Positions 1-64,000 of a stretch of DNA of 64,000 bases are shown piece after piece (position 1 is the stretch's first letter; every line of letters begins with the position of its first letter). The stretch comes from an uncultured Bacillota bacterium (GTDB lineage Bacteria > Bacillota_I > Bacilli_A > RFN20 > CAG-288). The stretch is from positions 27,066 to 91,065 of the forward strand of contig CASFYT010000016.1 in the NCBI GenBank assembly GCA_949299015.1. The letters are read 5' to 3'. Made by a program: the position numbers and the translations under genes. The notes below the pieces were generated by a model. The model did not search any database, was not told where the DNA came from, and saw nothing but the letters and a program-made list of their open reading frames with translations.

Positions 1-239
1 GTGCCGTCGCGTTCCTGCAGACGCCAGCCGACGAAATAGTATCCCTCCCGCGTCGGATTCGGGATTTCCGTCTCGATCCGCGCGCCGCTTTCTCCGCTCA
101 GCGAAGCGAAATGGAAGCTCTCCGGAAAGGCTCCGCCGTTGAGGTCGAAGTGGATGGTTCCTTCCAGGTACTGGTCGCACGAAGGAAGAAGGAAGCTCGA
201 GAGAAGGCTCAGCAGAAGAACGGGTGTCTTTCTTTTCAT
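1..239 (-). CDS. Surface lipoprotein, partial (N-terminus in window, rest beyond the left edge)
   Basis: Reverse-strand translation from ATG at 239 gives MKRKTPVLLLSLLSSFLLPSC (signal peptide plus lipobox), then ...REGYYFVGW, which resembles Listeria-Bacteroides type repeats. The ORF is open to the window edge. Confidence 0.55.
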   Translation of the reverse strand, partial: MKRKTPVLLLSLLSSFLLPSCDQYLEGTIHFDLNGGAFPESFHFASLSGESGARIETEIPNPTREGYYFVGWRLQERDG

Positions 240-382
240 CGCAAATCACTCCCAAAGATAACAGCTTATTCTACTACAATTATCAAAGAAAAGACGATAG
301 TCCCGTCAAGAATCTTTCCTTCGAGCGCCGTCCGTTCCGGTTTCGGCTGAAATTCCGCCCCAAGGAAGGCTATAATGGAGTC

Positions 383-1333
383 ATGTTCCGCTTCCTCTTG
401 GATTCCACAGGGACCTCTTCGGCGACAAGCAGCTCGACGACACCGCCCAGCGACGCAAGCTTCTGGGCCGACCTCCGGGACCAGATCGTCCACTTTTTTA
501 CCGTGGACGGCGTGACGATCTTCATCCGCGTCGTCCTCGCCCTCGTCGTCCTGATCGCCGGCATCTACCTCATCAAGCTCTTCTGCCACCTCCTGAGGAA
601 ATCCCTGAAGAAGGTCCGGCGCCGCGTCGGAAAGAAGAAGGAGAAGACGAAGGAGATGGATCCTTCCGTCATCAACTTCATCGTGACGTCCCTCAAGTTC
701 TTCCTCGCCATCCTCCTCGCCCTCCTGGTCATCTACCTCCTGGGCATCCCGATGGCCGGCTTCGCCTCCATCCTCTCCTCGGCCTTCCTCGCCATCGGCC
801 TCGGCCTTCAGGACGTCATCACCAACTTCGCCAACGGCATCATCATCCTCTCCGAGGGAAACCTGAAGACCGGAGATTATGTCAGCGTGGATGGCGTAGA
901 GGGGACCATCAATAAAATTTCAATGATGAGGACTTCATTGTCAACGACAGACGGGAAGACAATCTTGATTCCAAATACAAAAATGAGCGCAGAAATCGTC
1001 ACGAACTATTCGGACGAGGAATACCGTAGGATCGCCCTCTACTTCACCTTCCGGAACGGCATCGACCTCGACGAGACCTGCGCGATGATGGAAAGGATCG
1101 CCAACAGCGTCGAGGGCGTCGTCAACCTTCCGGACCAGAAGACGTCGACGAACATCGACGACTTCAGCCAGACGCGCCCCAACTGCATTCGCATCCGCGT
1201 CGTCTTCTACATGAGGAACGAAGACTACTGGACCGTCCTCTCTGAGGCGCAGAAGGCCTTCTACAAGGAATTCCAGAAGGCGAACGTCCAGCTGGCGGAC
1301 TTCGACCAGTCCATCTACGTTCCCCGGAGCTGA
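383..1333 (+). CDS. mscS: Small-conductance mechanosensitive channel (MscS family)
   Basis: TM helices followed by GIIILSEGNLKTGDYVSVDGVEGTINKISMMRTSLSTTDGKTILIPNTKM, typical of the MscS beta-domain. The track ORF starts at 224, which would overlap the divergent lipoprotein start, so I prefer Met at 383. Confidence 0.8.
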   Translation: MFRFLLDSTGTSSATSSSTTPPSDASFWADLRDQIVHFFTVDGVTIFIRVVLALVVLIAGIYLIKLFCHLLRKSLKKVRRRVGKKKEKTKEMDPSVINFIVTSLKFFLAILLALLVIYLLGIPMAGFASILSSAFLAIGLGLQDVITNFANGIIILSEGNLKTGDYVSVDGVEGTINKISMMRTSLSTTDGKTILIPNTKMSAEIVTNYSDEEYRRIALYFTFRNGIDLDETCAMMERIANSVEGVVNLPDQKTSTNIDDFSQTRPNCIRIRVVFYMRNEDYWTVLSEAQKAFYKEFQKANVQLADFDQSIYVPRS

Positions 1334-1335
1334 GC

Positions 1336-2232
1336 ATGGACGTCCTCGCCTCGCTGATCGTTCCTATCTACCGCTTCCATCCCTATATCGCCTCCTGCCT
1401 GGACTCGCTGGAAAGACAGGACGCCTCCTTTCGCTATGAGATCCTCCTGCTCGATTTCGGAGGCGACGAGGAGGCCTCCCGACTCTGCCGGGAGAGGGAG
1501 AGGGAGAAACCCCTCCTCTATCGCTACTACCGGAGGGAGAGAAACGAAGGCGTCTCGCGGACCCGGAACGTCGGAATCCTCGCCGCACGGGGAAAGTACC
1601 TGGCCTTCGTCGACTCGGACGACGAGCTGGAGAAGGATTTCCTGAGCCTCCTCGTCTCCCTTGCCGAGAAGAAGGAGGCGGACATCGCCGTCGCAGGCTA
1701 CTTCCTGCAGAAGGGAAGGAAGAAGCGGAGAGGCTATTCGAGGCTGAGGAAGGAGGGAAAGGGAAAGGCCTTCCTCTGCCATCTCCTGAAGAGTCCGTTC
1801 CTGCGGCAGAGGACCTTCGTCTGGGGCAAGGTCTATCGCCGGTCGATGCTCCGGGAAGGAGGAATCTTCCTCCCGCCGCTTACGACGTACGAAGACCTCC
1901 CCTTCACCTACCAGGCCCTCCTCCATGCCCGGAAGGTCGTCAGCATCCGCAAGCCCCTCTATCGCTATCGGCAGTGGGAAGGGTCGGTGATGGCAAGGAA
2001 GAAGGACTCTGTCCTCCAGAGCCACCTCCAGGCCTTCCTCGCCGGAAAGGACCTCCTCGCGAAGGAAGACCCGGCCCTCGCCCGTTCCCTCTTCGCCCGC
2101 CGGAGGTTGGCCGTCACGCTCCAGCTTCGCTTCGACGCCCGGCAGGACATCCGCAACGGCAAGGACCCCGCCGAGAGCCGCCTCGAATACCGTCGGGCCG
2201 TGAACCGAATCTACGGGAGGGAGAGGACATGA
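1336..2232 (+). CDS. Glycosyltransferase family 2
   Basis: SLIVPIYRFHPYIASCLDSLERQ ... RNVGILAARGKYLAFVDSDDEL (GT-A fold with DxD motif). Confidence 0.8.
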   Translation: MDVLASLIVPIYRFHPYIASCLDSLERQDASFRYEILLLDFGGDEEASRLCREREREKPLLYRYYRRERNEGVSRTRNVGILAARGKYLAFVDSDDELEKDFLSLLVSLAEKKEADIAVAGYFLQKGRKKRRGYSRLRKEGKGKAFLCHLLKSPFLRQRTFVWGKVYRRSMLREGGIFLPPLTTYEDLPFTYQALLHARKVVSIRKPLYRYRQWEGSVMARKKDSVLQSHLQAFLAGKDLLAKEDPALARSLFARRRLAVTLQLRFDARQDIRNGKDPAESRLEYRRAVNRIYGRERT

Positions 2233-3119
2233 ACCAGGAGACGAAGAGAAAGATCTGGGAGACCCTTTATGAAAAGCGGGATCCGCGCGGCATCAAGAGC
2301 GACTTCGGACGCACGCTGATGATCGGCGGTTCCTTCGACTATCCCGGCGCCATCGCCATCGCCTCCTCCTACGCCGCCCTCTCCGGAACCTCCTTCCAGG
2401 CCCTCGCCGTCCCCAAGGAGATCCATTCCGTCGTCTTCTCCAAGGTCGACGCGACCGTCGTCGGAGAGTCCTTCCACCAGACGGAAGGATCCTTCCTCTT
2501 CGACGAAAAGGCGAAGGAGATCCTGAGCCGCGCGACGAGCGTCCTGATCGGAAACGGCATCGCCCGGACGAAGGAGAACGGCGCCTTCCTCTCCAAGCTC
2601 CTCCACTTCTACGCCGGAAACCTCGTCATCGACGCGACCGGCCTGACGCTTCTCGCCGACGAAGGGAGCCAAAGCCTGCTCCATCGGAACGAGGAATGCC
2701 ACGTCGTCCTGACGCCCCACCTTGGCGAAGCGCGAAGCCTCTTGAGATGCGAGAACCTCGGACGGGAGAGCGGACGCTACGTCGAAAGGGCCAGGGCGTA
2801 CTGCCAGCGATACGGCGTCACCCTCCTCCTGAAGTCCTAGTCCTCCGTCGTCGTCGACGCCCAGGAATCCCTGGCCCTCGACGAAGAGCCGACCTCCGCC
2901 CTCGGCAAGGCCGGTTCCGGGGATGCCCTGGCCGGATTCCTCGCCGGCCTCCTCTCCTACGGGACGAAGTCGTTCTCCCTCTTCGACCTGACCTCCTTCG
3001 CCAGCGAGATGATCCACCAGGCCGCAAAAAAGGCCGAGGAGGAAATCCCCGGCGCTCTGCTGGACGTCCTGTCCATCCGTCCCGTCCTGCGTCAGATCCT
3101 GGCGTCCTACAGCCGGTAG
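2229..3119 (+). pseudogene. nnrD: ADP-dependent NAD(P)H-hydrate dehydratase (YjeF C-terminal type) interrupted by one in-frame TAG at 2838..2840
   Basis: MNQETKRKIWE...GRTLMIGGSFDYPGAIAIAS...VTLLLKS-TAG-SSVVVD...ALGKAGSGDALAGFLAGLLSYG continues in the same frame to TAG at 3117..3119. The conserved GSGD motif lies after the stop. Confidence 0.7.
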
Positions 3120-4609
3120 AGCGAAGCGAACTTGCGCTTGAGATAGAGGACGTAGTCGTCGGCGGAAAACGGCCTTCCCGTGATCTGCTCGATCCAGGGC
3201 TTCGTGTCGAGAAGGGCGGCTCTTGAAAAGACGTTTTGCTTCATCCAATTCAGGATGGATTTCATGTCTCCTTTTGCGATTTCCTCTTCCGCCGGAATTT
3301 GTTCCTTCATCTTCTCAAAGTACATCGCCCCGAGGGCATTGCCCATCGCATAGGTCGGGAAATAGCCGAATCCGGACGTCCAGTGGACGTCCTGGAGAAT
3401 CCCCTGGAGAGCGTCGGGAACGCGAACGCCCAGGATCTCCTCATAGAGGGCGTTCCACCGCCGATCCAGCCCGTCCGTCTCGGCCTTCCCCTCCATCAGG
3501 TCCTTCTCCAGCCGATAGCGGATCAGGATGTGGAGCGAATAGGTCAGCTCGTCCGCCTCGATGCGGATCGGATTGTCCAGATGGACGGCGTTGACCCCTT
3601 CGTAGAGCTCCTCCTCCGAGACGTCGGACATCTCCTCGGCGAAGAGGGAGTGGAAGAGCGGGTAGATCCGATGGATGTAGCTGCGTCCTCGGCCGATCAG
3701 GTTCTCGTAGAAGCGCGAGACCGATTCGTGCTTGGCCATCGTCAGGCTTCCCTCTCCCAGATGGGAGGAAAAGACCTCTCCGGGAAGGTTCTGGCCGAAC
3801 AGGGCATGGCCTCCTTCGTGGACGATCGAATAGAGGTTTGAGGAAAAGCTGTTCACGTCGTAGTGCGTCGTGACGCGGACGTCGTCCTTTCCGATCTGGC
3901 TGGTGAAGGGATGGATGGTCGTCGCCAGGGCGCCCCGCTCGAAGTCGAAGCCGTTGAGCTCGAGCAAAAGCCGCGAGAATTCCTCCTGCTTGTGGATCGG
4001 AACCGGGCGAGATAGGAAGTCTTCGCGGGGCCGGTAGGAACAAAGGCGGATCCTTCTCAGCAGGGGGACGATCTCTTCCGCCAAGGTCCGGAAGAAGGCG
4101 TCCAGCTCCTCCTGGCGGAAGCCGTATTCATAGTCGTCGATCAGGGACTGGTAGGGATGCTCCGGATCGTAGTCCTCGCGCAGGGAGACCAGCTTCCGGG
4201 ACAGGGAGACGATGCGGGAGAGGGAAGGGGCGAAGAGGCCGTAGTCCTTCTCCTGGCGCGCCTTCGTCCAGAGTCGAAAGGCATCCTGCTGGGCCTGGCT
4301 CCATTCGCTCTGCAGCTCGGGCGTGACCGACTCGTTCCTCCTCATCTCGCGGGAAAGCAGGACCAGGAGGCGCTCGGCATAGGCGTCCAGCCCTCCCTCC
4401 TTCCTGAGCTCCCGGACCAGACGACGGAATTCGTCGCTCTTCTCGATCTTGTAGATCTCCTCGCTCAGGAAGACGATGTCCCGGCCGTCTTCCTCCTGTC
4501 CCTTGGGAGGACAGACGGTCTCGTTGTCGAAGGAAAGGACGGAAAGGATATGCTGCATCTGCTCGATCCGGCCCAAGAGTTCCTGAAGCCGATTCCATTT
4601 TTCGTTCAT
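3107..4609 (-). CDS. Carboxypeptidase Taq-type metallopeptidase (M32)
   Basis: IHPFTSQIG, DVRVTTHY, HEGGHALF (HExxH) and HESVSRFYEN motifs over a 500-aa length. Confidence 0.9.
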   Translation of the reverse strand: MNEKWNRLQELLGRIEQMQHILSVLSFDNETVCPPKGQEEDGRDIVFLSEEIYKIEKSDEFRRLVRELRKEGGLDAYAERLLVLLSREMRRNESVTPELQSEWSQAQQDAFRLWTKARQEKDYGLFAPSLSRIVSLSRKLVSLREDYDPEHPYQSLIDDYEYGFRQEELDAFFRTLAEEIVPLLRRIRLCSYRPREDFLSRPVPIHKQEEFSRLLLELNGFDFERGALATTIHPFTSQIGKDDVRVTTHYDVNSFSSNLYSIVHEGGHALFGQNLPGEVFSSHLGEGSLTMAKHESVSRFYENLIGRGRSYIHRIYPLFHSLFAEEMSDVSEEELYEGVNAVHLDNPIRIEADELTYSLHILIRYRLEKDLMEGKAETDGLDRRWNALYEEILGVRVPDALQGILQDVHWTSGFGYFPTYAMGNALGAMYFEKMKEQIPAEEEIAKGDMKSILNWMKQNVFSRAALLDTKPWIEQITGRPFSADDYVLYLKRKFASLYRL

Positions 4610-4723
4610 CGCGTAGGCCTCGCTTTCTTCCCCTCTAGTCTATCGCAAAACGAGTCGGATTTCTGTTGACATCGAAAGGCAAAAGGCTATATTGGTGGTG
4701 CCCTTTTCCATCGGAGGAATTTA

Positions 4724-5962
4724 ATGCTCGTATCGCTTCTGATCATCATCTACGTCACGTTCGTCGCCCTCGGCCTGCCCGACTCCACGCTCGGCTCCTC
4801 GTTCCCGGCCATCGCCGACAACCTCGGCGTCTCGGCGGACATGGCGGGATACCTCTCCCCCATCGTCTCCTGCGGCACCATCCTCTCCTCGCTCTTCTCG
4901 GCAAAGCTGATCGCCCGCTTCAAGACGCAGTACGTCACCTCCTTCTCCATCCTCCTGACCGCCCTGGCCCTGCTTTCCTTCTCCTTCGTGCAGAGCGACT
5001 ACGTCTGGGCCTTCTATCCCATCGCCCTCGTCCTGGGCCTGGGAGCCGGCGGCGTCGACGCCGCCCTCAACAACTACGTCGCGCTGCACTACAAGGCCAT
5101 CCACATGAACTGGCTCCATTGCTCCTGGGGCGTCGGGGCCTCGATCTCCCCCTTCATCGTCGGCGCCTTCATCGACTCCGGGAACGACTCCGCAGGCTGG
5201 GAAACCGGAATCCTGACCGTCAGCATCCTGCTCTTCGCCGTGACGCTCCTGCTCTTTCTGACCCTTCCCCTCTGGAACAGGGCCCAGGCCAGGAAGACGA
5301 AGGAAGAGGTGGAGGAAGAGAGCAAGGCCTTCTCCTACCGGAGCCTCTTCACCAATCCGGTCTTCTACCTAGCCATGCTGGGATTCTTCTGCTACTGCGC
5401 CATGGAGAACACCACCGGCCTCTGGCTTTCGACCTACCTCCATCAGGAGAAGGAGATCGACACCTCCCTCGCCGCGACCCTGGCCTCGACCTTCTACCTC
5501 GGCATCACGGCCGGACGCTTCGTCTGCGGCCCCCTGTCCCTGAAGATCCGCGAGAAGAACATGATCCGCATCGGGGAGCTGATCGCCCTCGTCGGCGTCC
5601 TCCTGACCCTGATGCCCTTCCACAGCGCCTTTGCCATCACCGGCTTCATCGTGACGGGAATCGGCTGCGCCCCGATCTATCCCGCCATCATCCGCTCGAC
5701 GCCCTATCGCTTCTCCAAGGGCGCCTCCCAGAAGGCGATGGGCCTGGAGATGGCCATCGCCTACGTCGGAAACCTCTCCGTCCCGCCCCTCTTCGCCCTG
5801 ACCGCCAGCCTGCTGGGAGACAACTACGCACCTCTTCCCTACTTCACCCTCGCCCTCGTCCTCGTCATGATCCTCTGCCACGAGGCCATCAACTTCCGCC
5901 TCAAGCGCCGCGACGAAGGCCTCACCGAGGAAGAAAGGAAGGAATACCTTGTCACCGGATAG
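4724..5962 (+). CDS. MFS transporter
   Basis: 412 aa with about 12 hydrophobic segments and a central charged loop (RAQARKTKEEVEEE). GGAGG RBS before the ATG. Confidence 0.8.
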   Translation: MLVSLLIIIYVTFVALGLPDSTLGSSFPAIADNLGVSADMAGYLSPIVSCGTILSSLFSAKLIARFKTQYVTSFSILLTALALLSFSFVQSDYVWAFYPIALVLGLGAGGVDAALNNYVALHYKAIHMNWLHCSWGVGASISPFIVGAFIDSGNDSAGWETGILTVSILLFAVTLLLFLTLPLWNRAQARKTKEEVEEESKAFSYRSLFTNPVFYLAMLGFFCYCAMENTTGLWLSTYLHQEKEIDTSLAATLASTFYLGITAGRFVCGPLSLKIREKNMIRIGELIALVGVLLTLMPFHSAFAITGFIVTGIGCAPIYPAIIRSTPYRFSKGASQKAMGLEMAIAYVGNLSVPPLFALTASLLGDNYAPLPYFTLALVLVMILCHEAINFRLKRRDEGLTEEERKEYLVTG

Positions 5963-6998
5963 AAAGATCGTCATCGACGTCCTCTCCCATGCGACCAGCG
6001 CCCCCGCCCAAGGCGTCGGATCGGCCTATCTCGAGCAGACACGCCTTTTGGAAGAGCTCGGAAGGGATCTCTTCACGCTGCGCTACAACAAAAGCGCCCG
6101 GAAGGCCGACCTCGTCCACGTCCATTCCGTCAATCCCGACTTCTATTTTCGGATGAACCGGAAGAACCTCTCCGTCTGCTACGTCCACTTCCTTCCCGAG
6201 ACGCTGAAGGGATCGATCCGGCTCCCCCGGTTCCTCTTCTCCCTCTTCTGCCGCTACGTGGTCTCCTTCTATCGTCGGGCGAAGGAGATCGTCGTGGTCA
6301 ACCCCTCCTTCGTCGAACCGCTGGAAAGGATTGGAATTCCAAAGGAACGAATCACGTACATTCCGAACTTCGTCGATGAAAGGGTCTTCCATCCTGTTTC
6401 ATCAGAAGAAAAGCGCTCCTTGAGGAAGGGAAGGGGGATTCCCGAAGGTTCCTTTGTCGTCCTCGCCGTCGGACAGGTGCAGACCCGCAAGGGCGTCCTG
6501 GACTTCCTGAAGGTCGCCGACGAGAATCCCGACCTCTTCTTCCTCTGGCTTGGAGGATTCTCCTTCAAGGGGATCACCGACGGCTATCCCATCCTGAGGA
6601 AGGAGATGGAGAAGAAGAGGAAGAACGTCCTCTTCGCCGGGATCGTCGACCGAAAGAAGATGCCGGAATACTATCAGCTCAGCGACGCCTTCTTCCTGCC
6701 CAGCTACAGCGAACTCTTCCCGATGTCCCTCCTGGAGGCCTGCTCGACGGGCCTTCCCTACCTCGTCCGCGACCTCGACCTGTACCATCCCATCCTCTTG
6801 GGAGACTATAGGCGCGGGAAGGACTGCGACGAGTTCGGCGCGATCCTTCGCCGCCTGTCCCAGGACAGGGAGGAATACCTTGCGGCGCAGGAACTCTCCT
6901 TCCGGATGCGGGAGAAATACAACCGAGGAGCCGTCTATCGGCAGTGGAAGGACTATTATCTCGGCCTCCTGAAGAAATACGGGCGCAGGCCCTCCTGA
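5949..6998 (+). CDS. Glycosyltransferase family 4 (GT-B), possible glycolipid synthase
   Basis: IDVLSHATSAPAQGVGSAYLEQ N-terminus. C-terminal ...FFLPSYSELFPMSLLEACSTGLPYLV carries the EX7E-type motif. TTG start with an AAGGAAGG RBS. Confidence 0.75.
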   Translation: MSPDRKIVIDVLSHATSAPAQGVGSAYLEQTRLLEELGRDLFTLRYNKSARKADLVHVHSVNPDFYFRMNRKNLSVCYVHFLPETLKGSIRLPRFLFSLFCRYVVSFYRRAKEIVVVNPSFVEPLERIGIPKERITYIPNFVDERVFHPVSSEEKRSLRKGRGIPEGSFVVLAVGQVQTRKGVLDFLKVADENPDLFFLWLGGFSFKGITDGYPILRKEMEKKRKNVLFAGIVDRKKMPEYYQLSDAFFLPSYSELFPMSLLEACSTGLPYLVRDLDLYHPILLGDYRRGKDCDEFGAILRRLSQDREEYLAAQELSFRMREKYNRGAVYRQWKDYYLGLLKKYGRRPS

Positions 6999-7170
6999 CG
7001 CAGGGAAATCCCCTTTCCACATCCTTTTTCTGTCCAAAGCAAAGCGTTCGACGGCACCCTTTGAGCCTTCCCGGAAGGGAGGAGCGGAGGTCTTTCTTTG
7101 ATTTTGGTAGGGATGCGCTCCTCTCTTATGCTAAAATAACCCGGTATCAAGAAAAGAAAGAGGTCAAAGA

Positions 7171-9375
7171 ATGAAACGAGTCTTCACACGCGAGTTCTTC
7201 GGCAAGACGCTCAGCGTCGAAGTCGGGGAAATCGCCAAGCAGGCCGATGGGTCCTGCTTCGTCCGCTTCAACGACACCGCCGTCCTCTGCGCCGTCTGCG
7301 GCGCCAAGGAGGCGAAGCTGGGGCAGGACTTCTTCCCCCTCACCGTCAACTACTTCGAAAGGCAGTACGCCGCCGGAAAGATCCCGGGTTCCTTCCTTCG
7401 TCGGGAAGGACGCCAGAGCTACCGCGAGACGCTCTTCTCCCGCCTCATCGACCGCCCGATCCGCCCGATGTTTCCGGAAGGATACGTCAATGAGACGCAG
7501 GTGACCGCCACGGTCATGTCCGCGGACCTGGACGCCTCCCCGGAGATGACGGCGATGTTCGGATCCTCCCTCGCCCTCTGCATCTCCGACATCCCCTTCG
7601 AGGGACCGATCGCCGGCGTTCGCGTCGGACGCGTCGACGGAAAGTTCGTCATCGACCCGAGCGTGGAGGAAGAGAAGAGATCGGACATCAACCTGGCCGT
7701 CGCCGGAACGGAGGAGGCCATCAACATGGTCGAGGCCGGTGCCGCCGAGGTCTCCGAGGAAGACATGCTCGACGCCCTGATGTTCGGCCACGAAGCCATC
7801 AAGGAGCTCTGCCGCTTCCAGAAGGAGATCGCCAAGGAGGTCGGTAAGGAAAAGCGTCCGCTCAACATCTACAAGATCGACGAGGAGTTCGCCTCCTTCT
7901 GCCGCAACTACGTCGCTCCCGGACAGAGCGAGACCCAGGAACAGCGCCTCATCAAGGCCGTCTCCATCTTTGACAAGCTGGAGAGGCAGAACACCATCGA
8001 CGCCCTGGAGAAGGAAGTCATCGACATCATCGACGCCCGCGAATACAAGACGGAGAAGCTTCACGACATCGCCGTCAGCGAAGCGAAGGAAGTCCTGGAG
8101 CAGGTCGTCCGCGGCGAGGTCCGCCGCCTGATCACGGTCGACAAGGTTCGTCCCGACGGCCGCAAGGTCGACGAGATCCGTCCTCTCGACGCCCAGGTCC
8201 ACCTCCTTCCGAGGGCCCACGGTTCGGCCCTCTTCACCCGTGGCCAGACCCAGGTCCTTTCGGCCTGCACCCTCGGCCCCCTCGAAGACGAGCAGATCAT
8301 CGACGACATCACCGGCGACTCCCTCAAGCGCTGGATGCATCACTACAACTTCCCGCCCTTCTCGGTCGGCGAACTCGGCCGCATGGGCACGCCGGGAAGA
8401 AGGGAAATCGGACACGGAACCCTCGGCGAGAGGGCCCTCTCCTACGTCCTTCCCTCGGAAGACGACTTCCCCTATACGATCCGCTGCGTCGCCGACGTCT
8501 GCGAATCCAACGGCTCTTCGTCCCAGGCCTCGATCTGCGCCTCCTGCATGGCGCTGATGGATGCCGGCGTTCCCATCAAGGCTCCGGTCTCCGGCATCGC
8601 CATGGGCCTGATCACTTCCGGCCCGCTGGACGGAAACCATCCCTACACCATCCTGACCGACATCCAGGGCATGGAAGACCATCTCGGCGACATGGACTTC
8701 AAGGTCGCCGGCACGCCCAACGGCATCACGGCCCTCCAGATGGACATCAAGATCCGCGGCATCACCAAGGACGTCCTCCGCGAAGCCCTTGCCCAGAGCA
8801 AGCCCGCCCGCAAGCAGATTCTCGACGTCATGCTCGCCGCCATCCCCGCCCCGAAGACCGAGCTCTCGGAATACGCCCTCAAGATGAAGCGGTTCAGCAT
8901 CCTTCCCGACAAGATCCGCGAAGTCATCGGCAGCCAGGGCAAGGTCATCAACGGCATCATCAAGGATTGCGACAACGACGTCAAGATCGACATCAACGAC
9001 GACGGCCGCGTCATCATCTATTCCGTCCACTCGGCCTCCATCGAGAAGGCCTACGGCATGATCCAGTCCATTGCCCGCGTCCCGCAGGTCGGGGAAGTCT
9101 ACGACGCCAAGGTCGTCCGCATCGAAAGCTACGGCGCCTTCGTCAACCTCTTCGGCAACACGGATGCGCTCTGCCACGTCTCCAAGCTCGACTGGAAGCG
9201 CGTGGAGAAGGTGGAGGACGTCTGCCGCCTCGGCGATACCCTCAAGGTCATCGTCACGGGCATCGACGCCCAGGGCCGGGTCGACGTCTCGCACCGCGAA
9301 TTCCTCCCCAAGCCGGAAGGATACGTGGAAAGGCCGGATCGTCCTCGTCCGCACAACAAGTTCTCGAAGCGCTGA
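7171..9375 (+). CDS. pnp: Polynucleotide phosphorylase
   Basis: Two RNase PH domains, a KH domain and a C-terminal S1 domain (VGEVYDAKVVRIESYGAFVNL). 734 aa. Confidence 0.97.
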   Translation: MKRVFTREFFGKTLSVEVGEIAKQADGSCFVRFNDTAVLCAVCGAKEAKLGQDFFPLTVNYFERQYAAGKIPGSFLRREGRQSYRETLFSRLIDRPIRPMFPEGYVNETQVTATVMSADLDASPEMTAMFGSSLALCISDIPFEGPIAGVRVGRVDGKFVIDPSVEEEKRSDINLAVAGTEEAINMVEAGAAEVSEEDMLDALMFGHEAIKELCRFQKEIAKEVGKEKRPLNIYKIDEEFASFCRNYVAPGQSETQEQRLIKAVSIFDKLERQNTIDALEKEVIDIIDAREYKTEKLHDIAVSEAKEVLEQVVRGEVRRLITVDKVRPDGRKVDEIRPLDAQVHLLPRAHGSALFTRGQTQVLSACTLGPLEDEQIIDDITGDSLKRWMHHYNFPPFSVGELGRMGTPGRREIGHGTLGERALSYVLPSEDDFPYTIRCVADVCESNGSSSQASICASCMALMDAGVPIKAPVSGIAMGLITSGPLDGNHPYTILTDIQGMEDHLGDMDFKVAGTPNGITALQMDIKIRGITKDVLREALAQSKPARKQILDVMLAAIPAPKTELSEYALKMKRFSILPDKIREVIGSQGKVINGIIKDCDNDVKIDINDDGRVIIYSVHSASIEKAYGMIQSIARVPQVGEVYDAKVVRIESYGAFVNLFGNTDALCHVSKLDWKRVEKVEDVCRLGDTLKVIVTGIDAQGRVDVSHREFLPKPEGYVERPDRPRPHNKFSKR

Positions 9376-9386
9376 GGAATAGAACG

Positions 9387-9414
9387 GGAGCCGACGTCCG
9401 TCGGCTCCTTTTTT
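9387..9414. terminator. Rho-independent terminator between the convergent pnp and sigma-factor genes
   Basis: GGAGCCGAC-GTCC-GTCGGCTCC hairpin followed by TTTTTT. Confidence 0.7.
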
Positions 9415-10085
9415 CATATCTGCTTGTTCCGGGCGCAGTTGCGAAGCTCCGCGACCATCTGCCGGATCTTGTTCGAGACCGACGAGGGCGAAAGGGAGAC
9501 GCGGCGGGAGATCTCCCGCAACGTACACTGGTCGTCGAACATCCGCAGGATCTTTCTCTCCCTCAGGCTCAGCCGTTCCCGATAGCGGGCGAAGTCGATC
9601 TCGAAGCGCTGGCGCTCCTCCGAGGAGGGAACGCTGTCGGAGAAGAGGATGTCGCCCTGGGCGCGAGGATGTTCGGGAACGTACGGCACGACCTTCCTCT
9701 TCCGGCTTTCGAAGTCCCGGGCAAAGCGGTCCAGCCCCTTTTTGCAGACGACGAGGAACAGGTTCAGGAACGGGCCGCGGGTGGGATCGTACTTTCGGAC
9801 GGCGACGTCGAGGCACTCTTCGACCTTGGCGTCCACCAAATACGCAAGGCAATGGATCCGCTTCATGTACCGTCGGACGATCACATCGGTGACCGGCTTG
9901 AGCTTCGCCGACAAGGCCGTCACGCCATCTTTCTTCTTTTTGGCAAGGATTGCAAGTTCGTCCAAGGAAAATCCGATGAATCCATAACAGTCGTCAAGGT
10001 TCTCCTTCCGACATAGGGAACGATGGATGTCCACGGAAAAGGCGGAAAGCGGGCAGACGTAAAACTCCCTTTGCTGAATCGACAT
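9414..10085 (-). CDS. Divergent SigH-like sigma-70 family factor
   Basis: C-terminal region-4 helix-turn-helix LSLRERKILRMFDDQCTLREISRRVSLSPSSVSNKIRQM. It sits directly downstream of rlmB, as sigH does in Bacilli. AAGGAGAGG RBS before the ATG at 10085. Confidence 0.6.
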   Translation of the reverse strand: MSIQQREFYVCPLSAFSVDIHRSLCRKENLDDCYGFIGFSLDELAILAKKKKDGVTALSAKLKPVTDVIVRRYMKRIHCLAYLVDAKVEECLDVAVRKYDPTRGPFLNLFLVVCKKGLDRFARDFESRKRKVVPYVPEHPRAQGDILFSDSVPSSEERQRFEIDFARYRERLSLRERKILRMFDDQCTLREISRRVSLSPSSVSNKIRQMVAELRNCARNKQI

Positions 10086-10128
10086 GTCCTCTCCTTTCTG
10101 CGATGATCGCAAGTCTTTGGATAAAGGG

Positions 10129-10851
10129 CTACTTGCGATGGCGGCGATAGGAGTCGATATGTGCCAGGAAGACGGCCGTGGCGATCGAGGCGTTGAGGGC
10201 CTTGATCGTCCCCGGAAGAGGAATCGAGGCCACGAAGTCCGATTTCTCCTTGACGAGGCGGGAAGCCCCGAAGCCTTCCGATCCGACGACGAGGACGATC
10301 TTTCCGGAATAGTCGATCTCGTCGTAGGAATCCTTCCCCTCCCCGGCGGAACAGACGACCCAGTATCCGTTCCTCTGAAGGGTCTCGATGGCCTTGCTCA
10401 GGTTTCCGACCTGAGCGATCGGGACGACGTTCTCCGCTCCCGTGGAGATCTTGCAGACCGTCGGAGAAAGCGGGGCCTGCCGTCTGTCGAGGACGACGAT
10501 GCCATCGACGCCGAAGGCGCCGCAGGTGCGGATGATGGAGCCGAAGTTGACGGGGTCCTCGATTCCGTCGAGCAGGACAAGGGTCGATTCTTCCTTGCCG
10601 CCGTCCAGCAGGTCCTCCAGCGCGAGGTAGGAGAAACGCGGCATCTGGGCGATGACCCCCTGATGGTTGGCATGCTCCGAAAGACGGTCGAGCTCCGCAT
10701 CCGGCATCAGGCGATAGGGGACGCGGTTTCGGGATGCCAGGGACTGGATTTCCTTGTCCGTATGGGAGACGGAGAGAAAAAGGCGCAAAGGCTTCCGCTT
10801 CGCTTCCAGCGCATTCTTGACCGGAATCTTGCCGTAGATCATGTTTTCCAT
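10129..10851 (-). CDS. rlmB: 23S rRNA (guanosine-2'-O)-methyltransferase, TrmH/SpoU family
   Basis: YGKIPVKNALE N-terminus, LLDGIEDPVNFGSIIRTCGAFGVDGIV and IPLPGTIKALNASIATAVFL SpoU motifs. Confidence 0.85.
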   Translation of the reverse strand: MENMIYGKIPVKNALEAKRKPLRLFLSVSHTDKEIQSLASRNRVPYRLMPDAELDRLSEHANHQGVIAQMPRFSYLALEDLLDGGKEESTLVLLDGIEDPVNFGSIIRTCGAFGVDGIVVLDRRQAPLSPTVCKISTGAENVVPIAQVGNLSKAIETLQRNGYWVVCSAGEGKDSYDEIDYSGKIVLVVGSEGFGASRLVKEKSDFVASIPLPGTIKALNASIATAVFLAHIDSYRRHRK

Positions 10852-11067
10852 GGGGTCACCTCATCGAGACTAGACTATACTACGGCAAGCCCGTTGTAAA
10901 GGAACGGACCTTGGAAAATGTCCTTCCTTCGACGAACGCCGTGCCTCTGGGATCGGATCGGGACAAAGACGGAAGGAGTCGTTCCCGAAGAAGCCGGAAA
11001 GAAGTATGGGAGGAGAGGAAAAGTCCTCGTCGTCTCGTGTATAATAGAGGGAAGGAGAACGAACTTC

Positions 11068-11295
11068 ATGAAAAAATGGTTCAACAGCTGTGGTCGTCTC
11101 GTTCAGTGCATCCTCCTCTTGATCCCCTTCGTCAACTGGATCATCGAGATCGGCGTCCGCTGGAGCAACTTCCTTGAGAAGAAGGGACTCATTTCCTTGG
11201 TCATCGCCATCCTCGTCACCTTCTTCGGCCTGGTCTTCGGCTGGGTCGACTTCGTCTGGTGCCTGCTCTTCAAGCACCTGCTCCTGGCGAAGTAA
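11068..11295 (+). CDS. Small two-TM membrane protein, unknown function
   Basis: MKKWFNSCGRLVQCILLLIPFVNWII...LVIAILVTFFGLVFGWV. TGTATAAT extended -10 and a GGAAGGAG RBS upstream; terminator downstream. Confidence 0.5.
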   Translation: MKKWFNSCGRLVQCILLLIPFVNWIIEIGVRWSNFLEKKGLISLVIAILVTFFGLVFGWVDFVWCLLFKHLLLAK

Positions 11296-11316
11296 GGAGC
11301 GTTCACCGCAGTGAAG

Positions 11317-11350
11317 AAAGATGGGCGTCCGCCCATCTTTTCTCATTTTT
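11317..11350 (+). terminator. Rho-independent terminator
   Basis: AAGATGGGC-GTCC-GCCCATCTT hairpin followed by a T-rich run. Confidence 0.7.
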
Positions 11351-11436
11351 GAAGTTCATCCTTCTCGCCTTCTCCTTTCCTCTCTATAATTTTGACAGGG
11401 ACTCTTCCCTTTGACGGGGAAACAGCCAAGAGGACC

Positions 11437-14361
11437 ATGGATTTCTATCAGCTCAATACAAGAACCGCCTACAGCTTCGGAGAATCGACCATCCTTCCCG
11501 AGGAATACGTGGAAAGAGGGAGTCGTCTCGGATACCAAGGCCTAGCCATCGCCGACGACGGGATTTCCTGCTATCCCTCCTTTGCGGACGCCGCCTCATC
11601 GACCAAGGCCATCTTCGGATGTCGGATCCGCCTTTCCTCCTCGCTGGGAAGGCCTCTTCCCGCCGTCGTCTACCTCAAGGACGAGGTCGGGTACCAGAAC
11701 CTTCTCCTCCTTCTCTCCCGGAAGGAGGAAGCCGTCTCCTTCGAGTTCCTCTCCTGCATCCGCAACGGACTCCTCCTGGTCCTGGAAAGCGAAGATCCCG
11801 CCCTGCGAAACCAGGAAGCCCTCACGCGCCTTTCTCCCGAGATCTCTCGGCTCCAGCGCCTCTTCCAGGAAGACTTCTACCTCGGAATCGAGATCTCCTC
11901 CCTCCTCGAGCAGAACGAGATGGAGGAGCTCTATTCCTTCGCGAGGGACGGGGAATACAAGACCGTCGCCTTCCCGAAGGCCTGCTATCTCCGCAAGGCG
12001 GACTGCGGAAGCCTCGTCCTCCTCCAGGCCGCCCTGAAGAAGGAGAAGGCGCCGTCCCTTCCCGAGGGAGGACCCGACTTCCTCCTCTCCCTGAAGTCCC
12101 TGTCCGAGGTCTACCGTCCCCTCGACCTGGAACGGACCAGGGAAATCGCCGACAAGTGTCGATTCGACTTCTTCCGGAAGCGGGGAAGGCCCGTCCGCTT
12201 CGACAAGGACGACGAGCAGCTCGTCGACCTCTGCTACCGTGGGCTCCAGGAACGCCTCGGCACGAACCGTCTTCCAAGGGAATACGTCGACCGCCTGGAA
12301 TATGAGCTGTCCGTCATCCGGAAGATGGACTTCTGCTCCTACTTTCTCCTCGTCCACGACTACGTCCAATACGCCCATCGACAGGGCATCCGCGTCGGAC
12401 CGGGACGTGGCTCGGCCGCCGGCTCCCTCGTCTCCTATTCCCTCTTCATCACCGAGGTGGATCCCCTCCGCTTCCGCCTCTCCTTCGAACGCTTCCTCAA
12501 CCCGATGCGAAGGACCATGCCCGACATCGACATCGACTTCGAGGACGATCGGAGGGACGAGGTCCTCCGCTATCTCAAGGTCCGCTATGGCGAAAAGAGG
12601 GTGTCCGAGATCGTCACCTTCGTCAAGCTGAAGCCGAGGGGGGCCATCCGTCTCATCGGCCCCGCCCTTTCCTATCCCGAGAACCGCCTCAAGAAGCTCA
12701 CTTCCGCCATCCGCGAGTCCAGTCCGGACTTCCTCTCCGCCCGCGAAGACAGGAAGCTGGGAGGCCGTTTCACGGAGCTCATGAAGGATCCCTACTATCA
12801 GGACCTGGTGAAGAAGATCGAGCCGCTCATCGGCCTTCCCATCAACACCTCCGTCCATGCCGCCGGCGTCATCGTCAGCCAGGAAAACCTATCCCTCTCC
12901 TGTCCCCTCTCGAACGGAACGACAGGTGTTGTCCTTTATGAGTATCCTTATATGGAAAGAATGGGATTCTTGAAGATGGACATCCTTTCCCTTTCCAACC
13001 TGACTTTCCTTCAGAAAGTCGAAAGCCGAATCCAACTTCCTCTCTCCCTTTTGGAACACCTTGAGGACAAGGAGACTTACGACCTCCTCAACCGCCTCGA
13101 GCTGGCGGAGGTCTTCCAGCTGGAAAGCGCCGGCATGCGAAGGACCATCGAAAGGATCCATCCCGAGAGCTTCCAGGACCTCTGCTCCCTCCTTGCGCTC
13201 TATCGTCCCGGTCCGATGGCCTACGTCGAGGAATTCGCCCAGCGAAAGAGCGGAGAGAAGAAGATCGAGTATCTCGACGAAAGGCTGCGCCCGATCCTGG
13301 AGGAGACCTACGGCATCATCCTCTATCAGGAGCAGGTCATCGAGATCGTCAAGGCGATCGGTTCCTTCTCCGCCTCCCAGGCCGACCTCTTCCGGCGCGC
13401 CATCTCGAAGAAGGACGTCGACGCGATGGAGAAGGGAAAGGAACGCTTCCTGGCCAACGCCGAAAAGAACGGCGTCCCTTCCGAAAAGGCCCGCGCCATC
13501 TATGCCGACATCGAGCGCTTCGCGGGCTACGGATTCAACAAGTCGCATGCCTGCGCCTATGCGCTCATCAGCTTCGAGCTGCTCTACCTCAAGTGCCACT
13601 TCCCCGCCTTCTTCTACCAGGTCGCCCTCGACCAATCCTCGCTGGGCAGCGACGAATTCTACGCCCTCCTCAAGGAAATCTATGCGCACAAGGCCCGCCT
13701 CCGGGGGCCGGACATCAATCGCTCCGACAAGGAGAAGGTGACCTTCGAGGACTCCTCCTTCCTCCTTCCCCTCTCCCGCGTCGCCCAGGCGGACCGGAAG
13801 GTGATCGACGCGATCCTGGCCGAACGGGAGAAAGGTCCCTTTTCCTCGTTCTACCAGTTCTGCCGGCGGATGTCCGCCACGCTCGACGCCTCTTCGGAGA
13901 GGAGCGTGGGGCGCCTTGTCGACGCCGGCGCCTTCGACTCGCTCTCGAAGGCCCGCGAAAGGATGAAGGCCCTCTATCGTCAGTACCTCGACTTCGCCCG
14001 CCTCTCCTTCCCGGAGAGCGAGGTCCCTCCCCTCGTCGGCGAGGAGGACGTCGGAAGGAGGCTCTTCCTCGAGAAGGAAGCGCTCGGCGTGATCCTCTCG
14101 ACCAGCCTGAGGAAGGTCGTCCAGCGTCCGGGATGGAAGACGATGCTCGTCGTCGACGACAGCGGCCTGAGCCGGGAAAGGATCCTGAAGGCCACCGACG
14201 GGCGGAAGGAATACCTCCTTCGCGCCCCGGACGACGACTATGCGAACGACGACTTCCTGCTCGTCAGGGGAACGCTGCAGCCGGCGGGGGTCCAGCGCGA
14301 GATCCAGATCGAAAATCAGAAAGGAAGGAAAATGACCTATGGCAAAGACATTCATCGTTGA
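11437..14361 (+). CDS. dnaE: DNA polymerase III alpha subunit (DnaE type)
   Basis: PHP domain start MDFYQLNTRTAYSFGES, then GPGRGSAAGSLVSYSL, MPDIDIDF, GFLKMDILSLSNLT and FNKSHACAYA. An alternative Met lies at 11392. Confidence 0.93.
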   Translation: MDFYQLNTRTAYSFGESTILPEEYVERGSRLGYQGLAIADDGISCYPSFADAASSTKAIFGCRIRLSSSLGRPLPAVVYLKDEVGYQNLLLLLSRKEEAVSFEFLSCIRNGLLLVLESEDPALRNQEALTRLSPEISRLQRLFQEDFYLGIEISSLLEQNEMEELYSFARDGEYKTVAFPKACYLRKADCGSLVLLQAALKKEKAPSLPEGGPDFLLSLKSLSEVYRPLDLERTREIADKCRFDFFRKRGRPVRFDKDDEQLVDLCYRGLQERLGTNRLPREYVDRLEYELSVIRKMDFCSYFLLVHDYVQYAHRQGIRVGPGRGSAAGSLVSYSLFITEVDPLRFRLSFERFLNPMRRTMPDIDIDFEDDRRDEVLRYLKVRYGEKRVSEIVTFVKLKPRGAIRLIGPALSYPENRLKKLTSAIRESSPDFLSAREDRKLGGRFTELMKDPYYQDLVKKIEPLIGLPINTSVHAAGVIVSQENLSLSCPLSNGTTGVVLYEYPYMERMGFLKMDILSLSNLTFLQKVESRIQLPLSLLEHLEDKETYDLLNRLELAEVFQLESAGMRRTIERIHPESFQDLCSLLALYRPGPMAYVEEFAQRKSGEKKIEYLDERLRPILEETYGIILYQEQVIEIVKAIGSFSASQADLFRRAISKKDVDAMEKGKERFLANAEKNGVPSEKARAIYADIERFAGYGFNKSHACAYALISFELLYLKCHFPAFFYQVALDQSSLGSDEFYALLKEIYAHKARLRGPDINRSDKEKVTFEDSSFLLPLSRVAQADRKVIDAILAEREKGPFSSFYQFCRRMSATLDASSERSVGRLVDAGAFDSLSKARERMKALYRQYLDFARLSFPESEVPPLVGEEDVGRRLFLEKEALGVILSTSLRKVVQRPGWKTMLVVDDSGLSRERILKATDGRKEYLLRAPDDDYANDDFLLVRGTLQPAGVQREIQIENQKGRKMTYGKDIHR

Positions 14362-16990
14362 CGGAAACTCCCTCCTCTTCCGCGCCTACTACTCCACCGC
14401 CTACACGGGGAACCTGATGGTCAACAAGGACAACATCCCGACCAACGCCATCTTCGCCTTCCACAACCTGATGAAGAAGATCAAGTCGATGGCCCGGGAG
14501 GACGACCACATCTTCGTGGCCTTCGACACAGACAAGCCGACGCTCCGCAAACAGGCCTTCGAGGAGTACAAGGCGCAGCGGGAGAAGATCCCCGAAGAGC
14601 TCGCCTGCCAGATTCCCATCTCCCGGGAGCTGCTCGACGCCATGAACATCTACCACCAGGAGAAGGAGGGGTACGAGGCGGACGACCTCTGCGGATCGAT
14701 GGCGAAGCTCGCCCACGAGAAGGGGGACGACGTCGTCCTGATCTCCTCCGACCGCGACTTCCTCCAGCTTTTGGACATCGGGGAGAACGTCTCCATCCTG
14801 CTTCCCGTCAAGGGGCTGAGCAAGACCACGGAACTGACGAAGGCCAACCTCCGGGAGTCCAGCTACGGCCTCGATCCGGACCAGGTGACCGACTTCAAGG
14901 GAATCGCCGGCGATCCGAGCGACAACTACAAGGGAATCCCCGGCATCGGCGAAAAGACGGCGAAGAAGCTCCTCGACCAATACGGCCACCTCGAAGCGAT
15001 CCTCGAAGCCTGCCGGAAGAACCCGGAGAACAAGACCAACGCCAAGATCCTCGCCGGAGAGAAACAGGCCCTCTTCTTCAAGAAACTGGCGACCATCGAT
15101 ACGTCCCTCCCGATGGAAGATGATTACATAAAGTCAAAGTATCAGAACTATTATAAGGAGAAGCTTTCATCTTTCTACCTGAAATACCAGTTCAAGCAAT
15201 TCCTAACGAACATCGACAAGATGCAAGGAATCGTTTCCCACCAGGAGGGCGAACAGATCTCCTTGATCGAGGCCTTCATGGAGGCCGAGGCGGAGCAGGA
15301 CGCCGCCAAGAAGAACAGCCAGATCGTCCATCGCGACATCCGTTGGATCCATTCGATCCAGGAGATTCCCGAACCCATCCTCGGCATCACCTACGACAGC
15401 GACAACGCCAACGAGAACGTCGCCACCCTCCTCGGCTTCGCCCTGGCCGGGGAGAGGACGGTCTACCACCTCTCCCTCGAGGATGCCCGGAAGGACGAGG
15501 CCTTCCTCGCCTACCTGACGGACGAAAGGAAGAAGAAGACCGTCTACGACCTCAAGGGGCTGGACGTCCTTCTTCTGCGGAACGACCTCCCCCTGCTTCA
15601 TGGAGCGGACTTCGACCTGCTGCTGGCGACCTACCTCATCAACACCGAATGCGGCCAGAAGGTCGAGGAGCTCTTCTTCTCCTACGGCCTCGAGCTTCGG
15701 AAGGACCGTCCGCTCTACGAACAGACGATCTCGCTTTCCGTCGACCTGAGGAAGGAAGTCCTCGCCGCCATCGAAAGGAACGGAGAGAGCGAGCTCTTCT
15801 CCCAGATCGAGCTGCCGCTTTCGGAAGTCCTGGCGCGCATGGAGCGGGAAGGGATGCCGATGGATCGGAAGACCCTGGAAGAGATCGACGCCCAATACCA
15901 GGAGAAGCTCTCCGAGCTCAAGGAGAAGATCTACGACCTTTCCGGCACGGAATTCAATCTCAATTCCCCCAAGAAGGTCGAGGAGATCCTCTTCGACACC
16001 CTGAAGATCCACAAGTACAAGGGGGAAAAGGGAAGCGGGATCGACGTCCTGCGGGCCCATCGCGAGGACCATCCCATCGTCGAGAAAATCATCGCCTACC
16101 GCCTCTACAACAAGCTGGTCTCCAGCTATACCACCACCCTTCCCAAGCACCTGGCGGAGGACGGAAAGATCCACGCCGTCTTCAACCAGGCCCTGACCGC
16201 GACGGGCCGGCTGTCGATGAGCGAGCCCAACCTCCAGAACATCTCGATCCGCAACGAGGAGGGAAAGGCCATCCGGAAGGCCTTCTTCTATCCGGAGAAC
16301 GCCTACGACCTCCTCTCCCTGGACTATTCCCAGATCGAGCTGCGCGTCCTGGCCCACGTCGGAGGAATCCCGAGCCTGGTCGAGATCTTCCGCCAGGGCG
16401 AGGACATCCATCAGGCGACGGCCGCCCGCGTTTTCCACGTCGACCTCTCGGAGGTCACCCCGGAGATGCGGCGGAGGGCCAAGGCCGTCAACTTCGGCAT
16501 CGTCTACGGCATCTCCGCCCACGGCCTCTCGGAACAGCTTTCCATTCCCAACGCCGAGGCCAAGGACCTGATTGCCTCCTTCATGGAGGTCTTCCCGGAG
16601 ATCCCGCAGTTCGAGGAACGCGTCAAGGCCATGGCGAGGGAGAAGGGCTACGTCGAGACCCTCTTCCACCGGCGCCGCTACCTCAAGGACATCCTCTCCG
16701 GCAACCGAGCCCTCCGGCAGTTCTCGGAACGGGCGGCCGTCAACACCGTCATCCAGGGATCGGCCGCAGACCTGATGAAGATCAGCATGATCCGGGTCGA
16801 CCGCCTGCTGAAGGGCTATCGCTCGAAGATCCTGCTCCAGATCCACGACGAACTCATCTTCAAGCTGGACAAGAGCGAGGAGAAGGTCCTCGTCCCGCTC
16901 CTGAAGAAGACGATGGAGGAAGCCGTCTCCCTCTCCGTCCCCCTGAAGGTCGACGGCGAAGTCGCCAAGACCTGGTACGAGGTCCACTGA
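14339..16990 (+). CDS. polA: DNA polymerase I
   Basis: 5'-nuclease domain FIVDGNSLLFRAYY, polymerase motifs LLSLDYSQIELRVLAH, RRRAKAVNFGIVYG and LLQIHDELIF. Overlaps the dnaE 3' end by 23 nt. Confidence 0.97.
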   Translation: MAKTFIVDGNSLLFRAYYSTAYTGNLMVNKDNIPTNAIFAFHNLMKKIKSMAREDDHIFVAFDTDKPTLRKQAFEEYKAQREKIPEELACQIPISRELLDAMNIYHQEKEGYEADDLCGSMAKLAHEKGDDVVLISSDRDFLQLLDIGENVSILLPVKGLSKTTELTKANLRESSYGLDPDQVTDFKGIAGDPSDNYKGIPGIGEKTAKKLLDQYGHLEAILEACRKNPENKTNAKILAGEKQALFFKKLATIDTSLPMEDDYIKSKYQNYYKEKLSSFYLKYQFKQFLTNIDKMQGIVSHQEGEQISLIEAFMEAEAEQDAAKKNSQIVHRDIRWIHSIQEIPEPILGITYDSDNANENVATLLGFALAGERTVYHLSLEDARKDEAFLAYLTDERKKKTVYDLKGLDVLLLRNDLPLLHGADFDLLLATYLINTECGQKVEELFFSYGLELRKDRPLYEQTISLSVDLRKEVLAAIERNGESELFSQIELPLSEVLARMEREGMPMDRKTLEEIDAQYQEKLSELKEKIYDLSGTEFNLNSPKKVEEILFDTLKIHKYKGEKGSGIDVLRAHREDHPIVEKIIAYRLYNKLVSSYTTTLPKHLAEDGKIHAVFNQALTATGRLSMSEPNLQNISIRNEEGKAIRKAFFYPENAYDLLSLDYSQIELRVLAHVGGIPSLVEIFRQGEDIHQATAARVFHVDLSEVTPEMRRRAKAVNFGIVYGISAHGLSEQLSIPNAEAKDLIASFMEVFPEIPQFEERVKAMAREKGYVETLFHRRRYLKDILSGNRALRQFSERAAVNTVIQGSAADLMKISMIRVDRLLKGYRSKILLQIHDELIFKLDKSEEKVLVPLLKKTMEEAVSLSVPLKVDGEVAKTWYEVH

Positions 16991-16991
16991 G

Positions 16992-18380
16992 ATGCCCGAG
17001 CTTCCCGAAGTCGAGACCATCCGCCGATCGCTGGAGAAGGAGATCCTCCACCAGACCCTCGGAACGCCGGAACTCTTCGTCTCCCGCCTCCTTCAGACGC
17101 CGAGGGAGGAATTCCTCCAGGGCGTCCCCGGCAAGGAGATCCTCTCCCTTTCGCGGAGGGGAAAGTACCTGATCGTCCATCTCAGCCAGGGAAAGAAGCT
17201 CGTCCTTCACCTGCGCATGGAGGGAAAGCTCTTCGTCGTCGACAAGGAAAGGCACAGCACGAGCCACCTCTCCCTCTTCCTCCCCTTCCAGGATTCGAGG
17301 AAGGGCCTGGCCTTCTACGACGTCCGCAAGTTCGGCACCTGCCACTATCTCGACGAGAAGGACGATGCGGCGACCGCCAAGCTCGGAAAGGAGCCCTTCG
17401 ACCTCGACGCGGAGGAACTCTTCTCCCTGCTCTCGAAGAAGAGGAGGAGCCTCAAGGAATGCCTCCTCGACCAGGAGGTCGTCGCCGGCATCGGCAACAT
17501 CTACGCCGACGAGATCCTCTTCGCCAGCCGTCTTTCCCCCTTCCGGGCGGCAAAGGACGTCACGGTGGAGGAATGCCGGAGGATCCTCCTCGAGGCCCGG
17601 AGGATCCTGACGCTGGCGATTGCCCGCAAAGGGTCGACCGTGAAGACCTTCCAGGTCGACAGCACGACCCATGGCGGAATGCAGGAGCTCCTCCAGGTCT
17701 ACCAAAGGGAAGGCAAGGAATGCCTTTCCTGCCACAGGACGAAGGTCGAGAAGAAGATGTTCCATGGACGCGGGACCCATTACTGCCCCCGCTGCCAGAA
17801 GACGGGATTCTCCATCGCGGTGACCGGCAAGATCGGCGCCGGAAAGAGCCTGGTCCTGCAGAACCTTCGGAAGGAAGGAATCCTTGTCCTCTCGCTGGAC
17901 GACGAGGTCCACGCCCTCTATCAGGATCCCTTCTTCCTCGCCGAGGCCCGAAGGCGCTTTCCCTTCCTCTTCGCCCCTTCCCTGGACAAGGGCCGGCTCC
18001 AGGAACGGCTGCTTTCCGACGCCTCCTTCCGCCGCCTCTACGAACATTTCCTCTACCCCCGGCTGAGGGAGAAGGTGGAGGCCTTCCTCGTCTCGGAGGA
18101 CGGAAGGGACAAGGCCGTCGAGGTTCCCCTGCTCTTCGACGCCCACTTCGAACCGCTCTTCACCTTCCTCGTCGGCGTCGAGACGACGAAGCAGAAGGAA
18201 CACCTGCGCGAACGAGGGGAGAGGGACGTCGAAGGAAGGCTGGCGTTCAACCGTCTCAACTCCTACGACAAAAACCGCCATCGGCTCGACTACGTCCTGA
18301 CGACCGACTCCACCAAGAGGGACCTGAAAGGGAGAGTCCACGCGATGCTGGAAGAAATGCGGAAGAGGATCGACGGATGA
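16992..18380 (+). CDS. mutM-coaE: Fusion of formamidopyrimidine-DNA glycosylase (Fpg/MutM) and dephospho-CoA kinase (CoaE)
   Basis: MPELPEVETIRRSL ... zinc finger CHRTKVEKKMFHGRGTHYCPRCQK runs directly into TGFSIAVTGKIGAGKS (CoaE P-loop) in one 462-aa frame. Confidence 0.9.
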   Translation: MPELPEVETIRRSLEKEILHQTLGTPELFVSRLLQTPREEFLQGVPGKEILSLSRRGKYLIVHLSQGKKLVLHLRMEGKLFVVDKERHSTSHLSLFLPFQDSRKGLAFYDVRKFGTCHYLDEKDDAATAKLGKEPFDLDAEELFSLLSKKRRSLKECLLDQEVVAGIGNIYADEILFASRLSPFRAAKDVTVEECRRILLEARRILTLAIARKGSTVKTFQVDSTTHGGMQELLQVYQREGKECLSCHRTKVEKKMFHGRGTHYCPRCQKTGFSIAVTGKIGAGKSLVLQNLRKEGILVLSLDDEVHALYQDPFFLAEARRRFPFLFAPSLDKGRLQERLLSDASFRRLYEHFLYPRLREKVEAFLVSEDGRDKAVEVPLLFDAHFEPLFTFLVGVETTKQKEHLRERGERDVEGRLAFNRLNSYDKNRHRLDYVLTTDSTKRDLKGRVHAMLEEMRKRIDG

Positions 18381-19012
18381 AGGGACGCTATGACTATCCC
18401 AAGGAGAAGCTCCTCGCCTATGGATTCGTCGAAAGGGAAGGCACCTTCTTCCTGACGACCGACTTCGCCGGCGGAAGGTTCCTCGCGCTTGTCACGCTTC
18501 GGGAGGGATGCCTCCAGCTGCGTCTCTTCGACAAGGAACTCCGGGAAGAATTCTTCGCCCACAAGGCGAAGAAAGGCGGTCCTTTTCTGACACCCTTGCT
18601 CGAAGAAGAGCAGTCGCTTCTGGAAGATATTCGCAAAAACTGCGCCGTCTATCGCTACGAGACGGAACAGGCAAATCGAATCTATGCCAATTTTCCTCTT
18701 CTGTTTTCGACCTCCTTCGAACACCTTTGGGAGAAGGAGCCGGGCTTTGCCGTGCTGCGCAACGAAAGAGGGCATTGGTTCGCCCTCCTGATGGAGATCG
18801 ACGGAAGGCGGATCCGCCTTCCCCAAGAGCGCGTCGTCCTGCTCAACGTCCGCTGCCGGGACGTGGATCCCTTCATGACCCTCGGAGTCCTTCCCGCCTA
18901 CCACATGAACAAGAGGACCTGGGTCAGCCTCCGGGTCGACGACACGCTATCGGACGACTTCCTCCAACAAAAAACGAGGGAGAGCCTGCGGCTTTCCCTC
19001 GCGAAGGACTAG
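18377..19012 (+). CDS. MmcQ/YjbR family DNA-binding-like protein
   Basis: C-terminal half ...FAVLRNERGHWFALLMEI...VLLNVRCRDVDP...VLPAYHMNKRTWVSLRVD resembles YjbR. ATGA overlap with the mutM-coaE stop. Confidence 0.6.
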   Translation: MKGRYDYPKEKLLAYGFVEREGTFFLTTDFAGGRFLALVTLREGCLQLRLFDKELREEFFAHKAKKGGPFLTPLLEEEQSLLEDIRKNCAVYRYETEQANRIYANFPLLFSTSFEHLWEKEPGFAVLRNERGHWFALLMEIDGRRIRLPQERVVLLNVRCRDVDPFMTLGVLPAYHMNKRTWVSLRVDDTLSDDFLQQKTRESLRLSLAKD

Positions 19013-20271
19013 TTCACGCTTTCCTTTTCGATGACGGGATCGTCGATGCCGATCTCCTTGGCGACCTTCCGAAGCTTCCTCCGCTCCCTCGCGTTGGTAT
19101 AGTAGGTGCGGTGGAGGTTCTGGTCCTCCCGGTCGTCCTGGACGGCCTGCTCGAACATCTCCTCCAGGAGAAGGACGCAGCGCTCCAGCTCGAATCCCTT
19201 TCCGTATTCGACGTACTTCTCCGACAGCTCCTTCTTGGCCTGGGGATGCTCGTAGAAGTACTCGATCCTTTCGCGAAGGGATTTCGCGTCTCCGGCCCGA
19301 AAGAGGCAGCGGTCGTCCAACGAGAACGAATTGGTCGCCGAGACGGGCGAGTCCGAGATGATGGGGACCAGGCCGCAGGCGAAGGCCTCGATGCAGGAGA
19401 TGGCCTCGCTCTCGGCGTCGGAGGCGTGGACGTAGAGGTCGCACTGATTGATGATGCGGAGGAGCTCGCCCTGGTTGTGAAATTCGAAGAAGCATGGATT
19501 CCTGAGATATTTCCTCGAGAGGCGCTCGTATTTCTTCCTCAGCGGCCCCTGCCCGCAGAGGACGAGCTGGATCTGGTCGTTGTACCGGCTCCTGCCGATG
19601 GCCTTGAAGAGAAGGTCCTGCCTCTTCTCGCCGGAGAAACGTCCGACCATGAGGATGACGAACTTCCCCTGGAAGCGCGGTTCCTTGGCGACGGCCATGG
19701 GACGGAAGACCGGAGAGATGCCGTTGGAGATCGGATGGATGATGTTCCGATAATGGTGGAGGCGCATCTGGTCGGCCATCATCGCGCTCGGCGTATGGAC
19801 GTGCCTCGTGTAGCGGTAGCACCAGCGGCGGAAGAGGAGATAGATCAGGGAGGAGACCGGCCGGACATGGCCCATGTGGATGTTGTACGAAACGTTCTCG
19901 GGCTGGCAATGGAAGGCCGAGGTGACGGGGATTCCCATCACGCGCGCCACCCGTCGGACCTGGGTCTCGAGATGGAAGGGGAGCAGGAGATGGACGACGT
20001 CCGAGCCGCGGATGAAGTCGGCGATTTCCTTCAGGTTCCCCTTCGCCAGGACCATTCCGTTGTCGAGGATGAGCTTGTCGAAGAGAGGAATCTTGATTCG
20101 CGGGACACACAAAATGTTGTAATCCGAGAGATCGTCGTGTTCCTCGGGAACGTAGGCGATCACGCGCACCTCGTGGCCGTGCTTCTTGAGATAGGTGGCC
20201 GTCCTCATGCAGGTGACCGTCGTTCCGTTGTTGGTGGCGCCGAAGGTATCGATGACAAGAGTAATGATCAT
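19009..20271 (-). CDS. Glycosyltransferase family 4 (GT-B), possible glycolipid synthase
   Basis: MIITLVIDTFGATNNGTTV...KKHGHEVRVI N-terminus and a C-terminal ASDAESEAISCIEAFACGLVPII EX7E-like motif. Confidence 0.75.
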   Translation of the reverse strand: MIITLVIDTFGATNNGTTVTCMRTATYLKKHGHEVRVIAYVPEEHDDLSDYNILCVPRIKIPLFDKLILDNGMVLAKGNLKEIADFIRGSDVVHLLLPFHLETQVRRVARVMGIPVTSAFHCQPENVSYNIHMGHVRPVSSLIYLLFRRWCYRYTRHVHTPSAMMADQMRLHHYRNIIHPISNGISPVFRPMAVAKEPRFQGKFVILMVGRFSGEKRQDLLFKAIGRSRYNDQIQLVLCGQGPLRKKYERLSRKYLRNPCFFEFHNQGELLRIINQCDLYVHASDAESEAISCIEAFACGLVPIISDSPVSATNSFSLDDRCLFRAGDAKSLRERIEYFYEHPQAKKELSEKYVEYGKGFELERCVLLLEEMFEQAVQDDREDQNLHRTYYTNARERRKLRKVAKEIGIDDPVIEKESVN

Positions 20272-20491
20272 GGTTCTGTGTCAGAGATGCTTCAATTATA
20301 TGTTTTTCCCGCGTTCAAAGCAAACGAGCCGGACAATAATGGACAATCCCCGCCCTTTCGTCCTCAAGCGGAATCCGCCCCTTCCTTCCGCCACCTTTCA
20401 TCCGCCGAGGAAAAGAATTACAATGGAAGAGGGTTCAGCAAAGGGAAAGGCCGTTCAGACTCCCCAAATCGAAAGGAAAGGAGCTCTTTTC

Positions 20492-21139
20492 ATGGAAGAC
20501 AAGAAAATGCGAAACGTCATCTATCTCGACCATCCCCTTCTCCAGCACAAGATCACCATCCTGCGGGACAGGAAGACCGGCACCAACGAATTCCGGCGCC
20601 TCGTCAAGGAGGTCGCCGTCCTGGAAGGATACGAGGCCCTGCGCCATCTCAAGACGGAGCTTGTCGACGTCGAAACTCCCATCGAAGCCGCCAAGGAACC
20701 GAAGATTTCCGGAAAGAAGCTCTGCTTCGTCCCCATCCTCCGCGCCGGCCTCGGCATGGTGGAAGGCATGCTCGAGCTGGTTCCTTCCGCCAAGGTCGGC
20801 CACATCGGCCTCTACCGCGACGAAGTGACGCACGAGCCGCACGAATACTACTGCAAGCTTCCCTATAGCATCGCCGACCGCGAGATCTACGTCCTCGACC
20901 CCATGCTGGCCACGGGCGGATCGGCCTGCGACGCCGTCAAGCTCCTCAAGGAGAAGGGATGCCGAAACATCACCTTCATCTGCATCATCGCCGCCCCCGA
21001 AGGAGTCCGGAACTTCCACGACCGCTATCCCGAGATTCCGCTCTACGTCGGAGCCCTCGACCGCTGCCTGAATGAAAACGCCTACATCTGCCCCGGCTTG
21101 GGCGATGCCGGAGACCGCATCTTCGGAACGGTGAAGTGA
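20492..21139 (+). CDS. upp: Uracil phosphoribosyltransferase
   Basis: VIYLDHPLLQHKITILRD, VPILRAGLGMVEG, YVLDPMLATGGS and GLGDAGDRIFGT motifs. GAAAGGAAAGGAG RBS. Confidence 0.95.
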   Translation: MEDKKMRNVIYLDHPLLQHKITILRDRKTGTNEFRRLVKEVAVLEGYEALRHLKTELVDVETPIEAAKEPKISGKKLCFVPILRAGLGMVEGMLELVPSAKVGHIGLYRDEVTHEPHEYYCKLPYSIADREIYVLDPMLATGGSACDAVKLLKEKGCRNITFICIIAAPEGVRNFHDRYPEIPLYVGALDRCLNENAYICPGLGDAGDRIFGTVK

Positions 21140-21151
21140 CCGAAGACGACA

Positions 21152-21176
21152 GAGGGCCGCAATGCGGCCCTTTTTC
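21152..21176. terminator. Bidirectional rho-independent terminator (upp and the nuclease gene converge here)
   Basis: GGGCCGC-AAT-GCGGCCC hairpin followed by TTTTT. Confidence 0.7.
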
Positions 21177-21242
21177 GATGCATCCAACCAAGGAAAAAGG
21201 CTCCCTCCCCGTCGGAAGGAAGCCTGTGGGATTCCCGCGGTC

Positions 21243-23207
21243 CTAGTTCAGCGCACCCGGGCCGTCGTAGGCCTTGTCGTAGATCATGATCAGGAATTCC
21301 GGATGGTCGATGAAGGGGTTGCGGTTGTGCTGGTAGAGCTGGTCGCAGAGGTTGTTGCGATGGACTTCGTAGTCGTCGACCGGATCGATGCCGGAGGTGG
21401 CCCATTCGTAGAGGTCTCCGAAGTTCCCGTGCAGGCCGTCGGCGCCGGAGGTGAAGTCATAGTAGCGGCTGGTGTCGATGTCGCCCGAGACCTCCAGGTC
21501 GACTTCGCCCGATCCGCCGTCGTAGCGCGTCGCCATGTAGAAGATGATGCGGGCCACGTCTCCCTTCCACTCGTCCTGCGGTTCGAAGCCGCCACCGCCG
21601 ACGTAGTTCCCTTCCATGTCGTCCCGCGCCCAGTCATATCCCAGGATGCTCGTCTCGGCCGAGTGGGCGACCGTCTTGAAGTCATGGTTCCCACGCGTCG
21701 AATTCAGATTGTTGAAGCACATGCGGAGGTTGTGCAGGTCGGATCCCATCGGCTTCCGCTCCCCGAAGTCGCCATGGCTCTTGGCCCAGGTGTGCTCCTT
21801 GTTGAAGCTTTCCCGATTGCTCCGAGGCTCACTCTCATAGATGAAGCGGACCTTGCTGGAGTCGAAGGGATCGACGTCGATGACAGGGAGCGAATCATTG
21901 GCCGAATCGTAGCTGAAGGCTTCGTGATCGTCGATGATGTCGTGGAGTCCTTCCTTGAGGGCCAGTCCGGAGAGGCCGCGGATGGGTTCGTAATACTGGT
22001 CGATATCGACAGACTGGTTTCCGCGATCGGGGAAGAAGACCTCGTTGGCGTAGAGATAGGAATAATCGTCCGAAGAGGTCCCGCGCTCCCGGAAGGTGAC
22101 GTTCAGGACATTCGTCTCCTGCTCGATTTCGAAAGAATAAGTCCCGTTGGAGACATAGCTTCCACGGTCGCCGTTGAGGGTCATGTTCGAAAGGTAGTAG
22201 CCTTCCTCCGGAGTGGCGGTCACGACGATTTCGTCACCGACCATCCAATCGGAAGAAGGAGCGATGGACACGTTTCCCGGGCCCTCCTGCTCTACCGAAA
22301 TCGTCGCCGGGACAGGAACGACGGGGACGTCGACGAATTGGATGTCGATGCCGGAGAGGATGATACGCTGCTTCTTCGGGACATCGATCTTCAGCATCTC
22401 CGTCTTCTGTCCGCCAAAGGAGTAGGTCTTGTCGCTCTCTCCTTGGGTCAGGGAGTCTCCATCGATGGAAACCTGGACCGAAGGAGTGTCACTATGATAG
22501 GGCTCGTAGTCCAACGTGACTTCCTGCACCGTCAAGTCGGAGGGGAAACGGAAGGTGACGCTTCCGGCGTTGCTCGACGTTGCCATACGGAAGCAATCCG
22601 TGGGGAGGTCGCCATCACGATAGAGCCCAGTCGAGGACACCGACGAGACGTCGACATTCTCCAAGACCAAATTCGAAAGCGTTAAGTCAAAGGCGTTGTT
22701 TCCAATTCCAGAAAAGTGAATTGATCCGCTTTGCGCTTCTGTGACAATCTGTCTAAATTGAGCTGAGATGGTATATTCAATAGCTTCTTCGACAAGAAAC
22801 GAGTAGCTGTCGAGAATCGTTTCTCCGTTGACGCTCAAATCCTGAATTTCATATCCCGTTTCCGGAGTCGCCTGCACTTCGACGACCGTTCCGATTTCCG
22901 CCTCGTCGCCCGAGACATATTCGATCATCGAAACGCTTCCACCGACGATACCGTCCGCGATGATCAAGGTCGCCTTCTCCGGCTCGGGCGTTGACGAAGA
23001 CGAAGAAGAAGAAGAAGAGGAGGTATCGGAAGAAGAGCTGGAAGAAGAAGAAGAAGAGGAAGAATTCGAGGAGCTCGTCGAATCTCCCGTAGAGGAGAGG
23101 TCGGAAGACGTCGAAGACGAAGAAGTGAGTGAGGACAGCGAGAAAGTCTCGCAGGCCGTCAGGGTGAAGATCAGGACTGGCAGAAGAAGTGTGCTTTTTC
23201 TTTTCAT
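21243..23207 (-). CDS. Surface lipoprotein with a C-terminal endonuclease I domain
   Basis: MKRKSTLLLPVLIFTLTAC lipobox, Ser-rich linker, beta-rich middle. C-terminus carries FNKEHTWAKSHG...GSDLHNLRMCFNNLNSTRGNHDF (endonuclease I family). Confidence 0.8.
   Translation of the reverse strand: MKRKSTLLLPVLIFTLTACETFSLSSLTSSSSTSSDLSSTGDSTSSSNSSSSSSSSSSSSDTSSSSSSSSSSTPEPEKATLIIADGIVGGSVSMIEYVSGDEAEIGTVVEVQATPETGYEIQDLSVNGETILDSYSFLVEEAIEYTISAQFRQIVTEAQSGSIHFSGIGNNAFDLTLSNLVLENVDVSSVSSTGLYRDGDLPTDCFRMATSSNAGSVTFRFPSDLTVQEVTLDYEPYHSDTPSVQVSIDGDSLTQGESDKTYSFGGQKTEMLKIDVPKKQRIILSGIDIQFVDVPVVPVPATISVEQEGPGNVSIAPSSDWMVGDEIVVTATPEEGYYLSNMTLNGDRGSYVSNGTYSFEIEQETNVLNVTFRERGTSSDDYSYLYANEVFFPDRGNQSVDIDQYYEPIRGLSGLALKEGLHDIIDDHEAFSYDSANDSLPVIDVDPFDSSKVRFIYESEPRSNRESFNKEHTWAKSHGDFGERKPMGSDLHNLRMCFNNLNSTRGNHDFKTVAHSAETSILGYDWARDDMEGNYVGGGGFEPQDEWKGDVARIIFYMATRYDGGSGEVDLEVSGDIDTSRYYDFTSGADGLHGNFGDLYEWATSGIDPVDDYEVHRNNLCDQLYQHNRNPFIDHPEFLIMIYDKAYDGPGALN
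22989..23141 (-). repeat. Ser-rich low-complexity linker coding repeat (TCx/AGC runs)
   Basis: Encodes SLSSLTSSSSTSSDLSSTGDSTSSSNSSSSSSSSSSSSDTSSSSSSSSSS. Confidence 0.9.
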
Positions 23208-23297
23208 GGTCTTATCTCGTTTCTCGAAAGCCCAAAAAGGGATTCTCGTCGAGATTATAACCCAGTAAGGCAAAAATGACGATACCGATCGCTCTTT

Positions 23298-24683
23298 TTA
23301 GGCGATTTCCTTCTGATAGGCCCGCTCCGCGCGGAAAAGCTTCGTGCTCAGGCGGTCAATCTTGTCCTTGATTTCCTCGACATAGCGGCGGCTGATGTCG
23401 GCCAAGGCCTCCTCGACCTTCTGTCCCGCGTCGAGGATTGCCTTGTTCTGCTTCCGGATGAGGGCCAGGTCCTTCTCCAGGACCTCCAGAGGCTTGTCGA
23501 GATAGGTCGTCTTCAGCTCCTCGAATTCCTTGTGGAAGGCATCGAACGCCAATTCCTTGGTCGTCTTGTCCTTCTCTCTCAGCGTCAGTTCCGCAAAGCG
23601 GGTGGTCAAGGAGACGATCATGTTGAGGAAGGTCATCAGGAAGGCCGGACGGACGACGTACATGTCCGGATAGTCGGGAACCCGGAAGATGGGGATGTCG
23701 TTGGGCTTGTCCAATTCCAGGTTGGAGACCAGGACCGCGTACTTGCACTTCTTCTTCCTCCGGTTGCTGTCGAGCTGCGGATAGTAGTCGCTGTTGCTCT
23801 TGCGGTTGACCGAATCCGGATTCTCGTCCTTCATGTCCAGGCAGATGCTCGTCAGGAGTTCCTGCTCTTCCTTCTTTTCGGAAGCGTAGATGGAGAAGAG
23901 GAAGTCCGCCTTGCTGCCATGGCTTTCCGTCCCTTCCCTGACGACGGCATTGTCCTTGGTCCAACGGCAGTTCTGGAAGCCGTTCTGCATGTAGGAACGG
24001 ACTTCGCCATCGCACCACTGCTCCAGGTTCTCGCCGATCCTCTTGACATTCAAGGCGGCCTTGGCGTTCTTCAGCTGGGCGTTCTCGTTCTTCAGGCTCT
24101 CCAGCTGGTCGCGGAAATCCTGCGTGAGCTTCTCCTTCTCCTTGGCGAACTCGTTCTCCTTCTCCAGGGAAGTCTTCTCCCGAAGCGCGTCCTTCTCCTG
24201 CTGGAAGCGTTCCTCATCCTGCTTCTGCCGTTCGATCAGCTGCTGAATCCTGCTTTCCTTTTCGTCCAGCTGCTTCTGGTAGCTGATCTGAGCCTGGAGC
24301 CTTTCGTTCTTGAGATTGGCTTCTTGGGCATCTTGGAGGGACTGAAGCTTTGTTCTTGTCTCTTGATAATCTTTTTCTTTCTTCTCAAGTCGATCCGAAA
24401 TCTGCTGGATATCCTGCCGCTTCTTTTCTTCCCATTCTTGCTTCGACTTTTCGAGTCGCTTGAGAATTTCCGCTTCGTTCTTTCCTTGAAGCTCTCGTTC
24501 CTTCTGGGCGACGGCCTCCCGAATCCTCTTCTCCGTCTCCTGGTTCAGGGCCGTCTCCAAAAGATGCTGGATATGGGCAAGATCCACATTGCTGATCTGA
24601 TCGATGCGGATGACGTCGCCCTTCTTGGCGTCCTGCTCGAGCACGAGCGTATTCTTGTCCCGGACGATGACCTTGATTTCCAT
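23298..24683 (-). CDS. Coiled-coil protein, DUF2130-like
   Basis: About 200 aa of heptad-rich K/E/Q sequence, then a C-terminal block GSKADFLFSIY...ICLDMKDE...KKCKYAVLVSNLELD...MYVVRPAFLMTFLN. From memory this matches the DUF2130 family. Confidence 0.5.
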   Translation of the reverse strand: MEIKVIVRDKNTLVLEQDAKKGDVIRIDQISNVDLAHIQHLLETALNQETEKRIREAVAQKERELQGKNEAEILKRLEKSKQEWEEKKRQDIQQISDRLEKKEKDYQETRTKLQSLQDAQEANLKNERLQAQISYQKQLDEKESRIQQLIERQKQDEERFQQEKDALREKTSLEKENEFAKEKEKLTQDFRDQLESLKNENAQLKNAKAALNVKRIGENLEQWCDGEVRSYMQNGFQNCRWTKDNAVVREGTESHGSKADFLFSIYASEKKEEQELLTSICLDMKDENPDSVNRKSNSDYYPQLDSNRRKKKCKYAVLVSNLELDKPNDIPIFRVPDYPDMYVVRPAFLMTFLNMIVSLTTRFAELTLREKDKTTKELAFDAFHKEFEELKTTYLDKPLEVLEKDLALIRKQNKAILDAGQKVEEALADISRRYVEEIKDKIDRLSTKLFRAERAYQKEIA

Positions 24684-24688
24684 ATGTT

Positions 24689-24726
24689 CTTTCCTCCGAC
24701 CTTCCTATCTTACCACGGGAGGAAAG
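24689..24726 (-). promoter_or_regulatory. Hairpin that can sequester the Shine-Dalgarno sequence of the DUF2130-like gene
   Basis: Minus-strand RNA reads CUUUCCUCC-20 nt-GGAGGAAAG-AACAU-AUG. This is a perfect 9-bp stem whose 3' arm is the SD. Confidence 0.35.
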
Positions 24727-24737
24727 TCACGCCTCGC

Positions 24738-27329
24738 CTATCTTCCCAAAATCTCCTCGATGCTCTTTCGCAGGTCCTCGCGGTCGACGTCAACGACAAG
24801 GTCGTTGCTTTCAATCGTCCGGACCATCCGCTCGTTCTTCCGCTCCAGGCGCTCTATGATGCGACGATCAATCGAGCCGCCGCGGCTTGCCGCCGATTCC
24901 GTGATCGCGAAGAAGTAGTGGGTCCTCGTTCCTTCGGGGAGACCGACGCGATGGATGCGGTCCTTCGATTGCAGCAGATAGGTCAGGTTGAATCCGTACT
25001 CGAGATAGACGGCCTCGTGACAGGAGCGATGCAGAGAGACAGACTCCGCCAAGGTATTGGGATTGGTGACAAGGACCATGCACTCCCCGTCCCGGAACAG
25101 GCGGATCTTCCGGACTCTGTCCTCTTCGCTGTCGGCTCCCGTGATCGAGAGGGCGGAAATCCCACGCTCTCTCAGAGAGGAGACGACCTTTGCGATGGTA
25201 TCCAGAAATAGGCACCAGAGAAGGACCTTCCGCCCCTTCTTCGCCTCGCCCTCGACGAACTCCAAGGCACGAATCGTCTTGGAGGAAAGCGGGTGCTCCT
25301 TGGCATACCGAAGGCTCTGCGGGGAGAGACGGATATCGTCGACGGGAAAGGGCTGGTCGTCGAAGGCCTCTTTCCAGAGGAAGGGATCGACTCTCTGGGA
25401 CAGGAGGGAAAGGTTGGAGGACGCCTGGATCAGGCGGACGAAGGCCAGAAGCGGGTTCCTTGCCTGCTTCCATATCTCTTCGAAGATCCTCCGCTGCCCT
25501 TCGTCCGGATCGACGGCAAGCGTCGCCAGGTCGTCCTTCTCGGCAGGAGGAATGCCCAACTCCTTCTTGGTGACGCGGACGAAGGTCGGATAGAGGCGCT
25601 CGCGGACCTGACGGGCGAAGAGCTCGTCCGTATCGGCAGAGGAGAGATTTCCCGCCAAGAGCCGGCTGAGCATCTCCGGGTCGTTCGCGTACAGGATTTC
25701 CAGCGTGTTCTTCATGTCCAGGAAGGAATTGGGAAGCGGCGTCCCCGTCAGGGCAAGACGGAACTTGGGACTGGGATATCCCGAGACCAGCTTCTTGATC
25801 CAGGAGGCGCGGACGCCTTCCGTGCCCTTGATGCGATGGATTTCATCGAAGACCAGGAGGGTCTTGTCGGAGAGAAGGCTATGGACCTCCTCTGTCTTCT
25901 CCTCGCTGTTGAAGAACTCATAGTTGAAGAGACAAACGTCGAATCTCTGCCTCTTCAGGACGAGACGGTCCTCGAAAGGGCATTGGGACACGTCGTAGAA
26001 GGAAAGAACCCCCTTCCCAAAGAGCTTCTCTCCTTCTTCCCTCCAGGCCAGGAAGGCGTTGAGCGGAGCAAAGACGAGCAGGGAATCGGCCTGCCCCGTC
26101 GCACGAAGATAGGCGTAGAGGCCGTAGGCGATATAGGTCTTTCCCGATCCCGGGACCGAATAGTCGGCGGAACAAAGAAGGCGGTAGTGAAAATAGGCCG
26201 CCCGCATCTGGAACTCCTTCAACGGAAGAAGAAGGGAACGGGAGACGACTTCCGAGAAGCGGTCGTAGTCCTCCTTCCAGAGATCGATGTCCTCCCACTT
26301 CTTGATCTTAAGCGCCAGCTTCAGGCGTTGCTCCATTAGTTGATCGGTCTCCGCAAGAAGCTTCGCGAGGCGGTCGGAAAGACGAAACGGAACGTTCCAG
26401 CGCTCCAAGGCCTTCTGAACCTGCCGCACCAGCGCCGGGTTGAAATTTGAAAAACGATAGCCCCAATCCCCCTCCCTTTCCCCCTTCCCGTTGGAGAGGA
26501 AACCTGAAAGGGCCCGAACACAGGAGGGATGATGGGCGAAGTCGTCGACAAGAAGCATCCGCTCCCGGACCTCGGCGTCGAGATAGACCACCTGCAGCAG
26601 TTCCTGGGCCCTTCGAAATTCCCGAAAGTCCTGCTTCGAGGAGAAGCTCCTTCCACGATCGAAGGAGCGCAGGACCTGGAAGAGGCGATCCGTCGGTGCG
26701 AAGACGCGGACATAGGGGCTATAGGTTCCGTTCCAGATCTGTTCGAACCGCTGTCGAAGATCTTCCACGCGCAAGGGATCCGTCTTCTCCAGGTAGACGT
26801 CGGTCAGCTCCGAATTGTACCGAGACCCCAACAGCGTCTCGTTGGCCGATCCCTGAAATCCGACAGAGTATCCTTCCTCATCCGTAAAGATCCCGAACTT
26901 CTGATGGAAAAGCGATTCCGCCTTGTCGTTCATCATGAAGGCAATCTTGACTTCTGCAATTCCATGTCGAATCAAATATCCAAGATTGGCAATTTCATAA
27001 TCATTTTTCAATTCATCGAAATGAATTTCAATATCCTTTGCAATCTTTTCTTCTCTATCACGATAGGATTCCAGAATTCCCTCCATCTCTTCCGGCGCGA
27101 TCTTGTTGGAGAAGACGAATCGGATCCGGCCGCCGTTTGCGACGAAGGCGTGGAGTCCTTCGGCGTAGCCGGCCAAGGAAAGAGAGGAGAAATAGGCCGA
27201 CGCCCGGTCGTATCGCTGGGAGAGGGCAAGGCAGGGAAGGAAGAGCTCCTGGTTGATGTCGTGCCCCGGGACCGCAGGATCGTAGGAGATTCGGCAGGTG
27301 AAGGAAGAAAGGCCCTTTCCTTCGCTCAT
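24738..27329 (-). CDS. PLD-family (HKD) nuclease domain fused to an SNF2/SF2 helicase
   Basis: N-terminus FHQKFGIFTDEEGYSVGFQGSANET (HKD motif). Helicase motifs SVPGSGKTYIAYG (Walker A), LLVFDEIHRIKG (DExH) and LTGTPLPNS. C-terminal helicase domain ...LVTNPNTLAESVSLH...LLQSKDRIHRVGL. ATGA overlap with the upstream gene. Confidence 0.85.
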   Translation of the reverse strand: MSEGKGLSSFTCRISYDPAVPGHDINQELFLPCLALSQRYDRASAYFSSLSLAGYAEGLHAFVANGGRIRFVFSNKIAPEEMEGILESYRDREEKIAKDIEIHFDELKNDYEIANLGYLIRHGIAEVKIAFMMNDKAESLFHQKFGIFTDEEGYSVGFQGSANETLLGSRYNSELTDVYLEKTDPLRVEDLRQRFEQIWNGTYSPYVRVFAPTDRLFQVLRSFDRGRSFSSKQDFREFRRAQELLQVVYLDAEVRERMLLVDDFAHHPSCVRALSGFLSNGKGEREGDWGYRFSNFNPALVRQVQKALERWNVPFRLSDRLAKLLAETDQLMEQRLKLALKIKKWEDIDLWKEDYDRFSEVVSRSLLLPLKEFQMRAAYFHYRLLCSADYSVPGSGKTYIAYGLYAYLRATGQADSLLVFAPLNAFLAWREEGEKLFGKGVLSFYDVSQCPFEDRLVLKRQRFDVCLFNYEFFNSEEKTEEVHSLLSDKTLLVFDEIHRIKGTEGVRASWIKKLVSGYPSPKFRLALTGTPLPNSFLDMKNTLEILYANDPEMLSRLLAGNLSSADTDELFARQVRERLYPTFVRVTKKELGIPPAEKDDLATLAVDPDEGQRRIFEEIWKQARNPLLAFVRLIQASSNLSLLSQRVDPFLWKEAFDDQPFPVDDIRLSPQSLRYAKEHPLSSKTIRALEFVEGEAKKGRKVLLWCLFLDTIAKVVSSLRERGISALSITGADSEEDRVRKIRLFRDGECMVLVTNPNTLAESVSLHRSCHEAVYLEYGFNLTYLLQSKDRIHRVGLPEGTRTHYFFAITESAASRGGSIDRRIIERLERKNERMVRTIESNDLVVDVDREDLRKSIEEILGR

Positions 27330-28552
27330 TCCGGCAGGTATCCCTTGATCTTCGCCAACTCCTTCTCGATCTGTCCCAGGAGAATCTTCAGCTCCTTTCG
27401 ATTCTCCGTCGTCGTCTCCCGGATGTCCTGCCACATGATCTTCTGGCAACGTCCGAGGGCCTCCTTCATCAACGCCACCGGCTTGTTCTGGCTCGTCTCC
27501 TTCTTGGACTCGACGATGTTGTCCGAAAGGACTTCCTCGAGCTCGTTCTTCAGCACGTTCCGCTCGGCGCCGTCCTTTCCGTTGAGAAGACCTTCGCTCT
27601 CCTTGGTAAGCAGATTTCCCGTCCTCTGCAGGTAATCCTTCTCCTGAAGCTGCCTTTCCAGGCTTTCGTAGCGGGATGGGTTCTTCGCTGCCATCTCCAA
27701 GACCTCGCGGATCTGTCGGGTCTTGTCCCCCGACAGGTTGCTCAACATCGCAAAGAAATAGTCTCGATGGTTTATCCAGAAGTCATCCGTCATCTTTTTC
27801 TTCCGGTTGGCGATTTCGACGATCGGGCCATGGAGTTCTTCTTCCTTCAGGAGATAGAAGGCCTGCGGAGTCCCGCGCCATTCGAGATATTCCAACATCA
27901 GCTCGACCTGGGACTTCATCTGGGCCATCTCTTTGTCCGTCGCCCCTGAGTAGGTCTGGTACGTCCGCTCGTCGAGCGTCTTCGTCTCCTTGTTGAGGCA
28001 GAGCTTGTAGAAGGAGACGTTCTTGTCGATGGGAGAATAGTCCCTCTTCTCGTCCCTGTTCTCCTGCAGCTCCAGCTCAAGGATTGCGATTGCACGCCAG
28101 GCATCCTTGCCTTCGGGAACGTCCAGGACACAGGCCTCGAAGGTGCTGAACCGCTGTTCTCCTTTCTTCCGATAAAGTTCTCGGAGAACCGTGAAACGAC
28201 GGTTGCCATCGATGATCCTTCCGTCGGCAAGGACGACTCCGGGAACCATCTGTCCCTTCTCTTGGACATCTCGCAGGGTCTTCTCGTAGGAATCCTTCTT
28301 CTCCGCTTCCTTCACAGCCTTTCCGATGAGGTCGTTGTACCGCTCGACATCGTCCTGCTTCAAGGCGAGGATCTCCTGGCGCGAATGTCCTTCGCGAACC
28401 CGTTCCTCGTCGATGAACGTGGCGATGCGGCCGTTCCGGTCGTTGTAGTAGAGTCGATCGAGGGGAATCTCATAGGTCTCCCTGTTCTCGACCTTGTCGT
28501 TGAGACGGAGCCTCATCTCCCCCTTCCTCTTCAGTTCCTTGACGTCGATCAT
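27326..28552 (-). CDS. ParB/sulfiredoxin-fold N-terminal domain protein with a helical C-terminal region
   Basis: YEIPLDRLYYNDRNGRI ... VVLADGRIIDGNRRFTVLREL (ParB-type DGxRR motif). The remainder has no motif I recognise. ATGA overlaps at both ends. Confidence 0.55.
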   Translation of the reverse strand: MIDVKELKRKGEMRLRLNDKVENRETYEIPLDRLYYNDRNGRIATFIDEERVREGHSRQEILALKQDDVERYNDLIGKAVKEAEKKDSYEKTLRDVQEKGQMVPGVVLADGRIIDGNRRFTVLRELYRKKGEQRFSTFEACVLDVPEGKDAWRAIAILELELQENRDEKRDYSPIDKNVSFYKLCLNKETKTLDERTYQTYSGATDKEMAQMKSQVELMLEYLEWRGTPQAFYLLKEEELHGPIVEIANRKKKMTDDFWINHRDYFFAMLSNLSGDKTRQIREVLEMAAKNPSRYESLERQLQEKDYLQRTGNLLTKESEGLLNGKDGAERNVLKNELEEVLSDNIVESKKETSQNKPVALMKEALGRCQKIMWQDIRETTTENRKELKILLGQIEKELAKIKGYLPE

Positions 28553-29250
28553 GACTGAAACACCTCCTTTTCCGTGGGCGATAGGTTTTCCAGAACGATT
28601 CGGGCCAGATACTCTTTGTCCAGCCAGAAGGCCTGCTTCGTCGCCGTCGTCCTTCCTGTCCTCTTGTCGGGAACGGGCAGGCTCAGGACATCGTCCTTGT
28701 TCCGGGCGTGGGGACGGATGTGGGCGACTTGTCTCCCTTCGATGCGGAAGCAGGGGACGAAGCCCTTCTCCGAATAGACGTCTCCCTCCAGGAGCTTCCG
28801 TCGAAAGCCTTCGTAGAGATCCCGTACCGCGAGGAGATCTTCCTTCGGAAGGCGATAGAAGAAATGCGTCAGAATAATCGGCTCCTTGTTCGAAAAGGTC
28901 ACGAAGAACCAGAAATTCTGTGAAAAGTCCTCCCGGATCGGCGAGGAATCCCAGCTCTCCTGAGAGAGACGAAGGAAGTCGAAGGAGGAGAAGGACATGC
29001 TTTCCTTAGGTCTTCCCTCCTTCCCGAGGTGAATGGTCTTCAAGGAAAGGTCGGCATAGCTTTGAAGAAAGGAAAGTCCCTCCATCGGCAGGTTCTGCCG
29101 AAGATAGGTCAGAATCGCAAGATAGCTCTTCGACTTCGAGCTCGAGGGCACGCCCGTCAGCGCCTGGATTTCCCGGATGCTCTTGCCACGGATCTGTTCG
29201 GCCGCCTGAATCAAGGCCGAAAACTGACGAAGAAAGGAAATGTCGATCAT
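28549..29250 (-). CDS. MutH/Sau3AI-family endonuclease-like protein (single domain, 233 aa)
   Basis: By-eye alignment to E. coli MutH: [21 protein letters not shown] ~ [42 protein letters not shown] ~ [33 protein letters not shown] ~ [21 protein letters not shown] ~ RGFYLKKNF. Start is ATG at 29250, overlapping the methyltransferase stop. Confidence 0.55.
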   Translation of the reverse strand: [233 protein letters not shown]

Positions 29251-30127
29251 TCGTCCTCCTCCTTCAGGATTTCGAGAAGCAAGTCTCCCATCCTTTCGAT
29301 GATTCCACAGACCAGGGCATTGCCCATCATGAAGTATCGAGCCGAAGTGGGCATTCCCGTATCCGTCCATCCATCGGGAAAGCCATTCAGCCGCTCGCAT
29401 TCCACCGGCATCAGAAAACGGAGCTTCCCCGTTTCGGGATCGGGAAGGATGTGCGTCGAACGATTGACGGACCCTTCGCTCGTCAACATGGTTCGTCCCG
29501 GAAGATCAAGGGAATCGTAAGGGTTCATTCCGCCCTCGCAGTAGTAATAGGAGAGGCCCGTCGAGGATTGCCTCTCCACCTTCTTCTTCCCTCTCAGATA
29601 GGAGAACTGCTCCTGTTGCTTCGCAGTCAAATAGAAACGTGGATCGTGGCAAGGAAGGACGATACGAGAGAGAGGAGTCGCCTTTTCGGTCAGAGGCGAA
29701 ACCTTGATCGTATAGACTTTCCCATCATGCATCCAGCCCGCATTCTCGAAATGAGCATGAAAACCATCCGAGAAATCGGCAAGATCCAAGAAAGAATCCG
29801 TCAGGGAGATTTCCTGAAGGGGCAAAAGGATGGCCTTGACAGGAAAGGCCTTCGCGAAAATTCCTTCCTTTGTTATAACATCCTCTGGATGATATTTAAG
29901 AATGCTCTTTGCATATTTTGTTTTGTTTCGATAAATGAAAATAAACGTCCTTCTCCTTCTTTGTGCAAATCCATATTCAGCAGCATTCAATACTCTCCAA
30001 AGTGCAGAATACCCCAAATCATGGAGACAGCGAAGGATGATTCCGAAGTCCCTTCCCCGCTGTCCTTTAGGAGAAAGAATCAACCGATTGACGTTTTCCA
30101 GTATTCCGTAAGCAGGATGCTTAAGGA
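29247..30127 (-). CDS. C5-cytosine DNA methyltransferase, 3' portion (motifs VI-X), disconnected from its 5' portion in this orientation
   Basis: From LKHPAYGILENVNRL (ENV), through AEYGFAQRRRRTFIFI (QxRxR), to RYFMMGNALVCGIIERMG (GNxV). The 73 residues upstream in track ORF 29247..30329 are antisense of the inverted segment. Confidence 0.85.
30109..30127. repeat. Left inverted repeat of the invertible segment
   Basis: TAAGCAGGATGCTTAAGGA is the exact reverse complement of 30508..30526. Confidence 0.95.
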
Positions 30128-30140
30128 TTATAATTGAGCC

Positions 30141-30527
30141 ATGAAACCAACAGCTATAGAACTTTTTGCCGGCGTCGGCGGATTCCGTGTTGGACTCAAT
30201 AAAGTGCGTCTTGTCGAGGGACAGACGATAGAAGAAAAACGATTTGAATTTTTGTACGCCAATCAGTGGGAACCCGGGAAAAAACGTCAATATGCTTTTG
30301 AATGTTATAAAAAGCGGTTTGGAAATCAAACCGAAAGATTAGAGAACGTCGATATTTCTCTAGTCGATAAAAAGACGATTCCGGACTTCAACGTCTTGAC
30401 TGCAGGGTTCCCCTGTCAAGACTATTCCGTTGCACGAAAAACGCACTCAAAAACAGGCATAGAAGGCAAAAAAGGCGTCCTCTGGTGGCAACTTAAGGAA
30501 CTTCTATTCCTTAAGCATCCTGCTTAA
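30141..30527 (+). CDS. C5-cytosine DNA methyltransferase, 5' portion (motifs I-V), on the opposite strand from the rest of the gene
   Basis: MKPTAIELFAGVGGFRVGL (FxGxG), LTAGFPCQDYSVARK (PCQ), GKKGVLWWQLKELLFLKHPA, then a TAA created at the repeat junction. TATAAT at 30129..30134 lies 6 nt before the ATG, with no SD. Confidence 0.85.
   Translation: MKPTAIELFAGVGGFRVGLNKVRLVEGQTIEEKRFEFLYANQWEPGKKRQYAFECYKKRFGNQTERLENVDISLVDKKTIPDFNVLTAGFPCQDYSVARKTHSKTGIEGKKGVLWWQLKELLFLKHPA
30508..30526. repeat. Right inverted repeat of the invertible segment
   Basis: TCCTTAAGCATCCTGCTTA is the exact reverse complement of 30109..30127. Confidence 0.95.
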
Positions 30528-30596
30528 TAACTTTTTTCTCTCTCTTCATTCACAGCCCGCAAGCGGGAGGCCAATAGATTGTGAGGGAGGAATATT

Positions 30597-31523
30597 GTGT
30601 CATATCGCTTTATGGACGTTGCATACGCCTGGCTGGAGGAACGAAAGGATTTCGTCAAGCCTTCCACATATGCCCTTTATCGTTGGGATGTCGAAAAGGT
30701 CTTCTCTCATTACTTTCAAACCATCGACGGCTCTTTCGACGATCAGGTCCAGCGCTTCGCCTTATCCCAGTGGAAGCAGGGGCTGAAGCCCAAGACCATC
30801 AAGGATCGAATCTCCCTGATACGGGCGATCTATGAATTCGGCTCGCAAAAGGGATGGTGGCCTTTCCACAGACTCCACGTCCAATATCCGACGTTCGAAG
30901 AAAGGAATACGCTGTCTGTCCTGGAAATCCAAGAGCAGAAAAGTCTTCTTCGCTATCTCGACGAACACCTCAACTTCCACAATCTCGGCCTGATGATCTG
31001 CCTGGAGGAAGGACTCCGGATCGGCGAAATCTGTTCCTTGCGTTTCATGGACATCGATGCCGAAAGGGGCGTCGTCCACGTCCGCCATACCATTCAGCGA
31101 ATCTATTCCTACGAGCGACACCGCTCCGAATTGCATATCGATCGTCCCAAGACCTCGAATTCCGAGAGGGAAATTCCCATGACGAAGTCCCTGCAGAGAA
31201 AGGTCGCCTCCCTTCAGCATCTCTCGAAGCCGGACCATTACGTCCTCACGAATGGTGAAAAGCCCCTCGAGCCTCGTGCCTTTCGCGCTTATTTCTCCCG
31301 CCTCCTCAAACGCCTGCAGCTCTCTCCCATCCGCTTTCACGGCCTCCGGCACAGCTTTGCGACCCGATGCGTCGAGGCGGGATGCGACTACAAGACGCTG
31401 AGCGCAATCCTAGGGCATGCCAACATCGGAACCACGCTCAACCTCTACGTCCATCCCGATCATGAACAGAAGATGAAATGCATCAACCAAATGATGGAAA
31501 GACTGGGCAGGAAGGAATCCTGA
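30597..31523 (+). CDS. Tyrosine site-specific recombinase (integrase/invertase family)
   Basis: GTG start after a GGGAGG RBS. Catalytic signature EEGLRIGEI (R), HGLRHSFATR (HxxR), LGHANIGTT (H) and LNLYVH (Y). Confidence 0.9.
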   Translation: MSYRFMDVAYAWLEERKDFVKPSTYALYRWDVEKVFSHYFQTIDGSFDDQVQRFALSQWKQGLKPKTIKDRISLIRAIYEFGSQKGWWPFHRLHVQYPTFEERNTLSVLEIQEQKSLLRYLDEHLNFHNLGLMICLEEGLRIGEICSLRFMDIDAERGVVHVRHTIQRIYSYERHRSELHIDRPKTSNSEREIPMTKSLQRKVASLQHLSKPDHYVLTNGEKPLEPRAFRAYFSRLLKRLQLSPIRFHGLRHSFATRCVEAGCDYKTLSAILGHANIGTTLNLYVHPDHEQKMKCINQMMERLGRKES

Positions 31524-31702
31524 ACTTTCGAAAACCGAATTTCTCGAGTCCTTTTTCTATTTTCCTTCATGATTCTCCGTTTTCTAGGAAATCTCGAGCC
31601 TGCGAAAAGGAAGAAACAGGTCCCGAAAAGGAAGTCGCCGTGCATCTAGGAAAGACTTCCAAAATCGTGTATAATTGAAAGCGCTTAAAAGGAGAGAAAA
31701 CC

Positions 31703-33646
<1,944 letters not shown>

Positions 33647-33660
33647 CCGTCCTTCGACTG

Positions 33661-33692
33661 AAGGAGCCCCGGCCGGGGCTCCTTTTCTTTCT
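33661..33692 (+). terminator. Rho-independent terminator
   Basis: GGAGCCCCGG/CCGGGGCTCC hairpin followed by TTTTCTTTCTC. Confidence 0.75.
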
Positions 33693-33710
33693 CTCGGAAA
33701 GGAGGTCTCC

Positions 33711-34208
33711 ATGTCCCTCTTTCACCTGCGGTCCTATCGAAGCGAGGACATCCAGGAAGTCCTCTCTGTCTTTCGCGAGTCGATCACCGTCACCTGTGCC
33801 AAGGACTATTCCATGCAGCAGAGGACGGCATGGCTTTCCGGCGGAGAGCCGGAGCGATTCGACGCGAGGCTCCAGGAGAGCTTCTCCCTCGTGGCCATCG
33901 TCGACGGAAAGGTCGTCGGATTCGGAAACCTCGCCGAAGGAAACCGGATCGACCTGCTCTACGTCCGTCCTTCCTTCCAACGAAAAGGCATCGCCTCCGC
34001 CCTCTTGGAGGCGTTGGAAGAAAAGGCCGCAGGAGCGACGGAGGTCGAGACGTCCATGACCGCCCTTCCCTTCTTCCTGTCCCACGGCTATCGCCTTGTC
34101 GTCGAGCAGACCGTCTATCGGATGGGGGTCGCCCTGAAGAACAACCGGATGCGCAAGGAGAGAGGGGCGCCTTCCTACCGATTCCCTTCCTTCTCCAGCT
34201 TCCGGTAG
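33711..34208 (+). CDS. GNAT family N-acetyltransferase
   Basis: LRSYRSEDIQEVLSVF ... IDLLYVRPSFQRKGIASALLEALEEKA (acetyl-CoA binding motif A). Confidence 0.8.
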   Translation: MSLFHLRSYRSEDIQEVLSVFRESITVTCAKDYSMQQRTAWLSGGEPERFDARLQESFSLVAIVDGKVVGFGNLAEGNRIDLLYVRPSFQRKGIASALLEALEEKAAGATEVETSMTALPFFLSHGYRLVVEQTVYRMGVALKNNRMRKERGAPSYRFPSFSSFR

Positions 34209-35209
34209 CGCTCGATCCAGCGAAGGTATTCTCCGCTCTCGACGTGCCGAAGCCATTCCGAATGGGAAAGATTCCAGTCGATGGTCTCCCGGATGCCTTC
34301 CTCGAAGGTATGGCTCGGCTTCCAACCGAGTTCCTTTTCGATCTTGTCCGCGCAGATCGCATAGCGGCGGTCGTGGCCGGGGCGGTCGCGGACGAAGGCG
34401 ATCTGCGATTCCTCCCTTCCCAGGGCGGAAAGGATCGTTCGGACGACTTCCAGGTTGCTTCTCTCGTTGTGGCCTCCGACGTTGTAGACCTCTCCCGAGC
34501 GGCCGTGGCGCACGACGAGGTCGATGGCCTTGCAGTGGTCGGCGACATGGAGCCAGTCGCGGACGTTCCTCCCGTCTCCATAGACAGGAAGCCTTTCGCC
34601 GCGCCGGGCCTTCTGGATCATGAGAGGAATCAGCTTCTCCGGGAACTGATAGGGCCCGTAATTGTTGGAACAGCGCGAAATCGTGACGTTCAGGCCGAAG
34701 GTCCGATGATAGGCCTGGACAAGAAGGTCGGCCGAGGCCTTGGAGGCCGAATAGGGAGAGGAAGCCTTGAGCGGATTGTCCTCGTGGAAGAGGAGGTCCT
34801 TCCTTTCCAGGGGAAGGTCGCCGTAGACCTCGTCCGTCGAGACCTGGTGATAGCGGCCGACGCTCCACTTGCGGCAGGCGTCCATCAGGACCTGGACGCC
34901 AAGGACGTTCGTCTCCAGGAAGATGGCCGGGTTCTCGATCGAACGATCGACGTGGGATTCCGCAGCGAAGTTGATCACGATGTCGAAGCGTTCCCTCTCG
35001 AAGAGGGCGTCGACGAAGTCGCGGTCGCGGATGTCCCCCTTGACAAAGCGGAAATTCGGAAGGCCGAGAAGGTCCTCCAACGTCTCCATGTTGCCGGCGT
35101 AGGTCAGGCTGTCGAGGCAGACATACTCGTCTTGCGGATATTTCTTCGTCATGAGGTGGAGGAAATTGCCGCCGATGAAGCCGGCTCCTCCTGTCACCAA
35201 GATCTTCAT
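34175..35209 (-). CDS. rfbB: dTDP-glucose 4,6-dehydratase
   Basis: MKILVTGGAGFIGGNF, YSASKASADLLV (YxxxK) and the VYGDGRNVRDWLHVADH signature. Confidence 0.95.
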   Translation of the reverse strand: MKILVTGGAGFIGGNFLHLMTKKYPQDEYVCLDSLTYAGNMETLEDLLGLPNFRFVKGDIRDRDFVDALFERERFDIVINFAAESHVDRSIENPAIFLETNVLGVQVLMDACRKWSVGRYHQVSTDEVYGDLPLERKDLLFHEDNPLKASSPYSASKASADLLVQAYHRTFGLNVTISRCSNNYGPYQFPEKLIPLMIQKARRGERLPVYGDGRNVRDWLHVADHCKAIDLVVRHGRSGEVYNVGGHNERSNLEVVRTILSALGREESQIAFVRDRPGHDRRYAICADKIEKELGWKPSHTFEEGIRETIDWNLSHSEWLRHVESGEYLRWIERYRKLEKEGNR

Positions 35210-36066
35210 CGTCCTTCCTCCTTTTCCATCAGAAAGCGCCGCAGGGCATCGCGCCAGGGAGGGAGCAGGGAAAAGCCGTGCTCCACGAGCGATCTCTTGC
35301 TCAGTTTCGTTCGAAGCGGCCGAGTCGCCTTGACGTTTCCGGACTTGGAATAGTCTTCGGTCGTCACGGGAATGATATGAACATCTTTTCTTGTTTCTTC
35401 CGATATGGCTTTTGCAAATTCATACCAAGAGCAAAATCCTTCATTCGTTGCATGATAAAGACCATACTTCTGTGTCTTTATCATTTTGCAAAGAAGGGAG
35501 GCCAAATCCTTGGCATAGGTCGGCGAGCCGATCTGGTCTGAGACGACCTGGATTTCCCTGTGCGTCGCAAAGAGCCGCAGCATGGTGTCGACGAAGTTCC
35601 TTCCCCTGCCGAAGACCCAGGCCGTCCGGACGACGAAGGAGCGTTCGTAGCCGAGGGCAAGGACCTCCCCTTCCCGCTTTGTCCTTCCGTAGACGTTCAA
35701 GGGATGAGGGAGGCTTGTGACCTCATAGCATTCATCCTCGGCCTGTCGTCCATCAAAGACGTAGTCGGTCGAGACGTGAAGGAAGGGAATCCGGAGGAGT
35801 CGGCAGTTCTCGACCATCCTTCCGACCGCCGTCGCATTGATTCGGCGGCAGGTCTCTTCCTCGTCCTCCGCCCTGTCGACGGCCGTATAGGCGGCAAGGT
35901 TCATCACGGCATCCGGGCGGAGCGTCTGCAGCACGTCGACCGTCTCGACCTTGGTCAGGTCGATCTCCGTGCGGTCGAGGGCGACGAGGTCGATTCCTTC
36001 CTTCGAAAGGAGAAGGCGGCATTCGCTTCCGACCTGTCCTTCCGCCCCAAAGAGAACGATTCTCAC
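35206..36066 (-). CDS. rfbD: dTDP-4-dehydrorhamnose reductase
   Basis: MRIVLFGAEGQVG..., HVSTDYVFDG, YGRTKREGE. 4-nt overlaps with its neighbours. Confidence 0.92.
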   Translation of the reverse strand: MRIVLFGAEGQVGSECRLLLSKEGIDLVALDRTEIDLTKVETVDVLQTLRPDAVMNLAAYTAVDRAEDEEETCRRINATAVGRMVENCRLLRIPFLHVSTDYVFDGRQAEDECYEVTSLPHPLNVYGRTKREGEVLALGYERSFVVRTAWVFGRGRNFVDTMLRLFATHREIQVVSDQIGSPTYAKDLASLLCKMIKTQKYGLYHATNEGFCSWYEFAKAISEETRKDVHIIPVTTEDYSKSGNVKATRPLRTKLSKRSLVEHGFSLLPPWRDALRRFLMEKEEGR

Positions 36067-36620
36067 TGGTCACCTCCCCCGAAGGCGATGGGGCCGTCCT
36101 TCAGGAAGGGGTGGGCCTCGTCCTTCGGCGAAAGGATCCTCCTTCCGACCTCCGGCCACAGGATGGCGATGTCCGGATCGTCGTAACGGATTCCTCCTTC
36201 GTCCTCCGGATGGTAGAAGTCGTCGCACTTATAGACGAACTTCGCCGTTTCGCTCAGGACCAGAAAGCCGTGCGCGAAGCCGCGGGGAATGAGGAACATC
36301 TTGCGGTTGACGTCGCTCAGGACGACGCCGACCCACTTCCCGTAGGTCCTGGAATCCTTGCGTAGGTCGACGGCCACGTCGAAGACCTCCCCTTGGACGA
36401 CGCGGACGAGCTTGGCCTGCGGATGCCTCTTCTGGAAGTGAAGGCCGCGCAGGACGCCTCGGGAGGAAAGGCTCTCGTTGTCCTGGACGAAATCGTAGAA
36501 GAGGCCGTTCTTCTCGAACTCCCTCTTGTTGTAGGTCTCCATGAAGTATCCCCTCTGGTCCCCGAAGGCACGGGGCGTCAGGACGAGGAGTCCTTCGATC
36601 GACGTCTTTTCGATATCCAT
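36063..36620 (-). CDS. rfbC: dTDP-4-dehydrorhamnose 3,5-epimerase
   Basis: IEGLLVLTPRAFGDQRGYFMETY, RGLHFQ, KLVRVVQGEVFDVAVDLR and FLIPRGFAHGF motifs. Confidence 0.95.
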   Translation of the reverse strand: MDIEKTSIEGLLVLTPRAFGDQRGYFMETYNKREFEKNGLFYDFVQDNESLSSRGVLRGLHFQKRHPQAKLVRVVQGEVFDVAVDLRKDSRTYGKWVGVVLSDVNRKMFLIPRGFAHGFLVLSETAKFVYKCDDFYHPEDEGGIRYDDPDIAILWPEVGRRILSPKDEAHPFLKDGPIAFGGGDQ

Positions 36621-36632
36621 GTCCTTGCCTCC

Positions 36633-37520
36633 CTATCGTTCGTCGCGCCCTTTTGCCACCTTCAGCAGATAGCGACCATAGTCGCTCTTCTCCATCGCCT
36701 TCCCGGAGGCAAGAAGGACCTCCTTCTCGATCCAGCCGTTCTGAAAGGCGATTTCCTCGGGACAGCAGATCATGCGGTCCTGATGGTCTTCGACCGCCTT
36801 GACGAAATTGCTCGCGTCGAAGAGGGAATCCATCGTTCCCGTGTCCAGCCACGAAAAGCCCCTGCCGAAGACCTGAACGTGCATCCTTCCGTCCTGAAGG
36901 TAGAGGTTGTTCAAGTCCGTGATCTCCAGTTCGCCGCGTGCGGAGGGGCGAAGGCTCCTCGCTCTCCTGGAAACTCCCGCCGGATAGAAGTACAGGCCCG
37001 TGACCGCCACGTTCGACTGGGGGTGGGGACTCTTCTCCACGATCCTCTCGGGACGGCCCTCCGAATCGAATTCGACAACGCCGAAGCGTTCGGGATCTTT
37101 GACGGAGTAGCCGAAGACCGTCGCCTGATTGTCCTTCTCGGCGCGAAGAAGGGCTTTTCTCAGGAGGGAGGTCAGGCCGTCTCCATGGAAGAGGTTGTCT
37201 CCCAGGACCATGCAGGAGGCTTCCCCGCCGAGGAAGGACTCCCCCAGAAGGAAGGCCTGGGCAAGGCCGTCCGGGCGTTCCTGGACGACATAGGACAGAT
37301 GGACGCCAAACCGCTCCCCGTCCTTGAGGAGCTCTCGGAAGCGAGGCGTGTCCTCCGGCGTCGAAACCAGGAGGATGTCCCGGATTCCCGCCATCATCAA
37401 GACAGAGAGCGGATAATAGATCATCGGCTTGTCATAGACGGGCAGAAGCTGCTTCGAGGTCACGAGCGTCAGCGGGTAAAGCCGGGTCCCGCTTCCTCCG
37501 GCGAGAATGATGCCTTTCAT
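36633..37520 (-). CDS. rfbA: Glucose-1-phosphate thymidylyltransferase
   Basis: MKGIILAGGSGTRLYPLT, KQLLPVYDKPMIYYPL and LGDNLFHG motifs. GGAGG RBS before the ATG at 37520. Confidence 0.95.
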   Translation of the reverse strand: MKGIILAGGSGTRLYPLTLVTSKQLLPVYDKPMIYYPLSVLMMAGIRDILLVSTPEDTPRFRELLKDGERFGVHLSYVVQERPDGLAQAFLLGESFLGGEASCMVLGDNLFHGDGLTSLLRKALLRAEKDNQATVFGYSVKDPERFGVVEFDSEGRPERIVEKSPHPQSNVAVTGLYFYPAGVSRRARSLRPSARGELEITDLNNLYLQDGRMHVQVFGRGFSWLDTGTMDSLFDASNFVKAVEDHQDRMICCPEEIAFQNGWIEKEVLLASGKAMEKSDYGRYLLKVAKGRDER

Positions 37521-37649
37521 CGTTTGCCTCCTCATTGGAGACGATTGTAACACGCCGGAAGACGAAATTCGGCAGGAGAAAAGCCCCCGCGTGCATTTTT
37601 CTCCCCTTTGTCTATAATAGTAAAGCTTCAATCAGAAAGGAGAAATTGG

Positions 37650-39155
37650 ATGAAATCGACCCGTTTCTCGCTGTTTTTCTCCCTCCTCCTGCTCTGCTCC
37701 TGCCAGCCGGTTTCCTCGACGACGTCCCTGTCTTCCTCCATCCCGCCTTCTTCCTCCAGCTCGTCAAGCCTTCAACCCCCTTCCTCTTCGAGTTCCAGCG
37801 CCTCGTCCTCGCAGGCCTCCGGCGACGGCATCGTCACGCTCTACAGCGTCAACGACTTTCACGGCAAGGTCGAACAGGACGACCAGTATCCGGGCTTCCT
37901 CGCCCTGCAGGGATCCATCAAGAGCGACGAGCGATATGAAAAGTCCTCGCTCTTCTTCTCGGCAGGAGACATGTGGCAGGGAAGCTACGTGTCCGGATAC
38001 GACAAGGGACGGACGACGACGGAGCTGATGAACGCCTTCCCCTTCTCGGCCATGGCCCTTGGCAACCACGAATTCGACTGGGGCGTCGAGACGATTCAGG
38101 AGAACCTCGCCGTCGCCGACTTCCCCATCCTCTGCGCCAACCTCGTCGAAGAAGAGACGGGACAGAGGCCCTCATGGATTCAGGACCACGTCACCCTCGA
38201 GGTGGAAGGACACCGGTTGGGCGTCGTCGGAGCCATCGGCGCCGATCTCGAAAGCGACATCAAGGCCTCGAAGCTGGAGGGGTATTCCTTCACGAACAGC
38301 CGTTCCGTCCTCCAAGCGTCGTATCAGGCCTGCGTGGACGAAGGGGCCGAGATGGTCCTTCTCCTCCTCCATGACGATGAGGATTCAGGATATACAAACC
38401 TCATTCAAAGCTCAGGAATCGGCTTTTCTGCCATCTTTGGCGGACACTCCCATCAATTCCAAAACGAGACCAATCCGGAGATGCCCTATGTTCAAGGAGG
38501 TGCCGATTCGAGGGGTTATTCCTACCTGCAATTGGACTTCAATGCCAGGAAAGTGGTGGACATCGGATTCGAGACGGTCAACCGCGAGTACGATAGCTTT
38601 GCCGACACCGCCTTCCAGGCGGAAGTCGAAGAGGCCGTCGAAAGCGTTCCGATCGAGACCCTGGGATATATCGAAGGCAACTGGGACACGGAGGCGACGG
38701 CCCAGCTCGTCGTCCAGGCGATGTTCTCCGCGGCCTGCGAGGCCTACCCCGAAAGGAACTACAGCGAAGAGAACCTTATCGCCGCCCACAATTCCGGCGG
38801 AATCCGCTCCCAGTTCCCCGACAGCAGTCGCCCATATCCCGTCACGATGAAGGACATCCAGCTCGTCTCCCCATTCGACAACGAAGTCTGGGTTCTTCCC
38901 GACAAGACCATCCGCGCCAGCGGAATGAGCTACAACTACTGCTATCCCGACGCCTCCACCCTCGACGGAACCGACGCCGACGTCGTCCTCATCGACTTCC
39001 TCCTCGACATGTACAACGAGCCGATGTACGACTCCGAGGGCGGAGAACCGATCCTCGGAGAGGACGGCCAGCCGGCGGTCATCTACGACATCATCGGCGA
39101 ATACCTCTCGAAGCATTCTTCGATTGACGATCCGCTCCGTCCTTCCGACCTCTGA
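37650..39155 (+). CDS. Lipoprotein 5'-nucleotidase / metallophosphoesterase
   Basis: MKSTRFSLFFSLLLLCSC lipobox, Ser-rich linker, then VNDFHGKV, GDMWQGS, GNHEFDWG and a C-terminal 5'-nucleotidase-type domain. Confidence 0.85.
   Translation: MKSTRFSLFFSLLLLCSCQPVSSTTSLSSSIPPSSSSSSSLQPPSSSSSSASSSQASGDGIVTLYSVNDFHGKVEQDDQYPGFLALQGSIKSDERYEKSSLFFSAGDMWQGSYVSGYDKGRTTTELMNAFPFSAMALGNHEFDWGVETIQENLAVADFPILCANLVEEETGQRPSWIQDHVTLEVEGHRLGVVGAIGADLESDIKASKLEGYSFTNSRSVLQASYQACVDEGAEMVLLLLHDDEDSGYTNLIQSSGIGFSAIFGGHSHQFQNETNPEMPYVQGGADSRGYSYLQLDFNARKVVDIGFETVNREYDSFADTAFQAEVEEAVESVPIETLGYIEGNWDTEATAQLVVQAMFSAACEAYPERNYSEENLIAAHNSGGIRSQFPDSSRPYPVTMKDIQLVSPFDNEVWVLPDKTIRASGMSYNYCYPDASTLDGTDADVVLIDFLLDMYNEPMYDSEGGEPILGEDGQPAVIYDIIGEYLSKHSSIDDPLRPSDL
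37710..37820 (+). repeat. Ser-rich low-complexity linker coding repeat
   Basis: Encodes VSSTTSLSSSIPPSSSSSSSLQPPSSSSSSASSSQAS. Confidence 0.9.
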
Positions 39156-39170
39156 TTGGCATCTGCCGCT

Positions 39171-39201
39171 GAGGGGGACTTCATCGGAAGTCCCTCTTTT
39201 C
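39171..39201 (+). terminator. Probable rho-independent terminator (imperfect stem)
   Basis: GAGGGGGACTTC-ATCG-GAAGTCCCTC followed by TTTT. Confidence 0.45.
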
Positions 39202-39293
39202 GTTCGGAAAAATCCTCGAGACGGCATCGGTTCCGGGAAAGAAAAGGCTTTCTTGCTGTATAATAGTTAGAATTCAATCAGGAGGTCCTTTCC

Positions 39294-40856
39294 ATGGGAA
39301 CGATTGTCTTGGTCATCGATATCGGAACGCAGTCCCTTCGGGCCTCGCTGGTCGATTCGGAGCAGGGAATCCTGCTCTTTGAGCAGGAAAAATACGCCGT
39401 CCCCTACTTTTCGAAGCGAAAGGACTACGCCGAGCAGGAGCCGGACTTCTATCTCGAAACGATGGCTCAGGCGACGAAGGCCCTTCGAAGGAAGGACGAA
39501 GGCCTCTTCCTGAAGGCCCAGGCGATGGTCCTCGTCGCCTTCCGCGACACGGCCGTCCTCCTCGACGAGAAGATGAAGCCGATACGTCCGTCGATCCTGT
39601 GGTGCGACCAAAGGACGGCCAAGATCAAGAACCAGCACAACCTTCGCTTCTACGAGAAGCTTCTCTTCCGCTTCCTCGGCATGGGGGACACCGCCAAGTT
39701 CAATTCCCGGAGGACGGCTTCCTTCTGGATCCAGGAAAACGAACCGGAGAACTGGAAGAAGATGCGGTATTACGCTCCGCTGACGGCCTATTTCAACTAC
39801 CGCGTCACGGGAAAGCTCCAGGTCTGTTCCGCCGACTGCATCGGCCACTACCCCATCAATTTCAAGAAGGGAAGGTGGTATCCTTCCTGGCACCCGAAGG
39901 TCTCGGTCTTCGGCATCCCTCCTTCCGCCCTTCCTCCGCTTCTTCCCCCGGGAAGGATCCTCGGACACGTCACCCGGGAATTCGCGGAGTTTTCGGGCAT
40001 TCCGGAGGGCCTTCCCCTCTATGCCTCGGGCTCGGACAAGAGCTGCGAAGCCTTCGGCGACGGGGCCATCGACCCTTCCTCGGCCTCCATTTCCCTGGGG
40101 ACGGCCTGCGCCATCGACGTCGTCAGCGACAAATACCGTGAGCCGGAAGCCTTCCTCCCCTCCTATCCGACGCCCTATCCCGGGTCCTACGACTACGAGG
40201 TCCAGGTCTATCGCGGCCTGTGGATGATCCGCTGGTTCTATGAGCAGTTCGGATTGACCGACCAGGACGAAGCCCGGCGCGAAGGCCTGACGGTCGAGGA
40301 GTTCCTGGACAGGAAGATCGCCTCGATCCTTCCCGGAAGCGATGGACTCGTGCTCCAGCCCTACTGGGGCCCCGGCCTCAAGAGGCCCAACGCCAAGGGA
40401 TCCATCATCGGATTCTCTTCCGCCCATACCCGCTTCCACCTCTATCGCGCCATCATCGAGGGAATCGGCTTCGCCCTTCGCGAGGGGCTCGACGAGATCG
40501 TCCGCAAGACGCATCGCATCCCGAAATACATCGTGGTCTCGGGAGGAGGAAGCCATTCCGACCTCTATCTTTCCATCCTGGCCGACATCTTCGGCATCGA
40601 GGTCCGCAAGTCCGTCTATACGGAGATGACGACGCTGGGAGGGGCGATGTCGGTCTTTCTTGCCATGAAGATCTTCTCGTCCCCCAAGGAGGCGACCGAA
40701 CGCTTTTCCAAGACGACGAAGGTCTTCCTCCCCAACGAGAGGAATCACCAGATCTACGACCTCCTCTATCGGGACGTCTATCGCAAGCTGTACCCTTCGC
40801 TGAAGGACATCTACTTCAACTGCAAGGAATTCTATAACCTGGTAAACGAAGAATGA
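39294..40856 (+). CDS. FGGY-family carbohydrate kinase
   Basis: LVIDIGTQSLRASLVD N-terminal ATPase motif, GTACAIDV, and VVSGGGSHSDLYLSILADIFG near the C-terminus. TGTATAAT and AGGAGG upstream. Confidence 0.85.
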   Translation: MGTIVLVIDIGTQSLRASLVDSEQGILLFEQEKYAVPYFSKRKDYAEQEPDFYLETMAQATKALRRKDEGLFLKAQAMVLVAFRDTAVLLDEKMKPIRPSILWCDQRTAKIKNQHNLRFYEKLLFRFLGMGDTAKFNSRRTASFWIQENEPENWKKMRYYAPLTAYFNYRVTGKLQVCSADCIGHYPINFKKGRWYPSWHPKVSVFGIPPSALPPLLPPGRILGHVTREFAEFSGIPEGLPLYASGSDKSCEAFGDGAIDPSSASISLGTACAIDVVSDKYREPEAFLPSYPTPYPGSYDYEVQVYRGLWMIRWFYEQFGLTDQDEARREGLTVEEFLDRKIASILPGSDGLVLQPYWGPGLKRPNAKGSIIGFSSAHTRFHLYRAIIEGIGFALREGLDEIVRKTHRIPKYIVVSGGGSHSDLYLSILADIFGIEVRKSVYTEMTTLGGAMSVFLAMKIFSSPKEATERFSKTTKVFLPNERNHQIYDLLYRDVYRKLYPSLKDIYFNCKEFYNLVNEE

Positions 40857-41908
40857 AGCAGTGTTTCTACATCCGAGACTTTGACGTCGAAGGCGTCGGG
40901 TATAATGCGCTCAATAAATCAAGAAAGGATTTGGATGCAATCTATCAATCCCTTTCTTTCAAGCGTCTCGATGGAAGCAACCTCGTACTGCAGGACGAAA
41001 AGTTTCGTAACCTTCGCCGGAATTCAAAGATGCTTTCCGGCTACGTCGATGCGCTCCTGGAACGCATGGACGAATGTTGCCGTCCAGGCGACTACCTCTT
41101 CATGGACTTTCCCTTCGCCGTCAAGTTCCTGGGCTTTTCCAAGCTCGTCGCCCATGCCCGATCCCGGAAGATCCGCGTCGTCTTCTTCCTTCACGACCTG
41201 GACGGCGTCCGTTTCCGAAACACGTTGCTCAACGCCCTCGATTCCACCTGCCTGGACATGGCCTACGCCCTGATTTCGGCCAGCAAGGAGATGAACCGGG
41301 TCCTCTGGGACAACCTCCACGTCTCCCATCGGCCCAAGATCGTCGAATACGAATATTGGGACTACCTGATGAAGGACGTCGAGAACCGGAGGAAGAAGAA
41401 CCTCCTCTGCTTCGCCGGAAACCTGGCGAAGTCAACGTTCCTCTCCGACGTCCCCCTCTCCCTGGTGGAGCGCGGCTTCGCCCTCTACGGAAAGGGAATG
41501 AGGAAGGACTACCGCGGTGACTTCTGCGGCGAGTTCGACGACGAGACGATCGTCTCCGAGATCGACGGTCTCTTCGGCCTGGTCTGGGACGGCAACAGCG
41601 CCCGGACGTGCGCGGGAAACTTCGGCTCCTACCTCCGCATCAACGCCTCGCACAAGTTCTCCCTCTACATGGCCGCCAAAAAGCCCGTCATCGTCTGGAA
41701 GGAGAGCGCCCTCCGCCACGTCGTCGAAGGACATCAGGTCGGATTGGCCGTCTCCTCCCTGGACGAGATTCCCTACCGCGTCTCCGCCCTCTCCCTATCC
41801 GAATACGAAAAGATGGAGGAGAACGTCCTCCATCTTCGGCATGACATCCTGACGGGGGACCACCTTCGGAAGGTGATCCTCTCCGCCGCCAACGTCGTTA
41901 CTGGATGA
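40853..41908 (+). CDS. Putative sugar transferase (WbbI-like galactofuranosyltransferase family)
   Basis: GLFGLVWDGNS...GSYLRINASHKFSLYMAAKKPVIVWKESALRHVV resembles that family from memory. Start overlaps the kinase stop. Confidence 0.5.
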   Translation: MKQCFYIRDFDVEGVGYNALNKSRKDLDAIYQSLSFKRLDGSNLVLQDEKFRNLRRNSKMLSGYVDALLERMDECCRPGDYLFMDFPFAVKFLGFSKLVAHARSRKIRVVFFLHDLDGVRFRNTLLNALDSTCLDMAYALISASKEMNRVLWDNLHVSHRPKIVEYEYWDYLMKDVENRRKKNLLCFAGNLAKSTFLSDVPLSLVERGFALYGKGMRKDYRGDFCGEFDDETIVSEIDGLFGLVWDGNSARTCAGNFGSYLRINASHKFSLYMAAKKPVIVWKESALRHVVEGHQVGLAVSSLDEIPYRVSALSLSEYEKMEENVLHLRHDILTGDHLRKVILSAANVVTG

Positions 41909-42392
41909 TTTCCTTGGCGTTGGGATCGTACTCGGGATCGCCGACGTGGCTTTCGGCCTCGCGGTTCTCGGCGATGTCGTTGTTGATTTCCTTCAGGATG
42001 TTGGAGAGGTCCGTGAACTCGTCCTTGACCGTGAGGTAGTCGCAGCACTGGTCGTATTCGGAGAGGCTGGGATCTTCTTCCTGAAGCAGGCGGCGATACT
42101 CCGCCAGGTTTTCCTTCACTTCGTCGACATAGGAGAGATAGACCAAGGCGAGGAAGGACATCTGGTATCCGAATTCCTCCGGCGTGGCGCCCTTCAGCTT
42201 CTGATAGACGGCATGGTAGGCGTTCCGAAAGCTGTCTCCCAGGGGCTTTCCCTTGTTCTCCTCGACCGAATAGACTTCGCCCAGGGCAATGAACTTAGAG
42301 GCGATGTCCAGGAAGGCCGCATAGGCGTCCATCATCTTCTTCCGGCATTCTTCCGGCGTCCCGACGTTGGGAAGGATTTTCGTGTCGTTCAT
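41898..42392 (-). CDS. Hypothetical acidic cytoplasmic protein
   Basis: ORF with an AAGGAG RBS before MNDTKILPNVGTPEE. No motif recognised. Confidence 0.45.
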   Translation of the reverse strand: MNDTKILPNVGTPEECRKKMMDAYAAFLDIASKFIALGEVYSVEENKGKPLGDSFRNAYHAVYQKLKGATPEEFGYQMSFLALVYLSYVDEVKENLAEYRRLLQEEDPSLSEYDQCCDYLTVKDEFTDLSNILKEINNDIAENREAESHVGDPEYDPNAKEIIQ

Positions 42393-42406
42393 CCTGATCA
42401 CTCCTT

Positions 42407-42952
42407 TCAATCTTTCTTCAGCCACTTCCGAATCTCGTTCTTGAAGAGACGAAGGTCCTCGTCGTCTTCCTTCTTCCTCTCGGCCGTCGTCCTCAGCTCC
42501 GAAAGGACTTCCTCGTCGTCCATCGTTTCAAGGGAAGGACGAAAGTCGCCTTCGTCTTCCTCTTGGACGAGGTAGCATTCCTGCCCGTAACTTTCCATTC
42601 CATCGGCGATTTCGTCAAGGTCTCCCACCGTCCTCAGCAGGAGGGCCAGCCTTCGAAGGTCGAACGCCTCCTCGCCATAGAGCAGGGAGGTCAGCCTCTC
42701 GACTTCCTCTTCCGAGAGAAACGGGGCGGAAAGCAGGACCGACTGCATGGAATCCTTGGAACAGGCCTCCAGGAGGGGGAAGAGATAGAGGATGGCCTGG
42801 TAACAGTGCTCTTCCTTCTCCGACGCTTCCTCCTCGGAGATTCCGCCGTCGGCGTCGACGACGAGCGAGAGAGCGAGGAGCTTGACCAGGGAGGAGAGCA
42901 GGACCTTTTTTCCCCGTCTTTCCAGGGATGGCATCTCATGTGGGGATTTCAT
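42407..42952 (-). CDS. Hypothetical acidic protein
   Basis: 181-aa ORF, very D/E-rich in its C-terminal half. TATAAT lies close upstream. No motif recognised. Confidence 0.45.
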   Translation of the reverse strand: MKSPHEMPSLERRGKKVLLSSLVKLLALSLVVDADGGISEEEASEKEEHCYQAILYLFPLLEACSKDSMQSVLLSAPFLSEEEVERLTSLLYGEEAFDLRRLALLLRTVGDLDEIADGMESYGQECYLVQEEDEGDFRPSLETMDDEEVLSELRTTAERKKEDDEDLRLFKNEIRKWLKKD

Positions 42953-43101
42953 ACCCCTCTATTATAAATCAAAAGGAGGAGACTCGGTAGCGAAGTCTCT
43001 CGTCCCTCGACGGCCGGGGAAGCTTCCGACCAAGAAGAAATGTGTGCTTTCTTCCCCTGTCTTCGCTTATAATGGAGACAAGTACCTAGGAGGAAAGACG
43101 C

Positions 43102-43344
43102 ATGGAAGAAAAACTGACGGGTTCGGTCTTGGCCGTCAACGGCCGCAAGACGCTTGTCCTTGTCAACGGAAGGGACTACTACATCCTTCGCGACTACGAG
43201 AATCCGACGATCGGAGAGAACATCACCTTCGAGACCAAGGATTCGCTGCCGATGCCTTCCTACCTCTTCGCGATCGCCGCCCTGGAGGAGCCGGATCTCG
43301 ACTCTGTCCTGAGCGACATCCGCTCGAAGTGGTTCAAGGACTGA
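43102..43344 (+). CDS. Hypothetical small protein (80 aa)
   Basis: ORF with a GGAGG RBS, followed by a terminator. No motif recognised. Confidence 0.4.
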   Translation: MEEKLTGSVLAVNGRKTLVLVNGRDYYILRDYENPTIGENITFETKDSLPMPSYLFAIAALEEPDLDSVLSDIRSKWFKD

Positions 43345-43368
43345 ACGTCATCCCAGCAAGGACGAATC

Positions 43369-43397
43369 GCTTTCCCCGTCCGGGGAAAGCTTTTTTC
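43369..43397. terminator. Bidirectional rho-independent terminator
   Basis: GCTTTCCCCG-TC-CGGGGAAAGC followed by TTTTTT. Confidence 0.75.
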
Positions 43398-44052
43398 ATT
43401 TCTCGGAAGAAACGTCCTCGGAGGAGTTTTCCGTGGACGAAGCGTCGGTGGAAGGCGTTTCCTCCGGTGAAGCCTTCTCCCCCGCCTCGGGAACGGGGGA
43501 GCGGAGCCCTTCCTTCCCTTTCCTTCCGCCCGGCGCCCCGTTCTTCTTGGTCATGTAGGCCTTGAAGGCCGTCAGTCCCGCGAAGATCAGGCACAGGCCC
43601 AGGAAGAACAGGCCGTAGACCCACGGCGAAAGGACGGAACGGTTCGTCGCATGGATCGACTGGCTGTTGCTGAGGTAGAGCTGGTCGGAGCCCTCCGGGA
43701 TGTATCCCACCCGCAGGTCGATGTCGGCCTCCCGGACGCTGAGCTCGATGGGCTTGTCGACCTCGATGACATACTCCAGAGGGGAGGCCTCGTCGAAGGT
43801 GAAGAAGCAGAGCGAAAGGTCCAGGGGCTCGCCGTCGAAGGTGACGTCGATGCCCTCGGCCGTGAAGATCGTCTCGTTGTCGTAGCTCAGGACGAAGTCC
43901 GAGGTGAACTCCGCCTTCAGGGGGCTGTCCTCCCCGACGTGGATTTGATAGTCCGCAGAGGTCGAGACGCTGCTCGAGGAGGTCGTCGCCTGGCAGGAGC
44001 CAAGGAGGGGGAGGGCAAGGAAAAGAAGCGGAAGAACGCGTGATTTTTTCAT
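43396..44052 (-). CDS. Lipoprotein with a C-terminal TM helix and basic tail, unknown function
   Basis: MKKSRVLPLLFLALPLLGSC lipobox and a late hydrophobic segment VYGLFFLGLCLIFAGLTAF. Confidence 0.6.
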   Translation of the reverse strand: MKKSRVLPLLFLALPLLGSCQATTSSSSVSTSADYQIHVGEDSPLKAEFTSDFVLSYDNETIFTAEGIDVTFDGEPLDLSLCFFTFDEASPLEYVIEVDKPIELSVREADIDLRVGYIPEGSDQLYLSNSQSIHATNRSVLSPWVYGLFFLGLCLIFAGLTAFKAYMTKKNGAPGGRKGKEGLRSPVPEAGEKASPEETPSTDASSTENSSEDVSSEK

Positions 44053-44170
44053 GGCTCCATTATACGTTCGTCTTGCCGTTCCAACAATAGAAAGCGTGCC
44101 TCGAAGGTAGTCCTGGAAGGCCGGATTCCACTATAATAGAACCATTGCGATTCATTTTTGGAGGCAATCC

Positions 44171-45112
44171 ATGGGAAAGAAACTCATTGTCGACCTCGGT
44201 TCCGTCAAGGAGGAGGCCGGGACCCTGATCCCCGGCATCAAGCTCTTTGCCAAGAAGAACAGGAAGGTCGAGGTCTACGTCGTCGGAAAGACCTCCGGGA
44301 TGTTGACCCTGACGCCCGAGGACAATCTCTACGTCGTCGACGTCGATACCTACGAGCCGATCCGCGGCATGCTCGAGAACGTCCGCGACGCGAGCCTTCG
44401 GGTCTCCTTCGACCGGATGAACAAGGAGAAGTTCAGCGAAGCGGCCCTGCTCTCCTTCCACGGCAAGGAAGAGGTCGTCGAAGCCCTGAAGACGATCGAA
44501 CAGCCGACCTCCAAGGCCCCCTTCTTCGCCGCCCGCTACCCCAACGCCTACACCGGGCACATGACGCTCCTTTGCGACCTCGGATACCAATGCCAGCCCA
44601 AGGCGGAGGACTTCGTCGAGTACGCCCGTCAGGCCAAGAAGATCCTCGAGAAGCGCTTCGGCGTCGAGAAGCCGACGGTCAAGTATCTGGTCGTCGCCGG
44701 AATCCCGAAGTCCCCCTTCGACCTCGAAGTCCTCTCCGTCCTGAAGAACGAGGCGGACTTCAAGGGAGAGGTGACGACAAGGGAGATCCTCAATCCCCAA
44801 TGCGACGTCCTGCTGGGCCTTCCTTCCGTCGTCCAGTCCGCCATCAGCGGCCTGCGGGTCGGAATCGACCTCTACGACGAATACATCCAATACTCCGCCG
44901 AACGTTCGGTGACCTACAAGATCGGCTCGATGATGCTCAAGAAGGTCCTGATGGGATTCCACTCGGGAATCGACCGCAAGATGACTTCCGGAGGGACGAT
45001 CCTGCTGGGCTACGCCAAGACGATCTTCCTCCTGGACAAGGACACGACCACCGTCGGCGTCCGGGCGGCGATGGAGCAGGCCTCCTCCTTCCTCGAGGAA
45101 CCGAAGAAGTGA
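44171..45112 (+). CDS. Divergent PlsX-like protein (phosphate acyltransferase fold, N-terminal motif not conserved)
   Basis: By-eye colinearity with B. subtilis PlsX, e.g. LLCDLGYQCQPKAEDFVEYA ~ LLDVGANVDAKPEHLVQYA and GGTILLGYAKTIFLLD ~ GGASLFGLKAPVIKAHG. However, DAMGGD is replaced by VDLGSV. Confidence 0.45.
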   Translation: MGKKLIVDLGSVKEEAGTLIPGIKLFAKKNRKVEVYVVGKTSGMLTLTPEDNLYVVDVDTYEPIRGMLENVRDASLRVSFDRMNKEKFSEAALLSFHGKEEVVEALKTIEQPTSKAPFFAARYPNAYTGHMTLLCDLGYQCQPKAEDFVEYARQAKKILEKRFGVEKPTVKYLVVAGIPKSPFDLEVLSVLKNEADFKGEVTTREILNPQCDVLLGLPSVVQSAISGLRVGIDLYDEYIQYSAERSVTYKIGSMMLKKVLMGFHSGIDRKMTSGGTILLGYAKTIFLLDKDTTTVGVRAAMEQASSFLEEPKK

Positions 45113-45822
45113 AGACCGTCGGCATCCAGTGGAGCGGCGTGAAGGACAAGAGCACCCTGACCCTCCTGATCAAGTCCATGGCCCTGGAGGACAGGGATCT
45201 CCTCTTCCTCGTCGAAGGGACGGAAACGGACTTCCTTCCGTTCCAAGGCTTCGACAACATCCAGGGTCGGAAGCGCGAGGACGTCCTCTCCGCCCCGATC
45301 CTCCTTTCGGAAGAGGAGCACTTCCGTGCCCTCCGGAAGGAAGCGAAGCTGGAGCTGATGCCTCTTTCCCAGCAGGAGGGAAAGACCGCATACCTCGCCC
45401 TCTACCGTTCCTGGGAAGAGGCGAAGGAAGACTTTCCGAAGGTCGTGAATCCGTTTCTTCGGGAAGGAGAGAAGGTCGTCAGCTGCCAACGCCCGGTCGG
45501 CTCCTTTGAGACCATTCCCGTCGAGGAGATCTTCCAGAACAAGGGAAGGATCGTCCTCATGCAGAAGGAGGACTTCGCGATGGTCCTCGGCTTCGTCGAA
45601 GCCGTCGCCGACCTGATGAAGTCCCGGGAGAAGATGGGGGTCTTCGCCAGCATCGGAAACTATTTCTTCAAGAACTACATCCACCATCCGGAGAAGCTTT
45701 CGAGCCGGACCTTCCTTCCCTCCTGGCACCTGTCGTTCCACGACGGACAGGCGGCGATCGACGCTTCCACGACGATGAACATGGACGGCTGGAAGGATCT
45801 GCTCCAGACGCTCCTGAGATAA
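45109..45822 (+). CDS. Hypothetical protein, start coupled to the PlsX-like gene
   Basis: GTGA start/stop overlap at 45109-45112. 237-aa ORF with host-like codon usage. No motif recognised. Confidence 0.4.
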   Translation: MKTVGIQWSGVKDKSTLTLLIKSMALEDRDLLFLVEGTETDFLPFQGFDNIQGRKREDVLSAPILLSEEEHFRALRKEAKLELMPLSQQEGKTAYLALYRSWEEAKEDFPKVVNPFLREGEKVVSCQRPVGSFETIPVEEIFQNKGRIVLMQKEDFAMVLGFVEAVADLMKSREKMGVFASIGNYFFKNYIHHPEKLSSRTFLPSWHLSFHDGQAAIDASTTMNMDGWKDLLQTLLR

Positions 45823-45861
45823 GGCCTGTCTTCCAAGGACGGAAAAGGGACGAAACAAAAA

Positions 45862-45891
45862 GAGGCTGCCTTGCGGGCAGCCCCTTTTTTA
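45862..45891. terminator. Bidirectional rho-independent terminator
   Basis: GGCTGCC-TTGC-GGGCAGCC followed by TTTTTT, with an A-run upstream. Confidence 0.75.
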
Positions 45892-45913
45892 TGAAATGGA
45901 ATTGGAGGTACGA

Positions 45914-47629
45914 TTACTTCTTCTTCAGGTACTTGGCGCAGTCGAGCGCGACGGCGGCCAAGATGATGACACCCTTGATGGCGAGCTGGTAGTTCGCATC
46001 CGTGATGCCGATGTAAGGAAGGATGACGGTGATGGCCTGGAAGAGAAGGGCGCCGATGACGACACCGGAGATCTTACCGACACCGCCGGAGAAGGAGACA
46101 CCGCCGACAACGCAGGCCGCGATGGCATCGGTCTCGTATCCCTGACCGGTCTGGGCACGGACAGAACCCGTGTAGACGGCGTTGATGGAACCGCCGATAC
46201 CATAGTAGATACCAGCGAGGACGAAGACGAGGAGGGTGACCTTGAAGACGGAGATACCGGAGACGGCTGCCGCTTCCGCGTTGCCGCCGACGGCGAACAT
46301 ATTCTTACCGAATGTCGTCTTGTTCCAGATGAACCACATCACGGCGATACCGATGACGGCGTAGATGATCATGACGGGGAAGCCACCGATGCTGCCAGCA
46401 ATGACGTTCTTGACCGTCGGATCCGGGTTGCCGGTGAAGGAGTTGCCCGTGATACCGGCGATGAGACCGAAGGTGATCAGCTGAGTGGCGAGCGTGGAGA
46501 CGAACGGATGCATCTTGAATTTCGCCGTGAAGAAGCCGGCAAGGCTGGTGATCGCGACGCAGGCGGCAATCGAGAGGAGGAAGGCGAAGATGACGCGGAG
46601 ACCCAGCGGAATCGCCGAGAAGTCCGGAGAGACGCCGAAGAACGTAACGGATGTTTCACCTGTCGTCGTGACGAGCATACCCGTCATGACGGCGGAGAGG
46701 CCGACGAGACGTCCGATCGACAAGTCGGTACCGGCGAGGACGATCAAGCCCGCGACACCGAGGGCGAAGAACATTCTCGGCGAGACCTGGTTGAGGATCA
46801 GCAGGATGGTCGTGCCGTTGAAGAGGAACCTTCCGTTGTCCGCCGCATAGATGATGATGGCGATGATGATGAGGAAGACGAGGCAGATGTACAAGCCGTT
46901 CTTCAGGAAGAAGTTCTTGACGTCGAAGTTGTAGACGTAGTTCTCCAGCTTCTGCTCGACCGCGGAGAGGATCGGAAGCTTCTTGTTGTTGGCCCTTTCG
47001 ATGGCCGCGTACTTTTCGAGGTAGATCTTGTGGAGCTTGTCCTTGTAGACCTCACGCTTGTCGTTGTAGGCGACATTGGCGTCGTTGATCTTCTGGTCGT
47101 AGACGGCCTTGAGATCCTTGATGGTGTTGGCGTGTTCGGTCTTGATCTCCTTGACCTTCTTCGGCTCCATGTCCGGAGGAATCTCGGCCTTCCTAGCTTC
47201 CCATTCCGCCTGGGCCTTGGCGAGGGCCTCGGCCTTTTCCGCCTTGAACTTTGCGATCTCCTCGTCATGGACCTGCTTGGCCTGGGCAAGAACCATCTTG
47301 TTCTCTTCCCTCTGGGCCTTGGCGTAGGCGTTGTAGTTGACGTTGATGTACTCGATGAGTTCCTTGACCTTGGCCTGGAGCTCTTCCTTGTTGGCTTCGA
47401 CGACCTGCTTCGCTTCTTCGATGGCCGCCTTGTCCTTCTCGATCAACTCCTTCTTCGTCTCGTCATCGATCTGCTTGTTTCTCTTGATGTTGGCGATTTC
47501 GTTTCGGAGGGATTCGATGCGGGTGATACCATTCAACCGAAGCGCATCGATCTCGGCCTGTTGCCTGTTGATGGTATTGGCAAGCTCTTCTTCCGGAACG
47601 AGGACACCGCTTGTTGTTTCTTCTTGCAT
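45914..47629 (-). CDS. Sugar ABC transporter permease (RbsC/MglC type) with an N-terminal coiled-coil extension of about 235 aa
   Basis: C-terminal 330 aa has about 10 TM segments with ...TGTDLSIGRLVGLSAV... and ...AVGGNAEAAAVSGISV... motifs. The N-terminus is K/E/A-rich heptad sequence. Confidence 0.85.
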   Translation of the reverse strand: MQEETTSGVLVPEEELANTINRQQAEIDALRLNGITRIESLRNEIANIKRNKQIDDETKKELIEKDKAAIEEAKQVVEANKEELQAKVKELIEYINVNYNAYAKAQREENKMVLAQAKQVHDEEIAKFKAEKAEALAKAQAEWEARKAEIPPDMEPKKVKEIKTEHANTIKDLKAVYDQKINDANVAYNDKREVYKDKLHKIYLEKYAAIERANNKKLPILSAVEQKLENYVYNFDVKNFFLKNGLYICLVFLIIIAIIIYAADNGRFLFNGTTILLILNQVSPRMFFALGVAGLIVLAGTDLSIGRLVGLSAVMTGMLVTTTGETSVTFFGVSPDFSAIPLGLRVIFAFLLSIAACVAITSLAGFFTAKFKMHPFVSTLATQLITFGLIAGITGNSFTGNPDPTVKNVIAGSIGGFPVMIIYAVIGIAVMWFIWNKTTFGKNMFAVGGNAEAAAVSGISVFKVTLLVFVLAGIYYGIGGSINAVYTGSVRAQTGQGYETDAIAACVVGGVSFSGGVGKISGVVIGALLFQAITVILPYIGITDANYQLAIKGVIILAAVALDCAKYLKKK

Positions 47630-47642
47630 TTGATTTTCCTCT

Positions 47643-49148
47643 CTACAGATACTTGGCGCTCAGCCTCAGCAACTCTTCCTGATTCGTCTGCTTCGTCTCG
47701 ACGATGCCGGCAAGGCGATGGTTGGACATGACGGCGATGCGGTTCGTGATGCCGAGGATCTCCGGCATTTCGGACGAAACGACGATGCATGTCTTCCCCT
47801 GCTTCGCCATGTTGATGATGAGCTGGTAGATTTCGTACTTGGCACCGACGTCGATACCACGGGTCGGCTCGTCCAGAAGCAGGAGATCCGGATCGCGTTC
47901 CAGCCACTTGCCGATGATGACCTTCTGCTGGTTTCCGCCGGAGAGACCGTTGATGTTGTCCTTCGGTCCCATGCACTTGGTGTGCATCTGGTTGATTTCG
48001 CGAATCGTCGCTTCCTTCATCTTGCCGTTGTCCAGGATGCCGTAGCTCATGTACTTGGGCAGGTTGGTGATGCAGGTATTGAAGATCAGGTCGCACTTGG
48101 CGAACATGCCGTTGGCCTTGCGCTCCTCGGTGACGAAGGCGAAGTTGTACTTCATGGCGTCCTTCGCCGATTCGAAGCGAACCTGCTTGCCGTTGTAGAT
48201 GATCTTTCCGGCTTTGATGGTCCTCAGGCCGAAGAGAGCCTCGAGAAGCTCCGAACGGCCGGCGCCGACAAGGCCATAGAGACCGAAGATCTCGCCCTTG
48301 CGGACGCTGAAGGAGATGTCTCGTAGAAGCGGAGCGTACGCCGTGGAGAGATTCTCGACCTGGAGGACCGTCTCGCCAGGAGTGTTGTCCACCGGCGGGA
48401 AGCGCTGGTCCAGGCTTCTTCCGACCATGGCGCTGATCAGCTCGTTCATGTTGGTCTCGGACGTCTTCTTCGTCATGATCATGGCGCCGTCACGAAGGAC
48501 GGAGACCTCGTCGCAGATTTCGAAGACTTCGTCCATCTTGTGCGAGATGTAGACGAAGGAGATTCCCTGCTTCTTCAGGTCGTTGATGATGGAGAAGAGC
48601 TTGCGGACTTCCGGCTCCGTAAGAGAAGAAGTCGGCTCGTCGAGGACGATGATCTTGGAATGGTAGGAGACCGCACGGGCGATTTCGACCATCTGTCTCT
48701 GCGAGACGGACATCGTTCTCATCTTCTGCTTCGGGTTCACGTTCATCTTCAAATAAGAGAACAGACCCTTCGTCTCATACAGCATGTAGTTTTCGTCAAT
48801 GACGCCGTAGTTGGTCTTGTACCGTCCCAACCACATATTGTCCAGGACCGTCCGGTCCAGGCATTGGTTCAGCTCTTGGTGAACCATGGCGACACCATTC
48901 TCCAAGGCATCCTTAGGTCCTGTGAAGTTCGCGGGGCGGCCGTCGAAGGTGATGTTTCCGTCATCCTTGGCGTAGATGCCAAAGAGGCACTTCATCATCG
49001 TCGACTTTCCAGCACCGTTTTCTCCCATCAAGCCCATGACGGAACCGCGTCGAACTTTCAGGCTGATGTCTTTCAGAACATGGTTTTTGCCGAAGGATTT
49101 TGAGAGGCCATCAATTTCCAGAATGTACTCGTTCTTGTTTTCTTCCAT
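47643..49148 (-). CDS. Sugar ABC transporter ATP-binding protein (two fused ATPase domains)
   Basis: GENGAGKST, VSQRQMVEIARA..VLDEPTSSL, second domain GLVGAGRSE and LSGGNQQKV..LLLDEPTRGID. Confidence 0.92.
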   Translation of the reverse strand: MEENKNEYILEIDGLSKSFGKNHVLKDISLKVRRGSVMGLMGENGAGKSTMMKCLFGIYAKDDGNITFDGRPANFTGPKDALENGVAMVHQELNQCLDRTVLDNMWLGRYKTNYGVIDENYMLYETKGLFSYLKMNVNPKQKMRTMSVSQRQMVEIARAVSYHSKIIVLDEPTSSLTEPEVRKLFSIINDLKKQGISFVYISHKMDEVFEICDEVSVLRDGAMIMTKKTSETNMNELISAMVGRSLDQRFPPVDNTPGETVLQVENLSTAYAPLLRDISFSVRKGEIFGLYGLVGAGRSELLEALFGLRTIKAGKIIYNGKQVRFESAKDAMKYNFAFVTEERKANGMFAKCDLIFNTCITNLPKYMSYGILDNGKMKEATIREINQMHTKCMGPKDNINGLSGGNQQKVIIGKWLERDPDLLLLDEPTRGIDVGAKYEIYQLIINMAKQGKTCIVVSSEMPEILGITNRIAVMSNHRLAGIVETKQTNQEELLRLSAKYL

Positions 49149-49227
49149 GTTGGCTCCTTCGTTTAGAAAAAGAAGGGCATCAGCAGACTGTGCCGATGCC
49201 CCTCTTACTAGTCAATGGACGAATTGT

Positions 49228-50364
49228 TTACTCAGCCGTGATCGCGGCGTACCAATCCTTGATGATCTGGCCCTGGGCAGTTCCCTGACCGACAGAGCTC
49301 GAACCAACGAAGTAGATGTTCTCTTCGCCGGAGAGATCGGCAACAGCCGAGTTGTCCGTCTTCTTCGGCTGACGGTTGAAGAAGACGATCGGGGTGTCCG
49401 CGCCGAGAGCGGTCTCGACGGCTTCGACGTAGGCCCCATAGTTGGAGTGCGTGATGATGTTCAGAGCGACGACGTCATAGTCCGTTTCCTTGACCTGAGC
49501 ATCGACAGCCTCGAGGAGAGCCGTGTCGTTGGTTCCGTCACCAGCGATCTCGGTAACCGTGTAGCCGAGGGCTTCCGCATAGTGAGGAAGGGCTTCCTGA
49601 TAGGTTTCCTTGATGAAGTTGTCGTTCTCGGAATAGTAGGCGACGAGCATCTTCTTGCCCTGCGCAGCCGGATTCGCCTCAACGGTCTGATAGTTGCCAG
49701 GCCTCAGAGAGTCCGCGTTCGCCGCCGTGACGGCAGAGAGCTGCGTGGAGACGATGTGCTCATCGAGCTGATCGAGATCAAGCGTCGCACGGCCGCCGTA
49801 GTTCGCATCGATGACCGTTTCGCTGCCGGCGAGCATGTTGGTCAGAACCGTCGCGACCGCGAGGGCCTGATCGTCGCCGTTCTGCGAGACGGAGCCAGCG
49901 AGCGTGCCAGCCTTAATCATGTCGCAGGCCGCGCCGAGGGCGTCGAAGCCGATGATCGGAGTGCCAGCCGCCAATCCCGTGGCGCTCTGAGCGGCAATCG
50001 CCATACCATCGTTGTTGGAGATGATGAAGTCAAGACGTCCAGCATACTGCGTGACCCAGGTCTCGACGGTGCTCTTGGCGACGGAGTCGTTCCAGGAGTT
50101 GCCGTTGGTGTCGATGCAGGTCATACGAGTCAGCTCGGTGGCCTTGAAGTTGCCCTGAGTGGCAATTTCGTTCATGGCAGCGATGCAGCCCGCGGTACGA
50201 TCTTCCGCCTCCGGGTTGCCGTCTTCGCCGACGAGGATGACATAGCCGAGTTCGCCGTCCGCAAGGGCGGAATCCCAGCTCCACTCTTCACCCGTCGTAT
50301 CGCAGGAGACGAGGGACAGACCAACGAAGCCTAACACGGCCAAGGAAATTAAATTCTTTTTCAT
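49228..50364 (-). CDS. Sugar-binding lipoprotein (type 1 periplasmic binding protein fold)
   Basis: MKKNLISLAVLGFVGLSLVSC lipobox. It is the first gene of the SBP-ATPase-permease operon. Confidence 0.8.
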   Translation of the reverse strand: MKKNLISLAVLGFVGLSLVSCDTTGEEWSWDSALADGELGYVILVGEDGNPEAEDRTAGCIAAMNEIATQGNFKATELTRMTCIDTNGNSWNDSVAKSTVETWVTQYAGRLDFIISNNDGMAIAAQSATGLAAGTPIIGFDALGAACDMIKAGTLAGSVSQNGDDQALAVATVLTNMLAGSETVIDANYGGRATLDLDQLDEHIVSTQLSAVTAANADSLRPGNYQTVEANPAAQGKKMLVAYYSENDNFIKETYQEALPHYAEALGYTVTEIAGDGTNDTALLEAVDAQVKETDYDVVALNIITHSNYGAYVEAVETALGADTPIVFFNRQPKKTDNSAVADLSGEENIYFVGSSSVGQGTAQGQIIKDWYAAITAE

Positions 50365-50450
50365 GTTTCCTCCTTAATTTCCATTTCGTTTGAATAGCTA
50401 GGGCCTCAATGACAGCAGACGTGTGACCAAGGCGATAACTATTGATTGGC

Positions 50451-50479
50451 ATTATAGAGCGTATGCGCTTACATTGCAA
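50451..50479 (-). promoter_or_regulatory. Sigma-A type promoter of the sugar ABC operon, with a cre-like site in the spacer
   Basis: Minus strand reads TTGCAA-17 nt-TATAAT. The spacer contains aTGTAAGCGCATACg (50460..50473), matching 14 of 15 positions of the WTGNAANCGNWNNCW cre consensus. Confidence 0.5.
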
Positions 50480-50626
50480 GGGATGGACGGAGAACTTTTT
50501 TGATTTTTTGCGTCTTTTTCAACGGCTTATCGACACCCTGCACGAGGAAAGGGCGTTTTCTTCCGACCGGGAATGAAATTGCTTGCGGCCGCTTCCGTCC
50601 CCCCCTCGTCGAGAGCCAGCGATCGC

Positions 50627-51199
50627 TCAATTATATATAGATAAAAAGACGCGAATCGTGTCGGGATCGAGATTTTCCCCTCGGCTCTCGTCGAAGACAT
50701 AGAGGGCGCCGGAGACCATCGCCGTCTCCCTTTGGGAGGGAATCAGGTCCAGGAAGAGGTAGTTGATTTCCGGACGTGGGGCCAACGAAAAGAAATTGTC
50801 CGTCACGGCGATGAGGTTCCCCTCCTCGTCCATCGTCTGGATGCTGTAGCGAAGGTAAGGGGCGTAGAAGGGAGGGACTTGATAGAGGCAGAGGAGGGCC
50901 ATCCGGTCGCCGGAGAGGTCCTCGAGGCGCTTTTCGTCCTCGGCCGTGTAGCTCAGGCCCGGAACCTGGAGAAATTCCCGGACGTCGCGGGAGGACCGCA
51001 GGATGTAGAGGTTGCAGAAGAAGGCGTCCGTCCCTTCCTCGTCATAACGGTTGATCATCTCCCTTTCGTCGATGGCTCCGAAGGGCAGGGCAAAGGAAGG
51101 GACCGTCATCGTCGAGAAATATCGCCGGTATTCCCGAACGGGGGCATCGCAGGAGGAAAGCAGGAGGAAAAGCGGAAGGAAGAGCCTTTTTTTCTTCAT
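50627..51199 (-). CDS. Lipoprotein, unknown function
   Basis: MKKKRLFLPLFLLLSSC lipobox. 190 aa. Confidence 0.55.
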   Translation of the reverse strand: MKKKRLFLPLFLLLSSCDAPVREYRRYFSTMTVPSFALPFGAIDEREMINRYDEEGTDAFFCNLYILRSSRDVREFLQVPGLSYTAEDEKRLEDLSGDRMALLCLYQVPPFYAPYLRYSIQTMDEEGNLIAVTDNFFSLAPRPEINYLFLDLIPSQRETAMVSGALYVFDESRGENLDPDTIRVFLSIYN

Positions 51200-51215
51200 A
51201 GGTCTATTCTAAACT

Positions 51216-51665
51216 ATGGGACGGAAAAAGCGAGAAAAAGACATGTCCCATTCCAAGTCGTCCGACATCCTCTGCAATATGTGCCTGGTCTATCGCGAAG
51301 ACGGACAGATCCTCGTCCAGATGCGAAGGAAGAAGGATTGGCCTGGCCTCACCCTTCCGGGCGGCCATGTCGAAAAGGGGGAGCATCTGGAGGAAAGCGT
51401 CCGCCGCGAGATGAAGGAGGAGACGAACCTGACCCTAGGAAGGCTGGAGCTCTGCGGCGTCCTCGAATGGGACTTTCCCGACGTCGACCACTATCTGGCC
51501 TTCCTCTATCGAACGAAGGAATACAGCGGAACGCTTCGCCCTTCGAAGGAAGGGGAGGTCTTCTTCATCGACTACAGGGACGTCGGAAAGTATCCCCTCT
51601 CGATGGACATGGACAAGATCCTGGAGATGACGCTTCGGGGACTCTTCACGGCCAAAGAAAAGTGA
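51216..51665 (+). CDS. NUDIX hydrolase (MutT-like)
   Basis: NUDIX box GGHVEKGEHLEESVRREMKEETNL. Confidence 0.8.
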   Translation: MGRKKREKDMSHSKSSDILCNMCLVYREDGQILVQMRRKKDWPGLTLPGGHVEKGEHLEESVRREMKEETNLTLGRLELCGVLEWDFPDVDHYLAFLYRTKEYSGTLRPSKEGEVFFIDYRDVGKYPLSMDMDKILEMTLRGLFTAKEK

Positions 51666-52857
51666 GAGGGACCTTTCCGTCCCGGACATCGGAATAGAAA
51701 GGGACGAAGAGGATCTTCCCCTCCTTGAGAAAGACGGGATAGCCCTCCCGATAATAGAAGGGCACCTTCTGTCGACGCAGGAAGAGGGAGACGTCCTTCG
51801 TCAGAAGGCCGGACTCCACCTGATCGCCCTTGCGGGCGTTGCGGACGACGAAGGGAAAGGAGGAGAGGCGGAACTCTTCCGGCCGGTGAACCTCAAGGCG
51901 GAAGAGAGGTGTCTGGTAGACCCCTGGGCCTGTAACATCCAATTCGTATTCGTTTGATGTGAGCGGATAAGAAAAAAAGAACGAATTTTTTGTTCGATAA
52001 ATGTTCTTTTGTTCAATTTTTAAGACGCCGTTTTCATGTCTTTTGAGAAATTCGTGGACCTCGCGCGCCTTCGCTTCCCTCTTCTCCACGGAAAGCTTCT
52101 CCTCCTTTTGCAGAAGGAAGAAGAGGAGCCTCTTCCTTCCTTCCTCCGTCAGGGAGTCATAGAAGGAAAAAGGGATTGTCTTCGAAAGCGTAGCAAACTG
52201 CGAGGAAAGACGGTCGACCTCCCCATTCCGAAAATCGATTTCCCTTTCGAACCGTTCCCTCTCCTGAGTCGTCCAAGGACGGCGGAGGCCATTCCTCCTG
52301 GTGTGGTCGTCGTGATTCGTGCAGTCCTCGTAGAAAGGAAGGCTCCTCTCCTTCAGAAAGCGATAGATTGCCTCTTTGGTCACAAAGAGGAGAGGGCGGA
52401 CCACAAGAACGCCGAAGATGCGGCTCTCCTCGGCAAGGCCGTATCGCCGAGGAAGATTGTTCCGTTCCTTCTGAAGCAGGTAGGTCTCGATGGCATCGTC
52501 CTGGTGATGGGCCGTCAGGACGTCATCGAGAAAAAGGCGTGAGCAGATTTCCGCGAAGAAACGATACCGCTCCTGGCGCGCCCAGTCCTCGAAGTTCCCT
52601 TTCTCCTCGACATAGCGGACATCCTTTCGATGGAGCGAGAGCCCGTATCTCCTTTGATAGTGAAGGACGATCCTCTCTTCCTCCTCCACGAAAGGAGAGT
52701 CGTGATAGTCGACGTAGGCCAGCTCGACATGGCGAGGGAGGTCTTCCTGATAGAGGGCCGCCAGCCTCTCCAGAAGATAGACGGAATCCGGACCGCCCGA
52801 AAAGGCCAGCAGATGCCGGCGCCGAAGAAAGGATTCGTCCGAAAGAAGATCCCTCAT
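51646..52857 (-). CDS. tilS: tRNA(Ile)-lysidine synthetase
   Basis: PP-loop LLAFSGGPDSVYLL and LTAHHQDDAIETYL. 403 aa. ATGA overlap with the upstream S4 gene. Confidence 0.85.
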   Translation of the reverse strand: MRDLLSDESFLRRRHLLAFSGGPDSVYLLERLAALYQEDLPRHVELAYVDYHDSPFVEEEERIVLHYQRRYGLSLHRKDVRYVEEKGNFEDWARQERYRFFAEICSRLFLDDVLTAHHQDDAIETYLLQKERNNLPRRYGLAEESRIFGVLVVRPLLFVTKEAIYRFLKERSLPFYEDCTNHDDHTRRNGLRRPWTTQERERFEREIDFRNGEVDRLSSQFATLSKTIPFSFYDSLTEEGRKRLLFFLLQKEEKLSVEKREAKAREVHEFLKRHENGVLKIEQKNIYRTKNSFFFSYPLTSNEYELDVTGPGVYQTPLFRLEVHRPEEFRLSSFPFVVRNARKGDQVESGLLTKDVSLFLRRQKVPFYYREGYPVFLKEGKILFVPFYSDVRDGKVPLTFLWP

Positions 52858-53099
52858 GAAAGAAGCTCGTACATCTCCGAGGCGTTCTGGATCGTGGAGA
52901 CGCTGCGAATCTCGAGGACCTTCGCCCGCACGCTCTTTCCGAGCGGGGAACGGATGTCGATCACGTCCCCCAGACGGACTTCCGTGCTCGGCTTGGCCAT
53001 CTTGCCGTTGACGAGGACGAATCCCTTCTCGATGAATTCCTTGGCCGCTTCCCGCCTCTTGATCAGGCGGCTGACCTTCAGGTACTTATCCAGTCTCAT
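52854..53099 (-). CDS. S4-domain RNA-binding protein (YabO/RqcP-like)
   Basis: MRLDKYLKVSRLIKRREAAKEFIEKGFVLVNGKMAKPSTEV. It sits upstream of tilS, as yabO does in Bacilli. Confidence 0.8.
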   Translation of the reverse strand: MRLDKYLKVSRLIKRREAAKEFIEKGFVLVNGKMAKPSTEVRLGDVIDIRSPLGKSVRAKVLEIRSVSTIQNASEMYELLS

Positions 53100-53149
53100 G
53101 ATGTCCTAGAATAGCACAAAGGGCAGGAAAAGGAAGCAAAGACGACGCA

Positions 53150-53180
53150 AAAACGAAAAAAAGTCCGGTTTCCCGGACTC
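53150..53180 (-). terminator. Rho-independent terminator after tRNA-Ile
   Basis: Minus strand reads AGTCCGG-GAAA-CCGGACT followed by TTTTTTT. Confidence 0.7.
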
Positions 53181-53191
53181 CTTCGTTTCCA

Positions 53192-53268
53192 TGGTGGGTC
53201 TTAGTAGGCTTGAACTACCGACCTTGCGCTTATCAAGCGCACGCTCTAACCAACTGAGCTAAAGACCC
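53192..53268 (-). tRNA. tRNA-Ile (anticodon GAT)
   Basis: Reverse complement GGGTCTTTAGCTCAGTTGGTTAGAGCGTGCGCTTGATAAGCGCAAGGTCGGTAGTTCAAGCCTACTAAGACCCACCA folds as a cloverleaf with anticodon loop TTGATAA and an encoded CCA. Confidence 0.93.
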
Positions 53269-53340
53269 ATTTCAAGCAAGGGACATTTTAAGCCTTGCCC
53301 TTCCTTCTGTCAACTCATTTCCGGAGAAACGAGCGGAAAC

Positions 53341-53369
53341 TTGCATCTAGAGGGGACAAAGAATACAAT
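53341..53369 (+). promoter_or_regulatory. Promoter of ferredoxin copy 1
   Basis: TTGCAT-17 nt-TACAAT. The leader TACAATACTCTTGTTCCTGGAGGT is nearly identical to that of copy 2. Confidence 0.55.
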
Positions 53370-53395
53370 ACTCTTGTTCCTGGAGGTATTGAACC

Positions 53396-53584
53396 ATGGC
53401 TAAGAAAGTTGAGATCAACAGCGACGCCTGCATCGGCTGCGGCCTTTGCAACGCGACTCTTGCTTCGGTCTTCGGAATGACCGACGAAGGCAAGGCGGAA
53501 GTCATCGCCCAGCCCGCCGAGGGCGACGATGTCGAGACGGTCGCCGCCAGCTGCCCTGTCGGCGCCATCACGGTTTCGGAGTAA
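53396..53584 (+). CDS. Small single-cluster ferredoxin
   Basis: MAKKVEINSDACIGCGLCNA...ASCPVGAITVSE (CxxCxxC...CP). 62 aa. Confidence 0.85.
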   Translation: MAKKVEINSDACIGCGLCNATLASVFGMTDEGKAEVIAQPAEGDDVETVAASCPVGAITVSE

Positions 53585-53597
53585 GCCTGAGACGATG

Positions 53598-53623
53598 CCG
53601 GCCTCCTCGGAGGCCGGTTTTTC
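53598..53623 (+). terminator. Rho-independent terminator
   Basis: CCGGCCTCC..GGAGGCCGG followed by TTTTT. Confidence 0.7.
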
Positions 53624-53632
53624 GTTTCCCGC

Positions 53633-53660
53633 TTGACACCTCCCTGAATGGGCTTACAAT
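53633..53660 (+). promoter_or_regulatory. Promoter of ferredoxin copy 2
   Basis: TTGACA-16 nt-TACAAT, followed by the leader TACAATATTCTTGTTCCTGGAGGT. Confidence 0.6.
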
Positions 53661-53682
53661 ATTCTTGTTCCTGGAGGTTCGT

Positions 53683-53877
53683 ATGGCAAAAAAGATTCGC
53701 ATCGATTCCGAAGCCTGCATCGGCTGCGGAGCCTGCGCCGGGATGAGGCCGGACGTCTTCGCCCTGGAAGACCAGGGAGAGGGCATGAGGGCCCACGTCA
53801 TTGCGCAGCCGGAAGACGAGCACGGCATCGAGGAGTGCATCCTCTCCTGCCCCGTCGGCGCCATCTCTCACGAATGA
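53683..53877 (+). CDS. Small single-cluster ferredoxin (paralog)
   Basis: MAKKIRIDSEACIGCGACAG...LSCPVGAISHE. 64 aa. Confidence 0.85.
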   Translation: MAKKIRIDSEACIGCGACAGMRPDVFALEDQGEGMRAHVIAQPEDEHGIEECILSCPVGAISHE

Positions 53878-53884
53878 GCTTCTC

Positions 53885-53910
53885 GGCTCCCGAAGAGGGA
53901 GCCTTTTTTT
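53885..53910. terminator. Rho-independent terminator (ferredoxin and rluB converge here)
   Basis: GGCTCCC-GAAGA-GGGAGCC followed by TTTTTTT. Confidence 0.75.
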
Positions 53911-53955
53911 CTTGGCCATTCGTCTCCGACGCCATCGGAGCGTCCGAATCCCGGC

Positions 53956-54750
53956 TCAAAGCGACGAGGAATCCTCATTGGGACTCGGTTCGAACGGTTT
54001 TTTCTTATGGATCCGGTTTTCCTGGCAGATCCTCCTCAGGTCGTCGACTTCCTCGGCGCTGAGCAGGCGGTAGCCGCCAAGAGGGACGCGGCCAAGGACA
54101 AGGTTTCCGATGCGGACGCGGTTGAGCGTCAGGACCTGATGGCCGAGGGTCTGCATCATCCGACGGACTTCCCTCTTCTTTCCCTCGTGCAGGACGACGG
54201 AAAAGACGACGCTGTCTTCCTCTTCCTGGAGGACCTCCATCCGGGCTGGGGCGGCGCGGTATCCTTCCCGGACGATGTAGAGTCCGGCCTCGACCTTGGC
54301 GACCTCATCCCCCTGAAGGCCGCCCAGGACCTTGACGACGTATTCCTTTTCCGGCGAGGTGGACGGATGCATGATCAGGTTCGAGAATTCTCCGTCGTCC
54401 GTCAGGAGGAGGAGTCCGGAGGAATCCATGTCGAGGCGACCGACGGGAAAGAGCCTCCCGTATTCCTTGGGGATCAGGTCGAGAACGGTCTTCCTCCCCT
54501 GGGGATCGTTCAAGGTGCAGACATAGCCGCGCGGCTTGTTCAACAGCAAGTAGCGATGTTCGTCCCCCTTTCCGTGGACAGGGATCCCGTCGACTTCGAT
54601 GGCGTCGACAGGCGTGCAGGAAAAGCCCGTCGGAACGACCTCGCCGTTGACCTTCACCCGCCCCTGGAGGACGAGCTCCTCCGCCTTTCTCCTCGAGCAA
54701 TATCCGAGGGAGGAGAGGATCTTCTGTATTCTTTGTTTTTCCATTTCCAT
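53956..54750 (-). CDS. rluB: Pseudouridine synthase, RsuA/RluB family
   Basis: S4 domain RIQKILSSLGYCSRRKAEELVLQGRVKVNG, catalytic GRLDMDSSGLLLLTDDG, and KEYVVKV. The ATG at 54750 avoids overlap with the tRNA. Confidence 0.85.
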   Translation of the reverse strand: MEMEKQRIQKILSSLGYCSRRKAEELVLQGRVKVNGEVVPTGFSCTPVDAIEVDGIPVHGKGDEHRYLLLNKPRGYVCTLNDPQGRKTVLDLIPKEYGRLFPVGRLDMDSSGLLLLTDDGEFSNLIMHPSTSPEKEYVVKVLGGLQGDEVAKVEAGLYIVREGYRAAPARMEVLQEEEDSVVFSVVLHEGKKREVRRMMQTLGHQVLTLNRVRIGNLVLGRVPLGGYRLLSAEEVDDLRRICQENRIHKKKPFEPSPNEDSSSL

Positions 54751-54813
54751 TATTGTAGCCAAAAGGGAGCGTTCTTGCAGAAAAAAAGCCCGTCGCCGGG
54801 CCGCGAAGCTCAA

Positions 54814-54890
54814 TGGTGGATCAAGCAGGACTTGAACCTGCACCGCCGCGGTTATGGGCCGCGTACTCTAACCAATTGAGCTATTGATCC
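54814..54890 (-). tRNA. tRNA with CAT anticodon, probably tRNA-Ile2 (lysidine) rather than Met
   Basis: Reverse complement GGATCAATAGCTCAATTGGTTAGAGTACGCGGCCCATAACCGCGGCGGTGCAGGTTCAAGTCCTGCTTGATCCACCA. G1-C72 is paired, so it is not an initiator. It resembles Bacillus tRNA-Ile2. The anticodon loop reads CCCATAA (C at position 33 by my fold). Confidence 0.8.
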
Positions 54891-54894
54891 ATTT

Positions 54895-54970
54895 TGGTGG
54901 CTGTGGGGAGGGTCGAACTCTCGACATACCGGGTATGAACCGGCTGCTCTACCAACTGAGCTACACAGCC
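54895..54970 (-). tRNA. tRNA-Met (elongator, anticodon CAT)
   Basis: Reverse complement GGCTGTGTAGCTCAGTTGGTAGAGCAGCCGGTTCATACCCGGTATGTCGAGAGTTCGACCCTCCCCACAGCCACCA. Anticodon loop TTCATAC, as in the Bacillus elongator Met. One A-C mismatch in the T stem. Confidence 0.85.
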
Positions 54971-55094
54971 AAACGGAGCAAAAGAAATTATAAGGAAGGA
55001 AGAGGAATAATGCAAGAGGGAAAAGCCCCCTCTCTCCTGTTGCTTTCTTTGCGAGGGTATCTTATTCTCTTCGAGGTGGAAAGGAGGCGTTCGC

Positions 55095-55727
55095 ATGACC
55101 GAAGAAGAGAAGATGAAAGAAGGCCTCTACTATGACCCGGGCGACGAAGTCCTCGTGGCCAAAAGGATGCGCGCCCACGTCCTGTCGCGCCAATACAACG
55201 AGACGGACGAATACATGGTTCCCGAGCGAAAGAGAATCCTCAAGATGCTCCTCCCCCATGCCCACGAGAGCGCGGTTCTCCTCGGCCCGATCCAATTCGA
55301 CTATGGCGAGAACACGACCATCGGAAAGAACTTCTTCGCCAACTTCAACTTCACGGTCCTGGACTGCGCCCCCGTCGTCATCGGCGACGACGTCTTCGTC
55401 GGTCCGAACGTCTCCCTGATGACGCCCCTCCATCCCCTGCGCTTTGAAGATCGCAATGCGTATCCCAAGGCGGACGGAACGTGGACAGACCAGGAGAGGG
55501 CGCGGCCCATCGTCATCGAAAGGAACTGCTGGCTTGCCGCCAACGTCGTCGTCCTTCCTGGCGTGACGATCCACGAGGGATCCGTAATCGGAGCGGGAAG
55601 CGTCGTCACCAAGGACATACCGCCCCATTCCCTCGCCTTTGGAAGCCCTTGCCGCGTCCACAGGACGATCGGCGAAGGAGACGAGGTCGACTTCGAAAAG
55701 GAGGCTCTCCGTGGTCAAGATCTCTGA
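55095..55727 (+). CDS. maa: Maltose/galactoside O-acetyltransferase (hexapeptide-repeat family)
   Basis: MTEEEKMKEGLYYDPGDEVL N-terminal Mac domain, and hexapeptide repeats ...NCWLAANVVVLPGVTIHEGSVIGAGSVV. Confidence 0.85.
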   Translation: MTEEEKMKEGLYYDPGDEVLVAKRMRAHVLSRQYNETDEYMVPERKRILKMLLPHAHESAVLLGPIQFDYGENTTIGKNFFANFNFTVLDCAPVVIGDDVFVGPNVSLMTPLHPLRFEDRNAYPKADGTWTDQERARPIVIERNCWLAANVVVLPGVTIHEGSVIGAGSVVTKDIPPHSLAFGSPCRVHRTIGEGDEVDFEKEALRGQDL

Positions 55728-56433
55728 TTTGACAAAGAAATTCGGCGAACAGGTCGCCGTCGACTCCCTTTCGCTCGACATTCCGAACGGATCGATTTTC
55801 GGATTGCTTGGCCCCAATGGTGCCGGCAAATCGACAACGCTGAAGATGATGGTCGGCATCCTTCGGCCGGATTCGGGAAATGTTTTTTATGACGACATCT
55901 CCGTCCGAGAGGATTCCGAAAAGGCCAAGATGAAATTCGCCTTCATTCCCGATAGTCCCGACATGTTCCTGGGAATGAAGGGAAAAACGTATCTTGCCTT
56001 CGTCGCGTCGCTTTACCATGTCCCGGAGGAGATTGCCATCGCCCGGGCCAAGGAACTGGCGAAGAAGCTCAACATGGAGGAGAACCTGGACGAATATATC
56101 CTGACCTATTCCCACGGCATGAGACAGAAGATCTTCCTCATCGGCGCCTTGCTGCACGATCCCGACGTCCTGATCCTCGACGAACCTCTGACGGGCCTGG
56201 ATCCGGAATCCGCCTTCGTGGTGAAAAGCCTTTTCATGGAACACGTCCTCAAAGGGAAGTGCATCCTGCTCTCCACCCACATCCTCGACGTCGCGGAGAA
56301 GCTCTGCACCCACATCGGCATCATCAACAAGGGAAGGCTGCTCTTCAGCGGAACGCTCGAGGAACTGAGGGCGATGCGGAAGGAGGAGAACTCCTCCCTC
56401 GAGACGCTCTTCCTGGAGCTGACAAGGCAATGA
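55711..56433 (+). CDS. ABC transporter ATP-binding protein
   Basis: GTG start after GAAAAGGAGG. GPNGAGKSTT, YSHGMRQKIFLIGAL and LILDEPLTGLD motifs. Confidence 0.9.
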   Translation: MVKISDLTKKFGEQVAVDSLSLDIPNGSIFGLLGPNGAGKSTTLKMMVGILRPDSGNVFYDDISVREDSEKAKMKFAFIPDSPDMFLGMKGKTYLAFVASLYHVPEEIAIARAKELAKKLNMEENLDEYILTYSHGMRQKIFLIGALLHDPDVLILDEPLTGLDPESAFVVKSLFMEHVLKGKCILLSTHILDVAEKLCTHIGIINKGRLLFSGTLEELRAMRKEENSSLETLFLELTRQ

Positions 56434-58073
56434 AGGACTTCTTTCTCCTGATCCAGGCCATGCGGGCCAACTCCTCGACTGTCGTCCGCAAGCGGAACGG
56501 GAAGAAGACGGTGCGCAGGACGACGATCCTTCCGACCCTCCTGAGCGGAATCATCCTCGGCATCGCCTTCGGCGCGACGCCCCTTTCCGACAGCCTTTCC
56601 CTGCTCGCCCTCGGCGTCGAGAGCAGCATGGTCGCCGAGAACTTCCTCTTTTCCATGGCCTTCATCCTGCTGTATTCCTTTTTGATGAACTGCTCTCATA
56701 TCATCAACAATTTCTTTCTCATCAAAGAAGAGGCTTTCCTTCCACTCCCCATCAAAAGCAAAAAGCTTTTCCTCGCAAGATTTCTGATTTCTTTTGTCTA
56801 TTCCTATTCATCGACCTTCTTCTGCCTCGTCATTCCCCTGGTCGGGCTTCCGATCGCCCTGCACCTGGACGGAGGCGTGACGGCAACCCTCTTCTTCCTG
56901 TCCCTCTTCCTGACGGTCGGCCTTTTCTCGGCGGCCTTCCTCTTCGTCAACCTGATCTATGCCTTCCTTGGCAAAAAGGCCAAGCAGTCGACGTCGACGA
57001 CACTCTCCATCGCCTTCGCCCTCGCATCCGTCCTGCCCCTGCTTGTCCAGACCTTCCTGCCCCTGAACCTGGAATCGGTGGAGAGCACCCTTTCCAGCCT
57101 GCAGGGAATCCTTTCCTTTGCCCCGGCCCTTTCCTGGATTTCCTTCCTTCCCTCTTCCCTGCTTCTTGCCACTCCCCTCTCCTGGCTCTGGACCCTCCTC
57201 TCCTACCTGATCTGCGTTCTCCTTTTCCTGGCCGCCTTCTTCGGAGGCAGCCTCCTCTACGACCGCAACCGGCTGCTGGAGGGAAAAAGGAAGAGGAAGA
57301 AGAAGTCCCGTGCCGATGCCTTGGAGCGGGAGTTCGCCTTCCAGTCCCGCCATCCCCTGCTGTTCGTCATGAAGAGGGAACTCTCCAACTATCGAGGGCG
57401 GACGGGCCTGGTCGTCAACGCCCTCTCGGCCACCTTGATCGTCTTCTTCTCCATGGTCATCACCCTCGCCTCCCTTGCGGCCTCGGACGTCTTCGCCGAC
57501 ATGCCTTCCTCCCTGGCCCTCCTGGTCTTCCTGTCGACGCTCTACTTCGCCCTCTACCAGCCGACGTTCAGCTACGTCTCCTTCTCGCTGGAAGGGACCG
57601 GAATCCTCACCCTCTGCTCGGCCCCCTTCCGAAGACGTTCCTTCCTCTTGGCCAAGCTCGTTCCCGGAACCGTCCTCTCCGTCCTGACGGGGTTCGTCCT
57701 TCTCTTCTCCTATGGATTCGTCCTGCGCTTGGACGCCCTTTCCCTGGTCTTCTCGGGCCTTTCCCTGGTCTCCTTCTGCCTCGTCGCCAACCTCATCTCC
57801 CTCTGCCTTGGAATCCGCTTCGCCCAGTTCTCCTTCGACAACGCTTGGGAGCTGATGAGAAGGGGCATCGGGCCGACCCTCTCTTCCCTGATCCTCTTCT
57901 TCCTTCCCGTCGCCGCCTTGGTCGTGGAAGTCCCGCTCCTCCTCTTCGTTCCCTCGCTTCCGTTCCTCGCTCCCCTCTCCGCCTTCCTCGTCTTCCTCGC
58001 CCTCGTCTATCCCCTCTACCGCCTGGCAAGGCACCTACTGGAGAAGAAGCTTTCCGACAACCTGATCCTCTGA
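56430..58073 (+). CDS. Multi-pass membrane protein, putative permease partner of the ABC ATPase
   Basis: ATGA overlap with the ATPase gene. 547 aa with more than 10 hydrophobic segments. No specific motif recognised. Confidence 0.6.
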   Translation: MKDFFLLIQAMRANSSTVVRKRNGKKTVRRTTILPTLLSGIILGIAFGATPLSDSLSLLALGVESSMVAENFLFSMAFILLYSFLMNCSHIINNFFLIKEEAFLPLPIKSKKLFLARFLISFVYSYSSTFFCLVIPLVGLPIALHLDGGVTATLFFLSLFLTVGLFSAAFLFVNLIYAFLGKKAKQSTSTTLSIAFALASVLPLLVQTFLPLNLESVESTLSSLQGILSFAPALSWISFLPSSLLLATPLSWLWTLLSYLICVLLFLAAFFGGSLLYDRNRLLEGKRKRKKKSRADALEREFAFQSRHPLLFVMKRELSNYRGRTGLVVNALSATLIVFFSMVITLASLAASDVFADMPSSLALLVFLSTLYFALYQPTFSYVSFSLEGTGILTLCSAPFRRRSFLLAKLVPGTVLSVLTGFVLLFSYGFVLRLDALSLVFSGLSLVSFCLVANLISLCLGIRFAQFSFDNAWELMRRGIGPTLSSLILFFLPVAALVVEVPLLLFVPSLPFLAPLSAFLVFLALVYPLYRLARHLLEKKLSDNLIL

Positions 58074-58107
58074 AAAAGGCGCTCCCGACTAGGAGCGCCC
58101 TTTTTTT
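58073..58107. terminator. Bidirectional rho-independent terminator
   Basis: AAAAA-GGCGCTCC-CGACTA-GGAGCGCC-C-TTTTTTT. Confidence 0.8.
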
Positions 58108-58892
58108 CAAGGCAGGACGTTGACCCACCAGAGGTTGAAAAGCCGAATCTTCCACTCCGGTTCGTTTCGATAGACGCGAAGGAAATAGGACCGGCTCTGC
58201 TTGAGGAGCCGGAAGCCCTTGTGCGTGATCAACCGCCCCCGATGGCGATGCTCGACGCTTCTCCCGTTGAGGACGATCGCCTCGCGATAGCCCATCCGTT
58301 CGAAGCGGAGGGCGGTGCTCGCCCCCTCGTTGTAAAGGAAGATGTTCTCGTCGAAGAAGCCGATCTTCGCGAAGAGGTCGTAGCGGAAGAAGCAGAAGGA
58401 TTCTCGGACGAACCCGCAGGTGAAGTATCCTTCGTAGTCCTTTCGGGACCGGATCTTGGAAGAGAAGTTGTGATCCCCTGCCATCGTCGAGGCGAAGGTC
58501 GGAATGTCGTAATAGTTCCGCGTCACCTTTCCCTTCTGCGTCATCAGGGTGGAGCAGGCGGCGATCTCCTCGTGGTCGAGGAGGAAACGATAGCAGTCCA
58601 GGCAGGACTGACGGTCGGGAACGATGTCCGGGTTGATCGTCAGGACGACCCGGGGAGGGTTCTTTCGCAGATGGCGCAGTCCGGCGTTGTTTCCGACGCC
58701 GAAGCCGCCGTTCTTCTCCCGGAAGAGGAAGGTCACGCCTTCGATCGGGACGATCTTCTCGCGCTCTTCCTTCCTCGACCCGTTGTCGACGAGGACGATC
58801 TCCTGAAAGATTCGGAAATCCGAAAGCGTCTTGGCCAGCTGGCAAGCGCGCACCGAGTCGTTGAAATTGACAATGACGGCTGCGAGTTCCAT
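58107..58892 (-). CDS. Glycosyltransferase family 2
   Basis: MELAAVIVNFNDSVRACQ...IVLVDNGSRKEE...GFGVGNNAG (GT-A rhamnosyltransferase-like). Confidence 0.75.
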   Translation of the reverse strand: MELAAVIVNFNDSVRACQLAKTLSDFRIFQEIVLVDNGSRKEEREKIVPIEGVTFLFREKNGGFGVGNNAGLRHLRKNPPRVVLTINPDIVPDRQSCLDCYRFLLDHEEIAACSTLMTQKGKVTRNYYDIPTFASTMAGDHNFSSKIRSRKDYEGYFTCGFVRESFCFFRYDLFAKIGFFDENIFLYNEGASTALRFERMGYREAIVLNGRSVEHRHRGRLITHKGFRLLKQSRSYFLRVYRNEPEWKIRLFNLWWVNVLP

Positions 58893-58971
58893 AAAGCGAT
58901 ACCTCAAGGCAAGGAAGGTTTAGCACTCAGACGAGTCGCTTTGTTCAGTATAGCCTCTTTTCTCCTGCGAA

Positions 58972-59003
58972 GGAAGAAAAAGGCCGCAGTTTCCTGCGGC
59001 CCC
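58972..59003 (-). terminator. Rho-independent terminator after the Wzz-like gene
   Basis: Minus strand reads GGCCGCAG-GAAA-CTGCGGCC followed by TTTTTCTTCC. Confidence 0.7.
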
Positions 59004-59007
59004 GTCT

Positions 59008-60621
59008 TCATTCTCCTTCCTTTTCTTCTGAAGGGACTTCTTCGGTCTTGGCAGAGGATGCTTCCGTTTCCTTTCCGTCCTCCGATTCCAAGGCCTCGGC
59101 TTGAGCCGCAGCAGGAAGGGAGGTTCCCTCGGCCGGGACGAGCTCCTCCTTCTTCCGGCCCTTGATGTACCCGAAGGCCGCCAAGGCGATGGAAGAGACG
59201 AGGTAGCCCAGGACCAGGCCTAAGGCAGCACCCAGGAAGGCGTTGATTCCGCCCGTCGTCGAAACGCGGCCGGGATAGACATAGACGACAGAGGCCTGAC
59301 GGTTCTGATAGAGGGAACGATAGACCTCGTTGACCTTGTCGACGTCCGATCGCAGCGCCGGAACCAAGGCATCGACCTGCTGGAAGAAGGACGTATTCTT
59401 TTCCAACCAGTCTCCCTGGTCCTCAGAGGCCTGGAGGGCCTGAAGATGCTGGATGGCTCCGTAATCCTCCAGCGCAATCGAATCATAGTCCGGGAGGGTG
59501 ACGTCGCCCGCATCGTCGACCTGATAGCCCAGGATCGTCAGCTCGCTCTGAATCGACTGCTGCTGGGCAAGGAGGTCATTCAACTGCTGGATCAGCTCCA
59601 GGTAGTAGTTCTGGATTTCGGATGTAGGCGCCGAGTCCGGGCCGATGAGCGAGCTCAGGGAAGTGATGGCCTGCTGAACGCCCTCGATCTGACGGTTGAC
59701 GTTGCTCAGGCGATAGGAAAGGCTGCTGCCCAGGGTCTGCAACTCTTGGATCCGCTGCCCTTCCTGGCCCGACTCGAAGCGGACGTAGCCGTTGGCAATC
59801 AGCTCGTCCGACAGCGAGACGAAAAGGCTGCCGCTTGAGGAAGCGGAATAGGAGAGGAGGAAGTCCTGATAGAGGCTTGAAAGGGACGACGACGTTCCAT
59901 TCAAGGCGACGCTCGCCGAAGAGCCGAACTCCTGAAGAAGGGTCACGTACACTTCGTCGATCTTTTCGTACTGTTCTTGCATCCGGCTCAAGAGCGCGTA
60001 GGCTTCCATGGAAGAGACGTCCTGGGGAAGGGTATCGGGCAGAAGCTCGTTGGGGATGGCCTGGGAGGCGCGGTCGATGACGTTCTGAATCAAGGCATCG
60101 ACGAAGAGGGAGACCGCTTCGCTGTCGCCAATGTATTCGTTCTGAATCGTGAGGACGTAGGAGAAGTCGTCGGGAGAGGTCACGCTGCCGGCGCTGTCGT
60201 TGGCATACTGGATGGCGATGCCGTTCTCGCGGACGAACCGATCGACATCAATCGAAAAAAGCGGGTTTCCTTCAGCATCCACGCTTTCCTGGACGACCTC
60301 CTCGATGTTGGAGCGGGAGATGATGTCATAAAGCGAGTAGGGACTACCGTCGAGATAGGCGATTTCCTGCAGCTTCCCGTCTTCGTTGTAGATCGCCTCC
60401 ACCGGAAGGTTGAGCTCCACCTGCGACGTCGAGGTCTCACGGCGTGGATTCCAGTAGAGGGAGAGGATGAGATATCCGACGATGGCAAAGACAAGGCTGA
60501 TTCCGAGAATCCAGTACTTGAAGACGTTGACCTGGTGGCAATAGTCGCTCCAGGTGAACCTCTTCCGAGTGTTCTCCCCTTCCTGGATCACGATCACCTT
60601 TTCGTTGTTCTTTTCTTCCAT
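59008..60621 (-). CDS. Polysaccharide chain-length determinant (Wzz/Cps-C type) membrane protein
   Basis: N-terminal TM FKYWILGISLVFAIVGYLILSL, long helical extracellular region, C-terminal TM AFLGAALGLVLGYLVSSIALAAFGYI, and an acidic tail. Start is the Met at 60621. Confidence 0.6.
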   Translation of the reverse strand: MEEKNNEKVIVIQEGENTRKRFTWSDYCHQVNVFKYWILGISLVFAIVGYLILSLYWNPRRETSTSQVELNLPVEAIYNEDGKLQEIAYLDGSPYSLYDIISRSNIEEVVQESVDAEGNPLFSIDVDRFVRENGIAIQYANDSAGSVTSPDDFSYVLTIQNEYIGDSEAVSLFVDALIQNVIDRASQAIPNELLPDTLPQDVSSMEAYALLSRMQEQYEKIDEVYVTLLQEFGSSASVALNGTSSSLSSLYQDFLLSYSASSSGSLFVSLSDELIANGYVRFESGQEGQRIQELQTLGSSLSYRLSNVNRQIEGVQQAITSLSSLIGPDSAPTSEIQNYYLELIQQLNDLLAQQQSIQSELTILGYQVDDAGDVTLPDYDSIALEDYGAIQHLQALQASEDQGDWLEKNTSFFQQVDALVPALRSDVDKVNEVYRSLYQNRQASVVYVYPGRVSTTGGINAFLGAALGLVLGYLVSSIALAAFGYIKGRKKEELVPAEGTSLPAAAQAEALESEDGKETEASSAKTEEVPSEEKEGE

Positions 60622-60702
60622 AGAATTTGTGGCTCCTTGATTCAGACCTATAATATAGCATATTGTTCTTTGTCTACTGCCGACCGCAAAGGAGCTATCC
60701 CG

Positions 60703-61560
60703 ATGATTGTCACTGCCGTAGTCGTCCTCTATCGCCCCGATAGGGAGGAATTCCTCGCAAGCCTCTCCTCCTATGTCCGAGGCCTCGATGCCGTCTTCGT
60801 CCTGGACAACTCCGAGGAAAGCGACGCCGAACTCGTCTCTGAGCTTGCACGCTTTCCCAACGTCCACTACCATGCCTTCGGACGAAATACCGGTCTTTCC
60901 CAAGCTTACAACGAAGGCATTCGGCTTTCACGGCTGAAAAATGCTGACTGGATTCTCTTCATGAATCAGGACAGTACCTTCCTTTCGAATCCCTTGGAGC
61001 GATATCTGAAGGTCGCAAGCGATGACGTCGCCCTGCTCTGTCCCCGATACAGCACGTTCAAGGAGAAGGCTGTGGAAGGGAAAGGCACGACGGAGGTTTC
61101 CTTTGCCCAGACCTCAGGAACCTTCCTCTCTTCCAAGGCTATCGATGAAATCGGTTTCTTCGACGAGAATCTTTTCCTGGAATGGGTCGACGTCGACTAC
61201 TGCATGCGCCTTAAGAAAAAGGGGCTGAGGATTCTCCAGGTCGACGACATCGTCCTGGACCATCGTCCGGGAACCCCGAGGACCGTCCGCCTCCTCTGGA
61301 AGAAGATCACCTATTCCAGCTATTCTCCTCTCCGGAAGTACTACCTGGTCCGAGGGGCGCTCTACCTTCGACGGAAGCACCACCGCCCGTCTCTCTATGC
61401 CAAGGCCCGACTGAAGCTGTGGATCAAGATGTACGCTTTCCGTGAGAAGAGCCTTGCCTTGAGTCGCCTTGCCATCCGTGAAGCAAAGAAGGATTTCAAG
61501 AAAGGTTTCCTGGGCAAGGCCAAGGAACTGCCCGAAAGGAAAGAAAACTCCTCCCGATGA
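60703..61560 (+). CDS. Glycosyltransferase family 2 (rhamnosyltransferase-like)
   Basis: MIVTAVVVLYRPDREE...VFVLDNSEESD...GLSQAYNEG...FMNQDS...VDVDYCMRLKKKG. Confidence 0.8.
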   Translation: MIVTAVVVLYRPDREEFLASLSSYVRGLDAVFVLDNSEESDAELVSELARFPNVHYHAFGRNTGLSQAYNEGIRLSRLKNADWILFMNQDSTFLSNPLERYLKVASDDVALLCPRYSTFKEKAVEGKGTTEVSFAQTSGTFLSSKAIDEIGFFDENLFLEWVDVDYCMRLKKKGLRILQVDDIVLDHRPGTPRTVRLLWKKITYSSYSPLRKYYLVRGALYLRRKHHRPSLYAKARLKLWIKMYAFREKSLALSRLAIREAKKDFKKGFLGKAKELPERKENSSR

Positions 61561-63062
61561 CAAAGACTAGAACGACAAGGAACCTCAAGGCGAACCTGAT
61601 CTTCAACGTGGTCTATCAGGTCCTTGTCCTGATCACGCCCTTCATCGTCTCTCCCTACGTTGCGCGCGTCCTGCTCCCCGCCGGCCAGGGATCGTACTCC
61701 TACGGAAACTCCATCGTTTCCTACTTTTGCCTGGCTGCCGGACTGGGCTTTGCCAATTATGGAACGATTGCCATCTCGAAGTGCCGGGACGACAGGAAGA
61801 AGTACAGTTCCATCATCTGGGAGATGCTCATCGGAAAGGGCCTGCTGACCGGCGTCGTCCTCCTCCTCTATCTTGCCCTGCTCTTCGGAGGCGTCCTCGT
61901 GTCTCCTGGCTATCCCCTCAATACGCTGGAGGTCTACCTTGTCTTCGGCCTGCTGATTCTCTTCAACGCCGCGGACGTCACCTTCATCTTCCAGGGCCTC
62001 GAGAACTTCAGCAGCCTCTGCTATCGGAACATCTTCATCAAGGTTCTCAACATCGCCTTGATCTTCCTCTTCGTGCGCCAATCCACCGACTACATGAACT
62101 ACGTCATCGTCATGACGGTCTGCTCTGTCGTCTCGGCGGCAAGCACCCTGTTGATCCTTCCTCGAAACGTTGCCAAGGCCCCCGTCTCCTGGCGAAACGT
62201 CTTTCTCCATCTGCGCCAGTCCCTCGCCTTCTTCGTCCCGACGATTGCCATGACCCTATCCCCCTTGCTCTCCAAGACGCTCTTGGGAAGCCTGGTCGTC
62301 GAACCGGACATCAGCGGATACTACGAATCCGCCGACAAGCTCGTCTCGATCGTGACGGCCGTGATTGCCTCGGTCAATGCCGTCCTCCTTTCCCGTATGT
62401 CCTATCTTTACGAACAGAAGGACGAAAAGGCCATCCGTCACCTCACGGCGAAGATCAACGAGCTCTACCTCGTCCTGGCCCTGCCGGCCTTCTTCGGCAT
62501 CCTCGCCGTCAATCCCTTCTTCACTCCCGCCTTCTTCGGCGACGCCTTCGCCTCCTCCATCCCCCTCGTCACGTTCTTGGCACCAAAGATCTTGCTCCAA
62601 CCGATTTATAACATCGTCATCTCCATCTACTATCTTCCAAACGGAAAGGTCTCGATAACATCTGTTTTCCTCGTAATTGGAATGGCTTTCAATCTCCTTG
62701 CGACTTATCTCCTGACGACCTATTTCTCGGCTGTCGGAACGGCCCTGGCATCGAGTCTGACGGATTTGCTGCTCGTCGCCCTGTATCTCGGCTTTGCCCA
62801 CAAGGATTTCCGCTTCTTCACGGCTGGAGATGCATTCTGGAAAAGCTTCGACGCCAGTCTGCTGATGTTCCTCGTCTGCTTCTTCGTCTCCCAGCTCCTT
62901 TCCTCGCGCCTCTCCGGACTCTTCGTCTCCATCCTGATGATCGTCCTCGGCGGCCTGACCTATGGACTCCTGCTCCTCCTCTTCCGGGAAACGCTTGTCG
63001 TCAACAACGTCCGCCTTGTCTGGAACAAAATCCGCTCCCTGCTTCACAGGAGGAAGGCCTGA
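61557..63062 (+). CDS. wzx: Polysaccharide flippase (Wzx, MOP superfamily)
   Basis: NLKANLIFNVVYQVLVLITPFIVSPYVARVL..G.YSYGNSIVSYF N-terminus and about 14 TM segments. 501 aa. Confidence 0.85.
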   Translation: MTKTRTTRNLKANLIFNVVYQVLVLITPFIVSPYVARVLLPAGQGSYSYGNSIVSYFCLAAGLGFANYGTIAISKCRDDRKKYSSIIWEMLIGKGLLTGVVLLLYLALLFGGVLVSPGYPLNTLEVYLVFGLLILFNAADVTFIFQGLENFSSLCYRNIFIKVLNIALIFLFVRQSTDYMNYVIVMTVCSVVSAASTLLILPRNVAKAPVSWRNVFLHLRQSLAFFVPTIAMTLSPLLSKTLLGSLVVEPDISGYYESADKLVSIVTAVIASVNAVLLSRMSYLYEQKDEKAIRHLTAKINELYLVLALPAFFGILAVNPFFTPAFFGDAFASSIPLVTFLAPKILLQPIYNIVISIYYLPNGKVSITSVFLVIGMAFNLLATYLLTTYFSAVGTALASSLTDLLLVALYLGFAHKDFRFFTAGDAFWKSFDASLLMFLVCFFVSQLLSSRLSGLFVSILMIVLGGLTYGLLLLLFRETLVVNNVRLVWNKIRSLLHRRKA

Positions 63063-64000
63063 TGGACAGGATCTTCTTGGACGAGAAGGCATCGAAGGTC
63101 TTCGTCCTCCTTCCTTCGCGGGAATGGACCCTTTTCCGGACGTTCGTCTTCGCCTTCGCGGTCCTCTTCAAGTTCATCGATCCCTTCCTCGGCTTCATCC
63201 CGGGCAGGTTCACCCTCTATCTGGGCCTCCTGATGATCCTTTCCCTCTTCTCCCTGTCAGGGGCACGCCCCAGCCGGAAGGCCTCTCTTTCCTTCGCCTT
63301 CCTCTACCTGCTCTCCCTTGTCCTGCTCGTCCTGGGCGAGTCGGGAATCCCGTATTGCGTCTTCTTCGCCGCAAGCATCTATCGGCTCGGCTATCGGAAG
63401 AGCATGCGCCGTGCGTTCTGGATTGGCTTTGCCGCCTTGCTCTTCACCTGTTTCGTCTGCTTTGCCTTCGGCATCAACGCTCAGTACAACACCCTCCATG
63501 GTTCCTTCCTGGAAAACCGCTACGGACTCGGATTCTCCTCGCCGAACACTCCGGGAACGCTGGTGATGCTGCTTCTGGCCCTCTACCTCTGCGGCTACGG
63601 CCGGCTGGACCGAAGGGGCATCGTTCTCTTCTCCGTGACGATCGCCACCCTCTACCTTTTCACGAAGTCGAGGACCATGGTCTTCACCTTCCTCCTTTTC
63701 GCCCTCTGCTACTTCCCCGCCATCTGGTTGACGAAGAGAAAGAAGGGATGGCTCTTCTTCGCCCTGCTTCCCATCCTCTGCACCCTCGCCTCTTTCCTGC
63801 TCGGGCTCTGCTTCAGCGAAGGCCCCGTCAATCATCTCCTGAGCGGAAGGCCCGCCCTCTTCCGCTACTATATCGAGAACCGTCTTCCGGTCCTCTCCTC
63901 GGTCGAAGACGATCCGAGCCTTGCCGGCTACTATCTCGACAATCTCTTCCTGGTCGACATCTACCGAAGGACAATCCTGGCCCTGTTCTTCCTCTTCGCC
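63062..64000 (+). CDS. O-antigen polymerase/ligase-like membrane protein (Wzy family), partial at the right edge
   Basis: ATG overlaps the wzx stop. My translation is open to the window end: MDRIFLDEKASKVF...NRYGLGFSSPNTPGTLVMLLLALYL...LFTKSRTMVFTFLLF. Multi-TM. Confidence 0.6.
   Translation, partial: MDRIFLDEKASKVFVLLPSREWTLFRTFVFAFAVLFKFIDPFLGFIPGRFTLYLGLLMILSLFSLSGARPSRKASLSFAFLYLLSLVLLVLGESGIPYCVFFAASIYRLGYRKSMRRAFWIGFAALLFTCFVCFAFGINAQYNTLHGSFLENRYGLGFSSPNTPGTLVMLLLALYLCGYGRLDRRGIVLFSVTIATLYLFTKSRTMVFTFLLFALCYFPAIWLTKRKKGWLFFALLPILCTLASFLLGLCFSEGPVNHLLSGRPALFRYYIENRLPVLSSVEDDPSLAGYYLDNLFLVDIYRRTILALFFLFA

Follow-up and report, generated by a model that had tools for sequence, protein, structure and literature searches.

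A compact, switchable relative of lactococcal AbiR in an uncultured Bacillota bacterium, probably acting as a phase-variable, methylation-keyed restriction system

Four overlapping minus-strand genes lie between positions 24738 and 30527 of the window, which is the whole 64,000-nucleotide stretch of DNA analysed here from an uncultured Bacillota bacterium (GCA_949299015.1, CASFYT010000016.1:27066-91065). In the 5' to 3' direction of the operon they encode a C5-methyltransferase, a 233-aa MutH/Sau3AI-like protein resembling the C-terminal domain of Sau3AI, a 408-aa ParB-fold protein with the invariant motif G..DGNRRF, and an 863-aa protein in which a PLD nuclease is fused to a SNF2-family helicase. 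ATGA stop/start overlaps at 29247-29250, 28549-28552 and 27326-27329 join these genes, just as a first-pass annotation had described, and their arrangement is far beyond chance. Two points of that annotation require correction: the methylase gene is split, and the MutH-like protein is catalytically dead. The downstream genes of the operon each have their own Shine-Dalgarno sequence, and a consensus promoter scan of the locus found no promoter.

The methyltransferase is encoded in two pieces on opposite strands. Its C-terminal part, with motifs VI-X and the target-recognition region, occupies 29247-30126 on the minus strand; the translation contains ENV and QRRRR, ends in GNA, and is in frame with the left of two inverted repeats. 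Codons 1 to about 125, which carry motif I (FAGVGG) through motif IV (PCQ), lie at 30141-30527 on the plus strand, inverted with respect to the rest of the gene. A C5-methyltransferase is thus encoded, as had been proposed, but not by one intact minus-strand gene. The repeats, at 30109-30133 and 30502-30526, are each 25 nt long and 92% complementary, and the left one holds an 18-nt perfect core, TAAGCAGGATGCTTAAGG, which encodes LKHPA; the window contains precisely two copies of this core, where 0.02 would be expected. Between the repeats lies an invertible segment of 368 bp (30134-30501, or 30127-30508 for a crossover within the 18-nt core), whose inversion in silico yields a continuous C5-methyltransferase of 415 aa matching PF00145 (E=1.2e-53), TIGR00675 (208 bits) and the PADLOC model MTase_II (E=5e-147). 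The adjoining gene on the plus strand, at 30597-31523, encodes a tyrosine recombinase of 308 aa (PF00589, 1.5e-28), the candidate invertase, with Xer-like NCBIfam matches that fall below their cut-offs. Inverted repeats that flank a segment beside a site-specific recombinase define an inverton, and this arrangement is kept in loci L005, L008, L010 and L091. Because the methylase is split by an inverted segment with a tyrosine recombinase adjoining, the window is read as the OFF state. A TATAAT hexamer at 30129-30134 on the plus strand, 6 nt 5' of the methyltransferase ATG and identical in L005, is a speculative candidate for a -10 box; having no -35 match, it was not called by the consensus scan. 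It falls within seven imperfect inner bases of the repeat and would flip only if the crossover took place in the 18-nt core.

Homologous invertons are found in L005 and in L091/L092. The former has the same 18-nt core and 368-nt spacing as the window, L091 shares a common core, AAGCAGGATGCTT, with the window repeat, and homologues of the recombinase stand beside a split or invertible methylase in L005 (65%), L091 (50%), L008 (41%) and L010 (39%). The methylase is split in all seven assemblies with an inverton at the LKHPA site (the window, L001, L002, L089, L005, L091 and L092), and the ON orientation was found in none of the seven. The 128-aa N-terminal product of the window methylase has an exact match in a public protein collection, the reconstructed full-length (ON) enzyme is absent from a collection of 15 billion proteins, and scans of the JGI collection, in which this organism is not represented, matched neither orientation. 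A sister repeat type, with perfect 39- and 25-nt repeats, occurs both ways round in two different species, intact in L010 and inverted in L008; the invertible segment of L010 takes in about 250 bp upstream of the ATG. An ordinary single-piece methylase gene is present in at least 10 relatives. Both halves of the window gene are under purifying selection, with dN/dS of about 0.1 (in comparison with L005, 0.12 for the C-terminal part at 73% identity and 0.11 for the N-terminal part). Methylases of its family are the partners of Sau3AI-type (GATC) enzymes: homologues with 40-57% identity adjoin proteins scoring 422-575 bits with the NCBIfam Sau3AI equivalog model (NF040973), above its cut-off of 300. 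From this kinship, the window methylase would itself be specific for GATC.

The second gene (28549-29250, minus strand) encodes the 233-aa protein. It matches only positions 246-474 of the 475 in the NCBIfam restrict_Sau3AI profile (NF040973, E=9e-26), its PDB sequence matches are Sau3AI-C entries 7XM0 and 2REU, and its AF2 model (pLDDT 94.5) has 7XM0, Sau3AI-C with DNA, as the top fold match (E=1.5e-14, TM 0.72). In the alignment, Ser stands opposite both MutH Asp70 and MutH Glu77, and the D...ExK catalytic residues are missing in 9/9 aligned short stand-alone members of the family, across which the D70/E77 positions vary (S/N/V/Q/T/F), whereas full-length Sau3AI-type enzymes in neighbouring loci retain D..ELK in their N-domains. 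There are 697 representative relatives; among the best 150 of these, about 45 are of stand-alone size and the others match via their C-terminal domain. The short proteins, 210-265 aa long, form a conserved family in which K39, H177, R179 and H181 are invariant. Bacillaceae proteins join this inactive domain to a C-terminal region that is also found in the sigma-like subunit of related loci (E=1e-32); the window protein has no equivalent of the C-terminal adaptor region present at other loci. Judged by sequence, the 233-aa protein is a stand-alone, non-catalytic, GATC-binding-type C-terminal domain of Sau3AI and not the nuclease that it had been taken for. Family membership suggests that this predicted reader of methylation state would be GATC-specific and sensitive to 5mC.

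The 408-aa protein (27326-28552, minus strand) is assigned a ParB/Srx fold and likened to AbiRb by motif, AF2 model and fold search, having no match among the Pfam or PADLOC models. The search returned 718 homologues, and an 18-sequence alignment shows N40-G41-R42-I43-A44-T45 and G116-N117-R118-R119 to be invariant. The ParB domain first noticed from a DGxRR motif is borne out by the fold: the model (pLDDT 89.5) is best matched in the PDB by 5K5D and 5K5A (probability 1.0), the N-domain of a pNOB8-like ParB. The last gene (24738-27329, minus strand) encodes the 863-aa AbiRc-like effector, and here too the proposed fusion of an HKD nuclease to a SNF2-like motor is upheld, by Pfam (ResIII at 2.4e-11, SNF2-rel_dom, Helicase_C and PLDc_2) as well as by the motifs HQKFGIFTD...GSAN (HKD), GSGKT and DEIH, according to which both nuclease domain and motor are intact. 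The PADLOC PbeA model matches at 3.6e-58, mainly over the PLD domain; the profile of this domain matches MitoPLD and NucT, with H142, K144, G160, S161 and N163 invariant, and its HKD signature is strictly conserved in PLD-bearing homologues. The PDB sequence matches of the protein are Snf2, ISWI and SsoRad54, and a Pfam scan found no domain after Helicase_C, which ends near residue 796 of 863.

The ParB gene is directly followed by a SNF2 helicase in 64 of 69 informative genome loci, with the PLD nuclease present in 44 of the 64. The gene directly before it is sigma70/alpha-CTD-like in 54 of 66 loci, namely an RNA_pol_A_CTD + Sigma70_r4 protein or a relative, and MutH-like in the other 12; PADLOC v2 has no model for the ParB-like or the sigma-like subunits. 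A Sau3AI-type restriction enzyme, a methyltransferase of the window type, or both are present as well in many loci. The module ranges over Bacillota plus some archaea, Spirochaetes, Fusobacteria and others; a narrow pattern search found the family in 219 of about 185,000 representative genomes, and it is also present on 52 Enterococcus plasmids. The full four-gene order is shared with nine other species-level genomes and further metagenome contigs, at least 11 further lineages in all (L005-L010, L016, L048, L061, L093, L096 and L097-99, where L093 is counted although its contig lacks the methylase). The four genes are therefore not neighbours in this genome alone, and conservation across many taxa supports the view that they form one functional unit of restriction or defence type. 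In about half of the loci, for instance on Enterococcus faecalis plasmids, the ParB/helicase module occurs without any methylase, and it is also found beside complete Sau3AI-type systems and beside a Type III system. In L091/L092, a homologous cassette of recombinase, split methylase and reader is joined instead to a GmrSD-type nuclease, DUF262 (ParB-fold)-DUF1524. Were the cassette portable, its effector would be the ParB-like protein plus the PLD::SNF2 nuclease-motor in the window and the GmrSD-type enzyme in L091/L092.

The closest described counterpart is AbiR of Lactococcus lactis pKR223, comprising abiRa-abiRb-abiRc and M.LlaKR2I, a phage-resistance system known since 1989-2006 whose mechanism a 2026 review still calls unclear (PMC13064643). 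That review describes AbiRa as sigma70-like, AbiRb as ParB-like (5K5D, the entry given for AbiRii) and AbiRc as PLD (7CLG) + Snf2. AbiR depends on M.LlaKR2I and is toxic without the methylase, blocks phage DNA replication and is classed as Abi (PMC13064643); its description dates from 2000-2006, and it is included in DefenseFinder (PMC12278908). Both the window operon and AbiR have a ParB-fold protein, for which 5K5D is the nearest solved structure in either case, followed by a PLD-nuclease::Snf2-helicase, and each has a genetic link with a C5 methylase from a Sau3AI-isoschizomer (GATC) system, a specificity that in the window is predicted. The sigma70-like first gene of AbiR is found in the wider family. 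In the window operon, by contrast, there is no AbiRa-like (sigma70-like) ORF, a stand-alone inactive Sau3AI C-domain protein stands in its place, no active Sau3AI-type enzyme is encoded, and the methylase gene, which an inverton interrupts, heads the same operon. The name AbiR is absent among the matches listed for the window proteins, and PADLOC has no matching model. The operon is best described as a compact, switchable relative of lactococcal AbiR rather than as wholly new, the likeness being one of architecture, context and fold. On that footing the first-pass label of an unnamed system is wrong, and assignment to a described one is an outcome that the annotation had itself counted as refuting. 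What is new in the window variant is the replacement of AbiRa by a dead Sau3AI domain and the control of the methylase by an intragenic inverton.

Other known systems share parts of this design. The Sau3AI/LlaKR2I Type II restriction-modification systems use the same methylase family, and the 233-aa protein corresponds to the GATC-binding C-terminal effector domain of Sau3AI; the window, however, has no catalytic MutH-like N-terminal domain (D...ExK), and any cleavage must come from the PLD domain. PbeA of PbeABCD (CxC-ABC-DndE) is likewise an HKD nuclease with an SF2 helicase and a strongly similar PLD domain. Both systems are coupled to self-marking DNA modification, and some PbeAC loci adjoin cytosine methylases, but the partners of PbeA are a CxC ABC ATPase, a DndE-like protein and a small protein instead of the ParB-fold and MutH-fold proteins of the window; neither a CxC-type ABC ATPase (PbeC) nor a DndE-like protein (PbeD), as defined in PMC10853773, has a PADLOC or Pfam match or a candidate ORF in the operon. 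PbeABCD, with its homologous PLD-helicase, is reported to stop viral replication without detected degradation of viral DNA, and for this reason cleavage by the PLD-helicase of the window is not guaranteed. CglI/NgoAVII and SauUSI resemble the operon in pairing a PLD-family nuclease with the need for an SF2 translocase and ATP, with separable recognition, motor and nuclease, and CglI/NgoAVII also in having a C5 methylase (in part from PMC5861437). They differ in that the window has its nuclease fused to the motor, recognition on a separate protein and an extra ParB-fold subunit. A Pfam scan found no B3-like or DUF3427 recognition domain in the window proteins, and no SauUSI-like C-terminal modified-base recognition domain follows the helicase of the 863-aa protein. 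The view that the operon is not DISARM, Dnd or Dpd stands: it has no ORF for the DISARM core proteins DrmA (helicase) and DrmB (DUF1998) and no Dnd or Dpd modification genes, and the DrmD and DrmA models of PADLOC give weak, generic helicase-core matches only (E 4e-9 to 8e-3). In inversion-controlled phase-variable restriction-modification (invertible promoters, hsdS shufflons, intragenic invertons), repeats and a tyrosine recombinase flip the 5' end of a methylase operon, as here. The window differs in that what is flipped is the opening ~125 codons of a Type II-like C5 methylase, that one repeat forms part of the coding sequence (LKHPA), and that a single orientation is so far seen for the repeat type.

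These observations point, with a probability of roughly 0.6, to an AbiR-type restriction system that is phase-variable, ATP-dependent and keyed to methylation. The methylase would mark host GATC sites as 5-methylcytosine, and the Sau3AI-C-like protein would read unmethylated GATC on incoming DNA. The reader would then recruit or license the ParB-fold protein, a probable nucleotide-dependent switch or clamp, which in turn would engage the PLD::SNF2 enzyme to translocate at the expense of ATP and to cut DNA as a dimer of single-HKD domains. Inversion driven by the recombinase would switch the system between ON and OFF. Most likely the invertible segment takes the promoter with it, in which case the OFF state would silence the whole operon; given the downstream Shine-Dalgarno sequences and the 437 GATC sites of the window (observed/expected 0.83), the model requires such putative silencing of the nuclease. 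The proposed mechanism would parallel AbiR genetics, namely toxicity without M.LlaKR2I and a block to phage DNA replication.

AbiR genetics can also be accommodated by abortive infection, in which the ParB-fold and PLD::SNF2 proteins would be a latent toxin acting on host DNA or replication forks and the methylase its antidote. Infection would tip the balance, for instance through unmethylated replicating DNA or loss of methylase activity, and the cell would be arrested with no direct cutting of phage DNA. The Abi class of AbiR, its hindrance of phage DNA replication and its toxicity without the methylase (PMC13064643) fit such a scheme, as does the halting of viral replication by PbeABCD with no detectable DNA degradation. 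Yet a classical restriction enzyme is equally toxic without its methylase, and both the strict conservation of the HKD signature and the presence in the operon of a predicted sequence reader of the restriction-enzyme type argue against it; overall, a toxin and antidote seem unlikely. We consider it very unlikely that the genes are unrelated neighbours, a decayed Sau3AI-type system (methylase and enzyme remnant) beside an independent ParB/helicase system. The module does occur without a methylase in about half of the loci, and beside complete Sau3AI-type and Type III systems. Nevertheless, ATGA overlaps are present at all three junctions, at least 11 other lineages keep the methylase, short reader, ParB and helicase genes in this order, the short proteins make up a conserved family with four invariant residues and are no remnant, and their inactive domain is joined in Bacillaceae to a C-terminal region that the sigma-like subunit also has.

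The split gene raises the question of whether the two pieces are the working state. Two-piece C5 methylases are known, from M.AquI and from fragment-complementation studies. By this precedent, the halves might be made separately and assemble into one enzyme, the repeats being a relic or serving another role, and the split in 7/7 assemblies of the LKHPA type and purifying selection on both halves would agree with it. However, no ATG is available to the C-terminal half, upstream of which the sole open frame consists of 68 antisense-derived codons beginning at a TTG, and the repeats are placed exactly where inversion restores one full-length frame. The recombinase is always adjacent, the sister clade has both orientations (L008 versus L010), and at least 10 relatives have the gene in a single piece, all of which makes a two-piece enzyme quite improbable. 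The mechanism originally suggested, in which a MutH-like enzyme nicks unmethylated sites and the ParB-fold protein and helicase-nuclease then load there and break the DNA down in the manner of mismatch-repair excision, gains from the MutH fold of the 233-aa protein. Its nicking step cannot be performed by a protein of the Sau3AI C-terminal effector-domain type that lacks D...ExK: the replacement of Asp70 and Glu77 by Ser, the variability of these positions in the stand-alone family, and a sequence and model that fit the non-catalytic Sau3AI C-domain better than MutH leave this route with hardly any likelihood.

Taken together, an intact PLD nuclease on a SNF2 motor and a nuclease-dead domain of the GATC-binding type would amount to a split, ATP-dependent restriction enzyme keyed to GATC 5mC. 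A broader and more tentative reading is possible, in which the methylase and the dead Sau3AI effector domain form a portable self-mark/reader cassette with its own recombinase-driven intragenic switch, licensing interchangeable effectors built around a ParB-fold nucleotide switch. If so, AbiR-type systems would be true ATP-dependent restriction enzymes with swappable sensors, be they sigma70/alpha-CTD-like proteins, a dead Sau3AI domain or an adjacent Type III system, and the 20-year-old dependence of AbiR on M.LlaKR2I would be explained as the reading of GATC methylation. The intragenic inverton clearly illustrates how a Type II-like methylase, and with it probably an entire restriction operon, can be switched by the flipping of the gene's first ~125 codons, and the locus and its relatives offer a concrete, testable answer to the mechanism of AbiR.

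Three complete genes occupy the minus strand at 24738-29250, encoding an 863-aa PLD::SNF2 nuclease-helicase (24738..27329), a 408-aa ParB-like protein (27326..28552) and a 233-aa MutH/Sau3AI-C-like protein, here called the reader (28549..29250). Consecutive genes share ATGA start/stop overlaps at 27326-27329 and 28549-28552, and a further ATGA at 29247-29250 couples all three to the 3' part of a C5-methyltransferase gene. This fourth gene is split: the plus strand at 30141-30527 holds the codons for residues 1 to ~125, including motif I (FAGVGG) and motif IV (PCQ), and the remainder (ENV, QRRRR, GNA) runs from ~30126 to 29247 on the minus strand. A 25-nt inverted repeat with arms 92% complementary (30109-30133 and 30502-30526) encloses a 368-bp segment, and its perfect 18-nt core, TAAGCAGGATGCTTAAGG, is found at just two sites in the 64 kb, where 0.02 would be expected. 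When the segment is flipped in silico, the result is a single 415-aa open frame that matches PF00145 over residues 5-403 (E=1.2e-53), TIGR00675 at 208 bits (cut-off 101) and, in PADLOC, a model for Type II methyltransferases (E=5e-147). On the plus strand, 70 bp past the right repeat, a gene for a tyrosine recombinase begins at 30597 (PF00589, E=1.5e-28). The split gene, the repeats, the restored frame and the adjoining recombinase together show that the window holds an intragenic inverton in its disrupted (OFF) state. The four-gene grouping described in the first-pass annotation is thus real, but its methylase gene is split by the inverton and its MutH-like protein lacks the catalytic Asp and Glu.

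In the OFF orientation, the methylase C-part frame (29247-30329, minus strand) stays open for 68 codons more, antisense to the N-fragment, up to a TTG at 30329, and a related locus from a different species (L005) has a similar 352-aa frame; this extension may be chance or a route to translating the C-terminal fragment. G+C falls to 0.48-0.50 at 29000-32000, spanning the methylase 5' end, the inverton and the recombinase, against ~0.58 elsewhere in the window, as would fit a cassette acquired horizontally.

The reader had been proposed to nick unmethylated DNA in the manner of MutH, a step that its sequence argues against. Its alignment to the NCBIfam Sau3AI model is confined to profile positions 246-474 of 475 (E=9e-26), and among PDB sequences the Sau3AI C-terminal fragment (7XM0, 2REU) is a better match than MutH. 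In alignment with MutH of E. coli, Ser replaces each of the catalytic residues Asp70 and Glu77, and Lys79 is kept. The predicted structure (pLDDT 94.5) superposes best on DNA-bound Sau3AI-C (7XM0, E=1.5e-14, TM 0.72), with MutH behind (E~1e-9). Because the match is confined to the non-catalytic Sau3AI C-domain, the catalytic Asp and Glu are gone and the fold is closest to 7XM0, the reader is by sequence and fold a nuclease-dead DNA-binding domain and not a nicking enzyme. In Sau3AI, a second GATC copy serves as allosteric effector by binding to this C-terminal domain.

The same loss recurs in related loci, for which catalytic sites were aligned across nine stand-alone proteins, 12 longer Bacillaceae-type proteins and both domains of 13 full-length Sau3AI-like enzymes. 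Active N-domains of the Sau3AI-like enzymes retain D..ELK; the stand-alone proteins carry S, N, V, Q, T or F at the Glu position and have the C-domain motif GxPKESMSF in common. The longer proteins are of the inactive type in 11 of 12 cases, the twelfth (L030_496) keeping ELK and clustering with active N-domains. A word-indexed search with the MutH-like protein returned that protein alone; 697 representative relatives came from an exhaustive search with HMMER. Among the best 150 of these 697, ~45 are stand-alone proteins of 210-265 aa and the others are enzymes of ~440-490 aa, matched via their C-terminal domain.

The PLD::SNF2 protein carries one HKD signature, which is intact (HQKFGIFTD...GSAN), together with a Walker A motif (GSGKT) and DEIH, with Pfam matches to ResIII, SNF2-rel_dom, Helicase_C and PLDc_2 and PDB sequence matches to Snf2, ISWI and SsoRad54. 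A profile of 27 related PLD domains, in which H142, K144, G160, S161 and N163 are invariant, matches the PLD-family nucleases MitoPLD/Zucchini and NucT; the domain also strongly resembles PbeA (PADLOC 3.6e-58). The ParB-like protein has no match in Pfam or PADLOC and belongs to a large family (718 matches in a homologue search) with invariant NGRIAT and GNRR motifs in an 18-sequence alignment. Its model (pLDDT 89.5) has one meaningful match among solved structures, the N-domain of pNOB8-like ParB (5K5D, 5K5A; prob 1.0).

A pattern search with one genome per species recovered 219 loci with a ParB-like relative, 80 of which were analysed with 10-kb flanks. Where downstream sequence sufficed, an SNF2 helicase gene lies immediately 3' of the ParB gene on the same strand in 64 of 69 loci; 44 of these helicases carry a PLD domain and 20, of ~620-640 aa, do not. 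Exceptions include a Spiroplasma locus fragmented by table-11 translation and a Staphylococcus pasteuri DSM 10656 contig (L037), where the ParB-like protein and helicase share a single 1024-aa open frame, which, sequencing error aside, would be a natural fusion supporting their physical interaction. Immediately 5' of the ParB gene, 54 of 66 loci encode a protein of ~800-980 aa. The examples tested combine a sigma-70 region 4 helix-turn-helix with two copies of the RNA-polymerase alpha-CTD domain, and the Enterococcus faecalis protein is listed by NCBI as a sigma factor-like HTH protein. A MutH-like gene takes this upstream slot instead in 12 of 66. Of 74 loci, 31 have both a methylase (40-57% identical to the window's) and a MutH-like protein no more than 10 kb away. 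The first-pass view of a conserved multi-component restriction-like defence unit is therefore borne out, as the module is conserved across the loci surveyed.

Among the loci linked to a methylase, three arrangements are seen. In form (a), a full Sau3AI-family enzyme (422-575 bits against an NCBIfam equivalog cut-off of 300) and a methylase adjoin the three-gene module (L011, L015, L029, L052, L088). In form (b), from Bacillaceae (L013, L017 and others), the inactive domain is fused to a C-terminal region that also ends the sigma-like protein (E=1e-32). Form (c), that of the window, comprises methylase, short reader, ParB and PLD::SNF2 with no sigma-like gene, and is found in L005-L010, L016, L048 and L061 as well as in metagenome contigs L096 and L097-99; contig L093 has this order from the reader onward and ends ahead of any methylase gene. 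Variants include L100, with a full Sau3AI-like enzyme between methylase and short reader, and L094, where an opposite-strand methylase precedes the short reader, ParB and PLD::SNF2, and a 619-aa protein that resembles the sigma-like family at its C-terminus lies between reader and ParB. Directly 5' of the L100 array, positions 1-3305 encode a 1511-aa DEAD/MZB (DUF1998-type, DrmA/YprA-like) helicase and an 824-aa protein, a setting that looks like a defence island. On a Lactiplantibacillus plasmid the reader lies 3' of the helicase, beside a Vsr gene.

Other loci dispense with the PLD domain. On Lactococcus lactis plasmid pIBB109_AgSa_3 (L085:4005-12019), a Type III mod-res pair is directly followed, with overlapping gene ends, by the genes for a ParB-like protein and a PLD-free SNF2 helicase of 620 aa, and hence the ParB-helicase pair can apparently be appended to other restriction-modification types. 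Sigma-like, ParB-like and PLD-free helicase genes also occur together in 52 Enterococcus plasmid records, mostly from E. faecalis; at the one such locus examined (L087:6345-12020), the annotation shows no methylase close by, and none homologous to that of the window was detected.

Around the window operon itself, the minus strand downstream encodes a Ser-rich secreted protein with an Endonuclease_1 domain (21243-23273) and a coiled-coil DUF2130 protein (23298-24683), both syntenic in the closest relatives only (L001, L005, L089, L090). The DUF2130 gene was rejected as a system part, its synteny being confined to such relatives (L005, L089, L090). Directly 3' of the recombinase gene, 31703-33646 (plus strand) encodes a 647-aa secreted-looking protein with long collagen-like G-x-x repeats, kept in L001, L002 and L089.

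The system was initially regarded as unnamed, a description overturned by comparison with lactococcal AbiR. LlaKR2I, whose system includes a C5 methylase, is an isoschizomer of Sau3AI. A 2026 review citing Twomey 2000 and Yang 2006 places AbiR next to the LlaKR2I restriction-modification genes and reports that it depends on their methylase, in whose absence it is toxic, and that it hinders the replication of phage DNA (PMC13064643). The three AbiR genes encode sigma70 factor-like AbiRa, ParB-like AbiRb (best structure 5K5D) and AbiRc, whose N-domain resembles that of SauUSI, a PLD restriction enzyme (7CLG), and whose C-terminal domain is an Snf2-type helicase (PMC13064643); DefenseFinder includes AbiR, listing AbiRc as a helicase (PMC12278908). 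The ParB-helicase family thus has the same architecture, gene order, neighbourhood (in form a) and nearest solved structure as AbiR. Membership at the sequence level is highly probable, as judged from architecture, context and fold. In PLSDB no pKR223-like Lactococcus plasmid was found, the one lactococcal match being the Type III-linked variant, and a homologue search from a Lactiplantibacillus plasmid ParB gave no AbiR-named protein among the matches listed. Because the window lacks an AbiRa-type gene, it is best described as an AbiR-like variant, not canonical AbiR. PbeABCD has a PLD-helicase in common with the window, but its partners, a CxC ABC ATPase and a DndE-like protein, are both absent from the operon; membership in DISARM, Dnd, Dpd, BREX-related systems or SauUSI was likewise rejected, since core genes or domains are missing.

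The inverton recurs in other genomes. L005 (ParB 53% identical) has the same 18-nt core, 368-nt spacing and split orientation as the window, with a 65% identical recombinase likewise adjoining. The methylase gene is also split in L089, from another sample (ParB 90%), and in L001 and L002, whose proteins are identical to the window's; in all, the inverton at the site encoding the peptide LKHPA is OFF in seven of seven assemblies. The reconstructed ON methylase is absent from a collection of 15 billion proteins, and JGI metagenome contigs gave 0 matches to the ON junction and 0 to an orientation-neutral junction, so the organism itself is absent from that collection. Between the window and L005, the N half of the gene has a dN/dS of 0.11 and the C half one of 0.12; such low ratios between lineages all seen split indicate that the gene is not decaying and that both halves are under strong purifying selection. 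In a sister clade (L008, L010), a homologous recombinase (39-41% identical) is located 3' of the helicase gene, and perfect repeats of 25 nt (L008) or 39 nt (L010) surround a ~880-bp segment. The L010 segment contains ~250 bp of upstream DNA and the first ~209 codons, and the methylase gene is intact in L010 and inverted in L008; here the promoter region very probably lies inside the flipping segment.

Furthermore, the cassette is found with a different partner. In a third lineage, known from two samples (L091:3617-8462 and L092, same coordinates), a 50% identical recombinase accompanies a methylase split in the same OFF orientation, with a related repeat, AAGCAGGATGCTTTGTGAT, and 380 nt between arms. 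A 241-aa Sau3AI-C-like reader follows, and then a GmrSD-type DUF262 + DUF1524 protein in place of ParB and PLD::SNF2. DUF262 is a ParB/Srx-fold NTPase domain. This replacement argues that the recombinase-methylase-reader cassette is modular, both partners including a ParB-fold element.

How the nucleases would be restrained in the OFF state admits several answers. Translational coupling was rejected, as the MutH-like gene and the ParB gene each have a GGAGG site of their own, and so was a terminator-like hairpin at 30333-30315 (minus strand), because three such hairpins were found against 2.4 expected and the stem is not kept in L005. Since the nuclease genes have their own ribosome-binding sites and the window contains 437 GATC sites, OFF must silence transcription, or a second methylase exists, or the two halves act as a split enzyme. 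Those 437 sites compare with 527 expected (ratio 0.83), too weak an effect for GATC avoidance to be taken as a footprint of the system; CTAG is strongly depleted across the window (20 observed against 104 expected, ratio 0.19). As for transcription, the window segment includes only 7 nt ahead of the methylase ATG, within which lies a perfect TATAAT (30129-30134), identical in L005. Speculatively, this could be the -10 box of a leaderless transcript that flips with the segment if crossover occurs in the 18-nt core; when OFF, its transcript might run across the N-terminal fragment as far as the recombinase gene, and the nuclease genes would lack a promoter. A sigma-70 promoter scan of 29000-31000 found no consensus promoter and no -35 element, and the two sites that scanning gave in the L010 segment are no more than chance would predict.

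Taken together, we favour methylase-keyed restriction running from the reader through the ParB-fold protein to PLD::SNF2, with a probability of roughly 0.6 for this class of mechanism and less for each step. The methylase would mark GATC with 5mC, and the dead Sau3AI domain would read unmethylated GATC. The ParB-fold protein would act next as a nucleotide-gated adaptor or clamp; the short reader is without the adaptor region that joins readers to the module in other loci. PLD::SNF2 would finally translocate and cut as a dimer of single-HKD domains, and inversion of the methylase segment would presumably silence this activity. Within the AbiR-like family, three points are of interest in their own right: a dead Sau3AI domain as a putative sensor, an intragenic inverton, and the alternative GmrSD partner of the cassette.

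Follow-up and report, generated by a model that had tools for sequence, protein, structure and literature searches.

Organization of the locus

The stretch of DNA that was analysed (64,000 nucleotides; the window) contains a tyrosine recombinase gene, a C5-cytosine methyltransferase gene in two divergent pieces, a pair of inverted repeats around the 5' piece, and a series of minus-strand genes downstream of the 3' piece. The orientation present in the window is referred to as OFF; the orientation obtained by reversing the segment bounded by the repeats is referred to as ON. The features are listed below.

23298..24683, minus strand: DUF2130 protein, 461 aa (PF09903, E 3e-37), 54 nt downstream of the helicase gene
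24738..27329, minus strand: protein with a PLD domain and an SNF2-type helicase, 863 aa, PbeA-like; last gene of the overlap-coupled block
27326..28552, minus strand: 408-aa protein, function unassigned; ATGA overlaps with both neighbours
28549..29250, minus strand: MutH/Sau3AI-family protein, 233 aa, putative subunit for restriction or DNA sensing; ATGA overlap between its start and the methyltransferase stop
29247..30108, minus strand: 3' fragment of the C5 methyltransferase, 287 codons, motifs VI (ENV), VIII (QRRRR) and X (GNALV); own start codon absent
30109..30526: putative invertible segment, 418 bp, here in the OFF orientation; in-silico inversion yields a 415-aa open reading frame
30109..30127: left inverted repeat (IR-L), TAAGCAGGATGCTTAAGGA, which holds the dyad core AAGCA-GGA-TGCTT
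30129..30134, plus strand: TATAAT, a -10-like box 6 nt before the ATG; candidate promoter moving with the segment
30141..30527, plus strand: 5' fragment of the C5 methyltransferase, 128 codons, motifs I (FAGVGG) and IV (GFPCQ), stop TAA
30508..30526: right inverted repeat (IR-R), part of the coding sequence (codons ...F-L-K-H-P-A) and reaching to the stop of the N-terminal fragment
30597..31523, plus strand: tyrosine recombinase, 308 aa, GTG start (alternative ATG at 30612), PF00589, E 1.5e-28

The 233-aa protein encoded directly downstream of the methyltransferase matched positions 246-474 of the 475 positions of the NCBIfam Sau3AI model (E 9e-26) and the PADLOC model REase_II (E 1.6e-12). 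Its matches in the PDB were the C-terminal domain of Sau3AI (7xm0 and 2reu); the match to MutH was weak, and the positions of MutH D70 and E77 were unmatched. Since this protein resembles only the non-catalytic C-terminal (effector) domain of Sau3AI, with uncertain nuclease activity, the label 'M and R' that the original prediction gave to the operon may be too simple. Family searches with the 408-aa protein (Pfam, PADLOC, NCBIfam) yielded no significant match; its counterpart in a second lineage (see below) is 53% identical at the amino acid level, with a dN/dS of 0.17. An ATGA overlap joins its gene to that of the helicase, which contains the Pfam domains ResIII, SNF2, Helicase_C and PLDc_2 and matches PADLOC PbeA with an E value of 4e-58. 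In one strain of lineage 2 the helicase gene is possibly damaged. The DUF2130 gene is syntenic in lineages 1 and 2 and may be part of the same island.

A methyltransferase gene in two divergent pieces

The two open reading frames had been predicted to carry complementary parts of one C5 methyltransferase, and this was borne out. The plus-strand frame (30141-30527; 128 aa) contains FAGVGG and GFPCQDYS and ends with ...FLKHPA followed by TAA; the minus-strand frame (29247-30329) contains ENV, QRRRR and GNALV, all of them after about 73 antisense residues. Reverse-complementing positions 30109-30526 gave, again as predicted, a single minus-strand frame of 415 aa that reads ...LFLKHPA-YGILENV... 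across the junction. The predicted products differ by orientation: OFF specifies a 128-aa fragment and a start-less 3' fragment, ON the 415-aa methyltransferase. Motifs I, IV, VI, VIII and X occur in canonical order in one polypeptide after the in-silico flip and not in the present orientation, and the flip yielded a collinear methyltransferase in all three lineages in which the locus was found.

Residues 5-403 of the rejoined protein matched PF00145 (E 2.7e-53), and residues 4-409 matched positions 6-402 of the 407 positions of the PADLOC Type II methyltransferase model MTase_II (E 6e-147); the E value for TIGR00675 was 5e-61. Alignment with hundreds of intact homologues was free of gaps, also across the junction. 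The rejoined enzyme is a C5 methyltransferase of the Sau3AI-like type, for which GATC would, by analogy, be the expected motif. An intact homologue with 61% identity has no upstream repeat and is an ordinary gene, and a tblastn search of a plasmid collection returned intact homologues only, of at most 50% identity.

Between lineages 1 and 2, dN/dS was 0.108 for the 5' fragment and 0.121 for the 3' fragment, with dS >1, and neither half contained a stop or frameshift in 10 strains of the three lineages. Judged by these ratios, both halves of the methyltransferase are under purifying selection; a permanently broken gene would not show such conservation.

Purifying selection on both fragments would also fit a naturally split methyltransferase, in which two polypeptides from divergent genes assemble the active enzyme as it stands and the repeats are the relic of a rearrangement. 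In lineages 1 and 2, about 75 codons of open minus-strand frame precede the junction, collinear two-ORF relatives were found, and two-subunit or fragment-complementing C5 methyltransferases such as M.AquI exist. M.AquI is made in two co-oriented pieces, each with its own start, and its break falls in the variable region that separates motif VIII from motif IX. Both are two-piece C5 enzymes, but at the present locus the pieces are divergent, the 3' piece is start-less and the split falls between motifs IV and VI, within the catalytic fold, whereas known split enzymes use the variable region. Moreover, the two pieces do not each have a translation start from which they could be expressed as they stand. 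The 20 codons that separate ENV (motif VI) from a preceding stop in lineage 3 include neither ATG nor GTG nor TTG. Ahead of the 3' fragment of lineages 1 and 2, the only candidates are distant TTG codons whose positions are not conserved and which would add about 70 antisense residues. As the 3' fragment has no usable start in lineage 3, its conservation requires rejoining. A natural split also leaves the perfect, co-evolving repeats and the conserved adjacent recombinase (see below) unexplained, and we consider it improbable.

Inverted repeats and the segment between them

The repeats had been placed precisely at the break of the methyltransferase frame, and that is where they lie: positions 30109-30127 are the exact reverse complement of positions 30508-30526 (19 nt). 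The complementarity extends to 25 nt at 92%. When 3 mismatches were tolerated, the repeat 18-mer had just two sites in the 64-kb window (expected number 0.02), and two or more sites were obtained in none of 100 shuffles. The locus thus holds a single repeat pair, and the segment that it bounds has a G+C content of 43%, compared with 58% for the window. Integration of a mobile element was rejected as an explanation, since the repeats are in inverted orientation and enclose no more than the 5' end of the gene.

An inverted-repeat pair flanks the segment in all lineages (19 nt and exact here; 18-19 nt and exact, at the equivalent place, in lineages 2 and 3). The region as a whole is 78% identical between lineages 1 and 2, and the two longest identities between them are an invariant run of 37 nt (30102-30138, covering IR-L and TATAAT) and one of 21 nt over IR-R (30509-30529), in spite of a dS >1; no DNA of the region is better conserved than the repeats. 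The repeat of lineage 3 is AAGCAGGATGCTTTGTGAT (19 nt, 100% complementary). It retains the core AAGCAGGATGCTT and differs from the others at three inner positions, which are altered in both arms and change FL to IT in the coding arm. Changes in both arms are concerted, and this fits sites that recombine. The ON-specific junctions predicted for the window are ...GTATTCCG-TAAGCAGGATGCTTAAGGA-ATAGAAGTTCCTTAAGTTGCC and ...CATGGCTCAATTATAA-TCCTTAAGCATCCTGCTTA-ATAACTTTTTTC.

These observations bear on the possibility that the inversion was an ancient event that became fixed and killed the gene, with the locus now a decaying restriction-modification remnant. A single orientation is all that has ever been seen, and a possibly damaged helicase gene in one strain of lineage 2 would agree with decay. 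Decay is, however, hard to reconcile with dN/dS values of about 0.11-0.12 in both halves at dS >1, zero stops or frameshifts in the 10 strains of three lineages, repeats that are the best-conserved DNA of the region and change in concert, and an intact recombinase and intact downstream genes. We regard a decaying remnant as very improbable.

The adjacent tyrosine recombinase

As predicted, a recombinase gene begins (GTG 30597) 70 nt past the stop of the 5' fragment, and its product has the residues R141, H248-x-x-R251, H274 and Y284, each of which aligns with the Int protein of Tn1549. The recombinase adjoins the segment in all three lineages, and its dN/dS between lineages 1 and 2 is 0.110 (dS >1). 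Its nearest relatives outside methyltransferase loci flank Type I hsdS invertons, and it falls within the group of hsdS-associated tyrosine recombinases. Three proteins (P0124-P0126) that are 50% identical to it over the full length adjoin hsdS genes with inverted repeats of 65-69 nt; for PsrA, a recombinase of the hsdS-inverton class, a repeat of 15 bp suffices (PMC7096588). The methyltransferase-associated recombinases of lineages 1 and 2 are no closer to that of lineage 3 than to the hsdS-associated ones.

Promoter-like box and start region

TATAAT was found at 30129-30134, 6 nt ahead of the ATG, where it had been predicted. GATTATAATT is conserved in all three lineages; the stretch between the box and the ATG differs among them in sequence and length (6 or 8 nt). 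The claim that a Shine-Dalgarno sequence is lacking, from which the original prediction suggested a leaderless transcript, is not strictly true, as the repeat has AAGGA at its inner end, at a distance of 13 nt from the ATG; this motif is missing in lineage 3. A promoter scan did not call the TATAAT, and it returned no sigma-70-type promoter above chance and no good -35 element in either orientation. The conservation of the box is consistent with the suggested promoter inside the segment, and we infer such a role for it. Scanning the locus for terminators yielded nothing beyond chance; a terminator-like hairpin on the antisense strand of the OFF segment (30333-30315) was rejected, as it is conserved in neither lineage 2 nor lineage 3. 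Rfam and tRNA scans gave no match near the locus.

Conservation across lineages and search for the ON form

Comparison with related genomes had been proposed as a check on the prediction; the module proved to be conserved in three lineages, with repeats that are intact and co-evolving and methyltransferase halves that are undecayed. The recombinase, the reversed 5' fragment, the 3' fragment and the MutH-like gene recur together in two further lineages. In lineage 2 (loci L004-L007 and L012) the recombinase is 65% identical to that of the window; in lineage 3 (loci L037-L039) it is 50% identical, the other flanking genes are different and GmrSD is found downstream.

The orientation was OFF in 12 of 12 contigs (10 distinct strain-level sequences, 3 lineages), which are consensus assemblies and as such cannot show a minority orientation. 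The contigs come from at least 11 sample or assembly accessions and several pipelines (ENA scaffolds, Logan contigs and a GTDB genome). Mixed orientations might show as contigs that break off at the repeats, and this was not supported: the end of L039 lies 26 nt beyond IR-L, on its outer side, and L045 and L046 stop at other places. Given the agreement among independent assemblies, an assembly error was rejected. Assemblers can be confused by short inverted repeats and might place a segment between them in the wrong orientation, but the arrangement is identical in the 11 or more accessions, across different pipelines and three sequence-divergent lineages, and reads and k-mers are typically longer than the 19-bp repeat; we give an artefact of this kind next to no credence.

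A search of 5.8 billion protein clusters with the rejoined protein did not return the ON form, the best match being 61% identical. With a 119-aa query that spans the junction, the best match in the protein clusters was 70% identical and none came from these lineages; among the matches retrieved, the rejoined protein of lineage 3 found at best 63% identity and no ON form. The repeat 18-mer located L012 alone in a collection of genome contigs, in the OFF orientation, the rest being lone chance matches. In a collection of metagenome contigs all matches were of the latter kind, with neither a methyltransferase nor a recombinase nearby.

Proposed switch

Taken together, the comparisons indicate that inversion at the locus probably switches a Type II-like C5 methylase defence operon ON and OFF. 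More specifically, it is likely that the 418-bp segment is a two-state invertible switch that is flipped by the adjacent tyrosine recombinase at the 19-bp repeats. In the proposed mechanism, the recombinase would recombine the two inverted repeats and thereby flip the segment, which carries, besides the promoter-like TATAAT, the 5' end of the methyltransferase gene (start codon and first 128 codons). In the ON state, these codons would be joined in frame to the remaining 287 at ...KHPA-YG..., and the rejoined gene would head a minus-strand operon of ATGA-linked genes for the methyltransferase, the MutH/Sau3AI-like protein, the 408-aa protein and the PLD-SNF2 helicase. In the OFF state, which is the one present here, the putative promoter and the 5' coding part face the recombinase gene, a full-length methyltransferase could not be made, and the operon would be headless and its downstream genes silent. 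The phase variation put forward in the original prediction is supported in part, by the arrangement, its conservation across lineages, the selection on both halves, the co-evolving repeats and the restoration of the gene by the flip; the ON orientation was found neither in the contigs nor in the protein database. As it has never been found, we infer switching, and its rate, rather than observe them. Natural populations appear to be predominantly OFF.

Several findings speak against a switch: the uniformly OFF contigs, the failure to find an ON protein, the lack of contigs that break at the repeats, the missing sigma-70-type promoter and -35 element, and the distance between the recombinases of lineages 1 and 2 and that of lineage 3, which is no smaller than their distance to hsdS-associated ones. 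Turning OFF a Type II system is, moreover, expected to be costly through post-segregational killing, which likewise counts against a switch. The same established property of Type II systems lends some weight to an inversion that is conditional or effectively one-way instead of stochastic two-way phase variation. The operon would then be locked OFF in nearly all cells and armed by the recombinase only on a trigger (stress, phage attack) or in a committed minority, and if cells went back to OFF from ON, an under-methylated chromosome would face leftover restriction activity. All contigs of the three lineages are OFF, and the protein database is without an ON protein. Furthermore, the TATAAT and the 5' fragment of the OFF state are directed at the recombinase gene, which follows after 70 nt, so that expression of the recombinase could depend on orientation. 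A recombinase made mainly in the OFF state should, however, let the ON state accumulate, and the opposite is seen; heavily one-sided orientation is, besides, common among ordinary invertons. We consider a conditional or one-way inversion unlikely. Its stronger version, in which the Type II-like operon is disassembled in essentially every cell and inversion is a committed, possibly triggered arming step, that is, a one-way bet-hedging or altruistic device, is slightly less likely still; ON cells could then not return safely, as methylation would be lost faster than restriction activity.

Relation to known systems

The two-state switch proposed here shares features with the epigenetic invertons of Type I hsdS genes (cod/ivr of S. 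pneumoniae with PsrA; B. fragilis; PMC4948785, PMC7672463, PMC7096588). In both, a tyrosine recombinase adjoins a restriction-modification gene, the repeats lie inside coding sequence and need not be long (15 bp in the case of PsrA); recombinases found beside hsdS invertons share 50% identity with that of the window. The target, however, is a Type II-like C5 methyltransferase and not hsdS, and the start codon and putative promoter are part of the piece that flips. A single repeat pair leaves the gene either whole or split, whereas hsdS systems shuffle target-recognition domains among several alleles. Exchange of hsdS target-recognition domains does not apply to the locus, from which hsdS, hsdM and hsdR are absent.

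Programmed inversions have also been described for Type II (IIG/IIL-like) Eco57I/DrmMI/PglX enzymes (Milman et al. 2023, PMC9881135). These too are associated with a recombinase and alter the coding sequence, and some of the loci also neighbour a PLD-SNF2 helicase. Those enzymes are N6-adenine methyltransferases in which the 3' part is swapped with a promoterless pseudogene copy, so that variants are switched; at the present locus there is no second copy, and reversal of the 5' end of a C5 enzyme would give ON/OFF control. The word 'cytosine' does not occur in PMC9881135. Intragenic or partial intergenic invertons (Chanin et al., 10.1101/2023.03.11.532203) have one repeat in the gene and the other just upstream, and their inversion truncates or restores the protein. 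In the portions of the text available, that survey and one of gut microbiomes (PMC11741434) list inversions near methyltransferases of restriction-modification types I, II and III; those portions contain no C5 methyltransferase example. The present case differs from both surveys in that it rests on conservation in three lineages and not on reads. The original prediction knew of no inversion that splits a Type II-like C5 methyltransferase gene. This has to be narrowed, as inversions that alter Type II restriction-modification genes or lie inside genes are published (PMC9881135; 10.1101/2023.03.11.532203; PMC11741434); for the C5 methyltransferase it stands, as far as the accessible text of these sources goes.

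Invertible promoter switches (fimS of E. coli, polysaccharide promoters of Bacteroides, cwpV/flgB of C. difficile; PMC11868660) likewise have two states, a promoter segment between short inverted repeats and a nearby recombinase, and their populations are often heavily one-sided. Classical promoter switches flip non-coding DNA only. The segment described here adds 128 codons, so that OFF also physically splits the gene.

Implications

Textbook cases of phase-variable restriction-modification come from Type I, through inversions in hsdS, and from Type III, through slippage at repeats. ON/OFF control is usually considered a poor match for Type II systems, as a cell that loses the methylase is killed by the nuclease that remains. 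Here a recombinase of hsdS-inverton type appears to invert the promoter-proximal third of the gene for a C5 methyltransferase, which would be a clean case of Type II-like switching. It raises the questions of how cells survive the transitions between ON and OFF, why natural populations are overwhelmingly OFF, and whether 5mC switches genome-wide with the element, as a cytosine 'phasevarion'. The compact recombinase and its pair of 19-bp sites are a candidate genetic tool. Finally, switches that appear in a single state in all consensus assemblies can be picked up by comparative genomics alone, from the selection on both gene halves and the joint evolution of the repeats.

The split methyltransferase gene and its inverted repeats

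The C5-cytosine methyltransferase gene is divided between two opposing reading frames. As read directly from the window sequence, TAAGCAGGATGCTTAAGGA at 30109–30127 (left repeat, IR-L) is the exact reverse complement of 30508–30526 (right repeat, IR-R); the repeats bound a 418-bp segment and extend inward to 25 nt with two mismatches. The repeat 18-mer has just two sites in the 64-kb window, even with up to three mismatches (0.02 expected), and two sites were reached in 0 of 100 shuffles of the control test. The features of the region are:

30141–30527, + strand: 5' fragment, 128 residues, with motif I (FAGVGG), motif IV (GFPCQDYS) and a stop directly behind ...FLKHPA
29247–30329, − strand: reading frame holding the 3' fragment, with ENV, QRRRR and GNALV; the ~73 residues ahead are antisense of the 30141–30527 frame
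GTG start at 30597, 70 nt right of the 5' fragment, + strand: tyrosine recombinase, 308 aa (PF00589), with a GGGAGG ribosome-binding site ahead

Reverse-complementing 30109–30526 in silico yielded a single minus-strand reading frame of 415 aa. The original prediction of exact repeats at the frame break, two motif-bearing reading frames and an in-frame flip product was thus confirmed in every detail. The rejoined protein matched PF00145 over residues 5–403 (E 2.7e-53), TIGR00675, and, along its whole length, the PADLOC model for Type II methyltransferases (E 6e-147). Over 100 full-length homologues share 54–61% identity with it, the alignments covering 96–100% of the protein. The G+C content is 43% in the segment and 42–44% in the low-G+C stretch holding the 5' half of the 3' fragment, compared with 58% for the window, which suggests acquired DNA.

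A palindrome, CTTAAGGAA-N6-TTCCTTAAG (30492–30515), overlaps the inner end of IR-R and is a partial third copy of the repeat's inner part; its 7-nt arms are retained in lineage 2 and missing from lineage 3 (lineages are described below).

Directly inside IR-L, GATTATAATT is conserved in all three lineages and the 6–8 nt that separate it from the ATG lack conservation, a pattern that fits a candidate −10 box moving with the segment and an mRNA with little or no leader. For the TATAAT box no acceptable −35 was found, and the promoter scanner called nothing at the site. As oriented in the window, a promoter here would read toward the recombinase gene and might feed back on switching. A terminator-like hairpin with a T-run (30333–30315, − strand) lies inside the segment as oriented in the window and could block leftward read-through; neither lineage 2 nor lineage 3 conserves it, and such sites are no more numerous than chance predicts.

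The recombinase

The predicted catalytic signature of the recombinase was borne out, with R141, H248-x-x-R251, H274 and Y284 all in place; among relatives of solved structure, Tn1549 Int comes closest. The nearest relatives outside the three lineages (proteins P0124–P0126, 50% identical) adjoin Type I hsdS genes, one of them at a locus where a complete hsdR-hsdM-hsdS set is accompanied by a partial hsdS in inverted orientation and by 65–69-nt inverted repeats, and the enzyme is on this basis assigned to the hsdS-inverting class. For PsrA, a member of this class, a 15-bp repeat plus adjacent bases is sufficient (PMC7096588). Measured by identity, the recombinase of lineage 3 is no nearer to its counterparts in lineages 1 and 2 than to the hsdS-associated ones, a comparison compatible with more than one history of the association.

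Immediately to the right of the recombinase gene lies a 647-aa protein (31703–33646, + strand) that carries a lipoprotein-type signal (…LLTSC); its long collagen-like GEQ/GPQ triplet repeats (PF01391) dominate the list of direct repeats. An Rfam scan of the window gave no family at threshold beyond the following:

53192–54970, − strand: three tRNA genes, one Ile-GAT and two Met-CAT

Conservation in three lineages

Eleven further contigs were recovered by looking up exact protein matches and by scanning with the 18-mer of the repeat; with the window they comprise 10 distinct strain-level sequences. Lineage 1 consists of the window, L001 and L002 (= L003), 99.6–99.9% identical to the window. L004–L007 and L012 form lineage 2, L012 belonging to a GTDB genome that bears the title 'uncultured Firmicutes bacterium'. 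Here identity is 65% for the recombinase and 82% and 72% for the methyltransferase parts; in lineage 3 (L037–L039), which has other flanking genes, these values are 50%, 71% and 60%. The layout of 3' fragment, reversed 5' fragment and recombinase is identical in all contigs. A flip between the local repeats gives a reading frame of 413–415 aa in each of the three lineages, aligning without gaps to intact homologues across the junction KHPA/[YF][GC]. An assembly error is excluded, since independent contigs of three lineages share both the layout and the gapless restoration.

Synonymous sites have reached saturation between lineages 1 and 2 (dS 1.1–2.5). The 5' fragment has a dN/dS of 0.108, the 3' fragment 0.121 and the recombinase 0.110, and no lineage has a stop codon in them. 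A gene broken for good would not be maintained with such values, and the idea that the locus is a dead remnant is thereby contradicted. The switch region aligns over 571 nt at 78% identity; the longest identical run (37 nt, 30102–30138) covers IR-L and the adjoining TATAAT, and the run at IR-R (21 nt, 30509–30529) is joint second longest, an equally long run lying just inside it. The lineage-3 repeat, AAGCAGGATGCTTTGTGAT (19 nt, 100% complementary), keeps the dyad-symmetric core AAGCA-GGA-TGCTT and differs from that of lineages 1 and 2 at three inner positions in both arms, changing Phe-Leu to Ile-Thr in the coding arm. Mirrored changes of this kind are expected where recombination between the arms is selected for or itself homogenises them.

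Orientation of the segment

All twelve contigs, including the window, carry the split (OFF) orientation, and none the rejoined (ON) one. A search of 5.8 billion protein clusters turned up no complete ON protein from these lineages (best match 61% to the rejoined window protein; among the retrieved matches, 63% to that of lineage 3), a junction-spanning query gave nothing above 70% identity, and no contig ends coincided with the repeats as a mixed population would cause. These results speak against switching. Site-specific inversion phase variation, as originally proposed, has partial support: structure and evolution make a strong case for a switch, but no ON contig or protein accompanies it, and for this reason we infer the inversion itself from anatomy and evolution. 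If inversion happens, OFF is the strongly predominant state, and such one-sidedness is not unusual for invertons. Loss of a Type II methylase leads to post-segregational killing, and switching of a Type II system is expected to be costly; the predominance of OFF would fit this cost.

Alternatively, the methyltransferase could be a split two-subunit enzyme working in the present orientation. This is disfavoured: the break falls inside the catalytic fold, in lineage 3 a stop sits 20 codons ahead of motif VI and no ATG, GTG or TTG intervenes, and lineages 1 and 2 offer only non-conserved TTG codons far upstream. A switch of the methyltransferase gene, inverted by the adjacent recombinase, is the probable reading; that the inversion is conditional, or a one-way 'arming' event, appears improbable.

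Another split form was seen in L040–L043 (positions 5001–6198, reached via protein P0265), where a Sau3AI-like C5 methyltransferase consists of two collinear same-strand reading frames (205 and 167 aa, 76 nt apart). The neighbours (replication-organiser protein, IstB-like ATPase, SNF2 helicase and NOV_C) make the context look like a mobile element, and a full-length MutH/Sau3AI protein of 461 aa is encoded close by. The 205-aa protein appears in 221 index blocks, which marks this split form as widespread.

The downstream operon

The methyltransferase 3' part heads a leftward run of minus-strand genes in which ATGA stop/start overlaps couple every gene to its successor. Behind it come a MutH/Sau3AI-family protein of 233 aa, a 408-aa protein that matched no family and a PbeA-like helicase of 863 aa with PLD and SNF2 domains; a DUF2130 protein then follows.

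28549–29250, − strand: MutH/Sau3AI-family protein, 233 aa, matching Sau3AI model positions 246–474 of 475 (C-terminal half only)

The protein also matches the solved Sau3AI C-terminal domain, the allosteric domain of Sau3AI. In pairwise alignment the MutH catalytic Asp and Glu positions are unmatched, with Ser at the position of Glu77; residues invariant among four homologues include E83, S84, H177, R179, H181 and D195. Because only the C-terminal half of Sau3AI is matched and the catalytic residues are not, the restriction-gene label ('R') of the original prediction is provisional, and this single-domain protein may be a DNA-sensing subunit rather than a nuclease.

In lineage 3 a GmrSD-type (Type IV) enzyme lies behind the methyltransferase and MutH-like genes (L037 2067–3917; L038 1989–3839). 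Because it stands in place of the 408-aa protein and the PLD-SNF2 helicase, the conserved core of the module is recombinase, methyltransferase and MutH-like protein. In lineage 2, L004 (118–2715) has no called PLD-SNF2 helicase and a called antisense 475-aa reading frame, although its contig is 99.7% identical to L005, which suggests a helicase frameshift or nonsense mutation in that strain.

Comparison with known invertible systems

Inversions in hsdS have been described (PMC4948785, PMC7672463), and gene-altering inversions are known in Type II N6-adenine enzymes (Eco57I-like, DrmMI and PglX; PMC9881135). Intragenic and partial-intergenic invertons are also on record (10.1101/2023.03.11.532203), and a gut-metagenome survey covers methyltransferase inversions of restriction-modification types I–III (PMC11741434). 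As late as 2025 a review (PMC11868660) names Type I and III alone as phase-variable systems. In the literature searched, as far as its accessible text goes, no case was found of a C5 cytosine methyltransferase gene with its 5' end as the invertible unit. The locus resembles hsdS invertons in recombinase class but differs in its target, and its C5 cytosine enzyme sets it apart from the N6-adenine Type II cases. It would thus represent a gene-splitting inverton with two states, acting on a C5 methyltransferase operon of Type II-like character and using an hsdS-type recombinase.
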